From the IMG/VR virus record IMGVR_UViG_3300045988_069092: a stretch of 48,416 nucleotides of DNA, one strand, 5' to 3'. The notes under the pieces were generated by a model. That model searched no databases. It worked only from the letters and a program-made list of their open reading frames with translations, and was not told where the DNA came from. Shown one piece after another: positions 1-48,416 of the stretch. The position numbers were made by a program, and so were the translations under genes. Position 1 is the first letter of the stretch. The number at the start of each line of letters is the position of its first letter. Source of the DNA: a virus.

Positions 1-55
1 TCGTGTATATTATAGCATTTCGGTTCGTAAAAGTCAAGTTCTAATTCTTGTTTTA
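1..55. repeat. 55-bp terminal identity (1-55 = 48362-48416). This is an assembly-style overlap indicating a circular or circularly permuted genome.
   Basis: Direct comparison of the first and last 55 bases shows they are identical. Gene order is continuous across the junction (HNH, promoter, portal). Confidence 0.85.
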
Positions 56-91
56 AGAATTATATGTTGAAAACTTGGTGGAAATTGTGAA

Positions 92-628
92 TTACCGTCT
101 CCTGTTGTTTGCCTGTTCCACCCAAGTAGCCCAACGACAATTACAAGGTTCATAATTCCCATTGTTATCAATGCGGTCTATCGTCAGATTTTCTGCATAG
201 CCGTTTGACAACGCCCAATCACGAAAAGCGGCATAGTCATTGCACCATTCCTCGCAAACGGTTATTCCACGATCACCCCAGTTTGGGTAATCTTTATGAG
301 TTGTACAAAAACAGCGTTCTTTCATACTACGCCAAATACCATATAACCGCTCGTGTCTGCCGCCATGCTTCGTTCGGTATTTTTCGGCGCATGATTTCAT
401 TCTGACCGCTTTTTCGCAACCACAGCTTTTAGTTTTTCCTGTGATTAACTTGTGTGGAACGCAAATTCGTATTTCCCCACAATCGCATTGGCACTTCCAA
501 AGCCAACGGTTGTCTCGATGTATTGGTTCAATCACAGTGAGAGAACCAAATTTTCTACCAACCCATCTCATATCATTGTATTTTGCTTTCAACGCTCGGT
601 TGTTTTCTGCTACATCTTGTCTTACCAT
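92..628 (-). CDS. HNH homing-type endonuclease, packaging-associated
   Basis: Cys-rich zinc-ribbon region (CQCDCG...CGC). C-terminal [19 protein letters not shown] motif typical of HNH_3. GGAGG sits 13 nt upstream. The ATG overlaps the terL stop (ATGGTAA). Confidence 0.75.
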
Positions 629-2259
629 GGTCTTTTGAATACCTCCACTGTTCCAGATTGCATTGACTGAATGAACTCCGATAACTGACTAAATGCGTCA
701 GGCACATCATCATGTTTGTTCTTGCCCATCATTGTGTATGAACACAGCATATCCATCGCCCTTTTGTAATCTTTACTGGGAAACGCTGTATCATCTTTGA
801 ACAAGAAATGTTCTTTCACATACGGTGAATTTACAATGATTTTTGTGTCCTTATTGGTAGTGGTAAACTTGGTGGTGATATGGGTGATACCGCCTTTTTT
901 CTTTACCTGTGCCTGAACTGCTTGTGCCACACGACCACCAGCAGAATTAGACTCAAAACGAGCGAGCTTCACCTTGTGTTTAAGAAGAATCTCCACCAGT
1001 CGTGCGTCTACGATTTCTGGTTTGCTATTATCGCATAAAATGTCCTCGATGAAGAAATTCTGTCCATACTGATATGCGATAGGCATACAGCAGTAGTCAG
1101 CGCCCCGGTCTTTTGTATCGCACACAGCAATAATAGCGTCTGGTTCCCCATCGGGGAGGTCAAAATACCGTCTCAGCTCGTCCTTCTGATACAAAATACC
1201 GTCTCTTTCTATGGGCTGATTCATATAAAGAGCTTTCCAAGATATTTCGTCCATGATATTTCTCTGCTCACGGTAGAAACTCGTGCTGAACCCGACACCG
1301 TAAGCGTAATCAAAATTGGACTCGTCATTCTCGTCAAGGGCGGGAATCACAATAAACTTTGCCCGGTCACTGTCGATATACTCCCGCTCAAGCCGCCCAA
1401 TGACATCGTGAACAGACCACCGGGTCGCAATGTGAAGCTCTTTGCAGTTGTGTCCGATTTTACGCTGTCTCAAGTCCGTGGTGTAGGTCTCCCACAGTTT
1501 ATCCAGCCGCTCCTTCGACAACGCCACCTCGATACCAGATACCAAGTCATCACAGTAGAGCAGGGTTGCGGCACGATACAGACCAGCGTTGCCGGTTCCG
1601 ATGGAGGTGAACTCCAAGGTCTCAAAACGCTGTCGTTTGTCGAGGTCGATACGGCAATCCTTGGCGTTGGTGTTGGACACCTTCACATCGGGGAAGACAT
1701 CCTGCCAGAGATAATCGCCGTTCTTGTCCATAATGCGCAGACATTCATCATACACGCCCCGCACAAACGAGTTGGAGTGGGAGCCGGTCAGCATGGGTTT
1801 GTTGGGAATCTTGCCGCCGAGCCATGTGAGGTAGAAGATTGCCAAGGTGGTCTTACCGCTACCGGGAGGAAGGGAGACCGCCAGCAAGTCCAGCTTATCG
1901 TCTGCCAGCTCTTGCAGAGCGTCCACCACCTGCTTCAAGACCTTACGCCGGGGAGGATAGAACTTCTTGTCAGGCTCCCGGTTCCACTCCACATAGAGTA
2001 GGTAGCAGTCAAAATCGTAGGGAGCGGCAGTGAAGCACACTCGCTTGTGCAGGTCGTAAATCGACACGACCTGCTCCCCGGAGATAGACCTGTCGTGCAT
2101 GGCTCGTTCGCACTCAGCGGAGAGGAGCTTCAAGTACTCCACACCGAGACCCACATCGGTCTTCATGGCTTCCCGGCACATGAAGTACAGGTCTTCCATG
2201 GGCTGATAGGCATGAGCCGCCTTTGCCTTTTTGTAAATCGTCTCAAGTAGATTTCGCAT
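622..2259 (-). CDS. terL: Terminase large subunit
   Basis: Walker A motif [10 protein letters not shown]-terminal nuclease-like region, and typical size. The start is refined to the ATG of [10 protein letters not shown], preceded by GGAGGTATCT. The 60 nt of the ORF track further upstream are the hairpin repeat. Confidence 0.9.
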
Positions 2260-2276
2260 AGATACCTCCGTAAAGA

Positions 2277-2325
2277 AAAATGGCGCATGACTGTTTGAGC
2301 TTTTCGCTCTCGCAATCATGCGCCA
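2277..2325 (-). promoter_or_regulatory. 49-nt structured leader/terminator-like hairpin, copy 1, upstream of terL
   Basis: The minus strand reads TGGCGCATGA-TTGCGA-GAGC-GAAAA-GCTC-AAACAG-TCATGCGCCA-TTTT. It has a 10-bp outer stem, an inner 4-bp stem, and a trailing T-run. It is 100% identical to 48295-48343. Confidence 0.7.
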
Positions 2326-2339
2326 TTCAATAATCTCGA

Positions 2340-2915
2340 TTATACCTTCCCGTCAATGATGGATTGGAGCTTTGTCCCAAGCTCAAGCCACTTTGGATGA
2401 ACCTTGTTCCCGATGAACCCGCTGTTCTCGATGTGACAGCTATACCGCTCACCGTTCTTCGTGAAGATTTGCATGAAAAACCCTTCGCCCTCGTTGTAGT
2501 AGGTGGTCTGAGATTTCGACCCCGCCGAAGCCGCTCCAACGACAGCCCCAACGCCACCTGCAATAGCCCCGCCGATGATAGCCCGTGTGATAACACCCTT
2601 GCTCGTGGTCTGCGTCTGAGCTTTCTGCACCACATTCTCCACGATGGAGTACGAGCTGATTTCATCGTAGGGGATAAGGTATTTGACGAACCATATCACT
2701 CGGTTATCGTCACTGAACATGATGTTCTCGTTCGGTGCATACCCGCTGAAACTCTTGAAAATCTGACAGCTCTCAAACAACTTCGCTTGGGAGAGAGCTT
2801 CTTTCGCCAAATCAATCTGATACTGGTCTGGCTTCCGCTTTTTCAGGAGCTTGTCGAGCTTCCTCTGCGCCTTTTCGATGTTCTTGGTGTTGTGAAAATT
2901 ATCGTATTGCCCCAT
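2340..2915 (-). CDS. Hypothetical protein with a glycine-zipper hydrophobic segment
   Basis: ATG (MGQYDNF) preceded by GGAGGGTAAGACC. Contains IIGGAIAGGVGAVVGAASAG. No family recognised. Confidence 0.6.
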   Translation of the reverse strand: MGQYDNFHNTKNIEKAQRKLDKLLKKRKPDQYQIDLAKEALSQAKLFESCQIFKSFSGYAPNENIMFSDDNRVIWFVKYLIPYDEISSYSIVENVVQKAQTQTTSKGVITRAIIGGAIAGGVGAVVGAASAGSKSQTTYYNEGEGFFMQIFTKNGERYSCHIENSGFIGNKVHPKWLELGTKLQSIIDGKV

Positions 2916-2932
2916 GGTCTTACCCTCCAATC

Positions 2933-3041
2933 AAGTAGTCAAAGTAGTTGATTTTCGATTTTTCCGTAAACTTTCGCCTAATGTGCGCATACTAAGAGGA
3001 AGTTACACGCAAAACCTGATTTTCCGCTACTTTAACTACTT
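2933..3041. repeat. Nested palindromic element, copy A (109 bp)
   Basis: Outer arms AAGTAGTCAAAGTAGTTG and CGCTACTTTAACTACTT. Inner arms TTTTTCCGTAAAC and GTTACACGCAAAAC. The centre contains TGCGCA. The right arm contains the stop codon of the serine recombinase gene. Confidence 0.85.
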
Positions 3042-3604
3042 CTTCTGCTGATTTCGTACTGCTTGCACTTGCGGAAGAAGGTGGAGCGGGACATCCCCGA
3101 CTCCTTGATTGCGTCCTTGAGCGGGATTTTGCCAGCCGCCCACGCATTTGCCACGGTGAAGAACCGCTCATTGGCTGGAATCGGCTTGCGCCCCTTGTAC
3201 TTTCCTTCGGACTTCGCAATTTCAATCCCTTCACGCTGTCTCTCCAAAATGCTTTCCCGCTCGAACTCGGCGAGAGCCGCAAACACGGTCAGCACGAACT
3301 TCCCTTGCGGGGTGCTGGTGTCAAACTTCTCCTTCTCGGAGACAAGGTTCACACCACGCTCGGTCAGCGTTGCGACCGTGGCAAGAAGGTCTCGTGTGCT
3401 TCTGGATAGGCGAGAGAACGACTCCACATACAGGGTGTCACCATCACGCAGGAACGAGAGCATTTCGTTGAACAGCGGCCTGTCGGTGTTCTTACCACTG
3501 CGCTTCTCGTGGTAGACCTTCTCCACACCAAGGGACTTCATGAGTTCCATCTGTCTCGCCGGGTTTTGTTCTGCGGTGCTTACTCGTACATAACCGACCC
3601 TCAT
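3032..3604 (-). CDS. Small serine recombinase (resolvase/invertase family) with C-terminal HTH
   Basis: N-terminal MRVGYVRVSTAEQ catalytic-serine motif. Also SRLSRS, FAALAEFERE, and a C-terminal HTH (SRSTFFRKCKQY). Confidence 0.9.
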   Translation of the reverse strand: MRVGYVRVSTAEQNPARQMELMKSLGVEKVYHEKRSGKNTDRPLFNEMLSFLRDGDTLYVESFSRLSRSTRDLLATVATLTERGVNLVSEKEKFDTSTPQGKFVLTVFAALAEFERESILERQREGIEIAKSEGKYKGRKPIPANERFFTVANAWAAGKIPLKDAIKESGMSRSTFFRKCKQYEISRRSS

Positions 3605-3617
3605 GTACTCACCTCCG

Positions 3618-3830
3618 TTATTCCTCCCGCTTCACATAGGTAAGCTCGATGTCGTAGCCAAGAGCTTCCATGATTTCTACGAAGGTCTTATTCACCAGAC
3701 CGTCTTTCTTCTTGATAATGCGGTTGACATACTGGCCTGTCGTGCCAATCTTCTCCGCAAGGTTGAGCTGGCTCATGTGAGATTCAAGGCACTTGACCTT
3801 CACATCGAGTTCAATGTTGTTGCGTACCAT
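3618..3830 (-). CDS. XRE-family HTH transcriptional regulator (70 aa)
   Basis: HTH segment MSQLNLAEKIGTTGQYVNRIIKKK. GGAGG lies 7 nt upstream of the ATG. Confidence 0.8.
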   Translation of the reverse strand: MVRNNIELDVKVKCLESHMSQLNLAEKIGTTGQYVNRIIKKKDGLVNKTFVEIMEALGYDIELTYVKREE

Positions 3831-3858
3831 AATGCACCTCCGTTATCTTTGTGAGATT

Positions 3859-3899
3859 AGTATAGCATTTGAAAAGGTTGTTGTCAACACGGAAAAGAT
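3859..3899 (-). promoter_or_regulatory. Sigma-A-type promoter of the XRE gene, plus a 14-mer operator
   Basis: Minus strand reads TTGACA (3882-3887), a 17-nt spacer, then TATACT (3859-3864). The 14-mer AACACGGAAAAGAT (3886-3899) overlaps the -35 and recurs twice at 12696-12753. Confidence 0.7.
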
Positions 3900-3904
3900 A
3901 ATTT

Positions 3905-4413
3905 TATATCCTTTTTGTTTCTTTTTCGATTTTTGGCGTACTCAAGCCACTCCCTGCGGCTCCTGCCCCGGTGCGCCGTCCCCCTCAGGGAGTGCGGGTG
4001 GTGCGCCCACGGGGACAGGCTCCCGCCCCGCCGCCGTCCCGCTCCCGGTGTCAATAGGGCGGTGAAATTGTGGAACCAGTACCACAAGCCCACGGGGAAA
4101 CCCTATTGACACAAGCCCCCGCCGCTGTCAATGAAATATACCCCAATGAAACCGGGGCAAGGGGCAAGCCCTCAGCAATGAAGGACAGCCACCAGGACAG
4201 GGGCAAGCCCTCAGCAATGCCCAACAGGAACGCACACGCACAACAACAGGAGCGGGAACACGGGACAGGGGACACATGAACAAGTTCCAATATATAGCAC
4301 CCTCCACAATGCCCCTATAAAGCCCCACAAGCCCCGCAAGGGTGCGGGGGGTGGATATACCCCCGGCACAAAACGCCGCACAAGGGGCGGGGCAGGCCAC
4401 GGAAAAAGGGCAT
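3905..4413. other. GC-rich non-coding block of about 500 bp, rich in hairpins and direct repeats. Candidate structured RNA or protein-binding region.
   Basis: Only short low-complexity ORFs occur, in several frames. A 12-bp inverted repeat GTGTCAATAGGG (4048-4059) / CCCTATTGACAC (4101-4112) encloses a TTGTGG/CCACAA stem. CACTCCCTG (3949-3957) pairs with CAGGGAGTG (3985-3993). GGGGCAAGCCCTCAGCAATG occurs twice (4160-4179 and 4199-4218). Confidence 0.4.
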
Positions 4414-4442
4414 AAAAAAAGCCCCGCCCACAAGGGGCGGGG
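4414..4442 (-). terminator. Rho-independent terminator ending the moron cassette
   Basis: Stem CCCCGCCC/GGGCGGGG with a 5-nt loop. On the minus strand it is followed by seven T. Confidence 0.75.
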
Positions 4443-4452
4443 ATATGTACTT

Positions 4453-4518
4453 TCAATTTCGTTTCAGAATCTCAGCCAACAGCACGAACGGGAAAACCAG
4501 CAGGAACAGAAAACCCAT
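4453..4518 (-). CDS. Possible 21-aa hydrophobic peptide (MGFLFLLVFPFVLLAEILKRN)
   Basis: Hand-translated. It is preceded by GAGGAGGTGCAAAAA and is the last ORF before the terminator. It is below the ORF-track size cutoff. Confidence 0.35.
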   Translation of the reverse strand: MGFLFLLVFPFVLLAEILKRN

Positions 4519-4531
4519 TTTTTGCACCTCC

Positions 4532-4825
4532 TCACACGAACAGGAAACGCCGGGTTTCTGTCGTTTTGGTATATCGTGCGGCAATTTCGGGCATATCCCG
4601 TTTTAATGCGGTGGTATCAATGCGGGAACTAATAACGGCTTTATAGCTTGCCTTGTGTTCGCTCCCGGCGATAGTGTCAAGCCCGTTTTCATCCATGTAC
4701 TTTTTCAAACTGTCTTTCAAGCTGTCCAGCGTTTCCCCTATTTCCTCAGCCATTCGGGAATATTCCGCAATTTCACGCATTAAGGCGTTGAGATTGTCCA
4801 TTGCAATTTTGTTATAATCTGTCAT
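4532..4825 (-). CDS. Hypothetical coiled-coil protein (weakly Gp157-like)
   Basis: Start refined to the ATG of MTDYNK, with GGAGGG 7 nt upstream. Only a weak resemblance to a family. Confidence 0.6.
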   Translation of the reverse strand: MTDYNKIAMDNLNALMREIAEYSRMAEEIGETLDSLKDSLKKYMDENGLDTIAGSEHKASYKAVISSRIDTTALKRDMPEIAARYTKTTETRRFLFV

Positions 4826-4841
4826 TTTTAAGCCCTCCATT

Positions 4842-5363
4842 TTAACAAGCTCGGTTATATTGTACCCATGTGGGAATTGTGCGCAATTCGTCCCGCATTT
4901 CCTTTATTGCCGCTTTAATCGCTTTAATAGTGCCGTTATAATCGTTGTACCCGGTACACCAACCCGGCGAACATTGCACCAACCCCAACCCGGCGCAATC
5001 AATCAGAAATTGCTTTATTTCTGTAATTTCCTTGTTTGCGTCCCGCCTGTCTTGCCAACTGTCCAGCGCAACGGGATAATTGTTTTCAATATCAAGCGTG
5101 AACCCCTCATAATATCCCGGCTTGATTGTGATATGGTAATAATGGAAATTGTGCTTGTTCAATTCCGTTTCGATGTTTTCAAAATCGCTTTCATAGCAAG
5201 ATTGAATATAATCGGCTATAGCGTTTTCAATCGTGCCGCCGTACTCCTCACACTCCCGGCGCATTTCCTCCATAAAATCAGAATCGTTTTCAAGCTCCCG
5301 TGAATCATAGGGGCGCAAGCCCATTGTTATATAATCACTTGTAAAATAATGCACTACTCCCAT
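4842..5363 (-). CDS. Hypothetical acidic protein
   Basis: GGAGGGTTGAAAA precedes the ATG. The protein is rich in D and E. No family recognised. Confidence 0.6.
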   Translation of the reverse strand: MGVVHYFTSDYITMGLRPYDSRELENDSDFMEEMRRECEEYGGTIENAIADYIQSCYESDFENIETELNKHNFHYYHITIKPGYYEGFTLDIENNYPVALDSWQDRRDANKEITEIKQFLIDCAGLGLVQCSPGWCTGYNDYNGTIKAIKAAIKEMRDELRTIPTWVQYNRAC

Positions 5364-5366
5364 TTT

Positions 5367-5723
5367 TCAACCCTCCATATAGCTATAATCGTACTGTTTA
5401 ACCGTTCCCGTTGTTGCCGCCGTGGGCTTTTCGCCCGTGAACCGATCAACCCACACAACCGGGATATAAAAAGCGGTGTATCTGCCTGTTTCTGTGTTGG
5501 TGCAATTATAAAATTCAAAAGCGTTCAAGAGCTTTTCAAAATCCACCCCGGCACAATTTTCTTGCGCTCTATTCATATCCATATCAAGCCGAAACGGGGA
5601 ACCGGGGCGCAAATTGCAAGGGCAGAAACGAACGGTTAAACCGTTGTTATAGGCTTTTCGGGCTTGCTTTTTGTCTACCCGCTCAAAAGTAAAGCCGTTT
5701 TCTGTAAAGGTGTAAGCCCTCAT
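5367..5723 (-). CDS. Hypothetical protein
   Basis: Start refined to MRAYTF, with GGGAGGG upstream. It follows the stop of the preceding gene closely. Confidence 0.6.
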   Translation of the reverse strand: MRAYTFTENGFTFERVDKKQARKAYNNGLTVRFCPCNLRPGSPFRLDMDMNRAQENCAGVDFEKLLNAFEFYNCTNTETGRYTAFYIPVVWVDRFTGEKPTAATTGTVKQYDYSYMEG

Positions 5724-5725
5724 TT

Positions 5726-6061
5726 TCAAACCCTCCCGCCGTTCAACTTGCAAAATTCTTGCAATAAAATTTCGGTTTTTTCCTTTTGTTCCTCGTATGG
5801 CATGGAATAATTGCCCCAAATTTCACGGGCTTTTTGCTCATATTCCGCTACACCGTCAAGCCGTTTTCCCGGCATATTTCTATAACCGGTGCAAATTGTG
5901 ACCCCGTAAACCTCGAAAACATCGAAATTCCAGCCATATACACCACAGGTGTAAGCAATGGGGGAATGATTGCGGAGTAAATAGGCAAGATCACAATACC
6001 CGGCAGAACGAACATTTACAGAACCGTTTACAACGGCTTTTCTCGTGTTTTTGTATTTCAT
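5726..6061 (-). CDS. Hypothetical protein
   Basis: GGAGGGCGCAAAA precedes the ATG. I recall the motif pattern GYCDL...GVYGWN...TGYR from conjugative-element small proteins. This was not verified. Confidence 0.6.
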   Translation of the reverse strand: MKYKNTRKAVVNGSVNVRSAGYCDLAYLLRNHSPIAYTCGVYGWNFDVFEVYGVTICTGYRNMPGKRLDGVAEYEQKAREIWGNYSMPYEEQKEKTEILLQEFCKLNGGRV

Positions 6062-6076
6062 TTTTGCGCCCTCCTC

Positions 6077-6307
6077 TTATAAATTCATGTATGCGGCCTT
6101 GTTCAACCCGCAAAAGGCTTTAATGTGTCGGCCTGTTGTGGCTGTCCACCCGTCCCACATTTTCACAAGCTCCCCGGAAACAAGGCGTTTTACAATGGGC
6201 GTTCCGTAACTGTAAAGCGTTTCCGTCCCGTTGTCCTCTACGATCACAACCGCTTTTCCATAAAAACTTTTGCGACCGTCTGTCGGTTTCAATTCGTATT
6301 CTTTCAT
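6077..6307 (-). CDS. Hypothetical protein (KSFYGKA...TTGRHI type)
   Basis: Start refined to MKEYELK, with GGAGG upstream. The resemblance to small proteins of plasmid/ICE leading regions is from memory only. Confidence 0.6.
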   Translation of the reverse strand: MKEYELKPTDGRKSFYGKAVVIVEDNGTETLYSYGTPIVKRLVSGELVKMWDGWTATTGRHIKAFCGLNKAAYMNL

Positions 6308-6365
6308 TCTGAAAACCTCCGCTAAATATATTTGATTGTTTGTACTAAATTTCTTTAGTGTCTTC

Positions 6366-6394
6366 ATGATACACTAAAAATAATTAGTTGTCAA
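6366..6394 (-). promoter_or_regulatory. Sigma-A-type promoter of the five-gene moron cassette
   Basis: Minus strand reads TTGACA (6389-6394), a 17-nt spacer, then TATCAT (6366-6371). Confidence 0.6.
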
Positions 6395-6478
6395 TAGGTT
6401 TTTGCAAAATATTTTTAGTGATTTTCAAGAGGTTTTCAAGCGTCTATTTACTTTTGACTATTTACATATATAAAGTAT

Positions 6479-6504
6479 GACAGCCCTGGACAGCCCTGGA
6501 CAGC
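6479..6504. repeat. Tandem repeat GACAGCCCTG, 2.6 copies
   Basis: Read directly from the sequence, in an AT-rich intergenic region. Confidence 0.8.
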
Positions 6505-6654
6505 TTAAAACACATATAATATAGAAATATCTATTTGAATCGTTTACTAAATAGTAAATGTTGTGTATAACTTTCCTTATAAGGGGGCTATATAGAAAAA
6601 GTTGCACACATGATTTACTAAACAATAAACGAAAGGACCGCCACCAGGCCCGGC

Positions 6655-6746
6655 ATAGTCGGAAAAGGGGCGGTCATAGTCGCAAAGTGTTTGCTATCTC
6701 ATAGTCGATAGTCGCTTGAGAGTTGATAGTCGATAGTCGTTAGTCG
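6655..6746. repeat. Array of seven same-orientation ATAGTCG (one TTAGTCG) iterons at the 3' end of terS
   Basis: Copies at 6655, 6676, 6701, 6708, 6726, 6733 and 6740. Further copies lie at 6812 (inside terS) and 7317 (overlapping the terS start codon). Confidence 0.8.
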
Positions 6747-7318
6747 TTGTCCGAATCAGAGTCGGAGTTGTTAGAGTCGATAAGATAACGCTCTCTGATA
6801 GAGTCAGGGTCATAGTCGTTGTCCTTGTTGCTGTCGGGGAGTACGGGAGTCACATCCACCTTCTTGACATCCTGATAGCCATAGTTGTTGACTCCGAGGA
6901 ACACACCCGCCATGGGGTTGATTTTGCCGTTGAGCATGTAGTCCTCCCACAGACATTCCAAAAGTTGGTACGCTTTTTTTACCAAGTCCGTAACGCCTTG
7001 CGGCAACGAGGACAGCCCACCCATGGCTCCACTGCCTTGTGTGTTACCTGTCTTGATTTCCCACAGTCTTCTCCTGTCAATCCCCAACGCCATAGCCATA
7101 CCAGACACGGAGGGCTTCATATCGCTATCCACCATGAGGTTGAAATACTCATTGAGCCTGTTCTGTACCGCAACCTCATCATGCAAATCAATCTTGGGCA
7201 TGTTCATGAAGTGCAGGTTCATGCTGGTGTACTTGGCATTATCCCCAGCGTCAAGTGTGAGGGAGCTGGTACTCGTAGGCAATCCAATGCCCTTCGGGTT
7301 GTTTCTCTTTGTTGCCAT
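6740..7318 (-). CDS. terS: Terminase small subunit (putative)
   Basis: HTH-like segment SVSGMAMALGIDRRRLWEI. Also the GVFLGVNNYGYQD motif typical of small terminases, and an acidic SDSDSDND tail. GAGGAGG lies upstream. Confidence 0.65.
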   Translation of the reverse strand: MATKRNNPKGIGLPTSTSSLTLDAGDNAKYTSMNLHFMNMPKIDLHDEVAVQNRLNEYFNLMVDSDMKPSVSGMAMALGIDRRRLWEIKTGNTQGSGAMGGLSSLPQGVTDLVKKAYQLLECLWEDYMLNGKINPMAGVFLGVNNYGYQDVKKVDVTPVLPDSNKDNDYDPDSIRERYLIDSNNSDSDSDND

Positions 7319-7386
7319 AGTCGTTCTTACCTCCTCAGAGAGTCCTCTTTCGGCTCAAAAGAGTCCTCTTTCTTCTTGTTCTTATA

Positions 7387-7494
7387 AAGTAGTTAAAGTA
7401 GTTGAAAATCAGTTTTTGCGTAAACTTTCGCTATATAGACCCCCTTATAGGAGACTTTTACGCAAAATCAAGATTTGAACTACTTTTACTACTT
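7387..7494. repeat. Nested palindromic element, copy B (108 bp)
   Basis: Outer arms AAGTAGTTAAAGTAGTTG and GAACTACTTTTACTACTT. Inner arms TTTTTGCGTAAAC and TTTTACGCAAAAT. The centre differs from copies A and C. Confidence 0.85.
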
Positions 7495-7568
7495 CTCCTA
7501 TAACTTTGCGAAAAGACAAGTAGTAGTCCTACAAAGATTATTTCGCAAATGTCATTTTTGATGATTTT

Positions 7569-7718
7569 TCAATCCGATTCGGATAATCTGAGGTTTTCGA
7601 CCGTCACAGTCGCTACCTGCCGCCAGCCCTCGCACCACTCGGCGAGATTTCCTTGCTCAATGTGGCTTGCGATTTCAGTCGGATTGATGTCTGCGATAAG
7701 CCCCAAAAGTTCGTCCAT
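7569..7718 (-). CDS. Possible 49-aa protein (MDELLGLIADINPTEIASHIEQGNLAEW...)
   Basis: Hand-translated. GAGGTG lies 7 nt upstream, immediately after the rtcB stop. It is below the ORF-track cutoff. Confidence 0.4.
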   Translation of the reverse strand: MDELLGLIADINPTEIASHIEQGNLAEWCEGWRQVATVTVENLRLSESD

Positions 7719-7727
7719 AGTCACACC

Positions 7728-8921
7728 TCACTCGCTTGCCTTGTAGTTGTACAGAGGTTTAATGACCATGAGAATGTCCACCGTCTCGGCGATATTCGCC
7801 ACGATTTCTGCCATGGGCTTGTAGACCATCGGGCTTTCATCAATCGTGGACTGACTGACCGAGGTGGTGAAGATACCCTTCATGGAGTCCTCAAAGTCGG
7901 CGAGACTCACCAGCTCCTTCGCCTTGCTACGGCTCATGATACGACCTGCGCCGTGCGGGGCAGAGCAGTTCCAATCCGGGTTGCCTTTACCTTTGCCGAT
8001 AATACAGCCGTCTCGCATGTTGATGGGAATGAGCAGGAGTTCACCGGCCTTGGCAGAGATAGCTCCCTTGCGAACCATGTTCGTCTCCAAGTCGATGTAG
8101 TTGTGAATGGTCTCGAAACCACCCCAAGGGTTCCAGCCCATCACATCGAGAATGGTCTCGGCAATAGCGAAGCGGTTGAGGACGGCGTACCGCTGGCAGA
8201 TTCTCATGTCGTGTAGATAGTCTTCACGAGTCTTGCCGGTGAGGTAGCACAGCTCCTTCGGAATACCGAGAGGGTTCGGGCTGAACTTGCGGTGAAGCTC
8301 CTTGATAGCTTTCTCGATTTCCTTCTTTCGTCCCTGCGCCGTGTACTCGGCAATCAACTGCTCCTGCCGCTTGTACAGCAGGTCTTTGCCCGACATGGTC
8401 TCCACGGCGAGAGCCTGATAGTACTCTGCCACCTGCTTGCCGAGGTTGCGGCTTCCCGTGTGGATAATGAGGAACTTGTTGCCGTACTCGTCCATGTCGA
8501 TTTCGATGAAGTGATTGCCGCCGCCAAGAGTGCCAATGCTTCTCTTAATGCGGTCGATGTCTTTCAGGTGACGGTAGCACCGAAGCTCGTCCAGCATATC
8601 GAAACGAACATACTCGCTCTTGCGCACCTCTCTGCCAGAGGGGATGTGCTCACGAATGGCAGAGTCAAGGGCGGTGAAGTCGATGTCGATTTGTCCGAGT
8701 TCCACGGTGCGCATACCGCACCCGATGTCTACACCCACGATGTTCGGAATCACCTTGTCACCCAAGTCGGCGGTGAAGCCGATTACACACCCGGCTCCTG
8801 CGTGGACATCGGGCATGATACGAACCTTGCAGTCAGCGAAGACGGGTTGCTTCACGAGGGTGTAAATCTGGTTCAGGGCTTCGGGTTCGATATTGTCAGT
8901 GAAGATTTTAAGGTCACTCAT
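7728..8921 (-). CDS. rtcB: RtcB-family RNA 3'-phosphate ligase
   Basis: Motifs MPDVHAGAGC, GGGNHFIEI, HTGSRNLG and APHGAGR. Start refined to MSDLKIF, with GAGGTGG upstream. Confidence 0.9.
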   Translation of the reverse strand: MSDLKIFTDNIEPEALNQIYTLVKQPVFADCKVRIMPDVHAGAGCVIGFTADLGDKVIPNIVGVDIGCGMRTVELGQIDIDFTALDSAIREHIPSGREVRKSEYVRFDMLDELRCYRHLKDIDRIKRSIGTLGGGNHFIEIDMDEYGNKFLIIHTGSRNLGKQVAEYYQALAVETMSGKDLLYKRQEQLIAEYTAQGRKKEIEKAIKELHRKFSPNPLGIPKELCYLTGKTREDYLHDMRICQRYAVLNRFAIAETILDVMGWNPWGGFETIHNYIDLETNMVRKGAISAKAGELLLIPINMRDGCIIGKGKGNPDWNCSAPHGAGRIMSRSKAKELVSLADFEDSMKGIFTTSVSQSTIDESPMVYKPMAEIVANIAETVDILMVIKPLYNYKASE

Positions 8922-8925
8922 TTTG

Positions 8926-9294
8926 TTACACCACCTCATGCAAAATCTGTTCCAGTCGCTCGGCGCACTTCACGATGAAATCATCGTCCTGCGAGAAAAG
9001 TTTGCCGTCCCTCTGCAATCTTTCGAGAGCCATGAGAGAGGAGCTGATTTTCTCTGCGCACTTGGCAACATGGGTTCTATGGTTCGTCTCTGCCGTGATG
9101 GGGTAAAAGACGGCGTTCCTGCCAAGCTCTGCCCCGTTGGTCATGACGAACTTGGTACGAGCTGGGGTGATACGCTCGATAGTCAGGGGGATAGTCTTCG
9201 GGTAGCGGAAGAACCCCCACCCGATTTGAGTTTTCATTCTGACTCCCACGACATCACCCGGCTTCAAGGTGCTTTTGTCGATTACATCATACAT
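8926..9294 (-). CDS. Hypothetical protein
   Basis: Start refined to MYDVIDK, preceded by GAGGAGGAAAGCGAAA. Confidence 0.55.
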   Translation of the reverse strand: MYDVIDKSTLKPGDVVGVRMKTQIGWGFFRYPKTIPLTIERITPARTKFVMTNGAELGRNAVFYPITAETNHRTHVAKCAEKISSSLMALERLQRDGKLFSQDDDFIVKCAERLEQILHEVV

Positions 9295-9475
9295 TTTCGC
9301 TTTCCTCCTCAAGCCGATGATAGAAGTTCGACAGGACGCTTTTCGCCGCAAGAATACCTTGCTTGTAGCCCTCCTCGTATTTGTAGTTCCCGTTCTTGCC
9401 ATAGGGATTGTCCCTCATTTTTCGGGAGAGCTGTTCCTGCAAATCCTCATACTGCCATCTGGTCATGTCAAACAA
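9287..9475 (-). CDS. Hypothetical small protein
   Basis: 62-aa ORF tightly packed between neighbouring genes. Confidence 0.5.
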   Translation of the reverse strand: MFDMTRWQYEDLQEQLSRKMRDNPYGKNGNYKYEEGYKQGILAAKSVLSNFYHRLEEESENV

Positions 9476-11003
9476 TCTCCTTCAATTTCAGACCCCAATA
9501 GATTACGAAGCCGCTGGAAGTCGATTTGCGGTCAAACCATTCGGGGTGACGCTCCATTTCGGAATTGAACTTCCTCGCCGACAGCACATAGGCTCCCTCG
9601 GACTTCGCCCACATCTTGAACGCTTGGTAGAGGTCTTTCGCCTTGATGTTGGTGCGCTTGCCCTTCTCACCGAAGGGGTTGTTCTCGTCCTCCGGGACTC
9701 GCACACAGCGGTTTTCGAGGAATTGAAGCACAAGGTCATTCTCTCGCTCGTACTTCGTCACGACAGACCTCAAGGACTCAGACATGGCGAGACCGTGTTC
9801 CTTGTACTTGATATACCCACGCACCAGCCACATGAAAATGCCGCTCATGGCTTCCTGAGAGGTCAGCTCGTCCTTGAGGTGAGTGTCCTGCTCGGCGGGA
9901 GAGAAATGCCGGTTGAACTCAATCACCTTGATACGCTCGGAAGCGAACAAGCTCTTGTCCGTCACCATCGGGAGGTCATTACAGGACAGCCAGAGGGTGA
10001 ACTGCGGCTTGTAGGTGATTGCCGACTGGTACAGCGCACGAGCGGAGATTTCCTCACCACCCGTGAACTGCTTGATTTTCTCCTCGTCCAGCTTGCCGTA
10101 CTCGTTGGACTCGCTCATGGTGACAAACCGCTTGCCCTTGAGACCGGCGAGGGTAGGAGAAGCCGCTTCTGCGTCCTTTTGCCGGTCTCCTCGGCAAATC
10201 ATACCGACAGGGGCAACCTTGGCGTAGTCACCGAGCATGGTCTCAATCGTGTTGAGGAGCGTGGACTTGCCGTTGCGGGTGGTCTTGCCGTGCAGAATGA
10301 ACATGCACTCCTCGTTGCTCATGCCGAGGATGGAGTAGCCAAGGGAGCGTTGCAGGAAATCAGCTTTGTCCTTGTCGTTCTGAGTGACCTCGCCAATGAA
10401 CTGCTCCCACCGCTCACAGCGAATGTCCCTGCGGACGGTGTGACGGAAGTTGGTCTGCATGGTGAGAAAATCGTCCCACTTGGCTTCCCGGAAAGAGAAG
10501 TCCCGCAGAGAGTAGGTTCCGTTCAGGCAGTTTATGAGATAGGGGTCAGCGTCAAAGTCAGTCGCAGAGATACGCAGTTCGCCGGTTGCGTCCTTGAGGA
10601 TTCGGTCTCTCATGCGTCTGTCACCCATCTTGTTCACGAAGGAGGTGTAGGACTTGCGGGTTTCATCGTCCACGATTTCCCCGCAGTAGAGAATCATCAA
10701 CCGCACGAAGTCTTTGATTTTCTCCGAGACGAGGATTGCGCCCTCGTCCTTGCGCCATGCACCCTCAAAGTAGGTGTACCAGCTCTTATGCTCGGTGCAG
10801 TAACGAGCTTCCCGGTTGTAGAGAATCCCGAACAGGTTCGCCATGCCCATTTCCGACCACTCGAACCCGGAGCTGTACTCGTCAGCTTTCTCAGGGTGGT
10901 AGGACTTGATGGTGTACATCTTCTCGGACAGGTCTTCGTCCATAATGACTCTGCCGTTACGAAGCTCGAACAGCTCTCTATCACTTGCCACGGTTGCGTT
11001 CAC
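9468..11003 (-). CDS. D5/P4-family primase-associated SF3 helicase
   Basis: Walker A-like LHGKTTRNGKST. Overall D5_N plus P4-primase C-terminal architecture. The exact start (one of two GTG codons) is uncertain. Confidence 0.8.
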   Translation of the reverse strand: MNATVASDRELFELRNGRVIMDEDLSEKMYTIKSYHPEKADEYSSGFEWSEMGMANLFGILYNREARYCTEHKSWYTYFEGAWRKDEGAILVSEKIKDFVRLMILYCGEIVDDETRKSYTSFVNKMGDRRMRDRILKDATGELRISATDFDADPYLINCLNGTYSLRDFSFREAKWDDFLTMQTNFRHTVRRDIRCERWEQFIGEVTQNDKDKADFLQRSLGYSILGMSNEECMFILHGKTTRNGKSTLLNTIETMLGDYAKVAPVGMICRGDRQKDAEAASPTLAGLKGKRFVTMSESNEYGKLDEEKIKQFTGGEEISARALYQSAITYKPQFTLWLSCNDLPMVTDKSLFASERIKVIEFNRHFSPAEQDTHLKDELTSQEAMSGIFMWLVRGYIKYKEHGLAMSESLRSVVTKYERENDLVLQFLENRCVRVPEDENNPFGEKGKRTNIKAKDLYQAFKMWAKSEGAYVLSARKFNSEMERHPEWFDRKSTSSGFVIYWGLKLKEIV

Positions 11004-11142
11004 CTCCTACTGCGATTGCACATTTCTGTTTGTCCTCCACCCACCAAGCGCAGTTATCCTTGCAACACACCCACCCCTCAGGGTTGGTGATTGCCTGAGA
11101 AGCCAGCAGGAGGGGACAGTAGAGTTTGTTATCGTTTGACAT
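10981..11142 (-). CDS. Possible 53-aa Cys-rich protein (MSNDNKLYCPLLL...CCKDNCAWWV...)
   Basis: Hand-translated. The ATG overlaps the end of the upstream gene. It is below the ORF-track cutoff. Confidence 0.4.
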   Translation of the reverse strand: MSNDNKLYCPLLLASQAITNPEGWVCCKDNCAWWVEDKQKCAIAVGGERNRGK

Positions 11143-11542
11143 CGTCCAGCACCCCATATACCAATACGAGAAGGTCTTCGAGGTAGCTTATGATTGCATA
11201 GCTTCCATGCGCATGGCCTTTGTCGTAGGCGTATTCCCAAAGTTTTCTTGCTCCATCACGAGTCAGCCCGTGTCCGACCTCGCTTTGAATAGCACGGTAG
11301 ATGTCCTCATGGATAGCGTCTCTCGCCTTGTTCTTGGCGGTGTTGAGACGAGCAACCTCCGCTTGGTATGCGGCGTTGTTTTCAGCCACCTTGTCACGGT
11401 TCCACTTCACGGACTGGTTTTCATCGAAGACATGGTTCTGAGCCACCTTGCGAATGACAGCGGGAACGCACGACATTCCCTGCATACGCTCGTAGTCACT
11501 CTGAATCTCGTCCCAGCCCTTAACCGTCATTTTATTCGCCAT
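11129..11542 (-). CDS. Hypothetical protein
   Basis: Start refined to MANKMTV, which overlaps the thyX stop region. Confidence 0.55.
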   Translation of the reverse strand: MANKMTVKGWDEIQSDYERMQGMSCVPAVIRKVAQNHVFDENQSVKWNRDKVAENNAAYQAEVARLNTAKNKARDAIHEDIYRAIQSEVGHGLTRDGARKLWEYAYDKGHAHGSYAIISYLEDLLVLVYGVLDDVKR

Positions 11543-12155
11543 CGTCAACACCTCCGCACTTCTCATGGCAGACGATACGACCGCTCTTGCACTTGGGGAC
11601 GAGCATGAAGTGAAGCGCAGGGTCTACAAGGGACACCATCTGCTTCATCAGCTCTCGGATTTCCCACTGCGCTCTCAGGCACAGCCGTTCGTTGCTCATG
11701 TGAATCAGCTCCCGCAGATTGCAGGAGAGGAACAGGGCGGTCTCACAGGCGTTGGGGAGGACATACCGAGCGTCCTCATTGGGAACTCCAACCTTTTGGG
11801 ACAGCTCGTAAAACTCTGCGATATGATTCAGCACCAAGCCGTAATCCCATTTACCGCCCAGCTCCTCAATAGAGCGTGGCAGTACCGCCGAGAAACCATC
11901 CTCCGAGCAGTATCGCTGAGACCGCTGAGTGAAGCTACAGTGCCTATGCCGCACGAGCTGGTGAGAACAGGAACGGGAGATACCCTCGATTTTGAAGGTG
12001 AAGTAGATATGCTCGAACACGCTATGGTGTCCGTTGCGGTACAGGTGCTTCACCAGCCCAAGCGGGTTCTTGGGGTCGCTGTCATAGCAGATACTTGCGA
12101 TTGCCGCAATGGTATTGATAGGGTCAGGCGTTGCCTGAATGAGTGTGACCAACAT
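11532..12155 (-). CDS. thyX: Flavin-dependent thymidylate synthase
   Basis: ThyX signature RHRHCSFTQRSQRY. Confidence 0.9.
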   Translation of the reverse strand: MLVTLIQATPDPINTIAAIASICYDSDPKNPLGLVKHLYRNGHHSVFEHIYFTFKIEGISRSCSHQLVRHRHCSFTQRSQRYCSEDGFSAVLPRSIEELGGKWDYGLVLNHIAEFYELSQKVGVPNEDARYVLPNACETALFLSCNLRELIHMSNERLCLRAQWEIRELMKQMVSLVDPALHFMLVPKCKSGRIVCHEKCGGVDDGE

Positions 12156-12166
12156 GGTGAACCTCC

Positions 12167-12637
12167 TTATTTATTCATTACTCGCTCCAAGAGCTGTTCG
12201 TACAGATTCTTGTACAGGTCTCTCTCGATTTCCTCCCGGCACTGGATGTCAGCTTTCGGGTCGGGAGTGTTCGCCGCCTGTTGCGGAGCTTCCTCCATGC
12301 TGGCAGAACGGATACCGAGCGAATACAGCAGAGCGGAGTCAATCTGCTTCATTTCCTCATCCGTGCAGGAACGGACGAAGCCGTCAAGCCGTTCTTTCGA
12401 GACCGTCTGGATGTTCTCGCACAGGGCGGTCGAAGGAACTTTGCACTGAACCGGCACATGCGTGGGCATGGGCTTCTTCTCCTGAGAGGTCAGGAACACA
12501 ACCTCCACATTGGGAGAGTACCTGTTGGCGAGGTCGTTGGAAACGATAACGCCGGGTCTATGACCACCCTGCTCGGAGCCAGAGACGGGAGAGTGAGCAA
12601 TGAAGAAGATGTCCCCCCGGTAAAAGTCTTGAGTCAT
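12167..12637 (-). CDS. MazF/PemK-family endoribonuclease toxin with a C-terminal extension of about 45 aa
   Basis: Motifs RGDIFF, GSEQGGHRPGVIVSND, VVFLTS and PTHVPV. Start refined to MTQDF, preceded by AAGGAGG. Confidence 0.85.
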   Translation of the reverse strand: MTQDFYRGDIFFIAHSPVSGSEQGGHRPGVIVSNDLANRYSPNVEVVFLTSQEKKPMPTHVPVQCKVPSTALCENIQTVSKERLDGFVRSCTDEEMKQIDSALLYSLGIRSASMEEAPQQAANTPDPKADIQCREEIERDLYKNLYEQLLERVMNK

Positions 12638-12690
12638 GATGTAATCCTCCTTAATCTGAATGAGATAATTTATTGCCTTGTTGTGATTAG

Positions 12691-12753
12691 ATAATAACAC
12701 GGAAAAGATTATTTGTCAACCCTCTCGGAAATATTTTTTATCTTTTCCGTGTT
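12691..12753 (-). promoter_or_regulatory. Sigma-A-type promoter of the mazF-like/thyX unit, bracketed by an inverted pair of the 14-mer operator
   Basis: Minus strand reads TTGACA (12714-12719), a 17-nt spacer, then TATTAT (12691-12696). AACACGGAAAAGAT lies at 12696-12709, and its exact reverse complement lies at 12740-12753. Confidence 0.7.
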
Positions 12754-12758
12754 ATATC

Positions 12759-13547
12759 TTATCTCTTGTAACGAGTCACGCTGTTACAGATGGTTCGGAT
12801 TTCGTTTCGGTCGAGGGGCGGGTCACAGGCCACCATGTTGGCGTACAACAGCTCGTCATAGATTTGCTGTTTGCTGTACCCCTGATTGTGGAGCATACCT
12901 GCGAGAGAAGTCAGACAGATGTTCCGACTTCCATCGGGAATCCGAGGATAAACGGGACGGAGCTTTATACGGTTGTTCTCAGGAAGACTCCATATCAGAG
13001 AGTAAATCCTGCCGCCGTATCGCTCCCCGGCCTTTTCCTCTCTGGTCTCAGGGAAGTACTTTTCCACCACACAATCAATGGCTCCTTGGTCTTCCACAAT
13101 GGTGTCGTACAGGAGCGTATCGCCGGTCATGATGAAGTACCGAGCCGCTTTGTAAATCTCCACCCCTGCGAGGTTGTTCTTGCCCTTGAAGGGGAGAGTC
13201 CCCCTGAGCAGTATGTGAAAGCCCCTGCCGCTCTTGGACTTCTCGGTGTAGCTCTCACACAGCCCTATGATTTCTGCCGCCAGAGGGGAGAGAAAACCGT
13301 CTTGGTCATACCCATCGTCAATGTCAATCCCCACATAGCCGTTATCATCGAACACGAACCCGCAGTAGTCATAGTGTCCTTCCGACACGGCCTTGCAAGC
13401 CGTGTCGAAGGAAGACCATGTTTCAGGATTAGTAGAGGAAGCGGCTTCTGGTGCGGTCGCTTTCATCGGAACTTTGCTGTCGCTACGAGTACAGACCCAC
13501 TGATTCAGTTGTTTCAGTTCTTCGGGAATGTTCTCGTAGCGTGTCAA
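12759..13547 (-). CDS. Bifunctional primase-polymerase (prim-pol) with a PriCT-like C-terminus
   Basis: Motifs VGIDIDDGY, GRGFHILL and VEIYKAARYFIMTG. Probable TTG start after GGAGG, overlapping the upstream stop (ATTTGA). Confidence 0.8.
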   Translation of the reverse strand: MTRYENIPEELKQLNQWVCTRSDSKVPMKATAPEAASSTNPETWSSFDTACKAVSEGHYDYCGFVFDDNGYVGIDIDDGYDQDGFLSPLAAEIIGLCESYTEKSKSGRGFHILLRGTLPFKGKNNLAGVEIYKAARYFIMTGDTLLYDTIVEDQGAIDCVVEKYFPETREEKAGERYGGRIYSLIWSLPENNRIKLRPVYPRIPDGSRNICLTSLAGMLHNQGYSKQQIYDELLYANMVACDPPLDRNEIRTICNSVTRYKR

Positions 13548-13837
13548 ATCAGGTTCCTCCTCTTGGCGACCTTGCGCTCCAACTCGTTGACCAAAGCCCA
13601 CACTCTGTCCTGCTTGATGTTCTTGGTCACAGAGACCTTGTAGACATTATCGGGAATGGTATCGCCCTCCTGATAGATGAACAGCAGAATCTCTCTTTCG
13701 CTGTCGGTGAAGCCCTTCAAGGCGTTCTCACAGGCGTACCAGTTCTGCTTGTCAGCGTCAGAGCGGAACTTGGGGTTGGGGTGTCGAGCGTAGAACTTCA
13801 TGCAGTGCTGGATGTAATCGGTATAGAAAGTTCTCAT
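13544..13837 (-). CDS. Small protein with a sigma-region-4-like / RinA-ArpU-like C-terminal HTH (tentative)
   Basis: TDSEREILLFIYQEG...RVWALVNELERKVAKR loosely resembles sigma-70 region 4. Confidence 0.35.
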   Translation of the reverse strand: MRTFYTDYIQHCMKFYARHPNPKFRSDADKQNWYACENALKGFTDSEREILLFIYQEGDTIPDNVYKVSVTKNIKQDRVWALVNELERKVAKRRNLI

Positions 13838-14076
13838 TCCTCAACCTCCGCTTTGTCCTCAGTCTTCTTGGAAGTGGTGCGCTTGAAGACCTCGCCCTCG
13901 AAGTACCACTCGTTGTTGATATTGATGGGGTAGCCCTCCACATCGGACTTTTTCATCTCACCGTGGTCGATGATGTGCTGAGCGGAAGCAACCGCCATCT
14001 GGTTTTTCACCAAGTCCTTGCCGGTGCGAAGCAGGAAAGTCACTTTCCCGTTCACGCTTTTCAGCTTATAGTTCAT
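13834..14076 (-). CDS. Hypothetical protein
   Basis: Start refined to MNYKLKS, preceded by AAGGAGGG. Confidence 0.55.
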   Translation of the reverse strand: MNYKLKSVNGKVTFLLRTGKDLVKNQMAVASAQHIIDHGEMKKSDVEGYPININNEWYFEGEVFKRTTSKKTEDKAEVEE

Positions 14077-14408
14077 TGTTTGCCCTCCTTGTTCCATTCG
14101 GCAATGTCAATGCCGTATCGTTCCAGCTTGTGCCTACACAGCCAAGCCATGTCCTCGTTGCCCATTTCATACCGCTTTTCCAGAGCATCCAGCTCGGCGG
14201 CATAGCCCTCAAAGAATCTCCTCAGCCGCTTCTTCCCGAAGCCGAACCGCTCATGCAAAACCCACAGAATGACGGAGTCCATTTCAAGTTCGTTCTTCCT
14301 GTCAAACTCGGCGCACTGACGGAGTATTTCAGCGTCAATGGCTTTCTGCTCCTTGGTGCTGAACTTCACACCGAAGATGTGACCTCTGTTCTTCTTGAAT
14401 ACCGGCAT
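14073..14408 (-). CDS. Hypothetical protein
   Basis: The ATG lies directly after the HD-gene stop (TGATATG). Confidence 0.55.
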   Translation of the reverse strand: MPVFKKNRGHIFGVKFSTKEQKAIDAEILRQCAEFDRKNELEMDSVILWVLHERFGFGKKRLRRFFEGYAAELDALEKRYEMGNEDMAWLCRHKLERYGIDIAEWNKEGKQ

Positions 14409-14409
14409 A

Positions 14410-14985
14410 TCAGACACCTACCACATGAGACGCAATCATGTCTGCTTGATGTGTCCAGAGTACATTCGGGAACTTATGAACAGCGTCAGTGAAGCTCCTC
14501 CAATGCTCCTTGTCGGTGAAAGCCCCCATGTGATAGAGAATACACATGGACTCCTCCTCGGTCAGCGTCATGTGCTGAGACAGGAGAATAACCGATTTGT
14601 CTCCATGTCCCTTGACGAGCGTGTTGGGGTTGTACTCCCACGCCTGCTCGTCATAGATGGTGGTCTCCTCGGAGCCGACATAAAGAAGCGTCTCCTTGAT
14701 GGGGTGGCGGTACTGGTCGATTTTGCACAGGTCGTGGAACATACCCACAATGAAGGGGCTTTCCACTCTGCGCCATTTCAGACCATTCTTCGCAGACAGG
14801 TCTACGAGCGTGTTCATTACCATCAGCGAATGGTCGAACAGACCGCCCTCGTATGCCCCGTGGTACTTGGTGCTTGCCGGGGCGTGAAAGAAGCCGTTTT
14901 CCATCAGGTAGGTCTTGAACTCACGAGACACGATTCTGTCCAGACCTGCGGCTTCAAAAAGCTGTACTCGCTCTAATTCAGTCAT
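14410..14985 (-). CDS. HD-domain phosphohydrolase
   Basis: YHGAYEGGLFDHS and FHDLCK (H...HD...D pattern). Confidence 0.7.
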   Translation of the reverse strand: MTELERVQLFEAAGLDRIVSREFKTYLMENGFFHAPASTKYHGAYEGGLFDHSLMVMNTLVDLSAKNGLKWRRVESPFIVGMFHDLCKIDQYRHPIKETLLYVGSEETTIYDEQAWEYNPNTLVKGHGDKSVILLSQHMTLTEEESMCILYHMGAFTDKEHWRSFTDAVHKFPNVLWTHQADMIASHVVGV

Positions 14986-15269
14986 TGGCTTTCTCCTTCA
15001 TCAGTTCACAGATGAACGCCATGTTGCAAGCCATGTGCTTGTAATGCTCGATACCGCTCTCAGCGTCCTTGGAGTTGTTGTCTTCGATGAAGGACAGCCA
15101 GTGCCGGTAAAAAAGCGTCAATATAGCGTTGCAGTTCGACTTTCTTCCAGTTGTCGGGGTCGTGGTACTTCTCCGTGCCATACTCCCGAACGACCGCAAT
15201 GTCACGAATGATTTGAACCGGGACGAGGGAGAGCTTCGCTTTCCCCATATCGTCCTTTGCAATCTCCAT
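14978..15269 (-). pseudogene. dATP/dGTP diphosphohydrolase N-terminal-like (DUF5664-like) gene, split by a frameshift at an A6/T6 run
   Basis: The N-terminal part (MEIAKDDMGKAKLSLVPVQIIRDIAVVREYGTEKYHDPDNWKKVELQRYIDAF) is in one frame. The C-terminal part (YRHWLSFIEDNNSKDAESGIEHYKHMACNMAFICEL) is in another. The switch point is the A-run at 15109-15114. Confidence 0.6.
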
Positions 15270-15471
15270 ACCATTTCCTCCTACTCCGCAAAGCCCTGCG
15301 TAAAGCCCGCTCCCTCTGCGTGTAAAGGCCATTCATGGTTTCACGCCACTTGCGCTCCTTCTCCTTGAGCTTTTCATATTCTTGCTTCTCAGACAGGTAT
15401 TGGGCGCAAGTGGCATGACAACCAGCATGGCGTTTGGGTGCTACACAGTCCTTGCAACACTTGATTGCCAC
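15202..15471 (-). CDS. Cys-rich small protein
   Basis: CCKDC...HAGCHATC pattern. GTG start with a weak SD. The 3' extent is uncertain because it overlaps the next gene. Confidence 0.4.
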   Translation of the reverse strand: MAIKCCKDCVAPKRHAGCHATCAQYLSEKQEYEKLKEKERKWRETMNGLYTQRERALRRALRSRRKWYGDCKGRYGESEALPRPGSNHS

Positions 15472-15474
15472 GAA

Positions 15475-16020
15475 TTACAGACCGCCGAGCAGAGCGTCAA
15501 GGTCAAGCCCTTTTGCCGCAGGAGCGGGAGCGGCGGGGGGGGGGGGGGGGGCGGCGGGAGCCGGGGCGGTAGCAGGTTTCGCAGTGGCGGGAGCGGCTTC
15601 GTTCATGCCGAGCGTCAGCGCACGGGCAACCGGCTCAGTGTCGAAGTACTCTGCCGGGGACTTCTCGCCGAGGTTGGCGAAAGTGACCATCTTGTTCGGG
15701 TCTTTGTTGGAAGGGAGCTTGGTGTGTACCACCTCAGCACAGATGAAGTGGTCGATAAGCTCTGCCGGGTCGATGTCCTCCAAGGTGTAGTCACCCATCA
15801 CGGTCTTGGCGAAGTAGGAAAAGGCGTTCAGAGCCTTTTCGTTCAGCTCGTCATTGTTGTCCTTGATGGAGAATCGCTCGATGTGGGTCATGCCAGCGGC
15901 GTTCACCAGCTTGACCTCAATCTTGCCAAACTCCTCGTCATAGGTAGCGGCATACACACGGAACACATAGGTTCCTTCGGGAATGAGAGTGAAACCACTC
16001 GTCATAGGGATTCGTGCCAT
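15475..16020 (-). CDS. DUF669-like protein, candidate ssDNA-binding protein, with an Ala/Pro-rich linker and a DLDALLGGL tail
   Basis: N-terminal FTLIPEGTYVF pattern. Position is inside the recombination/replication module. AAGGAGG lies upstream. Confidence 0.5.
   Translation of the reverse strand: MARIPMTSGFTLIPEGTYVFRVYAATYDEEFGKIEVKLVNAAGMTHIERFSIKDNNDELNEKALNAFSYFAKTVMGDYTLEDIDPAELIDHFICAEVVHTKLPSNKDPNKMVTFANLGEKSPAEYFDTEPVARALTLGMNEAAPATAKPATAPAPAAPPPPPAAPAPAAKGLDLDALLGGL
15535..15551. repeat. Homopolymer of about 17 G (C17 on the coding strand) inside the SSB-like gene
   Basis: Counted directly from the sequence. It encodes the PPPPP stretch. Confidence 0.85.
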
Positions 16021-16034
16021 TGTCTTTGTCCTCC

Positions 16035-16136
16035 TTATTTCTTCTTTGCGCTCACATACATGGCGTAGCCCACAATCAGAATCAGCTCAACCAGAATGGT
16101 AGAAACCACGCCAGCCACAAACGGGTCGATATACAT
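16035..16136 (-). CDS. Possible 33-aa single-pass membrane peptide (MYIDPFVAGVVSTILVELILIVGYAMYVSAKKK)
   Basis: Hand-translated. GAGGTGA lies 5 nt upstream. It exactly fills the gap between two genes. Confidence 0.4.
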   Translation of the reverse strand: MYIDPFVAGVVSTILVELILIVGYAMYVSAKKK

Positions 16137-16146
16137 GGTCTTCACC

Positions 16147-16617
16147 TCACTCCTCGTAATCGGTCGGGAAAATCAGGCCGATTACTTCCTCGTCATGGAG
16201 CAGATCTGCGAGGTGCTTGATAACCAGAGCCTTGCCCTCGCTGGTCTCAGTCTTGGTGTCGAACTGAGCGTACATTTCGACAGTGTCACTGCGCTCAATG
16301 AGGGCGTAGGAGCCGTTGTCAATGGCAACCTTGCTCAGTCTGTCCTCGGTCTCGTAAATGCGAACGCAGTCCTTAATGACCCCATCGGCATACGGCATGA
16401 CAGCTCTGGTGAGGTCGCAGGGATTGGTGAAGCTGTCGTAGTTGATGATGTTCTCCACGAAATCGGGCATGTCGGCAATGTCAGCGCAGGTGACGCTACA
16501 GATGTCCTCCGGGATTTTCATGAACACTCGCTCGGAAGCAAGCCACTGTTCACCGTTCTTGCGATTGTACACGATACCGTCAGACCCAAGAGCCTTTACG
16601 AATTTCTGAAACTTCAT
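16147..16617 (-). CDS. Hypothetical protein
   Basis: AAGGAGG lies 6 nt upstream of the ATG. Confidence 0.6.
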   Translation of the reverse strand: MKFQKFVKALGSDGIVYNRKNGEQWLASERVFMKIPEDICSVTCADIADMPDFVENIINYDSFTNPCDLTRAVMPYADGVIKDCVRIYETEDRLSKVAIDNGSYALIERSDTVEMYAQFDTKTETSEGKALVIKHLADLLHDEEVIGLIFPTDYEE

Positions 16618-16628
16618 GATAGTCCTCC

Positions 16629-17651
16629 TTATTTCACAGTTATGCGGTACTGCTCAGACTTCTTCTGGTACTTCTCAAGCAGACCGTCAGCTTCCAGAGC
16701 TTTCTTGTCGATGGTGGTGGTCTCCGAACGAGATACCGTCCAAGTGTAGGTCGAACCCTTGATTTCGACCTTCTTGTCACCGTCACGGAACTGCGTCATG
16801 GCGTGTTCCTTGATGATGTCGGAAATCTCTTTCAGCCGCTTCTCCTTGTCGGCGATTGCGGCGGTGGTCGTATCGACCTCCTTCTTGAGACCTTCGGCTT
16901 CCTTAATGAGAGCGTCAATGTCGGTGTCCGGGGTGAGATTGTGGGTGCGCAGAGCCGCCAGAATCTCAGCGTCCTTCTTCTCGTCATAGACCGGGGAGAT
17001 ACCACCCGTCACATACTCGCCCCACCAAGACTTCACCTCAGCGACCATGCGCTCGAAGTCCGGGTAACGCTCACTGACCTTGAACTCCACCGTGATGGTG
17101 TTCTTGATGTTGGGGACGAACTTGGACGGGTCTTCGTAGTCCTTCTCCTCAAGGAAGGAAGCGACCATAATGACATTGTCCACACCGAGCAGGTAGGCGT
17201 AGAGAGCCGCCTGTAATGCGTAGTACTCAGGAGCGTCATTCTGCCAGTCCTCGATACGCTTGGTGGTCTTCATTTCGAGTACGGTGTCCACCGTGCCGTT
17301 CTCGTCCACACCGAGGTAGTCCCACATGCCGCCGAAGTGGGGGTTCTCCGGGAAGAAATCGCCCCAAGTCTTGTTGAAGTAGTCCTGCCCGTAGCGGTCG
17401 GTGGGAGTAATCAAGTCCATACCGTAGGACTTCTTCATATACTCGGCCTGTTTCGGCTCGATGGTCTTACCGGCAATGGTGTAGATGGTGTCCTCGAAGG
17501 GCTTCTCGTAGGTCTTGGTGATAGCGCACCACATTTCAAACGGGGTAGACCAAGGGTTCAGGCCGAGAATGGTGGCAAAGCGTGTGCCGGTGACTTTCTT
17601 GGTGCGCTTGGGCGGCGTAATCTGAATCTGCTTGGAGTCAAGCCACTTCAT
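16629..17651 (-). CDS. YqaJ-like (lambda Exo-type) recombination exonuclease with a C-terminal coiled-coil extension
   Basis: TGTRFATILGLNPWSTPFEMW and downstream PD-(D/E)XK-like motifs. Confidence 0.8.
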   Translation of the reverse strand: MKWLDSKQIQITPPKRTKKVTGTRFATILGLNPWSTPFEMWCAITKTYEKPFEDTIYTIAGKTIEPKQAEYMKKSYGMDLITPTDRYGQDYFNKTWGDFFPENPHFGGMWDYLGVDENGTVDTVLEMKTTKRIEDWQNDAPEYYALQAALYAYLLGVDNVIMVASFLEEKDYEDPSKFVPNIKNTITVEFKVSERYPDFERMVAEVKSWWGEYVTGGISPVYDEKKDAEILAALRTHNLTPDTDIDALIKEAEGLKKEVDTTTAAIADKEKRLKEISDIIKEHAMTQFRDGDKKVEIKGSTYTWTVSRSETTTIDKKALEADGLLEKYQKKSEQYRITVK

Positions 17652-18361
17652 CACTCATTTCCTCCTTCCAGCATGGCGGTGATTCGGGTAATCAGGGCTT
17701 CGCAGTCGGACTTGCTGATTTCGGTGAACCCCTTGGTCTGCACCGCAATCTGAGCAATCAGCTCCTCCTTGGTGGGGTCGCTGTCCTTGAGCTTCTTGAG
17801 GACGCTCTTGAGACCCTTAATCTGCAAGGTGGTGGCATTGTCAGCCGGTGCGGTCAGCTCCTCCTTGACCTCCTGACGCTGTTGGGGAGTAGCGGGAGCC
17901 TTGGGAGCGGCGGGGGCGGGAGCGGTGTCAGCAGGGACAGGCTTGCCAGCGTTTGCGTCAATGGTGTCGCTCTCGCAGATGTCCAGTGCCATCATGTAGA
18001 GGTAGCGGCGCATGTAGGTGATGGACGAACCGAGAGCTTGCATTTCATTGGTGGCCTGTTTGCCGGTGTTGCTCATGATAGGAGCAATCTGGTTGAAGGG
18101 AGCCACGAACGAAACGGTGTCCTCCGGGTTGTCGGTGTTGATAATCGTCATAGTGCCGGTATCAGCGGTGAAGTTCACCACAGGCACGAGACCGATTGCC
18201 GAGAAGATACGGATTGCCGGGGGAACAATATCGTCCAGCTCGAAGTACTTGAACGACAGGTGCATGTTCTTGCCGGTCTTCTGGACATCGGCGTTGAGGA
18301 ACTGCTCTCTCGCCTTAATGAGTTTCTGATAGACATTCTCGGTTTTAGTGGTCGTTGCCAT
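17651..18361 (-). CDS. ERF-like annealase as a possible independently initiated in-frame product
   Basis: An internal ATG (MATTTKTENVYQKL) is preceded by GGAGG with a 9-nt spacer. It is in the same frame as the polymerase. Confidence 0.5.
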   Translation of the reverse strand: MATTTKTENVYQKLIKAREQFLNADVQKTGKNMHLSFKYFELDDIVPPAIRIFSAIGLVPVVNFTADTGTMTIINTDNPEDTVSFVAPFNQIAPIMSNTGKQATNEMQALGSSITYMRRYLYMMALDICESDTIDANAGKPVPADTAPAPAAPKAPATPQQRQEVKEELTAPADNATTLQIKGLKSVLKKLKDSDPTKEELIAQIAVQTKGFTEISKSDCEALITRITAMLEGGNE

Positions 18362-20164
18362 TGCTTTTGTCCTCCTTGTTGTTTTCTTCTTTTCGGGCTT
18401 GATACCCAAAAAGTCATTGACTCGCTTTCGTGCCATGTCGATGTAGAACTGCTTGTCCACATCGGCAATGGTCAGGTGGTTATCGTTGTCGATGATACAA
18501 TGCTCCGGGAGCATTTCGATTTTGGCGGTAGACTCGTTCTCAGCCTTGACTTTGAACAGCTTCCCGTATCGCTCGTCTGCCGTTGCATATACCCGGTTCA
18601 CTCGCTGTACCGGGACTTGTACGCCATCGACAAGGTGATATGCTTCACGATATTTCGCCCCAGCCTTTGCAATAATCTGGAACTGGAAAATATCGTCACA
18701 GCCATTGATGGTGTCTTCCACGGGTGTACCGTGAACGAAGTACTCTCGGAGAGCGGTCGCAACGATACAGCAGGAATTGTTGATTTTCCAAGCACCCACG
18801 CTGGAAATGCCCTTGACAAGATAGCCGCCCTTTTCTTTGACCTCTCCGCTCGGTTGCACTTCGATGTAGTTGTTCACATCCTTCTGCGCAATCTTCATCA
18901 CGGAGTCTTCTTCCAGCTCAAAGCCGGTGCGCTTCTGCCACTCGTCACAGATTTCGTCCAGCTTTCCGAGGTCGGCTCGATTGCACTCGACCATGATACC
19001 GTCCGTGTTGAGCTGGACGATTTTCAGCCCCGGAATATCAGCGTACAGGTGTTCAGCCAGCTCAAGGAGGAACAACTGCCCGGTGATACACACAGAGCGT
19101 CCCATGAGGGGGTCAAACAGGTCGTTGTACCTGTTGAGCAGTGCGCCGTAGGTCGTGTTCACAACCAGCTTGAGGGCGTTTGCGGTGGCTTTGTCTCCGC
19201 TTGCCTTGGCTTTCATACGGGTTTCCAGCACTTCCTCAAAGACCTGCGCCGAGGGGATGTTGCGGGAGGTGTAACCACACAGCGTCATGAGGTGCGGGTA
19301 GTAACTCGCCACATCCTTGTTGCGGATAACCCGTTCATCGGTCTCCTCGAAGAAGTAGTTCGGGATTGCGGCGTGAATACCACCATATCCCACGACACCG
19401 GGACACTCACCGATGGAGAATGACTGCTTCTCGCTGAACAGCTCCGTGTCCGAGATTGACGGGTCGTACATCTTGTCAAAGAAATCAAAAATCTCCTGCG
19501 GGATGTACTCTCGCTTGAGGTGCGAAGGGTACACATACTTGCGTTCATCGTCATGGGGTTGCTTGGTCGCTTTCAGCAGGGCGGCGGTCAGCTTGGCGTT
19601 GGTCATGCCCATGGCTTTCACATCGTCCAGCCCCGCCAGTTTGCCAATGTGGACTTTGTTCTTGAGATAGTCCTTCCGAAGCTCCACAAGCCGCTCAGTC
19701 GTGTCAACATCGTGCATACAGTACTTGGCGGTCTCTTTCAGCTCGTCTTCGGTCAAAGCCCGGTCGATGTCGAAGGGGACGGTGGACTCCTCAACGGACA
19801 GTCCTAAGTGACCCTCAATGGCCTTGAGGGACAAGCCCATCTGCATATCGTCTTTGATGTCCACATTGTTGAAACGGAAGAAGAAATCCCTCAGGGCGGG
19901 GTATTCCCAACCCTGACCACCTCCAATGAGGTAGTCATTGACCGCTTTCACTTCCTGCGGTACGAAGCCACAGCAGATAGCCTTGATGATGAATTGGTCG
20001 TAGTGCTTGGAGTTGAAGCCCACATAGATGTTGTCCTCAGTAATGCACTGTTTCAGCTCCTCGTTGTCGTTGTGGATGATGGTGTACTTGCCGGTCTCCG
20101 TGTCCTTGAAGACCACAAGCCAGTCTTCGCAGAAGACCTCCACATCGTAGACAATCAGTCTCAC
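17651..20164 (-). CDS. Family B DNA polymerase fused in frame to an ERF-like single-strand annealing domain
   Basis: Exonuclease motifs YDVEV, GFNSKHYDQF and YCMHDV. Polymerase motifs DVASYYPHLM, KLVVNTTYGAL and QLNTDGIMV. Probable GTG start after GGAGGTGAACCA. The C-terminal 236 aa carry GSSITYMRRYLYMMALDI. Confidence 0.75.
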   Translation of the reverse strand: MRLIVYDVEVFCEDWLVVFKDTETGKYTIIHNDNEELKQCITEDNIYVGFNSKHYDQFIIKAICCGFVPQEVKAVNDYLIGGGQGWEYPALRDFFFRFNNVDIKDDMQMGLSLKAIEGHLGLSVEESTVPFDIDRALTEDELKETAKYCMHDVDTTERLVELRKDYLKNKVHIGKLAGLDDVKAMGMTNAKLTAALLKATKQPHDDERKYVYPSHLKREYIPQEIFDFFDKMYDPSISDTELFSEKQSFSIGECPGVVGYGGIHAAIPNYFFEETDERVIRNKDVASYYPHLMTLCGYTSRNIPSAQVFEEVLETRMKAKASGDKATANALKLVVNTTYGALLNRYNDLFDPLMGRSVCITGQLFLLELAEHLYADIPGLKIVQLNTDGIMVECNRADLGKLDEICDEWQKRTGFELEEDSVMKIAQKDVNNYIEVQPSGEVKEKGGYLVKGISSVGAWKINNSCCIVATALREYFVHGTPVEDTINGCDDIFQFQIIAKAGAKYREAYHLVDGVQVPVQRVNRVYATADERYGKLFKVKAENESTAKIEMLPEHCIIDNDNHLTIADVDKQFYIDMARKRVNDFLGIKPEKKKTTRRTKAMATTTKTENVYQKLIKAREQFLNADVQKTGKNMHLSFKYFELDDIVPPAIRIFSAIGLVPVVNFTADTGTMTIINTDNPEDTVSFVAPFNQIAPIMSNTGKQATNEMQALGSSITYMRRYLYMMALDICESDTIDANAGKPVPADTAPAPAAPKAPATPQQRQEVKEELTAPADNATTLQIKGLKSVLKKLKDSDPTKEELIAQIAVQTKGFTEISKSDCEALITRITAMLEGGNE

Positions 20165-20175
20165 TGGTTCACCTC

Positions 20176-21567
20176 CTATTCCACGAAATAACAACCGTTT
20201 TTACGGTAGGTGGTACAACGCTTTTTGTAGGACTTCACGAGGTATGCGACATCGTCAACGAAGTCATAGGCGATAGGTTCTGCCTTGCCATCGAAGACAC
20301 GAGCGATTCTGCCAATGCTCTGCGTCACGACAGCGTAGTCCTTCTGAGGGGTGGTGAGGAACAGCCGCTCCAAGCGGGGTATGTCCAACCCCTCTTTCGC
20401 CAGAGAGTAGGTTGCGAACAGGTACTTTTTCCTACCTGAGCGCATGTCCTCAATGGCTTTCTCTCGCTCCGCTTTGCCCTTCTTCGTTGTCATTTTGCCG
20501 CTCACCATCACAGCGTCCCGTCTCATGTGCGCTGGTAGCCAGTTCATGAGGTGTTCCAAGTGACTGAGCCGGTCGGAGAGAATCAGACAGCTCTTGCCCT
20601 CGTTGAGCTTGATGGTGTTCACAATCACTTCCTCCCGGCGTAGGTTTTCGGTGAGGTAAGTGACCATCTTCATGTAGTTCAGTGTCCCATCGGTGTTCAG
20701 GCAATCTCGGCTAAGTTCCACCCCTGTCGCAACGGGGAGAATACCAACCTTCATGATTTTGTCACCCACCGCCTTGTCAGGAACGGTGTATATAACATGA
20801 CCGAGCAGGGCGTAGGTGGCTTCAATCATGCCGTCAGACCGATGTACCGTTGCCGAGAGACCGATTTTGTGCCGAGCGGACAAACTGTTCAGCACCTTGT
20901 AGAACTGCGTCATGGCGGTCGGTGTCCCGGAACAGCGGTGGCACTCGTCCACGATGATGGTGTCCCACAGGTCTTTGTACTGAGCCAGATTGAGCTTGCA
21001 CATGGTCTGGATGGTGGCAAAGGTGATACCGCTTCCGATATTGACCTTGCCCTCGGTGATGGTTCCGATAACCCGCTTGTCCATGTACAGTTCTGCTCGT
21101 TCTTTGCTCTGCCTGAGCAAGTCCAGCGTGTGAGTCAGCCAAAGGGCTTTCTTCCCAAACCGCTTCACAAGGGCAATGCCCATTTGGGTTTTTCCGCTTC
21201 CTGCGGGGCTTTGCAAAATACCGTACTGTCCAGCCGCCACAGCGTCCACAGCGGCCTTTTGGTAGTCATAGAGGGGAATATCCACCCCTCCATAAGAGAC
21301 CTCCTCAGCGGCCTTAAAATCGCCTATGAAGACAGCGTTCTTTCGGACGGACTCAGGGAGTGACCTCAGCGTTCCGAACGGTAGAACGATACTGGTTCCT
21401 CTCTGCTCGTATAAGCAGAGGGTCTTCGGTGTGTTGCCGAGCCACAAGTTCATGCGGACTTTCTTCTGGTACTCAGGGTTCGCAATCCGCATGTGCTTAC
21501 TGCACCACACGAGCAGTTCTGCCGAGGGGTTGTCGATGGTCAGAGTGTTCGAGACGGTGATTATCAT
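20176..21567 (-). CDS. SF2 (DEAD/DEAH-type) helicase
   Basis: Motifs SPAGSGKTQ, DECHR, LAKEGLDIP and QSIGRIAR. Start refined to MIITVSN, with an ATGA overlap with the upstream gene. Confidence 0.85.
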   Translation of the reverse strand: MIITVSNTLTIDNPSAELLVWCSKHMRIANPEYQKKVRMNLWLGNTPKTLCLYEQRGTSIVLPFGTLRSLPESVRKNAVFIGDFKAAEEVSYGGVDIPLYDYQKAAVDAVAAGQYGILQSPAGSGKTQMGIALVKRFGKKALWLTHTLDLLRQSKERAELYMDKRVIGTITEGKVNIGSGITFATIQTMCKLNLAQYKDLWDTIIVDECHRCSGTPTAMTQFYKVLNSLSARHKIGLSATVHRSDGMIEATYALLGHVIYTVPDKAVGDKIMKVGILPVATGVELSRDCLNTDGTLNYMKMVTYLTENLRREEVIVNTIKLNEGKSCLILSDRLSHLEHLMNWLPAHMRRDAVMVSGKMTTKKGKAEREKAIEDMRSGRKKYLFATYSLAKEGLDIPRLERLFLTTPQKDYAVVTQSIGRIARVFDGKAEPIAYDFVDDVAYLVKSYKKRCTTYRKNGCYFVE

Positions 21568-21959
21568 GCAAACACCACCCACGCTTCCAGTACTCGCCCA
21601 TAGAAGCACATGTCCTTGAAGCTGATACTCGATTGAGTCTTGGACAGGCGTTTCAGCGTGTCATAATCGAGCATGAAGATGTATCCTTCGCACTTGAGGG
21701 CGAACCAGCCAGTTCCGTTCCCGCTTTCCTGCCAAGCTCTCATGGCGGTGTGCTGATTGTCCTCGATACGGGAGAATGGGAATCTCCCTCTCGAACAGAC
21801 TTTGCAGTCAATCAGATAAGACTTGCCGTCTCTGACCGCAATCACATCGGCGGGTTGCCCAGCTTGGTTTTGAGCGAGGTTGTGACACCAGAACCCCTCC
21901 CGAAAGAGGATTTCGCAGAAGACGGACTCGAAGCTATTTCCGAGCTTCTTGTTTGTCAT
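21564..21959 (-). CDS. PD-(D/E)XK nuclease, RecU/Holliday-junction-resolvase-like
   Basis: ADVIAVRDGKSYLIDCK motif. Start refined to MTNKKLG, preceded by GAGGAGG. Confidence 0.6.
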   Translation of the reverse strand: MTNKKLGNSFESVFCEILFREGFWCHNLAQNQAGQPADVIAVRDGKSYLIDCKVCSRGRFPFSRIEDNQHTAMRAWQESGNGTGWFALKCEGYIFMLDYDTLKRLSKTQSSISFKDMCFYGRVLEAWVVFA

Positions 21960-22584
21960 TGCGTAACACCTCCTCGTACTCGTCCATAAGACCGAGAATC
22001 TTGGTGGAATAGGCGGTGCTTGTGACCCCATTCTCCCATGCCTTTTGCGCTCCGTAATTTCCCATGTTGTATGCCATGAGAGCCTTGCCGTAATCACCGT
22101 ACTTCTCAATGTAGCTACCGATGATGGTGATACCGCAGAAAGCGTTCTGGTACGGATTGAGGAAGTCAGCCGTTCTGTACTTCTCCTCAAGCCACTCGTG
22201 GTTTATGGCATTGATTTGCATGAGACCGTAATCGTTGGTGGAGCTTACCACCTCCGGGTTGAATCCGCTCTCATGTTCAATCATGGCGAGAGCCAGTGTC
22301 ACCGGGACACCTTCGTCTGCGCAGATTTCGTAGATGTACCTCTGCAAAGAGTCTGACAGGGGAACATCGAACAGGAACACTTCGGTCTCCTGCGGTAAAC
22401 CGTCCGTCTCGTGAACCGGGACTTCGATGGTTTTAGTGACAGTCACCGTCTTGTGCGGTGTGGTGAGAACTCCAAGCAGATAACCTGCCGCTCCTCCTGC
22501 CAGCACCAGCACGGCAAGGAAGACACCGAGCTTTTTCAGGTTGTACTTGGGTCTCTTTTTGCTTTCTCTACATTGCGTAGCCAT
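21934..22584 (-). CDS. Membrane-anchored lytic transglycosylase (SLT domain)
   Basis: N-terminal TM segment. Motifs EHESGFNP, DYGLMQIN and AYNMG. Confidence 0.85.
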   Translation of the reverse strand: MATQCRESKKRPKYNLKKLGVFLAVLVLAGGAAGYLLGVLTTPHKTVTVTKTIEVPVHETDGLPQETEVFLFDVPLSDSLQRYIYEICADEGVPVTLALAMIEHESGFNPEVVSSTNDYGLMQINAINHEWLEEKYRTADFLNPYQNAFCGITIIGSYIEKYGDYGKALMAYNMGNYGAQKAWENGVTSTAYSTKILGLMDEYEEVLRNDKQEARK

Positions 22585-22671
22585 TTTTGAAAATCCTCCT
22601 CATTTTTCGGGTCTGCATAGAACTTCTCCAAGAGACCCATCAAGGGTCGTGCGAGGTCTGATACTTGGGAG

Positions 22672-22866
22672 TCACTGAGACTCGTATTCAGTGAGGATTT
22701 TGTCACATTCATCCAGAACCACCTTAGCCTTGGGGTAGGTATAGACCCCACGAACAATGCTCGACATTTCGGGTGGCTGAACTGTGATACCTCGCTTACG
22801 CAGTTCAAGAATCAAATCTACCTGCTTAATACCAAGCCGCTTCATTCGCTCCTGAATATGACTCAT
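22672..22866 (-). CDS. Cro-like HTH regulator
   Basis: MSHIQERMKRLGIKQVDLILELRKRG. GAGGAGG lies upstream. The gene is divergent from the CI-like gene. Confidence 0.7.
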   Translation of the reverse strand: MSHIQERMKRLGIKQVDLILELRKRGITVQPPEMSSIVRGVYTYPKAKVVLDECDKILTEYESQ

Positions 22867-22906
22867 GCTTTTACCTCCTCTCATGATTCAGAAAACGAGA
22901 ATTGCC

Positions 22907-22935
22907 TTGACAGTAAGCCGAATTGATGTTATTAT
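22907..22935 (+). promoter_or_regulatory. Rightward sigma-A-type promoter (towards the CI-like gene)
   Basis: TTGACA (22907-22912), a 17-nt spacer, then TATTAT (22930-22935). Confidence 0.6.
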
Positions 22936-23034
22936 TCTTATAGGAGTAATCAAACCTCAACCTCCTCGAAACTGCCACTTTCAAGGGGGTCGGCTTCTTA
23001 TTGTCAATTCGCCATTCCCGAACTTCTTGGTCTT

Positions 23035-23063
23035 ATTATAGTTCTTCTTTTGCGAATTGTCAA
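23035..23063 (-). promoter_or_regulatory. Leftward sigma-A-type promoter (towards cro-like and the early genes)
   Basis: Minus strand reads TTGACA (23058-23063), a 17-nt spacer, then TATAAT (23035-23040). It is flanked by GAATTG-containing half-sites at about 22897, 23010 and 23052. Confidence 0.65.
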
Positions 23064-23112
23064 GGGGGTAATTCAAATAATCCGAATTAAAATTTGCGGA
23101 AGGAGAATTGCA

Positions 23113-23502
23113 ATGTCTTTCAAAGAGAACATCAATCGGATTTGCCTTGAGCGTGGGACAAACCTCACGGCGGTTGTGAAAGAGGTAAAGGGTTCGTCCT
23201 CGTTCACCAGTGCAATCAACAAGGGGTCTCTGCCCAAGGAAGAAGAAATGGTGGCAATGGCTAAAATCCTGCACTGTTCCGTCATTGACTTCTTCATGGA
23301 CGAAGAAGACCTCGCTCCGAAGGACACCCCTCAGAACGAGGACGAAGAAGATTTGCTCAGAATCTACCGTTCGCTTTCCAGACGGAGCAAACACGAGTTC
23401 ATGAGCATGGCCTATGAATATGAGAACCGTGAAGAATTGGAGGGGGATAAAGAAGTTCCTGCGAACGGAGAAGATAGTCCCCATAGAATTGCTCATGCGT
23501 AA
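23113..23502 (+). CDS. CI-like XRE-family repressor
   Basis: N-terminal HTH (INRICLERGTNLTAVVKEVKGSSSFTSAINKG). AAGGAG lies upstream. It is one of only two plus-strand genes. Confidence 0.75.
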   Translation: MSFKENINRICLERGTNLTAVVKEVKGSSSFTSAINKGSLPKEEEMVAMAKILHCSVIDFFMDEEDLAPKDTPQNEDEEDLLRIYRSLSRRSKHEFMSMAYEYENREELEGDKEVPANGEDSPHRIAHA

Positions 23503-23523
23503 AAAGGCGTTGGAGGTGATACT

Positions 23524-25098
23524 ACGAAAGCGGTAATCTATGCCAGATATTCGAGCCATAGCCAAAGGGAAGAATCCATAGAGGGACAGCTTCGGGAGTG
23601 TCACGACTTTGCGCTGAAAAACGGAATGACCATCATCGGTGAGTACTGCGATAAGGCAATCTCAGGAAAGACCGACAATCGACCGAGCTTCCAACGGCTC
23701 ATAAAGGACAGCGAGAAGGGGCAGTTTGAAGCGGTGATAATGTATACCCTTGACCGTTTCGCTCGAAATAGGTACGACTCTGCCATCTACAAAGCAAAAC
23801 TGAAAAAGAACGGTGTGCGGGTCTACTATGCCAAACAGCCAATGCCCGACACGCCAGAGGGCATTATCCTTGAGTCCGTGTTGGAGGGGTATGCCGAGTA
23901 CTACTCGGAGAACCTGTCACGCAACATCAAACGGGGCATGAAGGAAAACGCATTGCAGTGCATTGCCAACGGTGGAGCCGGTATGCCCTTGGGGTACACG
24001 GTAGGCGAAGACAGAAGGTACAAGATAGACCCCGTTGGAGCAAGAATCGTTCAAGAGATTTTCCAGATGTACGCTGACGGTATGTCGGCTACGCAAATCA
24101 TCAACGAGTGCAACAAGCGTGGCTATAAGACCGCACGAGGAAATGCGTTCAACAAAAATAGCCTACGCACCATGTTGAAGAACGACAGGTACATAGGCGT
24201 ATATCGGTTTGCGGATGTCGTGGTGGAGGGTGGTGTCCCGCCCATCATAAGCCGGGAGCTGTTTGACAAGGTTCAAGCTACCCTCAAGCACAACTATTCA
24301 GCCCGTGCAAGGAACAAGGCCAAGGACGATTACCTTCTCACCGCCAAGCTGTTTTGCGGTCACTGCGGCTCCTCCATGGTGGGAGAGAGCGGCACTTCAA
24401 AGTCTGGAAAGCTCCATCACTACTACAAGTGCATAGAGCGCAAGCGCAAGCACAAGTGTAATAAGGCCGTGGAGAAGAAAGACTGGATGGAGGAGTTGGT
24501 GGTTCGCTTCACTGTCCAAAAAGTGCTGACCGATGAAAACATAGAGCGCATTGCGGTCAAGGCCATGGAGATTATCGAGAAGGAGTCTGCTGACACCACC
24601 TACATTGATGGTCTACGAAACGAGCTGAAAGAGGTTAAGAAGAAAATCAAGAACCTCATGACTGCCATCGAGCAGGGCATTATCACCCCGTCCACCAAGG
24701 AGAGGATGGACGAGCTGGAACTTGAGAAGAACGAGATAGAGGGAAGAATCGCCAGCGAGGAAATGAAAAAGCCACTCCTGACGAAAGAGCGCATAATGTA
24801 CTGGCTCTACTCGTTCAAGAGTGGCAATATAGATGATGTCGAGTACAAGCGTAGGGTGATAGACACGCTGGTGAACTCGGTGTATGTCTATGATGAAGGG
24901 GACAAAGGGAGAAGAATTGTCTTCACCTTCAACATATCAGGGCAAAACACCGCTACGCTCTCGTGTTCGGATATAGCGTGTTTCGCTCCACCAAAAATAA
25001 ACCACCCGCAAGGGTGGATTTATTTTTGCCGTGGGCCTGCGGGAGTCGAAGTTTATCCCCCCTTGCGGGGGAAATCCCTTCAGGTCCACCAAAAATAA
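23524..25098 (+). CDS. Large serine recombinase (integrase)
   Basis: KAVIYARYSSHSQREESIEGQ catalytic region lies upstream of the first ATG of the ORF track. It also has a recombinase domain and a zinc ribbon (CGHCGSSM...YYKC). No ATG/GTG/TTG occurs at the expected start; an ACG sits 7 nt after GGAGG. Confidence 0.85.
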   Translation, partial: TKAVIYARYSSHSQREESIEGQLRECHDFALKNGMTIIGEYCDKAISGKTDNRPSFQRLIKDSEKGQFEAVIMYTLDRFARNRYDSAIYKAKLKKNGVRVYYAKQPMPDTPEGIILESVLEGYAEYYSENLSRNIKRGMKENALQCIANGGAGMPLGYTVGEDRRYKIDPVGARIVQEIFQMYADGMSATQIINECNKRGYKTARGNAFNKNSLRTMLKNDRYIGVYRFADVVVEGGVPPIISRELFDKVQATLKHNYSARARNKAKDDYLLTAKLFCGHCGSSMVGESGTSKSGKLHHYYKCIERKRKHKCNKAVEKKDWMEELVVRFTVQKVLTDENIERIAVKAMEIIEKESADTTYIDGLRNELKEVKKKIKNLMTAIEQGIITPSTKERMDELELEKNEIEGRIASEEMKKPLLTKERIMYWLYSFKSGNIDDVEYKRRVIDTLVNSVYVYDEGDKGRRIVFTFNISGQNTATLSCSDIACFAPPKINHPQGWIYFCRGPAGVEVYPPLRGKSLQVHQK

Positions 25099-25188
25099 GC
25101 CCCCCGCAGAGGTGGCTTTATTTTTGTCGTGGGCCTAGGGATTCGAGGTTTATGCCCTGAAAGGGTAAATCCCTTCAGACCTACCAGG
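24986..25188 (+). repeat. Tandem modules of about 95-98 bp. Each has a tRNA-like ...CCACCA end, an intrinsic terminator, and then a tRNA-Ala-like acceptor minihelix.
   Basis: CTCCACCA at 24986, GTCCACCA at 25084 and ACCTACCA at 25179. Homologous AAAATAA-hairpin-TTTATTTTTG terminators follow. GGGCCTG (25034-25040) pairs with CAGGTCC (25081-25087), giving G3:U70, A73 and CCA. Confidence 0.7.
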
Positions 25189-25261
25189 CATTCAGAACCA
25201 TCTGGAAATTGGATTATTCTGAATTTTCCTTTCGGTTGAAGAAAACAGCTACTCTCGTTTA

Positions 25262-25311
25262 TGCAAAATCAGAAGCACTCGACTACTACATAAGTCAAGT
25301 GCATCTGATTT
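25262..25311 (-). terminator. Probable terminator of the MTase-nuclease gene
   Basis: A stem of about 13 bp (AAATCAGAAGCACT / AGTGCATCTGATTT, one mismatch), followed by TTTTG on the minus strand. Confidence 0.5.
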
Positions 25312-25320
25312 ATTTAAATA

Positions 25321-27345
25321 CTATTCAGTAGTCTTTCCATAAGGACCTATGAATCTGAATCCGTTTCTATGAATCATGTGGTCTGGATTAGTGACAATCC
25401 AAACCTCAGTCTCCCATGCAAGATCTTCCTTGCAGCTGCGAAATGCGTCGTTGCTCTCAAACGCAGTAATGTAAATGCATTTATCTGCACATTCTCCCAT
25501 CATCTGTTCAAGTTCATATTTTCGCTCTGCCGTAATTGGATTTGAAGTATGATAGGCTTCAATCAAGTAAATCCAATCTTTTTCCGCTGAATACGCAACA
25601 ATGTCAGGAAGCTTGCCTTGTGACAAATCTTTGATTCCAAGCTCTGCAAGCTTTTCTTTTTCATTTATGACACCATATTTGTTGTCTGAGTCTCCACAAT
25701 AAAGCAACGTCGCTCCATAACCGAAACGGGGCAGGAACTCAGTAATAACTTGTTGCTGTATCAAGTTATGTTCCCCATCTTTTAATTGGAACTCTTTTCC
25801 ATCCGGCATTTTTACATTAATCATAGGGATATTTCTTGTCTGTGCCAGCCTTTCCCGATATATTTTGTGGGTCTTGTTAAAAATTTCAACCTGTTTCTCC
25901 CAATCTTTCTGCCCGAATTTGCTGATAATCCGAGCGTACTCTGTGCTAATTCTGTACCCACGAGTTGCATCGCTTAGATTAGACTCTGGCTTTGACCGTT
26001 CTACGATTCCACCAATCAACAACTTACTAAAACCATCTCGGAGAACATAGTCATAGGAACCCTTGCTCATATTTTCCTCAAGATATGTATTGTAAAACTC
26101 TACGCATTGCTTTGTAGTAATACTATAACCAGAGTTTGTCGATTTGACTTTTCTCCACTCTTTTGAGGTCTTAACATCGCCTGCGGCTAGCAATGCCATG
26201 GCTAACTTCTCTTTATCTCGCCCAGTTAAGCCTTCCAAAGGAATCCCAAGCTGATCAATAATAAAAAGTGCCTCTCTTATCAAAGTCTGGACAGCAAGAT
26301 CTTTTTCTTGAAAAGATTTTTTTCCTTTTTGCTTTCTTGTTATAAGCTCGGGCAAATTATATCGGTCCATCCCTTTTTGGTGTCTCCCTTCTAAATAATC
26401 AACGACTGCCAGCGCCATTTTATATGCAAATATAGGAGGAACAGCATTTCCGATTTGTGTGTATTGACTTTCTTCAGAACCACAAAATTCAAACCAATCC
26501 GGAAATCCTTGTAGCCGTGCAGCTTCTCGCACTGTAATCCTTCGACGCCGCCCGTCCGACAACTTGATCCTGTGCATATCGCTAGTTGCGCCAGCAAGAT
26601 TACGACAAGTCAAAGTGCGCGCAGGGCGATCCATGTGCAAATCTCTTGGAGTCCTACATTTGGATGCTGCCTCATATTTTGCGATATACTCGTCCATCGC
26701 AGGAGTCAAAAAAATAGCATTATCAGGTATATCTGTAGCTAATGCGCCCAATGCTTCTCCAGCGCTTATAACATAGTCATTCGGCTTCGGAAACTTAAAC
26801 CCGCCGTGATGCCCGACAATAACCATTCTTTCTCTACTTTGAGGAACATCGAATTTTACAAGTTGAAAAGTTCTATGTTCGACTATGTACCCCAATTTCT
26901 TGCATTGGTCAATTATCGACTGAAAATACGAAGTACTTTGTTCAGGTAGCCCCTTAACATTTTCACACATCCATAAATCGGGTTGAACTTTTTTTACCGC
27001 TTCGATAAAAGCCGGAAAGCCATTTCTATCATCAATTTGTCCTTTCCGCTTCCCTCGCCTGCTAAAGGGTTGACAGGGAGGCCCCCCTATAAGAACACTC
27101 GCTCTAGGAAATTCAGTATCTTTTGTAATTATCTCTTGATGACACTCAGAACGAAGATTCTTTCTGTAGGTGTCACAACAATCTTCAACCATTTCATATC
27201 CTACGGTTTTTATCCCCGCAGCTTCAAATCCTAAAGACAGTCCGCCACAGCCTGCAAACAAATCTATGGCGCAATATTTGGAAGTTGGGGGGATTTTTAT
27301 GGTATTATTTAAATACTCAATAAAATTATCATATCTCTTGGGCAT
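25321..27345 (-). CDS. Fusion protein: C5 cytosine DNA methyltransferase (N-terminal) plus a BsuBI/PstI-like restriction endonuclease domain (C-terminal)
   Basis: MTase motifs DLFAGCGG, GGPPCQPFS, ENV and QIGNAVPP. The C-terminal LPDIVAYSAEKDWIYLIEA...AWETEVWIV..PDHMIHRNGFRFIGPY matches my recollection of the BsuBI_PstI REase family. Start refined to MPKRYDN after GGGGAGGG. Confidence 0.8.
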   Translation of the reverse strand: MPKRYDNFIEYLNNTIKIPPTSKYCAIDLFAGCGGLSLGFEAAGIKTVGYEMVEDCCDTYRKNLRSECHQEIITKDTEFPRASVLIGGPPCQPFSRRGKRKGQIDDRNGFPAFIEAVKKVQPDLWMCENVKGLPEQSTSYFQSIIDQCKKLGYIVEHRTFQLVKFDVPQSRERMVIVGHHGGFKFPKPNDYVISAGEALGALATDIPDNAIFLTPAMDEYIAKYEAASKCRTPRDLHMDRPARTLTCRNLAGATSDMHRIKLSDGRRRRITVREAARLQGFPDWFEFCGSEESQYTQIGNAVPPIFAYKMALAVVDYLEGRHQKGMDRYNLPELITRKQKGKKSFQEKDLAVQTLIREALFIIDQLGIPLEGLTGRDKEKLAMALLAAGDVKTSKEWRKVKSTNSGYSITTKQCVEFYNTYLEENMSKGSYDYVLRDGFSKLLIGGIVERSKPESNLSDATRGYRISTEYARIISKFGQKDWEKQVEIFNKTHKIYRERLAQTRNIPMINVKMPDGKEFQLKDGEHNLIQQQVITEFLPRFGYGATLLYCGDSDNKYGVINEKEKLAELGIKDLSQGKLPDIVAYSAEKDWIYLIEAYHTSNPITAERKYELEQMMGECADKCIYITAFESNDAFRSCKEDLAWETEVWIVTNPDHMIHRNGFRFIGPYGKTTE

Positions 27346-27438
27346 ATGTCCCTCCCCTTTCTCTTTTATAAAAATAGCCAACAATAGAAATTTACTCTTT
27401 TTGCATTATGCATACGATTAACTAATCGACTATTTTTA

Positions 27439-27467
27439 ATTATACTTCATTCTTTTTTAAATTGCAA
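27439..27467 (-). promoter_or_regulatory. Candidate promoter of the MTase-nuclease gene
   Basis: Minus strand reads TTGCAA (27462-27467), a 17-nt spacer, then TATAAT (27439-27444). Confidence 0.5.
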
Positions 27468-27713
27468 ATAGAAGCTTATTTATAAGCCGTGGGCTCTCAT
27501 ACAGGAAAAGCTGGTCTTGTCACGTATCTCACGCGGTATGCGCCCGTGCTACGCCACATGATTTTTATATCGTCGCATGAAGAAAGCACTTCCGCCCTGC
27601 GCTTGCAGGAGGGAAGTGCTTTCTCGGCCCAAGAATACACACCATTTTTCGCGGTGGTCATATTTTTATATGCTTTTTTCGATTTTGTTCTGCTATAATT
27701 TCGGCGGCTAAAA

Positions 27714-27783
27714 GTGCGCCATGCGGCAGAGCGTTCGGTTCGCATCCGAGAGGTCGAGGGTTCGAATCCCTTCAGGTCCACCA
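27714..27783 (+). tRNA. 5'-truncated tRNA-Ala(CGC)-like segment (D-arm to CCA). The 5' acceptor strand is missing.
   Basis: Anticodon arm TTCGG-TTCGCAT-CCGAG (anticodon CGC). Variable loop AGGTC. T-arm GAGGG-TTCGAAT-CCCTT. Acceptor 3' strand CAGGTCC, then A and CCA. No complementary GG(A/G)CCTG occurs upstream. An extended -10 (TGCTATAAT, 27691-27699) lies just upstream. Confidence 0.55.
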
Positions 27784-27845
27784 AACAGTGCAAATCCGAA
27801 CACCTTGTTTTTCGTCAAACATTGCTTCGGATTTGTTATGAACAT

Positions 27846-27878
27846 AGAGGAGGTAGGCTGATTATGCCTACCTCCTCT
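27846..27878 (+). terminator. Strong hairpin (13-bp perfect stem), terminator-like
   Basis: AGAGGAGGTAGGC-TGATTAT-GCCTACCTCCTCT, followed by TGTTGTGTG. The T-run is weak. Confidence 0.5.
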
Positions 27879-27911
27879 TGTTGTGTGAAGTTATTGTTCT
27901 TGTTCTTGGCG

Positions 27912-28020
27912 AAGTAGTTAAAGTAGTTGTTCTTGGGTTTTTGCGTGTAACTTTTGCTTAGTATGCGCATATATAGAGAAAGTTTACGCAAAAACCGATT
28001 TTGAACTACTTTTACTACTT
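27912..28020. repeat. Nested palindromic element, copy C (109 bp), inverted relative to copy A
   Basis: Outer arms AAGTAGTTAAAGTAGTTG and GAACTACTTTTACTACTT. Inner arms TTTTTGCGTGTAAC and GTTTACGCAAAAA. The centre is TATGCGCATA. The right arm contains the holin stop codon. Confidence 0.85.
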
Positions 28021-28317
28021 CTGCTCGGCCTGTTTCAGCTCCAAGACAGCGGACTCAATGAGGTTGTCAATCTCCTCGGTGTTCAGGGTGAAGCCCTTGC
28101 TGTTGAGGAAATCCAGCACATATTTCTTCTTTTCCTCACCTCTGCCACTGCCCACATAGAGCATTTCTGCCGCTTGCACGGCAACCTGCACCCACAGCTT
28201 GATGGTCTTGAACTGCTCGTCCGTGGTTTTCGCCTTGATATAGGGAATCAAGAAAGCGGAAATCAGGGAGATAATCAGGGTCAGAACTGCGGTGATGATG
28301 GGAGTAAGGTCAATCAT
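28015..28317 (-). CDS. Holin (LL-H-like)
   Basis: N-terminal TM helix, followed by an amphipathic region. Its position is next to the endolysin. Confidence 0.6.
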   Translation of the reverse strand: MIDLTPIITAVLTLIISLISAFLIPYIKAKTTDEQFKTIKLWVQVAVQAAEMLYVGSGRGEEKKKYVLDFLNSKGFTLNTEEIDNLIESAVLELKQAEQK

Positions 28318-28319
28318 GG

Positions 28320-28610
28320 TTAAAATCCTCCTTGTTCATTGAAAGATTGCTCAGTCGGTTCGACATTGTACTGTTTCATCAGCTTAATGCGATTCTCGAC
28401 CTTTGCTTTTGTGTAGTAGAAGCCAGTCCCCGTTGCGGTCTCTGCGGCAACGGCTGGAATGAGATATGCCATCGGAGAGAGGTCGCAGGTTCGCCACATC
28501 ATGACGAGAGCGAACGCAATCACCACGATGTTGATAACGAACACTGCCACCACAATTCTCTTGGAGAACTCCCAAACGGGTTTCTGCTTCTTCCGTCTGC
28601 GCCGTGGCAT
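28320..28610 (-). CDS. Two-TM membrane protein, holin/antiholin candidate
   Basis: Basic N-terminus (MPRRRRKKQK) and two hydrophobic helices. It lies directly downstream of the endolysin. Confidence 0.55.
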   Translation of the reverse strand: MPRRRRKKQKPVWEFSKRIVVAVFVINIVVIAFALVMMWRTCDLSPMAYLIPAVAAETATGTGFYYTKAKVENRIKLMKQYNVEPTEQSFNEQGGF

Positions 28611-29590
28611 TAGAGCTTCTGGACGAAGTCAAGCGAAATCCAACCAGCCCCGGATTTCAGCTTGCCCCACTTGGTAGCACCCTGACCGTCCTGCTCCTCA
28701 ACGATGGTGTAGACACCCGGCTTGATGAAGCCGTTCGTGCCGTAGTTCGTGCCAGCACCCCTGCGGATATACAGGTCGGTGGCGGTCACACGCACGATAT
28801 AGGGAACAGAAGCGGTGGAAGTACCGCCCTTCTCGTACACTACCTTGCCGCTCTCGTCAAAGACCTTGTAGCCGGGGTTCTTGTCCACCAGAGACTTGGC
28901 GTTTGCCAGAACGGAGAAAGCACCGAGCTGACTCTTTGTGTCAGACCAGCTCTTACGCACCCTGTAGAGGGTTTTCTGAGCAGGGGGCTTCGGCGGTGCG
29001 GGTGTGTCGGAAGCATTGCCGAGAAGTTTGTTGACCTCTACGGCAATCTGAGCATGTCTGTTGTACAGATAATCGCCGGGACACGCTTTCTGTGCGAACC
29101 AGCGGTGTACAGTCATGTTCTGCTCACTGACTTTCCCCACAAGGGACTTGTCCCCTTTCCAGAGGAGCTTCTTAATGCCGTTGCGCTTGCAGATGTCTGC
29201 AACCAGCCTGACCAGAGCATTGTACGCTTGGTCTGTCACGGCATAGGGGTGGGTGGTGTCACTCGCCACCTCGATTGTGATTGCCCGGTGGTCATTGTCT
29301 GCGCCAGAGATACCGTTTACCCGGATAGGGTTCCCGTACTTGTCAGTGCCACCAGAACACCAAGAGCGGTTCTTTTCCTCAACGGACAGGCCGATAGAAC
29401 CGTCTTTACCCACGACATAGTTTGCCGAACACTGCCTGTCCGTGTTGGCAAAGTAATCGCACCCCTGCTTTGCCGTCCACTGTCCGACAATGCAGTGAAT
29501 GGTGATGGTGTCAATGATGTGCTTTCTCTGCCCGGAATGGTTCGAGGTGAGCTTGGTGTAGGTCACGAGTGGGCTGTTTGCGTAAGTCAT
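28610..29590 (-). CDS. Endolysin: N-acetylmuramoyl-L-alanine amidase (Amidase_2/PGRP) with a C-terminal SH3b-like domain
   Basis: ITIHC...ANYVVGKDG...ITIEVASD...HRWFAQKACPG pattern. The C-terminal YIRRGAGTNYG...GWISLDFV is SH3b-like. Confidence 0.85.
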   Translation of the reverse strand: MTYANSPLVTYTKLTSNHSGQRKHIIDTITIHCIVGQWTAKQGCDYFANTDRQCSANYVVGKDGSIGLSVEEKNRSWCSGGTDKYGNPIRVNGISGADNDHRAITIEVASDTTHPYAVTDQAYNALVRLVADICKRNGIKKLLWKGDKSLVGKVSEQNMTVHRWFAQKACPGDYLYNRHAQIAVEVNKLLGNASDTPAPPKPPAQKTLYRVRKSWSDTKSQLGAFSVLANAKSLVDKNPGYKVFDESGKVVYEKGGTSTASVPYIVRVTATDLYIRRGAGTNYGTNGFIKPGVYTIVEEQDGQGATKWGKLKSGAGWISLDFVQKL

Positions 29591-29604
29591 GCTATCAATC
29601 CTCC

Positions 29605-30135
29605 TTACAAGAAAGTGTTTTCGTTGGAGCAGTTCTGATAGACTCTCTTGATGTTCTCGATAGCCAGAACAGCCTTGTTGTTCTCGTACTCAGGATGTTC
29701 GGCGCAGAACTTCTCGTACCGAGTGACATCATCGAGAATCTGGTCGAAATGCTCTTTCGTATGTTTTTGCTCGTGCAGGATTTCATCGTTGAAGCGTAAA
29801 ATCCTATACCGGCATGTAGTAGCTTCGTTCTCGGCAATCATCTTCGCCAAACGGTTCAGGCTTTCCAGATTGTTGAGTTGAGCCGTTTGAATGGCGGCAA
29901 TGGTCTTCGAAAACTGCTTCTGGATTTTGACACTCTGCTCATGCCACTTCAGATAATTGCTTGCCTGTTCGATTACCTCCTGCACCTTTTTCTCTTTTTC
30001 TTCTTCCTGCTTATACTTCTCAATCAGGTGGTTTTTGACGATGGTGTACAACTTCCAGAGGAATACCAGTGCGACAATGACTACCGCAACCGTGGAAATC
30101 GTAATATCGCCAAAAACCTTCAAAAACTCGTCCAT
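29605..30135 (-). CDS. N-terminally membrane-anchored coiled-coil protein
   Basis: TM segment ITISTVAVVIVALVFLW followed by a charged coiled coil. Function unknown. Confidence 0.6.
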   Translation of the reverse strand: MDEFLKVFGDITISTVAVVIVALVFLWKLYTIVKNHLIEKYKQEEEKEKKVQEVIEQASNYLKWHEQSVKIQKQFSKTIAAIQTAQLNNLESLNRLAKMIAENEATTCRYRILRFNDEILHEQKHTKEHFDQILDDVTRYEKFCAEHPEYENNKAVLAIENIKRVYQNCSNENTFL

Positions 30136-30156
30136 CGGGCTTCTCCTTCGCTGAAA

Positions 30157-30588
30157 TTACTTAGTAGGGGTGTATTCCTCCCACCCCTGCGGGTAGGCTT
30201 CGGGAGACCACACATTGCCGTCAATCAACGACCTGTAGAGCTTGTCCTTGTACTGGACAATGTCCCCGGTGTTGTATGCGTCATGTGTGCCGATGGGCTG
30301 AGTCCAGATGGGGTAGCCCTCCTCGTTGAGACCGAGGGGTGTGTACAGGGCAGGAACAGCGTCAGGTCTCCAATCGTCCTGAGAGGTGTGAGCCTGTGCC
30401 ACACGATAGAGCTGGGGGTCTCCCACGCTGTTCACGCCGTAGGTGAAACGGTCGTTCACCTTGTAGTTCACACCGACCTTCCAAGGACGATACAGCGCAA
30501 CGCAAATCAGGGCGGTGTCCTCGTCCAGACTCGCACCTGCGTAGTCCATAGCGTCACGGATTGCTTTTGCCTGTTCAATCATGCTCAT
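30157..30588 (-). CDS. Carbohydrate-binding (ChtBD3 / CBM5-12-like) protein
   Basis: YNTGDIVQYKDKLYRSLIDGNVWSPEAYPQGW motif, and an earlier similar repeat. Confidence 0.6.
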   Translation of the reverse strand: MSMIEQAKAIRDAMDYAGASLDEDTALICVALYRPWKVGVNYKVNDRFTYGVNSVGDPQLYRVAQAHTSQDDWRPDAVPALYTPLGLNEEGYPIWTQPIGTHDAYNTGDIVQYKDKLYRSLIDGNVWSPEAYPQGWEEYTPTK

Positions 30589-30902
30589 ACGCTCACCCCC
30601 ACAATTTCCAGAGCTTCCTTCATGTCCTGCACAATGCTTGCACCCTCGTTGATTTCAAGCGTCCTGCCGGTGATAAGCCAGTTGCTCATGTTTCCTTCGA
30701 TTTCCTCTCGCAGACCTTCTTTGCCAGCCAGATGGAAAGTGTACTCGTCATACTCGAACATGGTGACTTCACGCTCGGTCATTTCATCGACCATGGTGAT
30801 GTCCTTGATGTTCTCCCTCAGACGCACTTCCACATACCCCGGCATGGGTGCGAACGGCTCAATGGTGAGCGAGTTGGGAGAGACATTTCCTCTTACTCTC
30901 AT
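30585..30902 (-). CDS. Hypothetical acidic protein overlapping the RT 3' end by 44 nt
   Basis: GGAGG lies 9 nt upstream of the ATG. It is not Avd-like: it is acidic and shows no obvious four-helix-bundle pattern. Confidence 0.55.
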   Translation of the reverse strand: MRVRGNVSPNSLTIEPFAPMPGYVEVRLRENIKDITMVDEMTEREVTMFEYDEYTFHLAGKEGLREEIEGNMSNWLITGRTLEINEGASIVQDMKEALEIVGVSV

Positions 30903-31962
30903 TGCTGATAACCTCCTTCAACTTCTTGATGTTGACTGTCTCGCAGTACTTCTTCCTCATTGCGTAGGAATTGGTATGCTTGAAACAGGCGCACCGGGAG
31001 ATAAACCCGGAAGCGATTCTGTATGCGATAGGTCGGTTTTCTCTCTGTAGTTTCTGGATAAACCTGCTTTGCCGCATGAGAGCCAATGCTCTCCGCTTGC
31101 GAATGGTGGTGAAGCCCACGCCAAAACATCGTCCCACGAAGTCTATCTTTCGCCCTCTGCGGCCTGACCTATCTTTGCAGTACTGCTGAATACGAAAGAG
31201 CTGATAGTCATGCTTGATGGACAGGCCAAGCTCACCCACGAACTCGAAGATGTCATGGAGAGCTTTTCTCAGCTTTCGTTTATTGCTGTCAATCAGTACC
31301 AAATCGTCAGCATATCGGACATAGTGTCGGATTCTGTGCTTCTGCTTGATAAGATTGTCCAGCGGTTGCAGGTACAGCTCTGCCAGCCAAGGCGAGGTGT
31401 AGTTTCCGATGGGAAGCCCTTGTTCGTGGGAGTCAATCACCTTGAAGATGATTTGCAGGAACTTTTCGTCTTTGATTTTCTCCCGCAGACGGGCTTTCAG
31501 TTTGCCGTGAGGAATGGACGGGTAGAACTTGCTTATGTCCATCTTCACGCAGTACTTGGCGTGTTTTCTGTCCCTGACAGTAGCCCTCTCCACACCCTTG
31601 GAAGCATGGTCGATACCACGCTTCGGGATGTTGGCACAGCTCCAATGATAGGAAGACCGTTCAATGATAGGCTTGAGGACTTGCATAATGGCGTGGTGTG
31701 CGCATTGGTCAGGGTAGAACGCCGGGATTTGTAGTTCTCGTTCTTTTCCAGACAGACCGTCCTTGATGAAACGAGTCTTGTATGGCGAGAGAAAGTCCAT
31801 GCGACTCAAGCGTTCGGACAGGTCTTTTGCGTAGTCCTCCAAGTTGTCGCAGACATCTTTCACCATCTTCCGCTTCCTCTTGTTCTGAGAAGCGTTAAGG
31901 ATAGCCAGCCGACAGTTATCGACCGACACCACCTTTTCATAGAGAAAGCCAAACCTTTTCAT
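30859..31962 (-). CDS. DGR-type reverse transcriptase
   Basis: RT motifs including YVRYADDLVL (YxDD) and LPIGNYTSPWLAELYL, which is the DGR-type IGxxxS(Q) region. The gene lies directly downstream of the TR. Confidence 0.9.
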   Translation of the reverse strand: MKRFGFLYEKVVSVDNCRLAILNASQNKRKRKMVKDVCDNLEDYAKDLSERLSRMDFLSPYKTRFIKDGLSGKERELQIPAFYPDQCAHHAIMQVLKPIIERSSYHWSCANIPKRGIDHASKGVERATVRDRKHAKYCVKMDISKFYPSIPHGKLKARLREKIKDEKFLQIIFKVIDSHEQGLPIGNYTSPWLAELYLQPLDNLIKQKHRIRHYVRYADDLVLIDSNKRKLRKALHDIFEFVGELGLSIKHDYQLFRIQQYCKDRSGRRGRKIDFVGRCFGVGFTTIRKRRALALMRQSRFIQKLQRENRPIAYRIASGFISRCACFKHTNSYAMRKKYCETVNIKKLKEVISNESKRKCLSQLAHH

Positions 31963-32077
31963 GTGCTTTTGTTTCTTATAGGGCTTTCGAGAGTGAACCT
32001 ACTAACCCTATCCCTCCAAACTATTTTTTACCAATGGGTACGGCGAGACAGTATTTTGATGGATAGACCGTTTAACA

Positions 32078-32197
32078 AAAGTAGGCGAGAGCCAATGTTC
32101 GTGTTGGAATTGGACGAAGTGTTGTTCAAATTAGCCGTAAACAGACCGCAAATCGAGCCATTATTCCAATTGCCGCCGTGTTGGAACACTCGCTATT
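32078..32197 (-). repeat. DGR template repeat (TR)
   Basis: 120-bp colinear match to 32294-32413. The only differences are at TR adenines on the minus strand. Confidence 0.9.
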
Positions 32198-32251
32198 ACT
32201 GTTCGCCTTAGTGTGTTGCTGTAGCGTTACATAGGCGTTTTCACCTGCTTA

Positions 32252-32274
32252 TGTGGGGGAGGGAATCCCCCACA
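32252..32274 (-). promoter_or_regulatory. GC-rich hairpin just downstream of the VR and stop codon (candidate DGR target-recognition hairpin)
   Basis: TGTGGGGGA / TCCCCCACA form a 9-bp stem with a 5-nt loop. On the minus strand it begins 6 nt after the stop codon. Confidence 0.6.
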
Positions 32275-32279
32275 CCCCC

Positions 32280-34217
32280 TCAGGAGGGAATATAAAGCAG
32301 GCGAGAGCCAATGCTCGAGTGGGAATAGGACGAAGTGCCGTCCAAATAAGCCGTAAACAGACCGCAAACCGAGCCAAAAGACCAAACGCCGCCGTGCTGG
32401 AACACCCGCCAACCAGTGCTACTCCAACAGCCGTCACACATATAGGTGGACTCACTGCCGCTACCAGCCGCCGCAGGAAGCATGACATGAGGGTTGTTGC
32501 CAGAGTCAAGACCTTCCTCGGTGATGTAAGAACTGCTCCAATTCGTAGCACCCGTGTAGGAGAGTTTGGCGTAATTGCTTGCGGTATCGTCTGCATACTT
32601 GGACGGGTCGTTGCAGACATAGTAAGAGCCGTTGTTCCAGTTCACACCGTCAACCCATTCCCACACATTGCCCCACAGACCCTCGATACCTCTCCACACG
32701 ACATCGACCTTGCCGTCCGTGCCAGAAGGTCTGCCAGTGAGATTCGGAATACTGTTGCAGGAGCCGGTTTTCAGAGAACCGCTGTTGCCGTCACAGTAAC
32801 CTCTACCGATTTTGCTCTGCACATTGTTGTCGGCGAACTCAACCAGCATGAGCATTTGCACAGCGGAGAGTGCCGCAATGTCAATCAGGCTCCAACCTGC
32901 GCCCTTGCTCTTGGCATTGGAGCGGAACTGCGCTCTCGTCTGAGACACCTGAGGGCTTGCGCCGCTGACGGACTTGTTGTTGGAGGAGGTCTTGTATGCG
33001 CCGATGTAGGCGTGGTCACACTCCTTGCCAGCATGATTGAACAGCGGGTGAACGGAGAAACCAGCAGTGGGCTTGTCGGCGATTTTGATATACTCCACAT
33101 TCCCGGAGCGGTAACGGCGATACCAGAACTTGGGGATTTTCACCATCACATCACCCGTGGAGAGGGTTTCACGCACAATGCCCTTCCAAGGCATGGCATT
33201 GTCGAAATCGCTATGACCTGCGCTTGCACCCACGGAAGCAGTGGCAGTCATGCCGACAGCGTTGTCGGTTCTCGCCCAAGCGGGGGACGAAGTACTCTTG
33301 TCTCTGCTGATACCGTAGATTTTCACGAAGGACAGCTCCACTTCCTCACTCTGCCCGTCAGAGGTGATTACGACCTGCTCAGAAGCGGTCTCGCTTCCGC
33401 TCACTGCTTTCACCGTCCAAGTGCCGACCTCGTGGACTTGGAACTGATAAGTACCCGTGCTGGTCGTGGCAGTGTAGACCGTTTCGTTCAGGGAGCAGGT
33501 CAGCGTTGCGCCAGCGGGATAGGTGACATCAATGGTGGCGGTGAAATAGTAGTAGGTGGCTTCGTAGTTCGATACCGCACCTGCCACAGACACTTTGGAA
33601 GTAGTGTTATCAGGCTTGGAGTACCCGTCAGCCGCCCCGTACTCGATGTGATAGGTGTGACCGATAGCGACCGTGAAGGAAGTGGTCTTCTGCGTCTTGG
33701 TGAGGGTGGCAGTTTTGGTATACTGCCCGTCCGTCTCGTCCACGCAGGTGATGGTGACGCTGGTAAATGCGCTATCATCGTCAATCTCGATGGTGACATT
33801 CGCCGTCTCGCCATCGGCGGGGGGAGCCGCAGAAGCCCGGTTGCTCTCATTGGTGGAGAGATTGAACACGCCCTGCGTGGAGTACGGGAAAGCGGCGAAG
33901 TAGTAGGTCTTGCCCTCGGTCAGACCGTCCACCACATACTCCTCGGTGGCGTACTCACCAAGCTCCTTGTTGTCGATAACCAGCGTACCCTCGCTGGTGT
34001 TCGTGGGGTACTGCTCCTCGCTCATGCGAATCATTACGCCGCCAACGGAGCAGAGCAGGTTTCCTGCGCTGTCATAGCTGTCGGCGGGTTCCAGAAATCT
34101 CAGTCCGATACTGTTTTTGGATTTTGCGAAAGCGGTGAACTCTCGCATGTTGTTGGGGGCTTGCCCAACTTTCTGCAAAATCTGGTCTACAGTCCATTTT
34201 GCTTCTGCCCAACTCAT
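32280..34217 (-). CDS. Tail fibre / receptor-binding protein with a C-terminal C-type-lectin/FGE-like DGR variable domain
   Basis: GLWGNVWEWVDG motif upstream of the VR. Position is in the distal tail module. Confidence 0.85.
   Translation of the reverse strand: MSWAEAKWTVDQILQKVGQAPNNMREFTAFAKSKNSIGLRFLEPADSYDSAGNLLCSVGGVMIRMSEEQYPTNTSEGTLVIDNKELGEYATEEYVVDGLTEGKTYYFAAFPYSTQGVFNLSTNESNRASAAPPADGETANVTIEIDDDSAFTSVTITCVDETDGQYTKTATLTKTQKTTSFTVAIGHTYHIEYGAADGYSKPDNTTSKVSVAGAVSNYEATYYYFTATIDVTYPAGATLTCSLNETVYTATTSTGTYQFQVHEVGTWTVKAVSGSETASEQVVITSDGQSEEVELSFVKIYGISRDKSTSSPAWARTDNAVGMTATASVGASAGHSDFDNAMPWKGIVRETLSTGDVMVKIPKFWYRRYRSGNVEYIKIADKPTAGFSVHPLFNHAGKECDHAYIGAYKTSSNNKSVSGASPQVSQTRAQFRSNAKSKGAGWSLIDIAALSAVQMLMLVEFADNNVQSKIGRGYCDGNSGSLKTGSCNSIPNLTGRPSGTDGKVDVVWRGIEGLWGNVWEWVDGVNWNNGSYYVCNDPSKYADDTASNYAKLSYTGATNWSSSYITEEGLDSGNNPHVMLPAAAGSGSESTYMCDGCWSSTGWRVFQHGGVWSFGSVCGLFTAYLDGTSSYSHSSIGSRLLYIPS
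32294..32413 (-). repeat. DGR variable repeat (VR), the last 40 codons or so of the fibre gene
   Basis: See the TR entry. It encodes ...GWRVFQHGGVWSFGSVCGLFTAYLDGTSSYSHSSIGSRLL. Confidence 0.9.
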
Positions 34218-34912
34218 TACTGTACCTCCTCGTTGATAATCAGGCCGTCACTGCTAAAGGTGATGGTCTTCGTTTTCTGCAACAGCTCACCCTCGAACAA
34301 CTTCTGGACAATCTTGTTCGCAGACACGAAGGTGGTCTCGATTTTCTTTGTGCCGTAGGTCTCGGTGATGGTCTCGCCATCAGCGGAAAAGACGGTCTTG
34401 CGGGGGTCAAACCCGTCCGTCTTCACTTCGAGAGCGTCAATCTGGTTTTGCAGATTGCCAGCCACATCCTCACCGAGCTGGTTCTTGATGAACTCGAACC
34501 AAGTGGTGAAAAGCTGTTCCTGCTGGCTCTCAAAGGCGGTAATCTCGTTGCGGTAGTCCGTCTTGATGGTCTCGATGATGGTGTCACCTTGCGCTTCCAG
34601 ATTTTCCACATACGAGGTGAAGCCCTCCTGAGTAGCGTCAGCGGTGTCCTCGAACAAGCCCTTCTGCGTGTCGAAGTAGTTCTGGAAAGCCGTGTACAGG
34701 TCAGTCCCGTTCTCCACCATCGACATGAGGGTGTTCAGAGCTTCGTTCATGCGGTTGGCTTCCTTTGCCCCAAAGAACGAGTTGTCCTTGTTGCTGTACA
34801 CCGTCACATCTTGGAACGAAACCGTCCCGTCATCGTTATCGACCTGAGTGTACTTTTTCAGGCCGCTCCAAGTAGCGTCAGTGTAATTTACAGGTAAAAG
34901 CTCCCAAGCCAT
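34217..34912 (-). CDS. Tail fibre-associated protein
   Basis: Start refined to MAWELLP, which overlaps the upstream stop. Coiled-coil rich. Assignment is by position. Confidence 0.55.
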   Translation of the reverse strand: MAWELLPVNYTDATWSGLKKYTQVDNDDGTVSFQDVTVYSNKDNSFFGAKEANRMNEALNTLMSMVENGTDLYTAFQNYFDTQKGLFEDTADATQEGFTSYVENLEAQGDTIIETIKTDYRNEITAFESQQEQLFTTWFEFIKNQLGEDVAGNLQNQIDALEVKTDGFDPRKTVFSADGETITETYGTKKIETTFVSANKIVQKLFEGELLQKTKTITFSSDGLIINEEVQ

Positions 34913-35343
34913 TACAGTTCTCCTCCCTTCATTCCAAAGTTCCATTTGAACATCCGTCTGCCCTCAAACTCATTGGTGAGTCTGTCGTAAAGGTCGAGGA
35001 TTGCTCCCTCCAATCGGTTGAGTTCCCGGAAATCCATTACATTTCCGTTGTCAACATAAATTGGAGGGTTCCCGTAATCACGGTTCAGGGAGCCGTTGTT
35101 CACTGTCTTCAAGTTCTCCTCAAGCTGATTGATTTCGTCAGCATAGAAGTAGTCCGCAGGAGTGCGGTCTTCTCCGAGAGAGACGATGGAGAACTCGTCA
35201 TAGAGACGGCTTGCCAAGTCTCGGAGATAGGTGAGGTTGTTCTTGATACGGTTGAAGTCACTCGCATTGAACCTGTCCCCGATGTAATTCCCTTCGGAAT
35301 CAATAGCCCCGTGCCAGTTTGTCTTAGGGGTTTGCCAAGCCAT
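34912..35343 (-). CDS. Baseplate/tail-associated hypothetical protein
   Basis: Start refined to MAWQTPK after GGAGG. Assignment is by position. Confidence 0.55.
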   Translation of the reverse strand: MAWQTPKTNWHGAIDSEGNYIGDRFNASDFNRIKNNLTYLRDLASRLYDEFSIVSLGEDRTPADYFYADEINQLEENLKTVNNGSLNRDYGNPPIYVDNGNVMDFRELNRLEGAILDLYDRLTNEFEGRRMFKWNFGMKGGEL

Positions 35344-37573
35344 ATTTCGCACCTCCTACCTTTCGGGCAGTTACCTTGCCCGAAAAACTTTGATTGAAAT
35401 TGACGGTGTGTCGGTAGATGTTCACCTTCATGTTGCTATGGAACTCGTTTTCCTGATACACGATGTCGTTCACATCAATCTCCGGGTTTCCTCTCGTGTC
35501 GTACTCGTACTCGATACCCGAAGCGTAGTAATCGCCAAGCCACTCGGCAAGGTCGTTCGCCATTCCCATGTCAGACATCATCGGGTTTTCCCACTTGATG
35601 GTCTTGCCACGGTTGTTAAGGGCTTTGACTGCGTATCGCTCAACGATTTTGTACCGATAACCGTAAATCTCTAAGCGGTATTTGCCCGTCACGCTGAACC
35701 GCACGGTGATGTAGTAGTTGCCCGAATCCTCAATGGTGACACCTCCCGTGGTGTTTTCCAGTACGGCTCGGAAGCCGTAGGAGGGTTCGCCGATGAAAAA
35801 GGTCTCCACATCACCAGCCTTGACATCCACTTCCTCACCAACGAGACTGTCCTCCTGAGTACCGTTCTGGTAGCTGTAGCAGGGGACGATTACCTCTTTG
35901 ATAAGCTCCTGTTTGATAGCTTTCGGCGAGGAGGTCATGTCGGTTCGGGTCATTGTGAAATCGGTAATGTCACCGAAGCTGAAATTGTTCAGCACAATGC
36001 GGTTGAACGGGTCAGCGGTCTTGGTGAACTCGATTTCCATGGTGTCGAAATCGTCAAGGTCGATATGCAGTATCGTGACACGCTCGATTTCGTCCTGCCC
36101 AACCTCGTACTCGGTCACGAGCTGACCATCGTTGTAAGTACGGATGGTAAACGCCGCAGGGAGCGTATTGCCGAACACGAACTTTGCACCGTAGTACATA
36201 CAGGCCACTTCCTGCTCAATCGTGACCACTGGATTCTTTGTGAACAGCCCGTCTTCATCAGAAAGCTCCGCAGAAACGAAGCCGGTGTTGAAGCTCTTGC
36301 CGCTGAGGTCACGGGGCAGGAAGAACATCGTCCCGTCAGCCGTGGTGTAATTCGTATTCAGAGAAGCGTACTCGTCCTTCACGGTATCGTCCATGATGTT
36401 TTCTGCATGGGAGTACGCCGCTTCGGTCTTTGCGCTTGCGCTTGCTTCCGGGACGAAATTGGACTTGATTTGAATAGTGCCGAACCTCGTCTGCGTGAGA
36501 ACACACCGGCAAGCGTTTGCGATAATCTGTAGTGCTTCTTTGTGCTGCACCCTCGGAATAGGGTTCTTTGTGAAAAGAATCTTGAGCTGAGGGTCGATGT
36601 AGTAGTCCGTCAGGCCAGCGTCTTTCAGTACATCCTCAGCCAGCTCGTAGTAGCTCACACCCTCGCCGTTGTACATTCCCTTGTAGTACTCGGAGTCCAT
36701 GTTTCTGAAAATGTCCTGACAGCGAATTGTGGCGGTGTAATCGTCAGACTCCCACTCCGAACACAACAGCCTGTTCCCTCGAATCCACTCGATTTCCCCG
36801 GTCTCCGGGAGCTGGTAGCCGTAGTAGATTTCCATTTCCTGCCCGGTTTCGAGGAAGTTGATTGCAGACTTGGGATTGTCCACATTGAAGTAGTGGTCGT
36901 AGTTCTTGAGCTGTACCGAGAAATCAATCTGCGGCACATCCGCACCGATGGGAGACACATAGCTCTCAAGGGTGGAACTCATGACATCTTGGTTGTAGTA
37001 GACCAAGCCGTAGCCGAAGCGGATGGAGTAGATACGAACACGGCTCTTGGGGTTCTTCATCGTGTAGAACACGAGCTTCACCTGCGTGGTGTTGGTCAAC
37101 ACTTCCTCAGTGGAGAACACCGCTTGGTCGTTCCCCCGGAACTCGATAACCTGTCCGCTACTGCTCACCATGTCGAAGTCAACCGGGTAGTTTTCTCCGA
37201 AATTGATGGTGATACCCTTGAAATCGGTCGCTACGATGTTCAGGTTGATTGTCAGCTCGAAGATAGCTTCCGTCAGGAGCTTTTCGCTGATAATGCCCGT
37301 GTCGAGGTATGCACCCGACTGGTTCTCCCTCGGAAGAAAGAACATGGAGCCGTCCACTCTCGTGAAGTTCTCCTCAAGCGTTGCATAGACCGTATCGTCA
37401 CTCTTTTCGCCGAGTACATTTTTGGCGTTTGCGTAGTACGCAAAATCGCCATCCTCAACCGTGGCTTTTGCCTGTGCTTCTTGGTTAATAAGGCCGAAAG
37501 AGAGCATGATGTATGCTCTCTCTCGGAGAGAGGACTTCATGCTGTCTCTATATGCCTTGGAAACCTTCTGCAT
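35324..37573 (-). CDS. Tal-like tail tip / baseplate hub protein with an internal domain duplication
   Basis: It is the third gene after the tape measure and encodes 749 aa. The repeated segment ...DGSMFFLPRE... / ...DGTMFFLPRD... ends each time in ...FG. Confidence 0.65.
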   Translation of the reverse strand: MQKVSKAYRDSMKSSLRERAYIMLSFGLINQEAQAKATVEDGDFAYYANAKNVLGEKSDDTVYATLEENFTRVDGSMFFLPRENQSGAYLDTGIISEKLLTEAIFELTINLNIVATDFKGITINFGENYPVDFDMVSSSGQVIEFRGNDQAVFSTEEVLTNTTQVKLVFYTMKNPKSRVRIYSIRFGYGLVYYNQDVMSSTLESYVSPIGADVPQIDFSVQLKNYDHYFNVDNPKSAINFLETGQEMEIYYGYQLPETGEIEWIRGNRLLCSEWESDDYTATIRCQDIFRNMDSEYYKGMYNGEGVSYYELAEDVLKDAGLTDYYIDPQLKILFTKNPIPRVQHKEALQIIANACRCVLTQTRFGTIQIKSNFVPEASASAKTEAAYSHAENIMDDTVKDEYASLNTNYTTADGTMFFLPRDLSGKSFNTGFVSAELSDEDGLFTKNPVVTIEQEVACMYYGAKFVFGNTLPAAFTIRTYNDGQLVTEYEVGQDEIERVTILHIDLDDFDTMEIEFTKTADPFNRIVLNNFSFGDITDFTMTRTDMTSSPKAIKQELIKEVIVPCYSYQNGTQEDSLVGEEVDVKAGDVETFFIGEPSYGFRAVLENTTGGVTIEDSGNYYITVRFSVTGKYRLEIYGYRYKIVERYAVKALNNRGKTIKWENPMMSDMGMANDLAEWLGDYYASGIEYEYDTRGNPEIDVNDIVYQENEFHSNMKVNIYRHTVNFNQSFSGKVTARKVGGAKYGLANP

Positions 37574-37584
37574 AAAATCCCTCC

Positions 37585-37956
37585 TTACTCGCCGCAGTCC
37601 ACCAGATTCACCTTACAATTCCTGTAGTGTGTCGGTTTTCCGCTACTGTCTGCCCAATAGGGTTCAGCCGTCCTATCACCGGGGTACATCTTGATGGTCT
37701 TCCGGGAATTGCTGACGGGGTCTACGAATGTCACATAGACAAAGAAATTGCTGAGTGCGTTGAGAATCTGCGACCACTGTTCAGCGGTGAGCCAAGGCCA
37801 CTCAAGACCGTCAATCTTGTACTGGTCTCGACCCACACGCTGACCGACAACGGCTCCGTTGGCGTTTCTGCCAGCGTCCACAACCGTTGTCACAATGGGT
37901 CGCACCCCTCGCTTGGGAGGGGGCAACTCATAGCCGTTGATTGCGATATAGGACAT
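37585..37956 (-). CDS. Distal tail protein-like small protein
   Basis: It lies immediately downstream of the tape measure, with GGAGG upstream. It is small for a Dit. Confidence 0.5.
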   Translation of the reverse strand: MSYIAINGYELPPPKRGVRPIVTTVVDAGRNANGAVVGQRVGRDQYKIDGLEWPWLTAEQWSQILNALSNFFVYVTFVDPVSNSRKTIKMYPGDRTAEPYWADSSGKPTHYRNCKVNLVDCGE

Positions 37957-37968
37957 ATCCGCACCTCC

Positions 37969-40900
37969 TTACTTCACGAACACATAACCGTTGGCCTTGC
38001 GCTGGGTGGTTACAGCGTCAGTGACAGTGCGGTTCCCGATTTGAACAATGGTTTGCTCGTTCTTATCGGCCTGTCGGCGCATATCGTCTGCCATCTGAGA
38101 CAGGGTGGGTTCGATATACTCTCGATAGAACTCCTCCATGCCCTCATTGAAGCCAGTCACAGAGAAGTTCCTGTTGTTCACCACATCTGCGGAAACCGAC
38201 TTGGAGAAGGAATCGCTGGTGTAGTACTTGAGAGCAGAGGTGTCCACGGCGAAGCGCATGACGGGGCTTACGCTGGTGAAGGATTTTGCCCAAGTGTTCA
38301 CGACATCCTTCGTGGTGCTTCCGAGGTTGGAAATACCGAGGTTGTAGCCGAGAACGGTGTCCTCGCCAATCCGCATGAACACCTTGGACGGGGAATTGGA
38401 GTCCAACGCCGCCTTGTATGCGTTTTTCGCCGCATTTGCCCACTTGCGCATATACGGTGCAGTGGTGTCATAGAAGTCATTGATACCCGCATTGAAACCG
38501 CTCACAACATCCTTGCCGATGTTGTAGAACGCATTGCGGGAGACGATTTCCGTAAACCAGCTCTTGGTGTTGCTTGCCCATGCAGTCATGCTGGACTTGC
38601 AGTTGTTGTAGGAGCCAGTGATACCAGAGCCAAAGCCACTCACGATGTCCTTGGCATAGTTCTGGAAGGTGTTGCGGTTGATACCGCCGTAACCGGCTTG
38701 GGTAAACCAGTTCTTCACATTGGAAGCCCACGCAATCACCGTGGATTTGCAGGTCTCAGAGCTGGCACTGAGCTGGGTCTTGAAGCCCTCCACCAAGGTT
38801 CTCGCCGCATTGCTGTAGTCACCCGACTTAGACTGAATACCGTCAACGAATCCAGTGACGAGATTCTGCCCGACCTCCTTCATGTTGACAAACATGCCGG
38901 TGGACAGCTCCACATTGTTGTTGCAGAGGTTTTCAATCTGCGTCAGCAGGTTCTTGTAGTTCTGCAACAGGGTAGCGGCGGTCTGCAACTCAGGGACGGC
39001 AACTTCCAGCTTGGTGTTGAGGTTGGAGGTTTGCTCGGAAATGTCCTCCACATCGTTTGCCAGCTTGTCAATCGGGTCTTGCGTGAACCAACCAATAATC
39101 GTGTCAATCGTTGCGCTCAGACCCGCAATGGCAGACACTTCCGTGTACCGAACGACCTGACCTGCGAACTCCGTCATGAAGTCCACGAAATCGCTCATGT
39201 TGCTGGACAGACCGGGGAGCTTTTCGTTCAAAGCCATCAGCGGCGGGTCGAGCCTGTAGTTCAGCTCGTTTGCCACTGCGACCAGACTCTCCACAAAGAG
39301 AATGAACGCCGCCGCCAGCTCCACGAGCAGTGCCGTGCCAAGCCCGATTGCCAGCGGCAACAGACCCGCAGAAGCGACTGTAGCCGCACCGAGAGCCGCC
39401 GTGACAACGCCGATTGCGACCAGCAGACCAGTGCCAACACCGATTGCAGTGGCAATTCGCTCACCGTTGTTCAGCACGGGTTCCCAAGCCTGTCCGATTT
39501 CGTCCAAGCCCTTGCCGATTGCCCAAATCTCAACGATGAACAGGCCAGCGGCAACGCCGAGTTCCAGCAGGATAGCCGTGCCAATGCCGATGTTCAGCGC
39601 AACGGTCGTACCGCCAGTGCCGAGGGCATACGCCGCCAGACCGACAGCCGCCAAGACCGCCGTACCGACACCGATTGCCGTTGCCACAGTTCCACCGTTG
39701 GCAATGACCGGCTCCCAAGCGATACCGACCTGTTCCAGCCCCTTGCCCATCAGAGCGATTGCGCCCACAACGAGCAGTGCCGCCGCCGCAACTTCGGCGA
39801 TTACGACCAGACTCATACCGAGGTTCTTTGCCAGAGACTTGAGCTTCGGGGAAAGCCCCGTGTTGATGGTGGTGTCCAGATTGGTGGTGGTCGTAGTGAC
39901 CGTCTCAAGAGCTTGCCGTGCCGCCTGTCCAGCGTTTGCACTGTCTTTCAGATCGTCCAGCTTCTTGAGGGCGAGAATGAACCCGCCAGCCATCATCAGC
40001 GCACCTGCGGCTACTTCCACAGCGTCCACGCCAGACCAATCGCCGGTTCGGATTGCTTCGATGAACCCCTTGAGGTTGTCCACAATCAGGGTTGCGCCAG
40101 CGATAATCAGGCCAACGCCGCCGAGCTGGGTGTTGCCGGTCAGCAGACCCAAGCCGCTCAGGAACAGGCCGAGATTCTTCACAAGGAACAGTGCATTGTC
40201 CCAGTTCACACCGTTGTTCACCATGTCGCTGATAGCAGAGACGATACCAGTCAGCCCGGAGATAACCAGCATTGCCCCCGCCATCTTGATGTTGCCGAAC
40301 AGGAGGAACGCCGCACCGAGAGCTTCCGCAAAGCCGCTGATTAGCTTGGTGACATTGGTGAAGTTTGCGCCATTTGCCATGATGTCTTGGATAGCTTCTT
40401 TCATGGTGTTCCATGCGTCCAAGAACAGGCCAAGCCCCGCAATTTTGAAACCGATACTGCCTACGATGTTGAAGCCCTTCATGGTGGACAGCCACCGCAG
40501 GAAATCTTGTACACCCTTGGCAATCTTCCAAGCGAGGAAAGCCGCACCAATGGCAACGACACCGGCGAGGATTTCATCAATGTTCTCCCTTACCCAATCG
40601 AGGAAGGGCTTAATCTTCGCCATGATTTTGTCCACCTGCTCGTTCACTGCGTCTCCAATGAAGTCATAGGTGGGAAGCTCAAAGCCGAGACCGCCACCGC
40701 CAATACCGCCGAGACCTGTACCTCCACCTGCGCTGTCCTCAGGAGGGGAGATAACATTCAGCTCGTCAATACCGAGCAGTGCGTTTTTCAGCTCCTTCGC
40801 TTTCTTGGAAGCGTCTCCCAAACCGTCAGCCGCTTCACCTGCGCCGCTTGCCACACCGCCGATTGCGTCCGCTCCCACATCGAACTCTGGAATCGAAACC

Positions 40901-42156
40901 CCGAAGAAGCTGGCAATAATCTCAGCGACAATCCGAATTGCTTTTGCCAGTGCGATTGCATAAGGCAAAATGGCTTTCAGAATCGGGAGGAAAAGGTTGC
41001 CCAAGGCACGAGTGGCCTGTTCCACCTGCGCTTGCAGAATACGAAGTTGGTTCGCAGGGGCTTCCAGAGTACGAGCCATATCGCCCTGAGCGTTTGTAAC
41101 CTGCGTCATGATAGCATAGTAACGCAACTCGGCCTTTTCAGCCTGAGTCATGCTCGTAACGCTTCCGTCAATGCCGAGGTTGTAGGCTTCCTGTTGCAGA
41201 CGAGCCACAGACAGGTCATAGCCGAGTCTACGAAGCGGCTCAAGCTCACCAGAGATACCAGACTCCAACTTCTGGAAAGCGTCAGAGGTGCTGATATTGT
41301 AGAACGAAGCCAAATCGTAGGTGAGCTGGGTCAGGTTCTTGCTCATGATGTACGCCCGGTCACTCGCAACGCCAAAACCATCGGTAATCGTCATGAAGAC
41401 ACCCTGATTTCGCATCCACTCGCCGGGGTTGATACCCATGATTTCGCCGACCTGCTCCGCATAATTCTGCGCTTCCTTCGCAAACTGACCCATAGACACA
41501 TTGAACAGGTTCATGTTCTCAATGTAGCTGTTGGAGTCAGTAATCCAGCTTGCGATAACACCGGCAATCCTTCTCATGCCCATGTACGCCAAGCTGATTT
41601 TTGCGACGAGGTTCACATAGGATTTGCCGAGTACCGTATTGCTTGCCGCAAGGCTTGTATTGCTCTTGAGCAATCTCTGGATTCTTGCCGGGAACGCAGA
41701 GAAGCCAGCCGCCACCTTTTCCATCTGCGTAGCCAGAGGGGTAATGGCAGTAGCAACTCGATTGCACTGTTCGGCAAAAGAGTCAAGGTCGGTCTTTCTC
41801 AAAGACTCCGTTACGGTGTCAATCTGAGGAGCGAGTTTCACGAGCTTGTCCAGCCCGTTTGCGAGAGAACCAAAGCCAGACTTTTGGACGCTCTCCAAGG
41901 GTTTGAGTGCGTCCACCAGTCCTTGTACTTGCTCCCGTGCAAGGGTCAGCCCTGTCAGGCCAGAAACGCTCTGACTGAACTTCTTGAGAGAGTTCGACAG
42001 TGCGCCAAGGCCAACGCCGCCCTTGCTTACGGGAGCGGTTGCGGCTTTCAGCCGTCTAAGAGACTCGGAAAGTGCGTCTATGCCGCCAACGGCAGATGTA
42101 GAATTAGATTGTACTTCAAGCTCCAACTGCTCGATTGTCGTAGACATAATGCTCAC
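37969..42156 (-). CDS. Tape measure protein
   Basis: 1395 aa, helical with Gly/Ala-rich hydrophobic repeats. It follows the chaperone pair. Confidence 0.9.
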   Translation of the reverse strand: MSIMSTTIEQLELEVQSNSTSAVGGIDALSESLRRLKAATAPVSKGGVGLGALSNSLKKFSQSVSGLTGLTLAREQVQGLVDALKPLESVQKSGFGSLANGLDKLVKLAPQIDTVTESLRKTDLDSFAEQCNRVATAITPLATQMEKVAAGFSAFPARIQRLLKSNTSLAASNTVLGKSYVNLVAKISLAYMGMRRIAGVIASWITDSNSYIENMNLFNVSMGQFAKEAQNYAEQVGEIMGINPGEWMRNQGVFMTITDGFGVASDRAYIMSKNLTQLTYDLASFYNISTSDAFQKLESGISGELEPLRRLGYDLSVARLQQEAYNLGIDGSVTSMTQAEKAELRYYAIMTQVTNAQGDMARTLEAPANQLRILQAQVEQATRALGNLFLPILKAILPYAIALAKAIRIVAEIIASFFGVSIPEFDVGADAIGGVASGAGEAADGLGDASKKAKELKNALLGIDELNVISPPEDSAGGGTGLGGIGGGGLGFELPTYDFIGDAVNEQVDKIMAKIKPFLDWVRENIDEILAGVVAIGAAFLAWKIAKGVQDFLRWLSTMKGFNIVGSIGFKIAGLGLFLDAWNTMKEAIQDIMANGANFTNVTKLISGFAEALGAAFLLFGNIKMAGAMLVISGLTGIVSAISDMVNNGVNWDNALFLVKNLGLFLSGLGLLTGNTQLGGVGLIIAGATLIVDNLKGFIEAIRTGDWSGVDAVEVAAGALMMAGGFILALKKLDDLKDSANAGQAARQALETVTTTTTNLDTTINTGLSPKLKSLAKNLGMSLVVIAEVAAAALLVVGAIALMGKGLEQVGIAWEPVIANGGTVATAIGVGTAVLAAVGLAAYALGTGGTTVALNIGIGTAILLELGVAAGLFIVEIWAIGKGLDEIGQAWEPVLNNGERIATAIGVGTGLLVAIGVVTAALGAATVASAGLLPLAIGLGTALLVELAAAFILFVESLVAVANELNYRLDPPLMALNEKLPGLSSNMSDFVDFMTEFAGQVVRYTEVSAIAGLSATIDTIIGWFTQDPIDKLANDVEDISEQTSNLNTKLEVAVPELQTAATLLQNYKNLLTQIENLCNNNVELSTGMFVNMKEVGQNLVTGFVDGIQSKSGDYSNAARTLVEGFKTQLSASSETCKSTVIAWASNVKNWFTQAGYGGINRNTFQNYAKDIVSGFGSGITGSYNNCKSSMTAWASNTKSWFTEIVSRNAFYNIGKDVVSGFNAGINDFYDTTAPYMRKWANAAKNAYKAALDSNSPSKVFMRIGEDTVLGYNLGISNLGSTTKDVVNTWAKSFTSVSPVMRFAVDTSALKYYTSDSFSKSVSADVVNNRNFSVTGFNEGMEEFYREYIEPTLSQMADDMRRQADKNEQTIVQIGNRTVTDAVTTQRKANGYVFVK

Positions 42157-42596
42157 TTCCCTTCAAACTTTTTATTGTGGCTTGCCATGAATCCTTCCAT
42201 CATGCGCTTACCCTTGTCGTACACGCCCTTGGCATGTTCCTCCTCTCTGAGTTCCACCTGCTTCTCAGTGAGTGCGTAGGCTTCCGAGAGATACGGAACA
42301 GGCTTTGCTCCTTTTTTGGCAAAAGCGTGGAGAACGGGGGTAACTCGGCACAGAGCGTCATAGAAGTACGCACCCTGTAACCACATTTCCTGATTTCTGC
42401 GATTCACTCTGAGTTCTTCCGCTTTACGGTATGCCACCACGAGCATACTGTCTTTGTCCCAATACTGTTCCTCGCTCATGCCAATGGCAAGATAGTGGGG
42501 GAACAACTCGTTGAACTTTTCGGTGTAAGTAGAGAGGGGAGCAGTGGCAGAACTACCACCACTCCCCTCAGTGGAGGACAGCGAACCACTTACCAA
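42153..42596 (-). CDS. Tail assembly chaperone, T part, expressed as a G-T fusion by -1 frameshift
   Basis: No ATG start. The frame is entered from the upstream ORF at GGGAAAC (42614-42620). Confidence 0.7.
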   Translation of the reverse strand: MVSGSLSSTEGSGGSSATAPLSTYTEKFNELFPHYLAIGMSEEQYWDKDSMLVVAYRKAEELRVNRRNQEMWLQGAYFYDALCRVTPVLHAFAKKGAKPVPYLSEAYALTEKQVELREEEHAKGVYDKGKRMMEGFMASHNKKFEGK

Positions 42597-42919
42597 GTCG
42601 CTGTCCAGTCCAAGTTTCCCTCGGCTTTCTCAGGCTCCTCAACGAGAGCCAGAATCGGCTCGTTGTACATTTCAGCCAGCTTGCCGATAAGGTCTTCCTT
42701 CTTGGTAAGTTTGGAATAGATGTCGTTGATGATGTCTTCCTTGACGAAACGGTGATGGGCAAGGAACGCACCGGCGAACAGTGCGGGGAGAGTAGTCATG
42801 GGCTTGTCCGTGATGTCGGAAGCGATAAAGCCCTTCTTCTCCATTTCCGCAACCGTTCTGCGGGTAAATTCCAGCGTGTAATCCTTGCCGTCATAGGTGA
42901 AAGTCAACTGCTTTGCCAT
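42590..42919 (-). CDS. Tail assembly chaperone (gpG-like)
   Basis: It lies between the major tail and tape measure genes and contains the slippery heptamer near its 3' end. Confidence 0.75.
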   Translation of the reverse strand: MAKQLTFTYDGKDYTLEFTRRTVAEMEKKGFIASDITDKPMTTLPALFAGAFLAHHRFVKEDIINDIYSKLTKKEDLIGKLAEMYNEPILALVEEPEKAEGNLDWTATW

Positions 42920-42941
42920 GTTTCTGTCCTCCTAAAAATTC

Positions 42942-43370
42942 TTATGCGTCTGCGCCAACAGTGATAGGTGTAGACGGTGCGATAGTGATAGTCATGTCAA
43001 CGACCTCGTTGACACCGCCGCCAACCGGGAACACGGAAAGCTGACCCTTGAACTCAAACTTACCGTCAGTGCCGGTAGGAGTCAGGGTGCCACCCTCGCC
43101 GGTGCCGCCAAACCACACGGCATAGTCCTTCTCCTGACCTTCGAGGGCTTTCAGCTTGGTAAAGTCCTCTTTGGTGTAGTTCGCAGTGAACTCAAGAGCG
43201 TCAAGAGACTGGATACCCGGAATGTAAGTCTGCATATTGTCAGACAGGGTGGTGGTTTCCAGCATTTCGGGTGCGCCGCCGAGGTCGGGAAACTCTTTAA
43301 TGTCGATCAGTTTCTCCCATGTTTCCTCATTCTTCTGCATGAGAAAAATCTTGTAGGTAGAAATTGCCAT
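42942..43370 (-). CDS. Major tail protein
   Basis: Position, size, and GGAGG upstream. The pattern is that of TP901-1/phi13-type tail tube proteins. Confidence 0.75.
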   Translation of the reverse strand: MAISTYKIFLMQKNEETWEKLIDIKEFPDLGGAPEMLETTTLSDNMQTYIPGIQSLDALEFTANYTKEDFTKLKALEGQEKDYAVWFGGTGEGGTLTPTGTDGKFEFKGQLSVFPVGGGVNEVVDMTITIAPSTPITVGADA

Positions 43371-43376
43371 GATATG

Positions 43377-43781
43377 TTACCTCCTGTAAATCGTTTTTTC
43401 TTTGGATATGACAGCTCGGTATCGACCGAGCATACGATAGATTGTCGCATTGTCCTGATTGGGGACAGGTTCAAGCATGGTGCGTGTGAAGTTCAGCTCC
43501 ATCAGGATTTCATCAATGAATCCCACAATTTCCTTGCACTCAGCTTTTTTTCCCTTCGTGCGGTTGGAGTAGACATTCAGCTCGTACATGACCGCCACAT
43601 GGTTTTCCTTGCCCTCGGTGGTCTGCGAGTTTCGGAATGTGGCGTTGTCTACCTCAACGAGCGATACGCACGGGAAGGAGGGCGGTGTCTTGACATACTC
43701 GCCGGTCATGAAGATGTCGGGGTACTTTTCCCGTACTTTTCCAGACACCTCGTTGAAAATCTCGGTTTCAAGGTCAATCAC
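43377..43781 (-). CDS. Tail terminator / tail completion protein
   Basis: Position in the head-tail joining cluster. Confidence 0.55.
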   Translation of the reverse strand: MIDLETEIFNEVSGKVREKYPDIFMTGEYVKTPPSFPCVSLVEVDNATFRNSQTTEGKENHVAVMYELNVYSNRTKGKKAECKEIVGFIDEILMELNFTRTMLEPVPNQDNATIYRMLGRYRAVISKEKTIYRR

Positions 43782-44311
43782 TGAAACACCTCCTTCGCAA
43801 TACTCGCAATTTCATCACAGACGGTCTTCATGGCGTTGTACATGGGCATGACAGCGGGTGCGCCGTGAGTCAGTCTAAGTTCACCGTCCTCATAGAACCC
43901 CCATGTTTTTCGCTTGCCCATGCCCTTGCCGTAGCCGCCAATGGTGAAACCAAGCTCAGCCCCCTTCGGGTGAGGAGAACTGCCAGCAGAACCGTTGTGG
44001 TAAACGCCAGCACCAAATTCCACCCACACAGCGTCCTCGCCAGCGGCGATAACGACCGAGACATTTTCTCGCTCGTCAATGGAGACCTGCACTTCGGCTT
44101 TTCTCACCCCGCCGCTTTCATCGGTCAAATCGTCAACGACTGCACCGTTGAAGCCGCTTTGAGCGAGAGTTCCAATCCGCTCGGCAATCTTCTTCCGAAG
44201 AAGTTCCGTCTTGCGAATGATTTCCCGCTTGTACTGCTCAAGCTCTTTGATAGCTCGGTCAATGTCCTTCTCGGACAGTCTGATACGAATAACCTTCTTA
44301 CCCACTGACAC
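43778..44311 (-). CDS. HK97 gp10-like head-tail joining protein
   Basis: Position and the VWVEFGAG-type motif. Confidence 0.6.
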   Translation of the reverse strand: MSVGKKVIRIRLSEKDIDRAIKELEQYKREIIRKTELLRKKIAERIGTLAQSGFNGAVVDDLTDESGGVRKAEVQVSIDERENVSVVIAAGEDAVWVEFGAGVYHNGSAGSSPHPKGAELGFTIGGYGKGMGKRKTWGFYEDGELRLTHGAPAVMPMYNAMKTVCDEIASIAKEVFQ

Positions 44312-44705
44312 TCACCTTGCTTATCGCCAGCGACACCACATTCAGGCTCTTAGCAACCTTCTTCACGATGTAGTCATGAGGGGTGATGATTTCACCCTTC
44401 TCGTTCACCGCAAGAGAGCCGTTTTCGTCCAGTTGTGGCGTGAGGTCAACCCAAAGCACCGCATATTCATCAATCGGGGGAGCGTCACTGTCCATGACAA
44501 TCACTTTGTCGTAGGACTCGTTCTCCCCGAACTGACGGGTCTGCGTTTCGCCCTTCGCCGCCGAAATGTTGGCGTAGAACTCAGTGGGCTTACCGTGCTG
44601 GACATCATACTCGCCGGTCACATTGCCATACTCGTCTGTAATAGGGGTCTTGCCCTCATACAGCGCATAGAAGAACTTGGTTTTGTTCCTGCTCATACAC
44701 TTCAT
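44298..44705 (-). CDS. Head closure / head-tail adaptor protein
   Basis: Position. The ATG overlaps the upstream stop (TGATG). Confidence 0.55.
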   Translation of the reverse strand: MKCMSRNKTKFFYALYEGKTPITDEYGNVTGEYDVQHGKPTEFYANISAAKGETQTRQFGENESYDKVIVMDSDAPPIDEYAVLWVDLTPQLDENGSLAVNEKGEIITPHDYIVKKVAKSLNVVSLAISKVSVSG

Positions 44706-45019
44706 CAAACCACCCCGCAGTGCGGAATGACCGCTTTCAGCATGGAAGCAGGGACATCACCGTTTTCGTAGGTTCTCGACACACCATTCTCGGTGTGAGA
44801 GGTCTGCCCCTCAGCTCCTCGTTTGTTCAGCATGTACGCCGCAATCTCCACTTGGAGGTGTGCGTACTGCGCCGGGACTTCGCTTATGTCGTTCTGGTAG
44901 GGATAGGCTTTCGCAATAATCTTGCTCCCCGCAAAAGTGAGGTAGGTGGACAACACTTCGTCAGAGTCAGAACTTCCTACCATGACCTTGAGAGCGGTCA
45001 GCTTTTCCTCCTGAGTCAT
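44705..45019 (-). CDS. gp6-like head-tail connector protein
   Basis: Start refined to MTQEEKL after GGAGG. Typical size and position. Confidence 0.6.
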   Translation of the reverse strand: MTQEEKLTALKVMVGSSDSDEVLSTYLTFAGSKIIAKAYPYQNDISEVPAQYAHLQVEIAAYMLNKRGAEGQTSHTENGVSRTYENGDVPASMLKAVIPHCGVV

Positions 45020-45036
45020 GTTGTCGCACCTCCTTC

Positions 45037-45270
45037 TCAATCATTTTTGTCCGAGGTTTCCTCAGAGGGTTCCGGCTCAGGTTCGCTTACGGCGGTTTCC
45101 TCAGAGGGTTCCTCCACAATGAACACACGGTTCAGCGGGTTCTTCCCCTCAGCCAGCTCCTTGATACGAGCCTTGGTCGGCTTGTACCCCTCCACGGGGT
45201 ACACATCACCGACAGCGTAGTGGTGTTCATCATTTTTCAAATCCCGGAATGGGCTGATTACTCGATACAT
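45037..45270 (-). CDS. Small head-associated protein with an acidic tail
   Basis: GGAGG upstream. It lies directly after the capsid gene. Confidence 0.5.
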   Translation of the reverse strand: MYRVISPFRDLKNDEHHYAVGDVYPVEGYKPTKARIKELAEGKNPLNRVFIVEEPSEETAVSEPEPEPSEETSDKND

Positions 45271-45294
45271 TTCTGTCCTCCATTTCCACTTCGA

Positions 45295-46107
45295 TTACAC
45301 GCCGGGAGAGACGGTAATCTTCACAGCCTTGGTCTCGTCAGTCAGAGCGGCAAGATAGTACTTCCGAGAGAAGATGGTGTTCAGACGGGTGTTCGCCGCA
45401 GTCTCGGAACGGTTGTTGGCAGTAACCTGCTCAACCTCGACACCCTTCTTGTTGAACAGGGTGACGGCTTCACGAGTGCCGATGATGATAGTGCCTGTCA
45501 CAGCGTCCTTCTTGGTGTACAGGTTCACACCGGCAACAGTGCCGACATAGCCGCTCACAGCGAACTTCTCGACATACTGCAAGGTGTCTTTCAGAGCCTT
45601 GCGGATGTCAGCCATGTCAGCCGCACAGACAAAGGCGAAGATGGACACGCCCTCAAGGTTCTCAAGGTTCAGAACGCTCTGAGCGTCAGCGAAGCAGTCA
45701 AAATTGAAGCCGCTGGTAACAACCACCTGCGTGGCCTTCTTGAACTCGCCGTAGATGTCGGCATTGACAGTGTTGAACATGTCAGTACCCATGTGACGAA
45801 CGCCGACAGGCACCAGCATGGGGTCGGTCATGGCCTGTTCGTCATAGTACTCGAAGCGGTTCTGCGCCAGCAGAATCTTGTACTCCTCCGGGGTGTAGCT
45901 CACCTCGATGGACTTGGTGTTGCCACTGCCCATTTCCAGCTTCTCAGTGCCATCGGTGGCCTTGTAGACATTGATTTTGCGGGTCATACCGGCCTGTCCC
46001 TCAAGGCTGTTGTCCACCGTGCAGAACTGTTGCAGGTTCAGGTGGGAGTTGTACTGGTCTTCAATCTCGTTGGAGAGATAGAAGTTATCGTAAATCTTGT
46101 GTGCCAT
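45295..46107 (-). CDS. Major capsid protein (N4-gp56-like family)
   Basis: Position after the scaffold gene, 270 aa. The sequence pattern is recalled as the N4-gp56 family. Confidence 0.8.
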   Translation of the reverse strand: MAHKIYDNFYLSNEIEDQYNSHLNLQQFCTVDNSLEGQAGMTRKINVYKATDGTEKLEMGSGNTKSIEVSYTPEEYKILLAQNRFEYYDEQAMTDPMLVPVGVRHMGTDMFNTVNADIYGEFKKATQVVVTSGFNFDCFADAQSVLNLENLEGVSIFAFVCAADMADIRKALKDTLQYVEKFAVSGYVGTVAGVNLYTKKDAVTGTIIIGTREAVTLFNKKGVEVEQVTANNRSETAANTRLNTIFSRKYYLAALTDETKAVKITVSPGV

Positions 46108-46682
46108 TATTCTTTACCTCCATAAAGTTCTTTGTACTCGTCAGGGTGTTCCGTATAGAACTTATGACGCTCTGCCGGGTCGAGCTTTCGGAACTTTTCG
46201 AGCGTCATGGTCTTGGAATCCCCATCGGGGGTAGGTTTCGGTGTATTCTTGAGAGCTTCCGCACGAACCTTCTTCTCAAAGGAAGTCAAGTGCTTCTGCT
46301 GATTGGCAAAGACCTTCTCGGAATCACCATCAGCCATAGCCTCAGCCGTTTCATCGGCGAGGGATTCATCGTAGCCGAGAGCGACCAGCTTCGCCTTGTT
46401 CTTGGCGATAATAGACTCACGCAGGAGCTTGTCGTACTTGTTTTGAAGCTCCTCACGCTCCTCCTGTTCCTTCTGCTTCTTCTGCTCGTCCTCGGTCATT
46501 TTCTCTCTGAGCTGTTTCTTATAGCCAGCGGCTTCGCTATTGCTCTTGGACAGAGCGTTTTTCAGACGCTCAATCTCAGCGGAATTGTCTTCCGGGACAT
46601 TCACCTTTTCCAGAGTGGCTTCGACCTCCTCAAAGGTCATACCCTCCTTGTAAGCGTCCCCAAGCACTTCTTTAAGGTTCAT
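46107..46682 (-). CDS. Scaffolding protein (DUF4355-like)
   Basis: Start refined to MNLKEVLG. Charged coiled coil. It lies between the portal and capsid genes. Confidence 0.75.
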   Translation of the reverse strand: MNLKEVLGDAYKEGMTFEEVEATLEKVNVPEDNSAEIERLKNALSKSNSEAAGYKKQLREKMTEDEQKKQKEQEEREELQNKYDKLLRESIIAKNKAKLVALGYDESLADETAEAMADGDSEKVFANQQKHLTSFEKKVRAEALKNTPKPTPDGDSKTMTLEKFRKLDPAERHKFYTEHPDEYKELYGGKE

Positions 46683-46803
46683 TGTGTTTTCCTCCTTGCG
46701 TTTCATAGGTAGTTCACTCTACACGGATTTCTGTTTGAAGGGTTGTCTCCCTGTTGCGTTTTAAGGTGTTCCCTCACCATAACCAAGCGGAAAACCGCTT
46801 TAA

Positions 46804-48267
46804 TTATTCGTCTTCGTCAGAACCGTTCGGATTTCCCGAACCATCGGTGTTGTTCTGAGCCGTCTTCTGCTGTTGCGCCAGCTTCTCTTGCTGTTCCTCG
46901 TAATACTTCATACTCAGGGTGTATGCTCTCTCCGGGTCAACGAACAAGCCGCTATGCTGGAACGCCAGAAGGGGGTGAATCTTCGGCTGTTGGAGCATGG
47001 ACACCAGAACTTGCGATTTGCTCTGGATGTTCTCGTAGTTGCGTCTGGTGAACTGCAACTCGATGTCTTTCAACCGCAGGTTGATGTTCTCGGACAGGTC
47101 ACGGCAGATACGAAGAACCAGCTTGAGCATTTTCTTCTCTGCCTTTTTGAACATGTGTTCACTGTCCTTGGCTCTCGCTTCCGCAAGAGACCAGCCGTCT
47201 CGCAGGAGTACCGCCGCCCCCGTGTCAGAGGTAGAAGTACCGCCGTTGCGGTTCGGCATACCACAGATAGTGAGAACAGCGTTGTACAAATCGTCCTTGA
47301 GCGTCTGAGTCTGAACCTGATTCAGCTCCTTCACCACGAGGTCAACATCAATGTTCCCGCCGCTGTCGTTGGGCGGCACAAGGATTGCGCCCTCCTCAAG
47401 AAACTCTTTGAACTTCTCCTTCTCAATGCGACAGCCGATGAACTTCCAGAACGCCTGAATGAACTGCTCCACGCCGTCCATGCGGTTGGACTCCGCATTG
47501 TTGATTGCGTCCAGCAGGGGAAGAACAATCTCGAAAGAGCCGAGCCGAGCATTGTTCGCCGGGTACTCGAAAATGGGAATCATGTCCAGCGCATGGGACT
47601 TGGACTCGGCCTTGTTGATGATGTCTCCGTCAATCAACCAGTAGTAGTTCTCGGTGTAGACCGAGTAGTGCGTGACCTCGTTCTCGTCCTTGCTGTACTT
47701 CACTGCCATCAGGGGCTTATTCCCGATTTCATTGGAGTACACAACGAAGGTGTCACGGGGGTCAAGGGTGTACATTTCAAACGGGGACTCGTCTTCCTCG
47801 TTGGGTTCATCGGGCAGAACCAGACGATAAGCGGTTCCGCAAATCATCTGCCACTCCACAATCTCTTGGTCTTGCGTGGCCTTATCCTCAGCGAACATCA
47901 GCTCGTTCAGGGCGGTAATGCCCTTGGTGACGCTCTCCTCGGTGCTTCTACCGATGTACTGAATCGGCTCACCGCACAGGTAGCCGACCTTGAAGGAGAC
48001 AATCTCGTTTGCCCGGTTCTCCACAATCTTGTTGCAGATTTCAGGACGGACATCCTTTTTCCGATTCAAAATCGGCTGTTTGCCCTTGTAGTAGTTCCAC
48101 AGGTAATCAATCTCGCTTCGGTTGAAAGCGTGGTCGCTGAGAGCTTTCTGCAAGACCTCGACCACATTCCCGTCCGTGATTTCCTTCACGCTGGATTTGA
48201 TAACCCGTCTGCCACTCATTTGCCGAGTCTCGCTCATGGGCTTGGAAGTGTCGATTTCGTTTCCCAA
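46804..48267 (-). CDS. Portal protein (SPP1 gp6-like)
   Basis: YLWNYYKGKQPILNR and the overall pattern. The start is probably TTG (48267) after GGAGGGA, or ATG at 48237. The ORF-track N-terminus is the hairpin repeat. Confidence 0.85.
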   Translation of the reverse strand: MGNEIDTSKPMSETRQMSGRRVIKSSVKEITDGNVVEVLQKALSDHAFNRSEIDYLWNYYKGKQPILNRKKDVRPEICNKIVENRANEIVSFKVGYLCGEPIQYIGRSTEESVTKGITALNELMFAEDKATQDQEIVEWQMICGTAYRLVLPDEPNEEDESPFEMYTLDPRDTFVVYSNEIGNKPLMAVKYSKDENEVTHYSVYTENYYWLIDGDIINKAESKSHALDMIPIFEYPANNARLGSFEIVLPLLDAINNAESNRMDGVEQFIQAFWKFIGCRIEKEKFKEFLEEGAILVPPNDSGGNIDVDLVVKELNQVQTQTLKDDLYNAVLTICGMPNRNGGTSTSDTGAAVLLRDGWSLAEARAKDSEHMFKKAEKKMLKLVLRICRDLSENINLRLKDIELQFTRRNYENIQSKSQVLVSMLQQPKIHPLLAFQHSGLFVDPERAYTLSMKYYEEQQEKLAQQQKTAQNNTDGSGNPNGSDEDE

Positions 48268-48294
48268 GACTGTCCCTCCTCTCCTCAGAAATTG

Positions 48295-48343
48295 AAAATG
48301 GCGCATGACTGTTTGAGCTTTTCGCTCTCGCAATCATGCGCCA
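48295..48343 (-). promoter_or_regulatory. 49-nt structured leader/terminator-like hairpin, copy 2, upstream of portal
   Basis: Identical to 2277-2325. It lies about 20-65 nt downstream of the predicted transcription start of the promoter at 48370-48398. Confidence 0.7.
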
Positions 48344-48369
48344 CATCTATGCCATAATTATTCGTGTAT

Positions 48370-48398
48370 ATTATAGCATTTCGGTTCGTAAAAGTCAA
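48370..48398 (-). promoter_or_regulatory. Near-consensus sigma-A-type promoter of the structural operon. It spans the circularisation junction and is also present at 9-37.
   Basis: Minus strand reads TTGACT (48393-48398), a 17-nt spacer, then TATAAT (48370-48375). Confidence 0.7.
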
Positions 48399-48416
48399 GT
48401 TCTAATTCTTGTTTTA

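Follow-up and report, generated by a model that had tools for sequence, protein, structure and literature searches.

The window considered here, the whole 48,416-nucleotide stretch of viral DNA, carries three dispersed nested palindromes designated copies A, B and C, one of which is fused to the 3' end of a gene for a small serine recombinase. This arrangement raises the question of whether the palindromes serve as recombination sites for the enzyme encoded next to them or belong to another class of cis-acting site. The original prediction leaned towards res-type sites of the adjacent 190-aa recombinase, through which recombination would invert about 25 kb between A and C or excise about 4.4 kb between A and B, and it listed binding sites for a phage regulator among the alternatives. 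Here, the architecture of the three copies, their distribution among related phages, their relationship to recombinase genes and their behaviour in tests for known classes of element are brought together, and the alternative of binding sites for a phage regulator is the one that we would now favour on the comparative sequence evidence.

Architecture of the three copies and their genomic setting

The window represents a circular contig of ~48.36 kb, bases 1–55 being the same as 48362–48416, and its genes form an array lying nearly entirely on the minus strand (Table 1). Inspection of the sequence agrees with the prediction of three 108–109-bp copies, both in their coordinates and in their arms. 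A common plan underlies A, B and C: each end carries two AAGTAGT heptamers at 9-bp spacing, a finding that confirms for every arm the proposed duplication with a 9-bp period, and these enclose TTTTGCGTAAAC-type inner boxes and a TATA-rich core whose centre is GC-rich. The element can be described as four AAGTAGT heptamers (2 + 2, inverted, ~92 bp apart) plus two TTTTGCGTAAAC-type boxes, which in A, B and C read TTTTTGCGT(GT)AAAC and its complement. When up to 2 mismatches are allowed, the outer-arm motif AAGTAGTNAAAGTAGT has six matches in the window, all of them at the six arms, whereas shuffles give an expectation of 0.08. For the bare heptamer AAGTAGT the count is 19, compared with an expected 3.6; 11 of the 19 lie inside the copies and one lies beside B, where an additional AAGTAGT is found at 7518–7524, 24 nt from the copy. 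The elements have a GC content of 31–37% in a genome of ~52%. As had been noted, the stop codons of the recombinase (3032–3034) and the holin (28015–28017) lie within right arms, and it is the right arm of A that provides the terminal codons of the recombinase, AGT AGT TAA. No target-site duplications were found flanking A, B or C.

Table 1. Coordinates of the three copies and of neighbouring genes and predicted signals in the window
Feature	Position	Strand	Description
Copy A	2933–3041	.	109 bp; A-type slot; outer heptamer pairs 2933–2949 and 3025–3041
Copy A, inner boxes	2959–2971, 3002–3014		TTTTTCCGTAAAC and GTTACACGCAAAA, respectively; TATA/GC core in between
Copy B	7387–7494	.	108 bp; B-type slot; outer pairs 7387–7403 and 7478–7494
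Copy B, interior	7413–7425, 7456–7467		Inner boxes; core TATATAGACCCCCTTATAGG
Copy C	27912–28020	.	109 bp; lysis-end slot; outer pairs 27912–27928 and 28004–28020
Copy C, interior	27938–27951, 27982–27993		Inner boxes; core TAGTATGCGCATATATAG
Terminator-like hairpin + U-run	2272–2327	-	Between 191-aa gene and probable TerL start
Glycine-zipper membrane protein	2340–2915	-	191 aa; ATG 17 nt after copy A
Small serine recombinase	3032–3604	-	190 aa, Gin-like; PF00239, E=4e-42; phrog_125
HTH70	3618–3830	-	XRE-type HTH, 70 aa; PF01381; phrog_1373
Sigma-70-like promoter (predicted)	3859–3887	-	TTGACA-17-TATACT, TG-extended; upstream of HTH70 and recombinase; consensus match only
terS-like gene	6740–7318	-	P22 gp3-like, 192 aa; downstream of B; PF16677, E=2e-6, below curated cut-off
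Large serine integrase	23626–25098	+	490 aa
Hairpin, 13-bp stem, T-tail	27846–27878	+	33 nt from copy C
Holin (Holin_LLH)	28015–28317	-	Stop inside right arm of C

Two further details of the proposed architecture fared less well. The spacers had been described as unconserved, but they are partly conserved, with the family consensus AAAATCRG. The assignment of A and B as direct repeats and of C as inverted is not robust, direct and inverted identities being nearly equal both for A and C (88/111 direct vs 87/110 inverted) and for A and B (82/112 direct vs 85/112 inverted). Spacer polarity, read across the family, places A and C in the same orientation relative to transcription and B in the opposite one. 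The inner core of A is flipped relative to that of C, and this is why the reverse complement of A had been seen to align with C. As the predicted inversion and excision products depend on relative orientation, which is not assignable, they are unsupported.

The setting of the copies bears on what they might do. The 190-aa recombinase finds its best solved relative in the Gin invertase (3uj3, E=4e-31); it had been taken for the only resolvase/invertase-type gene of the phage, but a large serine integrase is also present. The placement of all copies at transcription-unit boundaries needs amendment for A, which lies inside a predicted promoter-to-terminator unit composed of the promoter at 3887–3859, HTH70, the recombinase, A, the 191-aa protein, the hairpin at 2327–2272, an RBS and TerL. 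A second predicted unit comprises B, the terS-like gene, whose start lies 68 nt from B, and a terminator-like site predicted at 6651–6635. In the window A and B are thus each followed by one gene and then by a terminator-like site, an arrangement that we count in favour of a role in transcription control; the promoter and terminator calls are consensus matches, and the gene calls at the loci are heuristic. The hairpin preceding TerL, whose true start is probably the ATG at 2259, has a 92% identical copy at 48283–48343, before the portal gene. The slot of the 191-aa gene is variable and is occupied by unrelated ORFs in relatives, and an HTH70 gene precedes the A-type slot, as judged by synteny, in every A-type locus surveyed. 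The hairpin next to C looks like the terminator of a plus-strand lysogeny unit in relatives, and in relatives that do not carry the island at 24996–27776 the integrase 3' end lies ~130 nt from the C-type element.

The phage also encodes a D5/P4-alpha-type primase-helicase. A Pfam search with eight ORFs between B and A gave no significant match except HTH70 and one weak DUF, a sequence search of PDB with the 173-aa and 150-aa ORFs of this interval gave nothing informative, and PADLOC found no defence-system match for the HTH, recombinase and membrane genes. Accessory genes near the copies include an R-M island, RtcB and HNH.

A family inherited at three gene junctions

An exact-pattern scan of IMG/VR recovered at least 120 stretches with full elements. 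Among GTDB contigs (one genome per species), 24 stretches matched, and the ~19 with inner boxes belong to Roseburia, Faecalibacterium, Dorea, Clostridium, Criibacterium, Erysipelotrichaceae and Oscillospiraceae, together with some MAG bins labelled Bacteroidales; the interiors of the other five (Bacteroidetes, Nitrospinia) are unrelated. All bona fide elements fall within one siphophage lineage, in which TerL, portal, primase and other genes are 66–99% identical to the window at the nucleotide level. Nothing similar was found among the cultured phages of INPHARED or the plasmids of PLSDB, and the sole match to the arm sequence in the searchable literature was an unrelated plant study. The elements are a large undescribed family at fixed gene junctions of gut Clostridia prophages.

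The collected set holds 132 elements, 81 of them unique, with lengths of 109 (73 elements), 108 (39), 113 (16), 120 (2), 107 (1) and 112 bp (1); core length differs by +4 and +11 nt among them, a variation that speaks against rigid looping of one arm to the other. Their conserved blocks, non-palindromic features included, are far more constant than the flanking genes. When elements were picked by their inner boxes alone, the arms read AAGTAGT-NN-AAGTAGT in 29 of 29 unique matches, and arm conservation is therefore not an artefact of ascertainment.

Three slots, all syntenic, account for the family: A-type (56 elements), B-type (27) and C-type (40). The A-type slot follows HTH70, with or without the recombinase, and precedes a variable membrane protein or lipoprotein ORF and TerL; the B-type slot lies 47–68 nt upstream of the P22-gp3-like terS gene; and the C-type slot lies in or after the lysis cassette, in the order holin, element, convergent integrase or in the order endolysin, element, Phage_holin_1 holin. 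Typically the upstream ORF stops in the first arm, where two reading frames meet a stop codon, and the downstream start codon follows at 12–17, 28–30 or 47–68 nt from the element. This geometry, with a stop in the arm and a start at a fixed short distance, is typical of an intercistronic control site. Read in the sense orientation, the elements are better conserved in their upstream than in their downstream half.

Relationship to serine recombinases

The association that first suggested recombination sites is close: among recombinase orthologues of at least 76% identity, the element stands at the 3' end of the gene in 25 of 26, and in ~28 loci the recombinase reading frame runs into the arm. 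In about 22 A-type loci, the element instead lies 17–60 nt upstream of a gene for a ~250-aa recombinase (Resolvase + PF07508). The PF07508 domain implies a DNA-binding module different from that of the 190-aa recombinase, and the heptamers and boxes are the same with both enzymes. One locus (L209) has the order HTH, element, 461-aa membrane protein and TerL, with no recombinase nearby. The proposal that the elements are res-type sites of the adjacent 190-aa recombinase finds no support in these loci, where the same element accompanies another recombinase or none.

The converse also occurs, in that L074 and L239 have the small recombinase and no adjacent element. In a TerL-anchored sample, 23 loci combine the recombinase with an A-type element, 24 have a recombinase (31–53% identity) without the element and 11 have neither; no comparable palindrome lies alongside the recombinase genes of the 24 element-less loci. 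Carriage of a recombinase upstream of TerL therefore characterises the lineage irrespective of the element, and the adjacency of the two is best seen as following from the short interval that they share. Read directly from the sequence, each arm is a direct pair of heptamers spaced 9 bp, and ~45 bp separates the inner boxes; the inner box TTTGCGTAAACT may resemble a gix half-site, a resemblance that we treat as a lead only.

Inter-copy recombination would leave hybrid elements. Among 129 element junctions no A/C or A/B hybrid was found, contrary to what a 25-kb inversion or a 4.4-kb excision would produce. In comparisons of the window with relatives of 90–100% identity, identity breakpoints lie inside TerL and at ~4.7, 5.35 and 6.7 kb, and none lies at A, B or C.

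Inversions within single copies do occur. In the endolysin/element/holin slot, two of 22 loci (L192 and L153) have the whole interior inverted relative to the other 20, their interior identity reaching 1.00 as reverse complement vs 0.36 direct. In the holin/element/integrase slot, only the inner core (TTTTGCG...CGCAAAA) is inverted, with the spacers unchanged, in 8 of 20 loci (9 of 21 entries, L371 being counted twice), all eight being of one sub-lineage. In more than 50 assemblies, including 11 metagenome contigs retrieved by a flank-anchored search, A-type copies showed no flip, and none was seen in B-type copies; every sequence compared is an assembly, from which only the consensus orientation can be read. 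The polymorphisms that the flipped copies carry at arm positions 8 and 16 are not those that a reciprocal exchange at a single fixed point would leave. We read the flips as rare events, probably mediated by inverted repeats and confined to lysis-slot copies, and what they appear to show is functional tolerance of either core orientation, and they do not demonstrate a programmed switch.

Tests for hairpins, terminators, promoters and mobile elements

The preference of the original prediction for conserved protein-binding blocks over a plain RNA hairpin gains support from the invariant arms, the lack of covariation and the poor folding of native halves. RNAalifold detected zero covarying pairs and kept only the invariant outer arms. 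Position 8 assorts independently between the two arms (T/A 41, A/T 32, T/T 23, A/A 23), and positions 8–9 vary freely between them. Complementarity between the two halves of one element is no higher than between halves taken from different elements (p = 0.77–1.0), and in the spacer and inner box own halves are less complementary than chimeras. Native elements fold at -18.0 vs -22.6 kcal/mol for left/right chimeras (permutation p = 1.0). Covariation, position 8, half complementarity and chimera folding together rule out a hairpin constrained by pairing. As single strands, B and C nonetheless fold far better than shuffles (z -7 to -8) whereas copy A is near shuffles (z -1.3 and -2.6).

Several established classes of element can also be set aside. 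On both strands the inner stem has a T-run 5' and an A-run 3', the reverse of intrinsic terminator geometry, and so the element is not an intrinsic (Rho-independent) terminator; a terminator scan likewise placed none inside the copies. A host sigma-70 promoter is rejected, as -35/-10 and extended -10 matches keep to no conserved position in any class or in either direction; any promoter within the element would therefore be non-canonical, and a promoter scanner found none inside the copies. Rfam had no match at the copies, its sole match in the window being RT-18, beside the DGR reverse transcriptase, and no tRNA was found. A MITE or other transposable element is rejected on the lack of target-site duplications and on the restriction of bona fide copies to three syntenic slots of one lineage. 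Intact elements lie within long host contigs, including a 272-kb contig of Dorea ammoniilytica (L221, L228), a 569-kb Oscillospiraceae contig (L226) and metagenome contigs of 108–172 kb. An attP is split at integration, and intact copies inside integrated prophages therefore exclude the attP of a large serine integrase.

Relatives with other heptamers and candidate binding proteins

Related phages carry similar arrangements, in the corresponding regulatory region, built from other heptamers. L324 shares the TerL family and HTH70 and lacks a recombinase; upstream of HTH70 it has a 100-nt palindrome with GAACAG(A/T) heptamer pairs and a related TAAAAC...TATATA core, and further GAACAGT heptamers lie on both sides, outside any hairpin. 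In L329 the terS-like gene is preceded by pairs of AAGTGAY, both direct and inverted, with a spacing of 9 bp. That all heptamers change together in each lineage is the behaviour that would be expected of recognition sites for a diverging DNA-binding protein. HTH70 was rejected as the heptamer binder, its recognition helix GTTGQYVNR being the same in AAGTAGT and GAACAGT phages, and so was the terS-like protein, whose HTH varies within the AAGTAGT lineage; neither of these candidates covaries with the heptamer. In L239, the slot from the recombinase stop to the RBS holds no element and is filled by a canonical TTGGAA-17-TATAAT promoter and a different moron.

A proposed protein-bound site at cistron junctions and the alternatives to it

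Our tentative preference, which we regard as quite possible and short of probable, is that the element constitutes a DNA-level multi-subsite protein-binding site that punctuates transcription at cistron junctions. This reading builds on the conservation of the blocks, the synteny of the three slots, the lack of any pairing constraint and the independence from recombinase type; binding of a protein and an effect on transcription are what we infer from them. The element would be inherited at three fixed cistron junctions in one temperate Clostridia siphophage lineage, and a sequence-specific protein present throughout the lineage, other than the small recombinase, the XRE protein or the terS-like protein, would bind the heptamers. 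The protein–element complex would then punctuate transcription of the single, almost unidirectional gene array, with a TATA-rich core that may be easily melted. The most likely mode would be an internal, factor-dependent promoter/operator serving the one gene downstream (terS-like, membrane 'moron' or holin). The replacement of the element by a promoter in the same slot of L239 and the better conservation of the upstream half count for this mode. Against it counts that, in the window as in 15 relatives, copy C faces the convergent integrase and has no gene to drive. Core flips without apparent loss also make a strictly directional core promoter unlikely. A second possibility would be an orientation-independent insulator at the prophage end, a role at the lysis end that is suggested by the copies facing the convergent integrase and by the tolerance of core flips.

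That the elements are sites of the small serine recombinase, either through res/gix-like recombination between copies or as mini-invertons that flip the ~75-bp interior, seems very unlikely to us, even though a Gin-like gene is fused to the arm of A and adjoins the element so regularly among its orthologues, the second recombinase class begins downstream of the A-type element much as tnpR does relative to res, whole interiors or inner cores are found inverted in situ in the two lysis-slot arrangements and an inner box may resemble a gix half-site. Against this stand recombinases with non-homologous DNA-binding domains, or none nearby, beside the same element, the 24 family loci with a recombinase and neither element nor comparable palindrome, the absence of inter-copy hybrids and of flips at A-type copies, flip junctions that are not reciprocal at a fixed point, and arms that are direct pairs and not 12-2-12 dyads. 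The stronger version, in which recombinase-substrate mini-invertons or res-like sites switch the following gene (holin or membrane moron) by interior flips, likewise strikes us as very unlikely; if it were true, the elements would be phase-variable control points in the prophage and the lysis-slot flips would be snapshots of switching.

REP elements and T7 RNase III sites provide models for intercistronic processing and stabilisation of RNA, and an RNA-level element of this kind, a long irregular hairpin that is processed by an RNase III-like activity or that stabilises or uncouples cistrons, is an unlikely alternative that would account for the constant location between co-directional cistrons or at 3' ends, for the strong folding of B and C, for a spacer purine-richness that tracks the sense strand in A- and C-type elements (46/64) and for the loop-like tolerance of the core to changes in length and sequence. 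It conflicts, however, with the lack of compensatory change and the superior folding of chimeras, with the near-shuffle folding of copy A on one strand and the opposite polarity of the B-type, and with the extra heptamers outside the hairpin in L324, and it has neither an Rfam match nor intrinsic terminator geometry. A site for DNA metabolism appears improbable to a similar degree; here the heptamers would be iterons of the primase-helicase, marking an origin and auxiliary sites as in P4 ori/crr or SPP1 oriL/oriR, or would be wrapping sites for packaging. Inverted pairs of short repeats around an AT-rich core do look origin-like, the phage encodes a D5/P4-alpha-type primase-helicase, the heptamers are lineage-specific, and B is placed immediately after the replication module and ahead of the terS-like gene; but there are three copies, one of them in or after the lysis cassette, no covariation links the HTH of the terS-like protein to the heptamer, no signal emerges from cumulative GC skew, multiple pac or cos sites would fragment the genome, and the copies are intact in prophages and so are not attP. 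We are equally doubtful of a neutral or selfish recombinogenic linker, whether a boundary kept for homologous exchange of cassettes, as in PeSLs, or a former MITE that became fixed. Such a linker would explain the unrelated ORFs found between the A-type element plus RBS on one side and the conserved hairpin before TerL on the other, the clustering of accessory genes (R-M island, RtcB, HNH) near the copies and the rare inverted-repeat-mediated flips, but target-site duplications are lacking, the elements occupy only three syntenic positions and are not dispersed, the blocks, with non-palindromic features among them, are much more strongly conserved than the genes around them and recent mosaic breakpoints lie elsewhere.

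If the element is a protein-bound control site, it would represent an unrecognised layer of gene regulation at three fixed junctions of a single unidirectional array, in prophages that are abundant in human and animal gut Lachnospiraceae and Oscillospiraceae, and it would point to a further DNA-binding specificity factor. Whatever its function, the element offers an easily searchable marker for this phage lineage and its accessory-gene slots. A recombinase gene next door is not enough to turn a site into a res site, a useful caution for annotation from sequence alone: as far as the comparisons made here can judge, the element family is abundant and sharply conserved, and its reading as a set of res sites falls away.

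The element beside known systems

The resemblance to res sites (Tn3/gamma-delta, Sin) and to gix/hix lies in a length of ~110 bp, a multi-subsite appearance and a position next to a gene of the resolvase/invertase family. A res site contains two or three subsites for dimer binding, all assembled from a single 12-bp half-site motif, and hix/gix are 26-bp sites with 12-bp inverted half-sites around a 2-bp core. In contrast to these, the element is not tied to one recombinase family, yields no inter-copy products and is missing from relatives that keep the recombinase, and its arm, AAGTAGT-NN-AAGTAGT, is a direct repeat, unlike hix/gix. REP/BIME sequences share with the element their palindromic units between cistrons, with stop codons and RBSs nearby. 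REPs, however, are ~35 bp long, present in hundreds of chromosomal copies and constrained by pairing, whereas the element occurs in 1–3 copies per phage and its pairing is not conserved.

The PeSL cassettes of T4-type phages consist of a recognisable early promoter and a stem-loop terminator and number in the dozens in hyperplastic regions (PMC2839356, PMC4122927). Like them, the element is a conserved composite intergenic motif beside variable accessory ORFs and could serve as a homology patch for cassette shuffling; unlike them, it has neither a sigma-70 consensus nor terminator geometry and is restricted to three fixed slots. Finally, the dispersed operator-type repeats of phages, exemplified by stoperators, are what the element may work most like. 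In Cluster A mycobacteriophages, stoperators are asymmetric 13–14-bp sites that stand singly, present in tens of copies and oriented with transcription, and are bound by the immunity repressor, which acts on transcription elongation or initiation (PMC9283540, PMC6550527). Both are short, conserved, lineage-specific sequences repeated at gene junctions, the likeness on the side of the element being one of sequence. In contrast to stoperators, the element is a 108-bp composite quasi-palindrome of four heptamers and inner boxes present in 1–3 copies, none of them at an immunity region. With no known repressor and no host-type promoter or terminator, the element falls outside both the stoperator and the PeSL classes.

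Inversion variants of the AAGTAGT element

In situ inversion of the 108-109-bp AAGTAGT quasi-palindrome was found at two scales among the related phage and prophage loci, the reference for all 10 inversion variants being orthologous loci with matching flanks. The entire element interior, between the outer heptamer arms, is inverted in L192:379-487 and L153:381-489, and the inner core alone is inverted in eight other loci (L359, L360, L361, L368, L369, L371, L384, and L388).

Transcription signals and gene content of the window

The near-consensus sigma-70-like promoters predicted at 22907-23063 face each other, with integrase-side genes lying just downstream, and the pair is put forward as a candidate switch between lysis and lysogeny. 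This interval lacks an AAGTAGT element. About 4.4 kb of small genes, including those for the HTH protein, the serine recombinase, and the membrane protein, separate the terS-like gene (6740-7318) from TerL (622-2259). A 61-nt repeat whose copies (2265-2325 and 48283-48343) are 92% identical sits directly 5' of TerL and of the portal gene, and folds into a hairpin with an 11-bp stem that is followed by a U-run and then an RBS. These hairpin/U-run repeats, together with the promoter predicted ahead of the second copy, suggest that the late genes are placed behind terminators and require antitermination. The TerL ATG as listed (2319) falls within the hairpin, and the real start is likely 2259.

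The window also carries a diversity-generating retroelement (30859-34217), in which a pair of 116-nt repeats (32078-32193 and 32294-32409; 84% identity) likely corresponds to the TR/VR. Elsewhere, a homopolymer of ~17 G on the plus strand (15526-15560), within the minus-strand ORF 15475-16020, may represent either a tract prone to slippage or an error of assembly.

Predicted features of the window
Feature	Position	Strand	Remark
Strong terminator-like site	4442-4422		noted with the terS-like gene-to-TerL interval
MazF-like gene	12167-12700		own near-consensus promoter at 12719-12691
Near-consensus sigma-70-like promoter	22907-22935	+	TTGACA-17-TATTAT
Near-consensus sigma-70-like promoter	23063-23035	-	TTGACA-17-TATAAT
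Fused C5-methyltransferase/BsuBI-PstI restriction enzyme	25321-27384		within low-GC island
98-aa ORF			second gene noted in island 24996-27776
Reverse transcriptase ORF	30859-31962	-	part of retroelement
RT-18 RNA	31963-32040	-	Rfam match, 46.6 bits, above gathering score
645-aa ORF	32280-34217		116-nt repeat pair adjoins or falls inside ORF
Sigma-70-like promoter	48398-48370		precedes second 61-nt repeat copy

Apparent accessory insertions

The restriction island (24996-27776), of low GC content (41-42%), is bordered by a 21-bp direct repeat, AATCCCTTCAGGTCCACCAAA (25073-25093 and 27765-27785), and is missing from the relatives L133 and L156, which match the window at 99.5-99.8% identity in the flanking sequence. 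The HNH endonuclease gene (92-628) is absent from all relatives, the alignments of which restart at ~696-698, past the gene; RtcB (7728-8939) is absent from L160, leaving a clean gap. Both genes look like recent insertions.

Arrays of other heptamers in related phages

In the related phage stretch L324, 15-bp ACTTGACAA repeats form two sets of three around a 110-aa HTH gene. Arrays analogous to the AAGTAGT element are built on the heptamer GAACAGT in L324 (3914-4630) and on AAGTGAY in another related phage (L329:1786-1950).

Follow-up and report, generated by a model that had tools for sequence, protein, structure and literature searches.

The diversity-generating retroelement (DGR) of Bordetella phage BPP-1, arranged as mtd-avd-TR-brt, directs an adenine-specific transfer from a template repeat (TR) into a variable repeat (VR) formed by the last ~40 codons of a tail protein with a C-type-lectin (CLec) fold. 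Its template is rich in AAY codons, its GC-rich IMH-type 3' end carries a fixed TR/VR difference, a GC-rich hairpin lies past the VR, and a predicted duplex brackets the TR, with a stem-loop and an A-run beyond it. BPP-1 also needs Avd, a basic four-helix-bundle protein of ~120-130 aa encoded in the cassette (Architecture B, avd-TR-RT). A TR followed by the reverse transcriptase (RT) with no accessory gene (Architecture A) accounts for 29% of the 372 DGRs of Wu et al. 2018 (PMC5758913). Such avd-less DGRs have the order target-TR-RT, a C-terminal VR and a CLec-type fold that sequence models miss (PMC5758913). In temperate phages of gut Clostridia, DGRs with tail-protein targets are known from Faecalibacterium prophages (PMC11792537) and gut viromes (PMC8144416), where activity was seen as VR polymorphism.

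The locus described here lies in a closed genome of 48,416 nt, the whole stretch of DNA analysed, which we call the window. Apart from Avd, it has the traits listed above for BPP-1, the TR-bracketing duplex being a prediction, and those listed for the avd-less DGRs of Wu et al. No nucleotide similarity to any deposited phage was found, and no cultured representative of this phage lineage is present in the collection searched. The closest deposited phages are Butyrivibrio phages Arawn and Idris and Lactobacillus phage LBR48, whose RTs are ~39% identical. As in our locus, the DGR of Arawn closes the tail module, with the lysin coming next, is ordered VR-gap-TR-spacer-RT without avd, has all its mismatches (9/9) at TR adenines, and is equipped with a GC hairpin after the VR (7 bp) and an RT-4/RT-18-like spacer RNA, which in Arawn scores under the Rfam thresholds. 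We read our locus, with a probability of about 0.9, as an active Avd-less DGR with the layout target-TR-RT, carried by a siphovirus-like temperate phage whose hosts are gut Clostridia.

Results

Table 1. Positions of the DGR features in the window
Feature	Position	Strand	Remarks
ORF105, acidic 105-aa ORF	30585..30902	-	overlaps the RT 3' end by 44 nt
DGR reverse transcriptase, 367 aa	30859..31962	-	RVT_1 7.5e-19; phrog_1423 3.5e-91
Structured spacer RNA, Rfam RT-18 (RF03021)	31963..32040	-	immediately 5' of the RT start
Downstream strand of predicted TR-bracketing duplex	32042..32053	-	UACUGUCUCGCC; spacer positions 25-36
TR, non-coding	32078..32197	-	core template 32096-32182
IMH*-like end of TR	32078..32095	-	A at position 116
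Upstream strand of predicted long-range RNA duplex bracketing the TR	32197..32207	-	GGCGAACAGUA; cPRT-Stop-like; MFE fold, conserved
Target-site hairpin/cruciform	32252..32274		9-bp GC-rich stem TGTGGGGGA/TCCCCCACA, 5-nt loop
DGR target gene, 645 aa	32280..34217	-	last gene of the tail module
C-terminal variable-protein domain, residues 335-645	32280..33215	-	predicted C-type-lectin/FGE-like fold
VR by TR homology	32294..32413	-	120 nt, codons 602-641 of the 645-aa ORF
IMH-like 3' end of VR	32294..32311	-	TTGGCTCTCGCCTGCTTT; GC-rich block and fixed G at coding position 116
Diversified part of VR	32312..32398	-	coding positions 16-102, from the population comparison

The computed alignment of TR and VR is gapless over 120 bp, at an offset of 216, and holds 21 mismatches. 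A repeat search of the window returned the same match (32078-32193 / 32294-32409) and no third copy in the 48,416 nt, so that the repeat exists in two copies only. All 21 mismatches are T on the plus strand of the TR, i.e. A on the coding (minus) strand, and they affect 21 of its 31 adenines (11 A to G, 8 A to T and 2 A to C from TR to VR); the probability of 21 random mismatches landing on adenines alone is ~3e-16. A preliminary description of this DNA had reported the colinear repeats and their plus-strand T bias from an alignment by hand, the AAT codons that become GTT, TCT and TTT (codons 611, 613 and 614), and a VR forming the final ~40 codons of a 645-aa protein, and the computed alignment bears it out on each of these points. 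Translated in the VR frame, the TR contains a TAG stop. The gap between VR and TR measures 96 nt and contains no ORF.

The population was represented by 22 near-identical contigs, a comparison between assemblies and not within one sample. Among 18 VR copies 17 were distinct, and the variable sites comprised 26 of the 31 template adenines versus 4 of the 89 other sites; 273 of 277 differences from the TR fell at adenines. The flanks of these variable VRs were identical over ~350 nt, and the TR was near-constant (12 of 17 copies mutually identical). Polymorphic VRs, a near-constant TR and identical flanks together indicate that the element is active in nature, and the polymorphism foreseen in the preliminary description, variable at template adenines with a stable TR, was what these related contigs displayed. 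At the protein level, two 90%-identity clusters of the target contain 1301 and 5566 distinct sequences, the variation among cluster members being restricted to residues 607-636 and all listed members being full length (644-645 aa), and the largest cluster of the neighbouring ORF105 contains 105 sequences. A decayed DGR, inactive now and leaving the TR/VR pattern as a fossil of past retrohoming, would agree with the absence of Avd, the non-canonical SP motif of the RT (see below) and a diversity known from between assemblies rather than from reads. We nevertheless judge such decay very improbable: the different VRs sit in genomes with an identical flank, non-adenine drift is absent from them (4/277 differences), and the RT, the spacer RNA and the hairpin, all of them intact, are conserved in relatives with 70-85% identity.

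Diversification is confined to an 87-nt span with 26 template adenines, which lie in 16 codons (residues 607-636). Since nine of these 16 codons are AAY, no stop can arise, and from the codon table the span can encode ~7.9e14 protein variants. The mismatches at coding positions 1, 2, 4, 8 and 116 are the same in every population VR and are therefore fixed boundary differences, not diversified sites. Thus the homology of the 120-bp VR first proposed holds along its whole length, but diversification across all of it does not, as 5 of the 21 mismatches are fixed. The GC block GGCTCTCGCC is undiversified in the population, position 116 is G in 17/17 VR copies covering that site and A in 17/17 TRs, and this end of the VR is kept in the relatives L010-L015. 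By their sequence, the GC-rich block and position 116 would correspond to the IMH (VR) and IMH* (TR) of BPP-1-type DGRs, whose fixed differences determine directionality there, and we refer to them as IMH-like.

As for the template itself, nine TR sites are polymorphic, every one of them an adenine. In two contigs, L030 and L033, the polymorphic TR sites agree with the resident VR.

The GC-rich hairpin proposed after the stop codon was recovered as a DNA fold with z = -3.5 (1/200 shuffles as good). It begins 5 nt past the stop codon (32280-32282) and 19 nt past the end of the TR/VR homology; seven relatives have a perfect stem, in L014 through a compensatory change from T-A to C-G. BPP-1-type hairpins start 4-34 bp after the VR and have a GC-rich stem of 7-10 bp, together with a critical 4-nt loop, 5'-GRNA, on the sense strand (PMC3240598). 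The likeness to characterised DGR targets put forward at first is accordingly correct for position and stem (19 nt; 9 bp) and does not extend to the loop. The loop of the window reads TTCCC on the sense strand and GGGAA on the antisense strand; the sense loops TTCCC, TTTC, TTCTC and TTATC do not match GRNA, and the sequences GAAA, GGGAA, GAGAA and GATAA sit on the antisense strand. The loop is of 5 nt in five of seven closely related loci.

A 115-nt spacer separates the TR from the RT. Its RT-18 match reaches 46.6 bits (Rfam gathering score 41.3) and consists of a P1 hairpin, UACC-CAUU-GGUA (32029-32040), together with an A6 run and the stems P2/P3, where UAGUAG and CGAAAG are conserved. Across relatives 95.8% of the cells are paired and 7 pairs are changed on both sides, a level reached by 0/500 shuffles. 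The predicted TR-bracketing duplex was examined by RNAduplex in eight loci; taken one by one, the close relatives are modestly above shuffles, and L025 retains the pairing with unrelated sequence. The predicted duplex, with a stem-loop and an A-run behind it, agrees with the published description of cPRT-Stop (bioRxiv 10.1101/2023.10.23.563531). No stem-loop of the Avd-binding type is evident after the TR, because the 23 nt directly 3' of it are not conserved among relatives.

The RT, with the catalytic motif YADD (YxDD in the DGR clade) and motif 4 IGNYTSP, indeed follows the TR as first described, and carries a net charge of +40. Its motif 4 ends in SP and not in the SQ of the signature [I/V/L]GxxxSQ, the P being kept in the window and L010-L015. 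Variant endings including SP make up 15 of 155 DGR RTs (PMC3521204), and adenine misincorporation was not lowered in the bRT mutant Q187P (PMC7826257). Full-length RT orthologues with 70-85% identity occur in six Clostridia-type loci. These six loci, L025 and the cultured phage Arawn all have the compact cassette layout, and their TR/VR mismatches are adenine-only in six of the eight, and in L011 and L025 all but one are at adenines. We considered a chance or ordinary tandem duplication beside an unrelated RT such as that of a group II intron or retron, given that NCBIfam matches the RT best to models of group II introns and of Drt, with every score far under its cut-off. On the other side, Rfam detects no intron or retron RNA, RT-18 being the sole match. 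The mismatches restricted to adenines, the recurrence of this pattern in all relatives and the population VR data led us to reject this explanation, to which we attach practically no weight.

No Avd was matched in the neighbours of the cassette by Pfam, NCBIfam or PHROGs, and none of the 67 small ORFs of the closed 48-kb genome matched Avd or HRDC. The neighbouring ORFs have net charges of -7 to -22, and no basic protein is encoded by the five ORFs checked within or next to the cassette. With no Avd in the closed genome, we conclude that this is an accessory-free target-TR-RT cassette and not one of the BPP-1 type. The 'complete' DGR announced at the outset is hence complete in the minimal sense of target, TR and RT, as neither the cassette nor the rest of the 48-kb genome has an accessory gene that could be recognised. 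An active DGR could still rely on an unrecognised accessory, either a divergent Avd-like protein, the translationally coupled acidic ORF105 or a host protein. Avd sequences are poorly conserved, ORF105 overlaps the RT end in the window and is conserved behind the RT in L010-L015, and a small acidic gene, CH1, is exclusive to avd-less DGRs (PMC5758913). However, ORF105 forms a narrow family peculiar to this phage lineage and without match in Pfam, PHROGs or NCBIfam, is missing from the avd-less cassettes of L025 and Arawn, and has 105 aa versus 160-169 aa for CH1. The lack of any Avd/HRDC match among the 67 small ORFs, and of a basic ORF among the five checked, argues in the same direction, as does the report that genomes with avd-less cassettes hold no distant avd (PMC5758913). 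We thus find a hidden accessory rather unlikely and retain the Avd-less reading.

The target gene ends the tape-measure/tail block, directly before the lysis genes. Its product is predicted to comprise an N-terminal helix, Ig/FN3-like beta-sandwich domains (~26-295) and a C-terminal CLec/FGE-fold domain (~335-645) (AF2, pLDDT 81), and a PDB Foldseek search of this model returned TaqVP and FN3 repeats. For the C-terminal domain alone (pTM 0.85) the best PDB match was the Thermus aquaticus variable protein TaqVP (5vf4; E 7.6e-11, TM 0.53-0.56), followed by matches to Mtd, FGE, TvpA, EgtB and snake C-type lectins; neither Pfam, including its FGE-sulfatase model, nor NCBIfam matched this domain. 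The predicted structure therefore gives this end of the protein a C-type-lectin/FGE fold like that of other DGR targets, as had been suggested from the motif GNVWEWV, which we locate at residues 516-522. TaqVP likewise has its VR at the C-terminus, but the two share 16-18% identity, and TaqVP is a cellular and not a phage tail protein and is without N-terminal Ig/FN3 domains.

Gene position, fold and depositor names make the target presumably a tail fibre. Alternatively it might be a different protein of the virion or surface, for instance a decoration or adhesion module, so that the gain would not be a switch in host range: Pfam and NCBIfam give no match, the Ig/FN3 domains are adhesin-like, and the 'tail collar fiber protein' name of the BFVD match (E 2e-44) is a depositor annotation. 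This we consider quite unlikely in view of the place of the gene between tail block and lysis genes, the N-terminal 134 residues shared with the equivalent gene of Arawn (36% identity), the match of residues 353-645 to the tail family phrog_5302, and the predominance of tail proteins among the DGR targets of viruses (PMC8144416).

Discussion

The locus is a system of a well-known kind, in a simpler form without the helper Avd. The BPP-1-type signature recognised from the start was right as to the adenine-specific flow from TR to VR, and not as to the type of cassette. Besides lacking avd, the locus differs from BPP-1 in its short VR-TR gap, in its RT motif (...SQ in BPP-1), in the absence of an evident stem-loop, by conservation, right after the TR, where BPP-1 has its Avd-binding element, and in a hairpin loop of 4-5 nt with G..AA on the antisense strand. 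Its spacer RNA is of the RT-18 class and that of BPP-1 of the RT-10 class (PMC5737381). Arawn, on the other hand, departs from it by a canonical RT motif, LGNYTSQ, a GCAC hairpin loop, a genome of 31 kb, and a target of 523 aa that is just 25-36% identical. The locus has Architecture A, and it is by architecture that we compare it with the avd-less 'Lineage 3' of the RT tree of Wu et al. 2018; their sub-lineage 3a, which contains CH1, is found in Bacteroides (PMC5758913), and the hosts of our phage lineage are presumably Clostridia.

We propose the following scenario, in which cis-priming, the part played by the hairpin and the effect on host range are taken from BPP-1 by analogy. An RNA covering the TR and the 115-nt spacer would be made and would fold, the sequence just upstream of the TR pairing with spacer positions 25-36, next to the small hairpin, the A-run and the RT-18 stems. 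The RT may then copy the TR into cDNA, misincorporating specifically opposite adenines, from a cis-primed start between positions 103 and 115 of the TR, inside its GC-rich block. This cDNA would replace the VR, with the 3' junction set by the IMH-like GC block and aided by the 9-bp hairpin, and the 5' junction set by homology around positions 9-15. As a result 16 codons (~8e14 proteins) would be randomised in the last tail protein, on its tip with the C-type-lectin fold. Since this tip is presumably receptor-binding, VR diversification may lead to tropism switching and so affect host range, as inferred from BPP-1.

One can also imagine that the locus represents an Avd-independent, mechanistically distinct type of DGR, in which the highly basic RT and an RNA scaffold of the RT-18 class replace bRT-Avd, the target is recognised through a hairpin with its GNRA-like loop on the opposite strand, and the template is occasionally hit by the same adenine-specific process. 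We advance this tentatively and tend to doubt it; if true, adenine-specific hits on the template would progressively 'lock' chosen codons.

None of these findings overturns the current understanding of DGRs. They provide a clear-cut case from nature of a DGR without accessory gene, and the population evidence that it is active is unusually good. The role of the RT-18 motif was left open at its description, and the motif now gains a concrete function as a DGR spacer RNA. The compact and delimited parts, namely the hairpin, IMH-like block, TR, bracketing duplex, RT-18 RNA and RT, fit in ~1.6 kb, and such a minimal Avd-less DGR would be a useful candidate for reconstitution and engineered targeted mutagenesis. 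For the ecology of the gut, the results point to a widespread lineage of temperate Clostridia phages that carries a continuously diversified and presumably receptor-binding tip.

Repeat pair and population variation

The element in this window is a genuine and active DGR of accessory-free architecture. In a phage of gut Clostridia, it diversifies the tip, with a predicted CLec fold, of the last tail protein. A repeat search returned one two-copy direct repeat (32078-32193 and 32294-32409) and no further copies. In an explicit ungapped alignment at offset 216, 120 bases were aligned with 21 mismatches, all of them a T on the plus strand in the RT-proximal copy. Because all genes here lie on the minus strand, these are coding-strand adenines: 21 of the 31 TR adenines are hit, to G in 11 cases, T in 8 and C in 2, and the probability that all would fall on adenines, if placed at random over 120 positions, is about 3e-16. 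The computed alignment therefore agrees with the hand alignment of the preliminary description, whose AAT examples were located at VR codons 611 (to GTT), 613 (to TCT) and 614 (to TTT). Its placement of the VR near the C-terminus of a tail protein carrying GNVWEWV, as well as the RT motifs and spacer length, were likewise reproduced (Table).

Features of the DGR cassette, with positions in the window
Feature	Coordinates	Strand	Details
Target ORF, 645 aa	32280-34217	-	GNVWEWV at residues 516-522
VR within target	32294-32413	-	codons 602-641
Diversified span	32312-32398	-	coding positions 16-102; 26 adenines, 16 codons, 9 of them AAY
Hairpin, 9-bp GC-rich stem	32252-32274		DNA fold z = -3.5; 19 nt from VR
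TR	32078-32197	-	
RT-18 (RF03021)	31963-32040	-	Rfam, 46.6 bits vs gathering score 41.3
RT, 367 aa	30859-31962	-	YADD, IGNYTSP; start 115 nt after TR
ORF105, 105 aa	30585-30902	-	net charge -10; 44-nt overlap with RT stop

Searching with a pattern carrying N at each template adenine, we found the same phage species on 9 viral and 13 metagenome contigs, the viral ones being identical over about 350 nt of flank. With the copies in the window included, 17 of 18 VRs were distinct and 12 of 17 TRs were mutually identical. Among the VRs, 26 of the 31 template-adenine sites varied vs 4 of the 89 other sites, each of the latter a singleton, and of the 277 VR-vs-TR differences over positions 9-112, 273 lay at adenine sites. 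VR polymorphism at adenine-templated sites over a steady TR, as the preliminary description anticipated, is thus seen; the opposite pattern, an invariant VR with a polymorphic TR, was looked for across the contigs and is absent. At the protein level, 1301 and 5566 distinct sequences fall into the target's 90%-identity clusters, for comparison with 105 members in the largest cluster of the adjacent gene, ORF105. Variation in the sampled target-cluster members was almost confined to residues 607-636, with up to 10 residues per site.

The TR itself varies at a few sites. When the window copy (32078-32197) was compared with those of L002-L008 and L027-L037, near-identical contigs of the species, nine sites were polymorphic among the 17 copies, all of them adenines (coding positions 8, 16, 19, 27, 28, 33, 34, 37 and 45; chance about 5e-6). 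The altered bases equal those of the same-contig VR in L030 (6 changes; ~L030:7139-7172) and L033 (3 changes; ~L033:974-1007), where an assembler chimera is unlikely because of the 7-nt junction. Such matches suggest occasional self-retrohoming or VR-to-TR gene conversion, either of which would be 'locking' codons. Two contigs considered as carrying unmutated VRs turned out to be VR/TR collapses with a 216-bp deletion: at L007:3602-3721 and in L009 (minus strand, ~1977-2096) the VR 5' end is fused to the 3' part of the TR and the intervening 216 bp are gone. These fusions represent either assembly collapse across the repeat or genuine VR/TR recombination. The six A>N changes in L009 are those of the L030 TR.

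Limits of the diversified span and the target-site hairpin

Of the 21 mismatches in the window, five (coding positions 1, 2, 4, 8 and 116) are identical in every VR and, judging from the aligned copies, are fixed boundary differences rather than ongoing mutagenesis. The earlier figure of 120 bp thus holds for the homology, but the span that is diversified is smaller, from position 16 to 102. It allows about 4.5e15 variants at the DNA level and about 7.9e14 at the protein level, and no template codon can turn into a stop. A GC-rich block, TTGGCTCTCGCCTGCTTT, forms the 3' end, where position 116 is G in the VR and A in the TR; this end is the putative analogue of the IMH/IMH* elements of BPP-1. 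Diversification reaches no further than A102, and A116 is never transferred, which makes a start of cDNA synthesis between positions 103 and 115 the most likely. Pooled over 15 TR/VR pairs, the substitutions were A>G 146, A>T 59, A>C 49 and non-A 3, a spectrum filtered by selection.

A GC hairpin after the stop codon had been likened to those of known DGR targets. Its stem and distance from the VR fit the criteria of Guo et al. 2011, and the stem of L014, one of six related loci (L010-L015), carries a compensatory T-A to C-G change; this hairpin was out of register in MAFFT and was scored by explicit stem search. The likeness does not extend to the loop. The sense-strand loops read TTCCC, TTTC, TTCTC or TTATC, so that a G(N)(N)AA sequence lies on the antisense strand, and the loop length is often 5 nt, whereas in BPP-1 a 4-nt sense-strand GRNA loop is critical (Guo et al. 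2011). An intrinsic terminator was also considered and rejected: there is no T-run, and the promoter/terminator scan was blank on the minus strand, with nothing above shuffle expectation. In the DNA fold of 32236-32300(-), another small hairpin (CCCT-CCTG-AGGG) spans the stop codon and nests with the main one. The end of the IMH-like block, G116 included, pairs with sequence just past the hairpin in an outer 6-bp stem (CTGCTT/AAGCAG); relatives have AAGTGG at this site, where pairing would need G-U wobbles.

The DGR RNA

The Rfam RNA RT-18 takes up all but the 5' third of the spacer between TR and RT. Across the window, L010-L015 and the more distant relative L025, 95.8% of the cells of stems P1, P2 and P3 are paired, vs 30-43% when the partners are slid, and seven pairs are changed on both sides, a result matched by 0 of 500 shuffles. 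In the work of Weinberg et al., RT-10 was the only motif linked to a DGR, that of BPP-1, and the authors speculated that further RT motifs belong to other DGRs (PMC5737381). From its placement in these sequences, RT-18 appears to sit exactly in the role of a DGR spacer RNA. Butyrivibrio phage Arawn has an RT-4/RT-18-like element in the same place, below Rfam thresholds.

In the MFE fold, GGCGAACAGUA (32197-32207, abutting the TR 5' end) pairs with UACUGUCUCGCC (32042-32053), and the P1 hairpin and an A6 run directly follow this TR-bracketing duplex. The pairing is predicted in all relatives; L025 keeps it with the unrelated sequence UACGAAGUGC/GCACUUCGUA (dG -34.9, reached by 1 of 300 shuffles), scored by RNAduplex as it was out of register in MAFFT. 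The 23 nt directly after the TR, the site of the Avd-binding stem-loop in Avd-type DGRs, are not conserved, consistent with the absence of Avd. Priming by pairing of the conserved RT-18 AGUAGG with TR CCUACU (positions 113-118) was rejected as unsupported by covariation: in three relatives the motif is AGUAAG although the TR is unchanged, and in L025 there is no pairing.

Accessory genes and the reverse transcriptase

The cassette had been called complete. RT, TR and VR are indeed present, but Avd is absent genome-wide: none of the neighbouring ORFs matched it in Pfam, NCBIfam or PHROGs, and none of the 67 small ORFs of the genome matched Avd or HRDC. A 55-bp exact terminal overlap (1-55 and 48362-48416) shows the contig to be circularly closed at about 48.36 kb. 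The VR-TR gap is only 96 nt. The ORFs beside the cassette are acidic, and Avd has a pI of about 9.5 (PMC5758913). Because Wu et al. report an accessory-free 'Architecture A' in 29% of DGRs and an avd-less lineage (PMC5758913), the cassette represents a known variant. ORF105 is kept with the RT in L010-L015 and absent in L025 and Arawn; its family is narrow (321 proteins, none annotated). ORF105 may be a DGR accessory peculiar to this lineage or just the phage gene that comes next, as an accessory role is inseparable from phage synteny.

RT motif 4 reads IGNYTSP in the window and L010-L015, rather than ending in SQ as in L025 and Arawn. SP endings are a known minority among DGR RTs (PMC3521204), and in bRT the Q187P change left adenine misincorporation unchanged (PMC7826257). 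The Ile reported as critical in bRT (PMC7826257) is present here.

The target protein

The target had no match in Pfam or NCBIfam, and its fold was examined by structure prediction. Residues 353-645 correspond to phrog_5302 'tail protein' in PHROGs, and the sole phmmer match in the PDB was botrocetin, a snake C-type lectin (E = 0.2). The AlphaFold2 model (55 homologues, pLDDT 81) has a helix at the N-terminus, beta-sandwich domains, and an alpha/beta domain at the C-terminus. In Foldseek, the full-length model matched the DGR variable protein TaqVP (PDB 5vf4) first and FN3/Ig repeats next. The C-terminal domain alone (pTM 0.85) matched TaqVP (E 7.6e-11, TM 0.53-0.56), followed by BPP-1 Mtd, formylglycine-generating enzymes, TvpA, EgtB and snake C-type lectins, which upholds the proposed lectin/FGE fold at the level of predicted structure. 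The best BFVD matches are gut-virome 'tail collar fiber proteins' (E 2e-44), a name that the deposited protein DAS29097.1, from the same cluster as the window protein, also bears. Within the tape-measure/tail block the gene comes last, followed by a CBM5/12 protein, a holin-like protein and an amidase, and its N-terminal 134 residues are common to the equivalent gene of Arawn. We infer that a receptor-binding tail tip is the best reading of the target.

Relatives and phage genome

RTs of 70-85% identity occur on contigs assigned to Acutalibacter, Oscillospiraceae, Lacrimispora defluvii, Avilachnospira, Lachnospiraceae and one 'Bacteroides' bin. All these loci share the order orf146-orf242-target-TR-RT-orf105, with all TR/VR mismatches, or all but one, at TR adenines. 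The exception in host, L015 (CAYZVH010000038.1), is prophage-like with a 70%-identical RT and the same cassette and is binned as 'uncultured Bacteroides sp.', all other relatives being Clostridia; it is probably a mis-binned contig rather than a case of cross-phylum spread. Target homologues were found in isolates of Anaerotruncus and Ligaoa. Isolates carrying a relative include Anaerotruncus sp. DFI.9.16, Ligaoa zhengdingensis and Lacrimispora defluvii. Among GenBank phages, megablast with the cassette gave no nucleotide match; hits exist at the protein level only, at no more than 39% identity, and the closest deposited RTs (LBR48, Arawn, Idris) are about 39% identical. The avd-less layout recurs in Arawn, where 9 of 9 mismatches lie at adenines.

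The window, the closed genome of a temperate phage, encodes an SPP1-type portal as well as a large serine recombinase; across the circular junction the portal (46804-48333) lies next to the terminase (622-2319). The recombinase (23626-25098(+)) adjoins a single 687-aa ORF (25321-27384(-)) fusing C-5 cytosine DNA methylase and BsuBI/PstI restriction-endonuclease domains. Further phage ORFs (7728-8939(-), 11532-12155(-) and small ones) specify an RtcB RNA ligase, ThyX, a PemK/MazF-like toxin and a dATP/dGTP diphosphohydrolase-like domain. The last prompted us to consider a modified-adenine (Z-type, 2-aminoadenine) genome, which was rejected after a PurZ-like enzyme was looked for and not found. 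A 143-aa protein (30157-30588(-)) with two CBM5/12 carbohydrate-binding repeats is encoded between the DGR and the holin/lysin genes and is conserved in L010 and L012 only.

Altogether, the first reading of the element is supported, with corrections to its completeness, the size of its diversified span and its hairpin loop. That DGRs act on tail proteins of gut phages is well documented (PMC8144416, PMC11792537). Four features of this one are of modest interest: the RT-18 assignment, a BPP-1-like predicted duplex bracketing the TR within an Avd-less element, the strand-flipped hairpin loop, and a polymorphism of the TR itself that is restricted to adenines.
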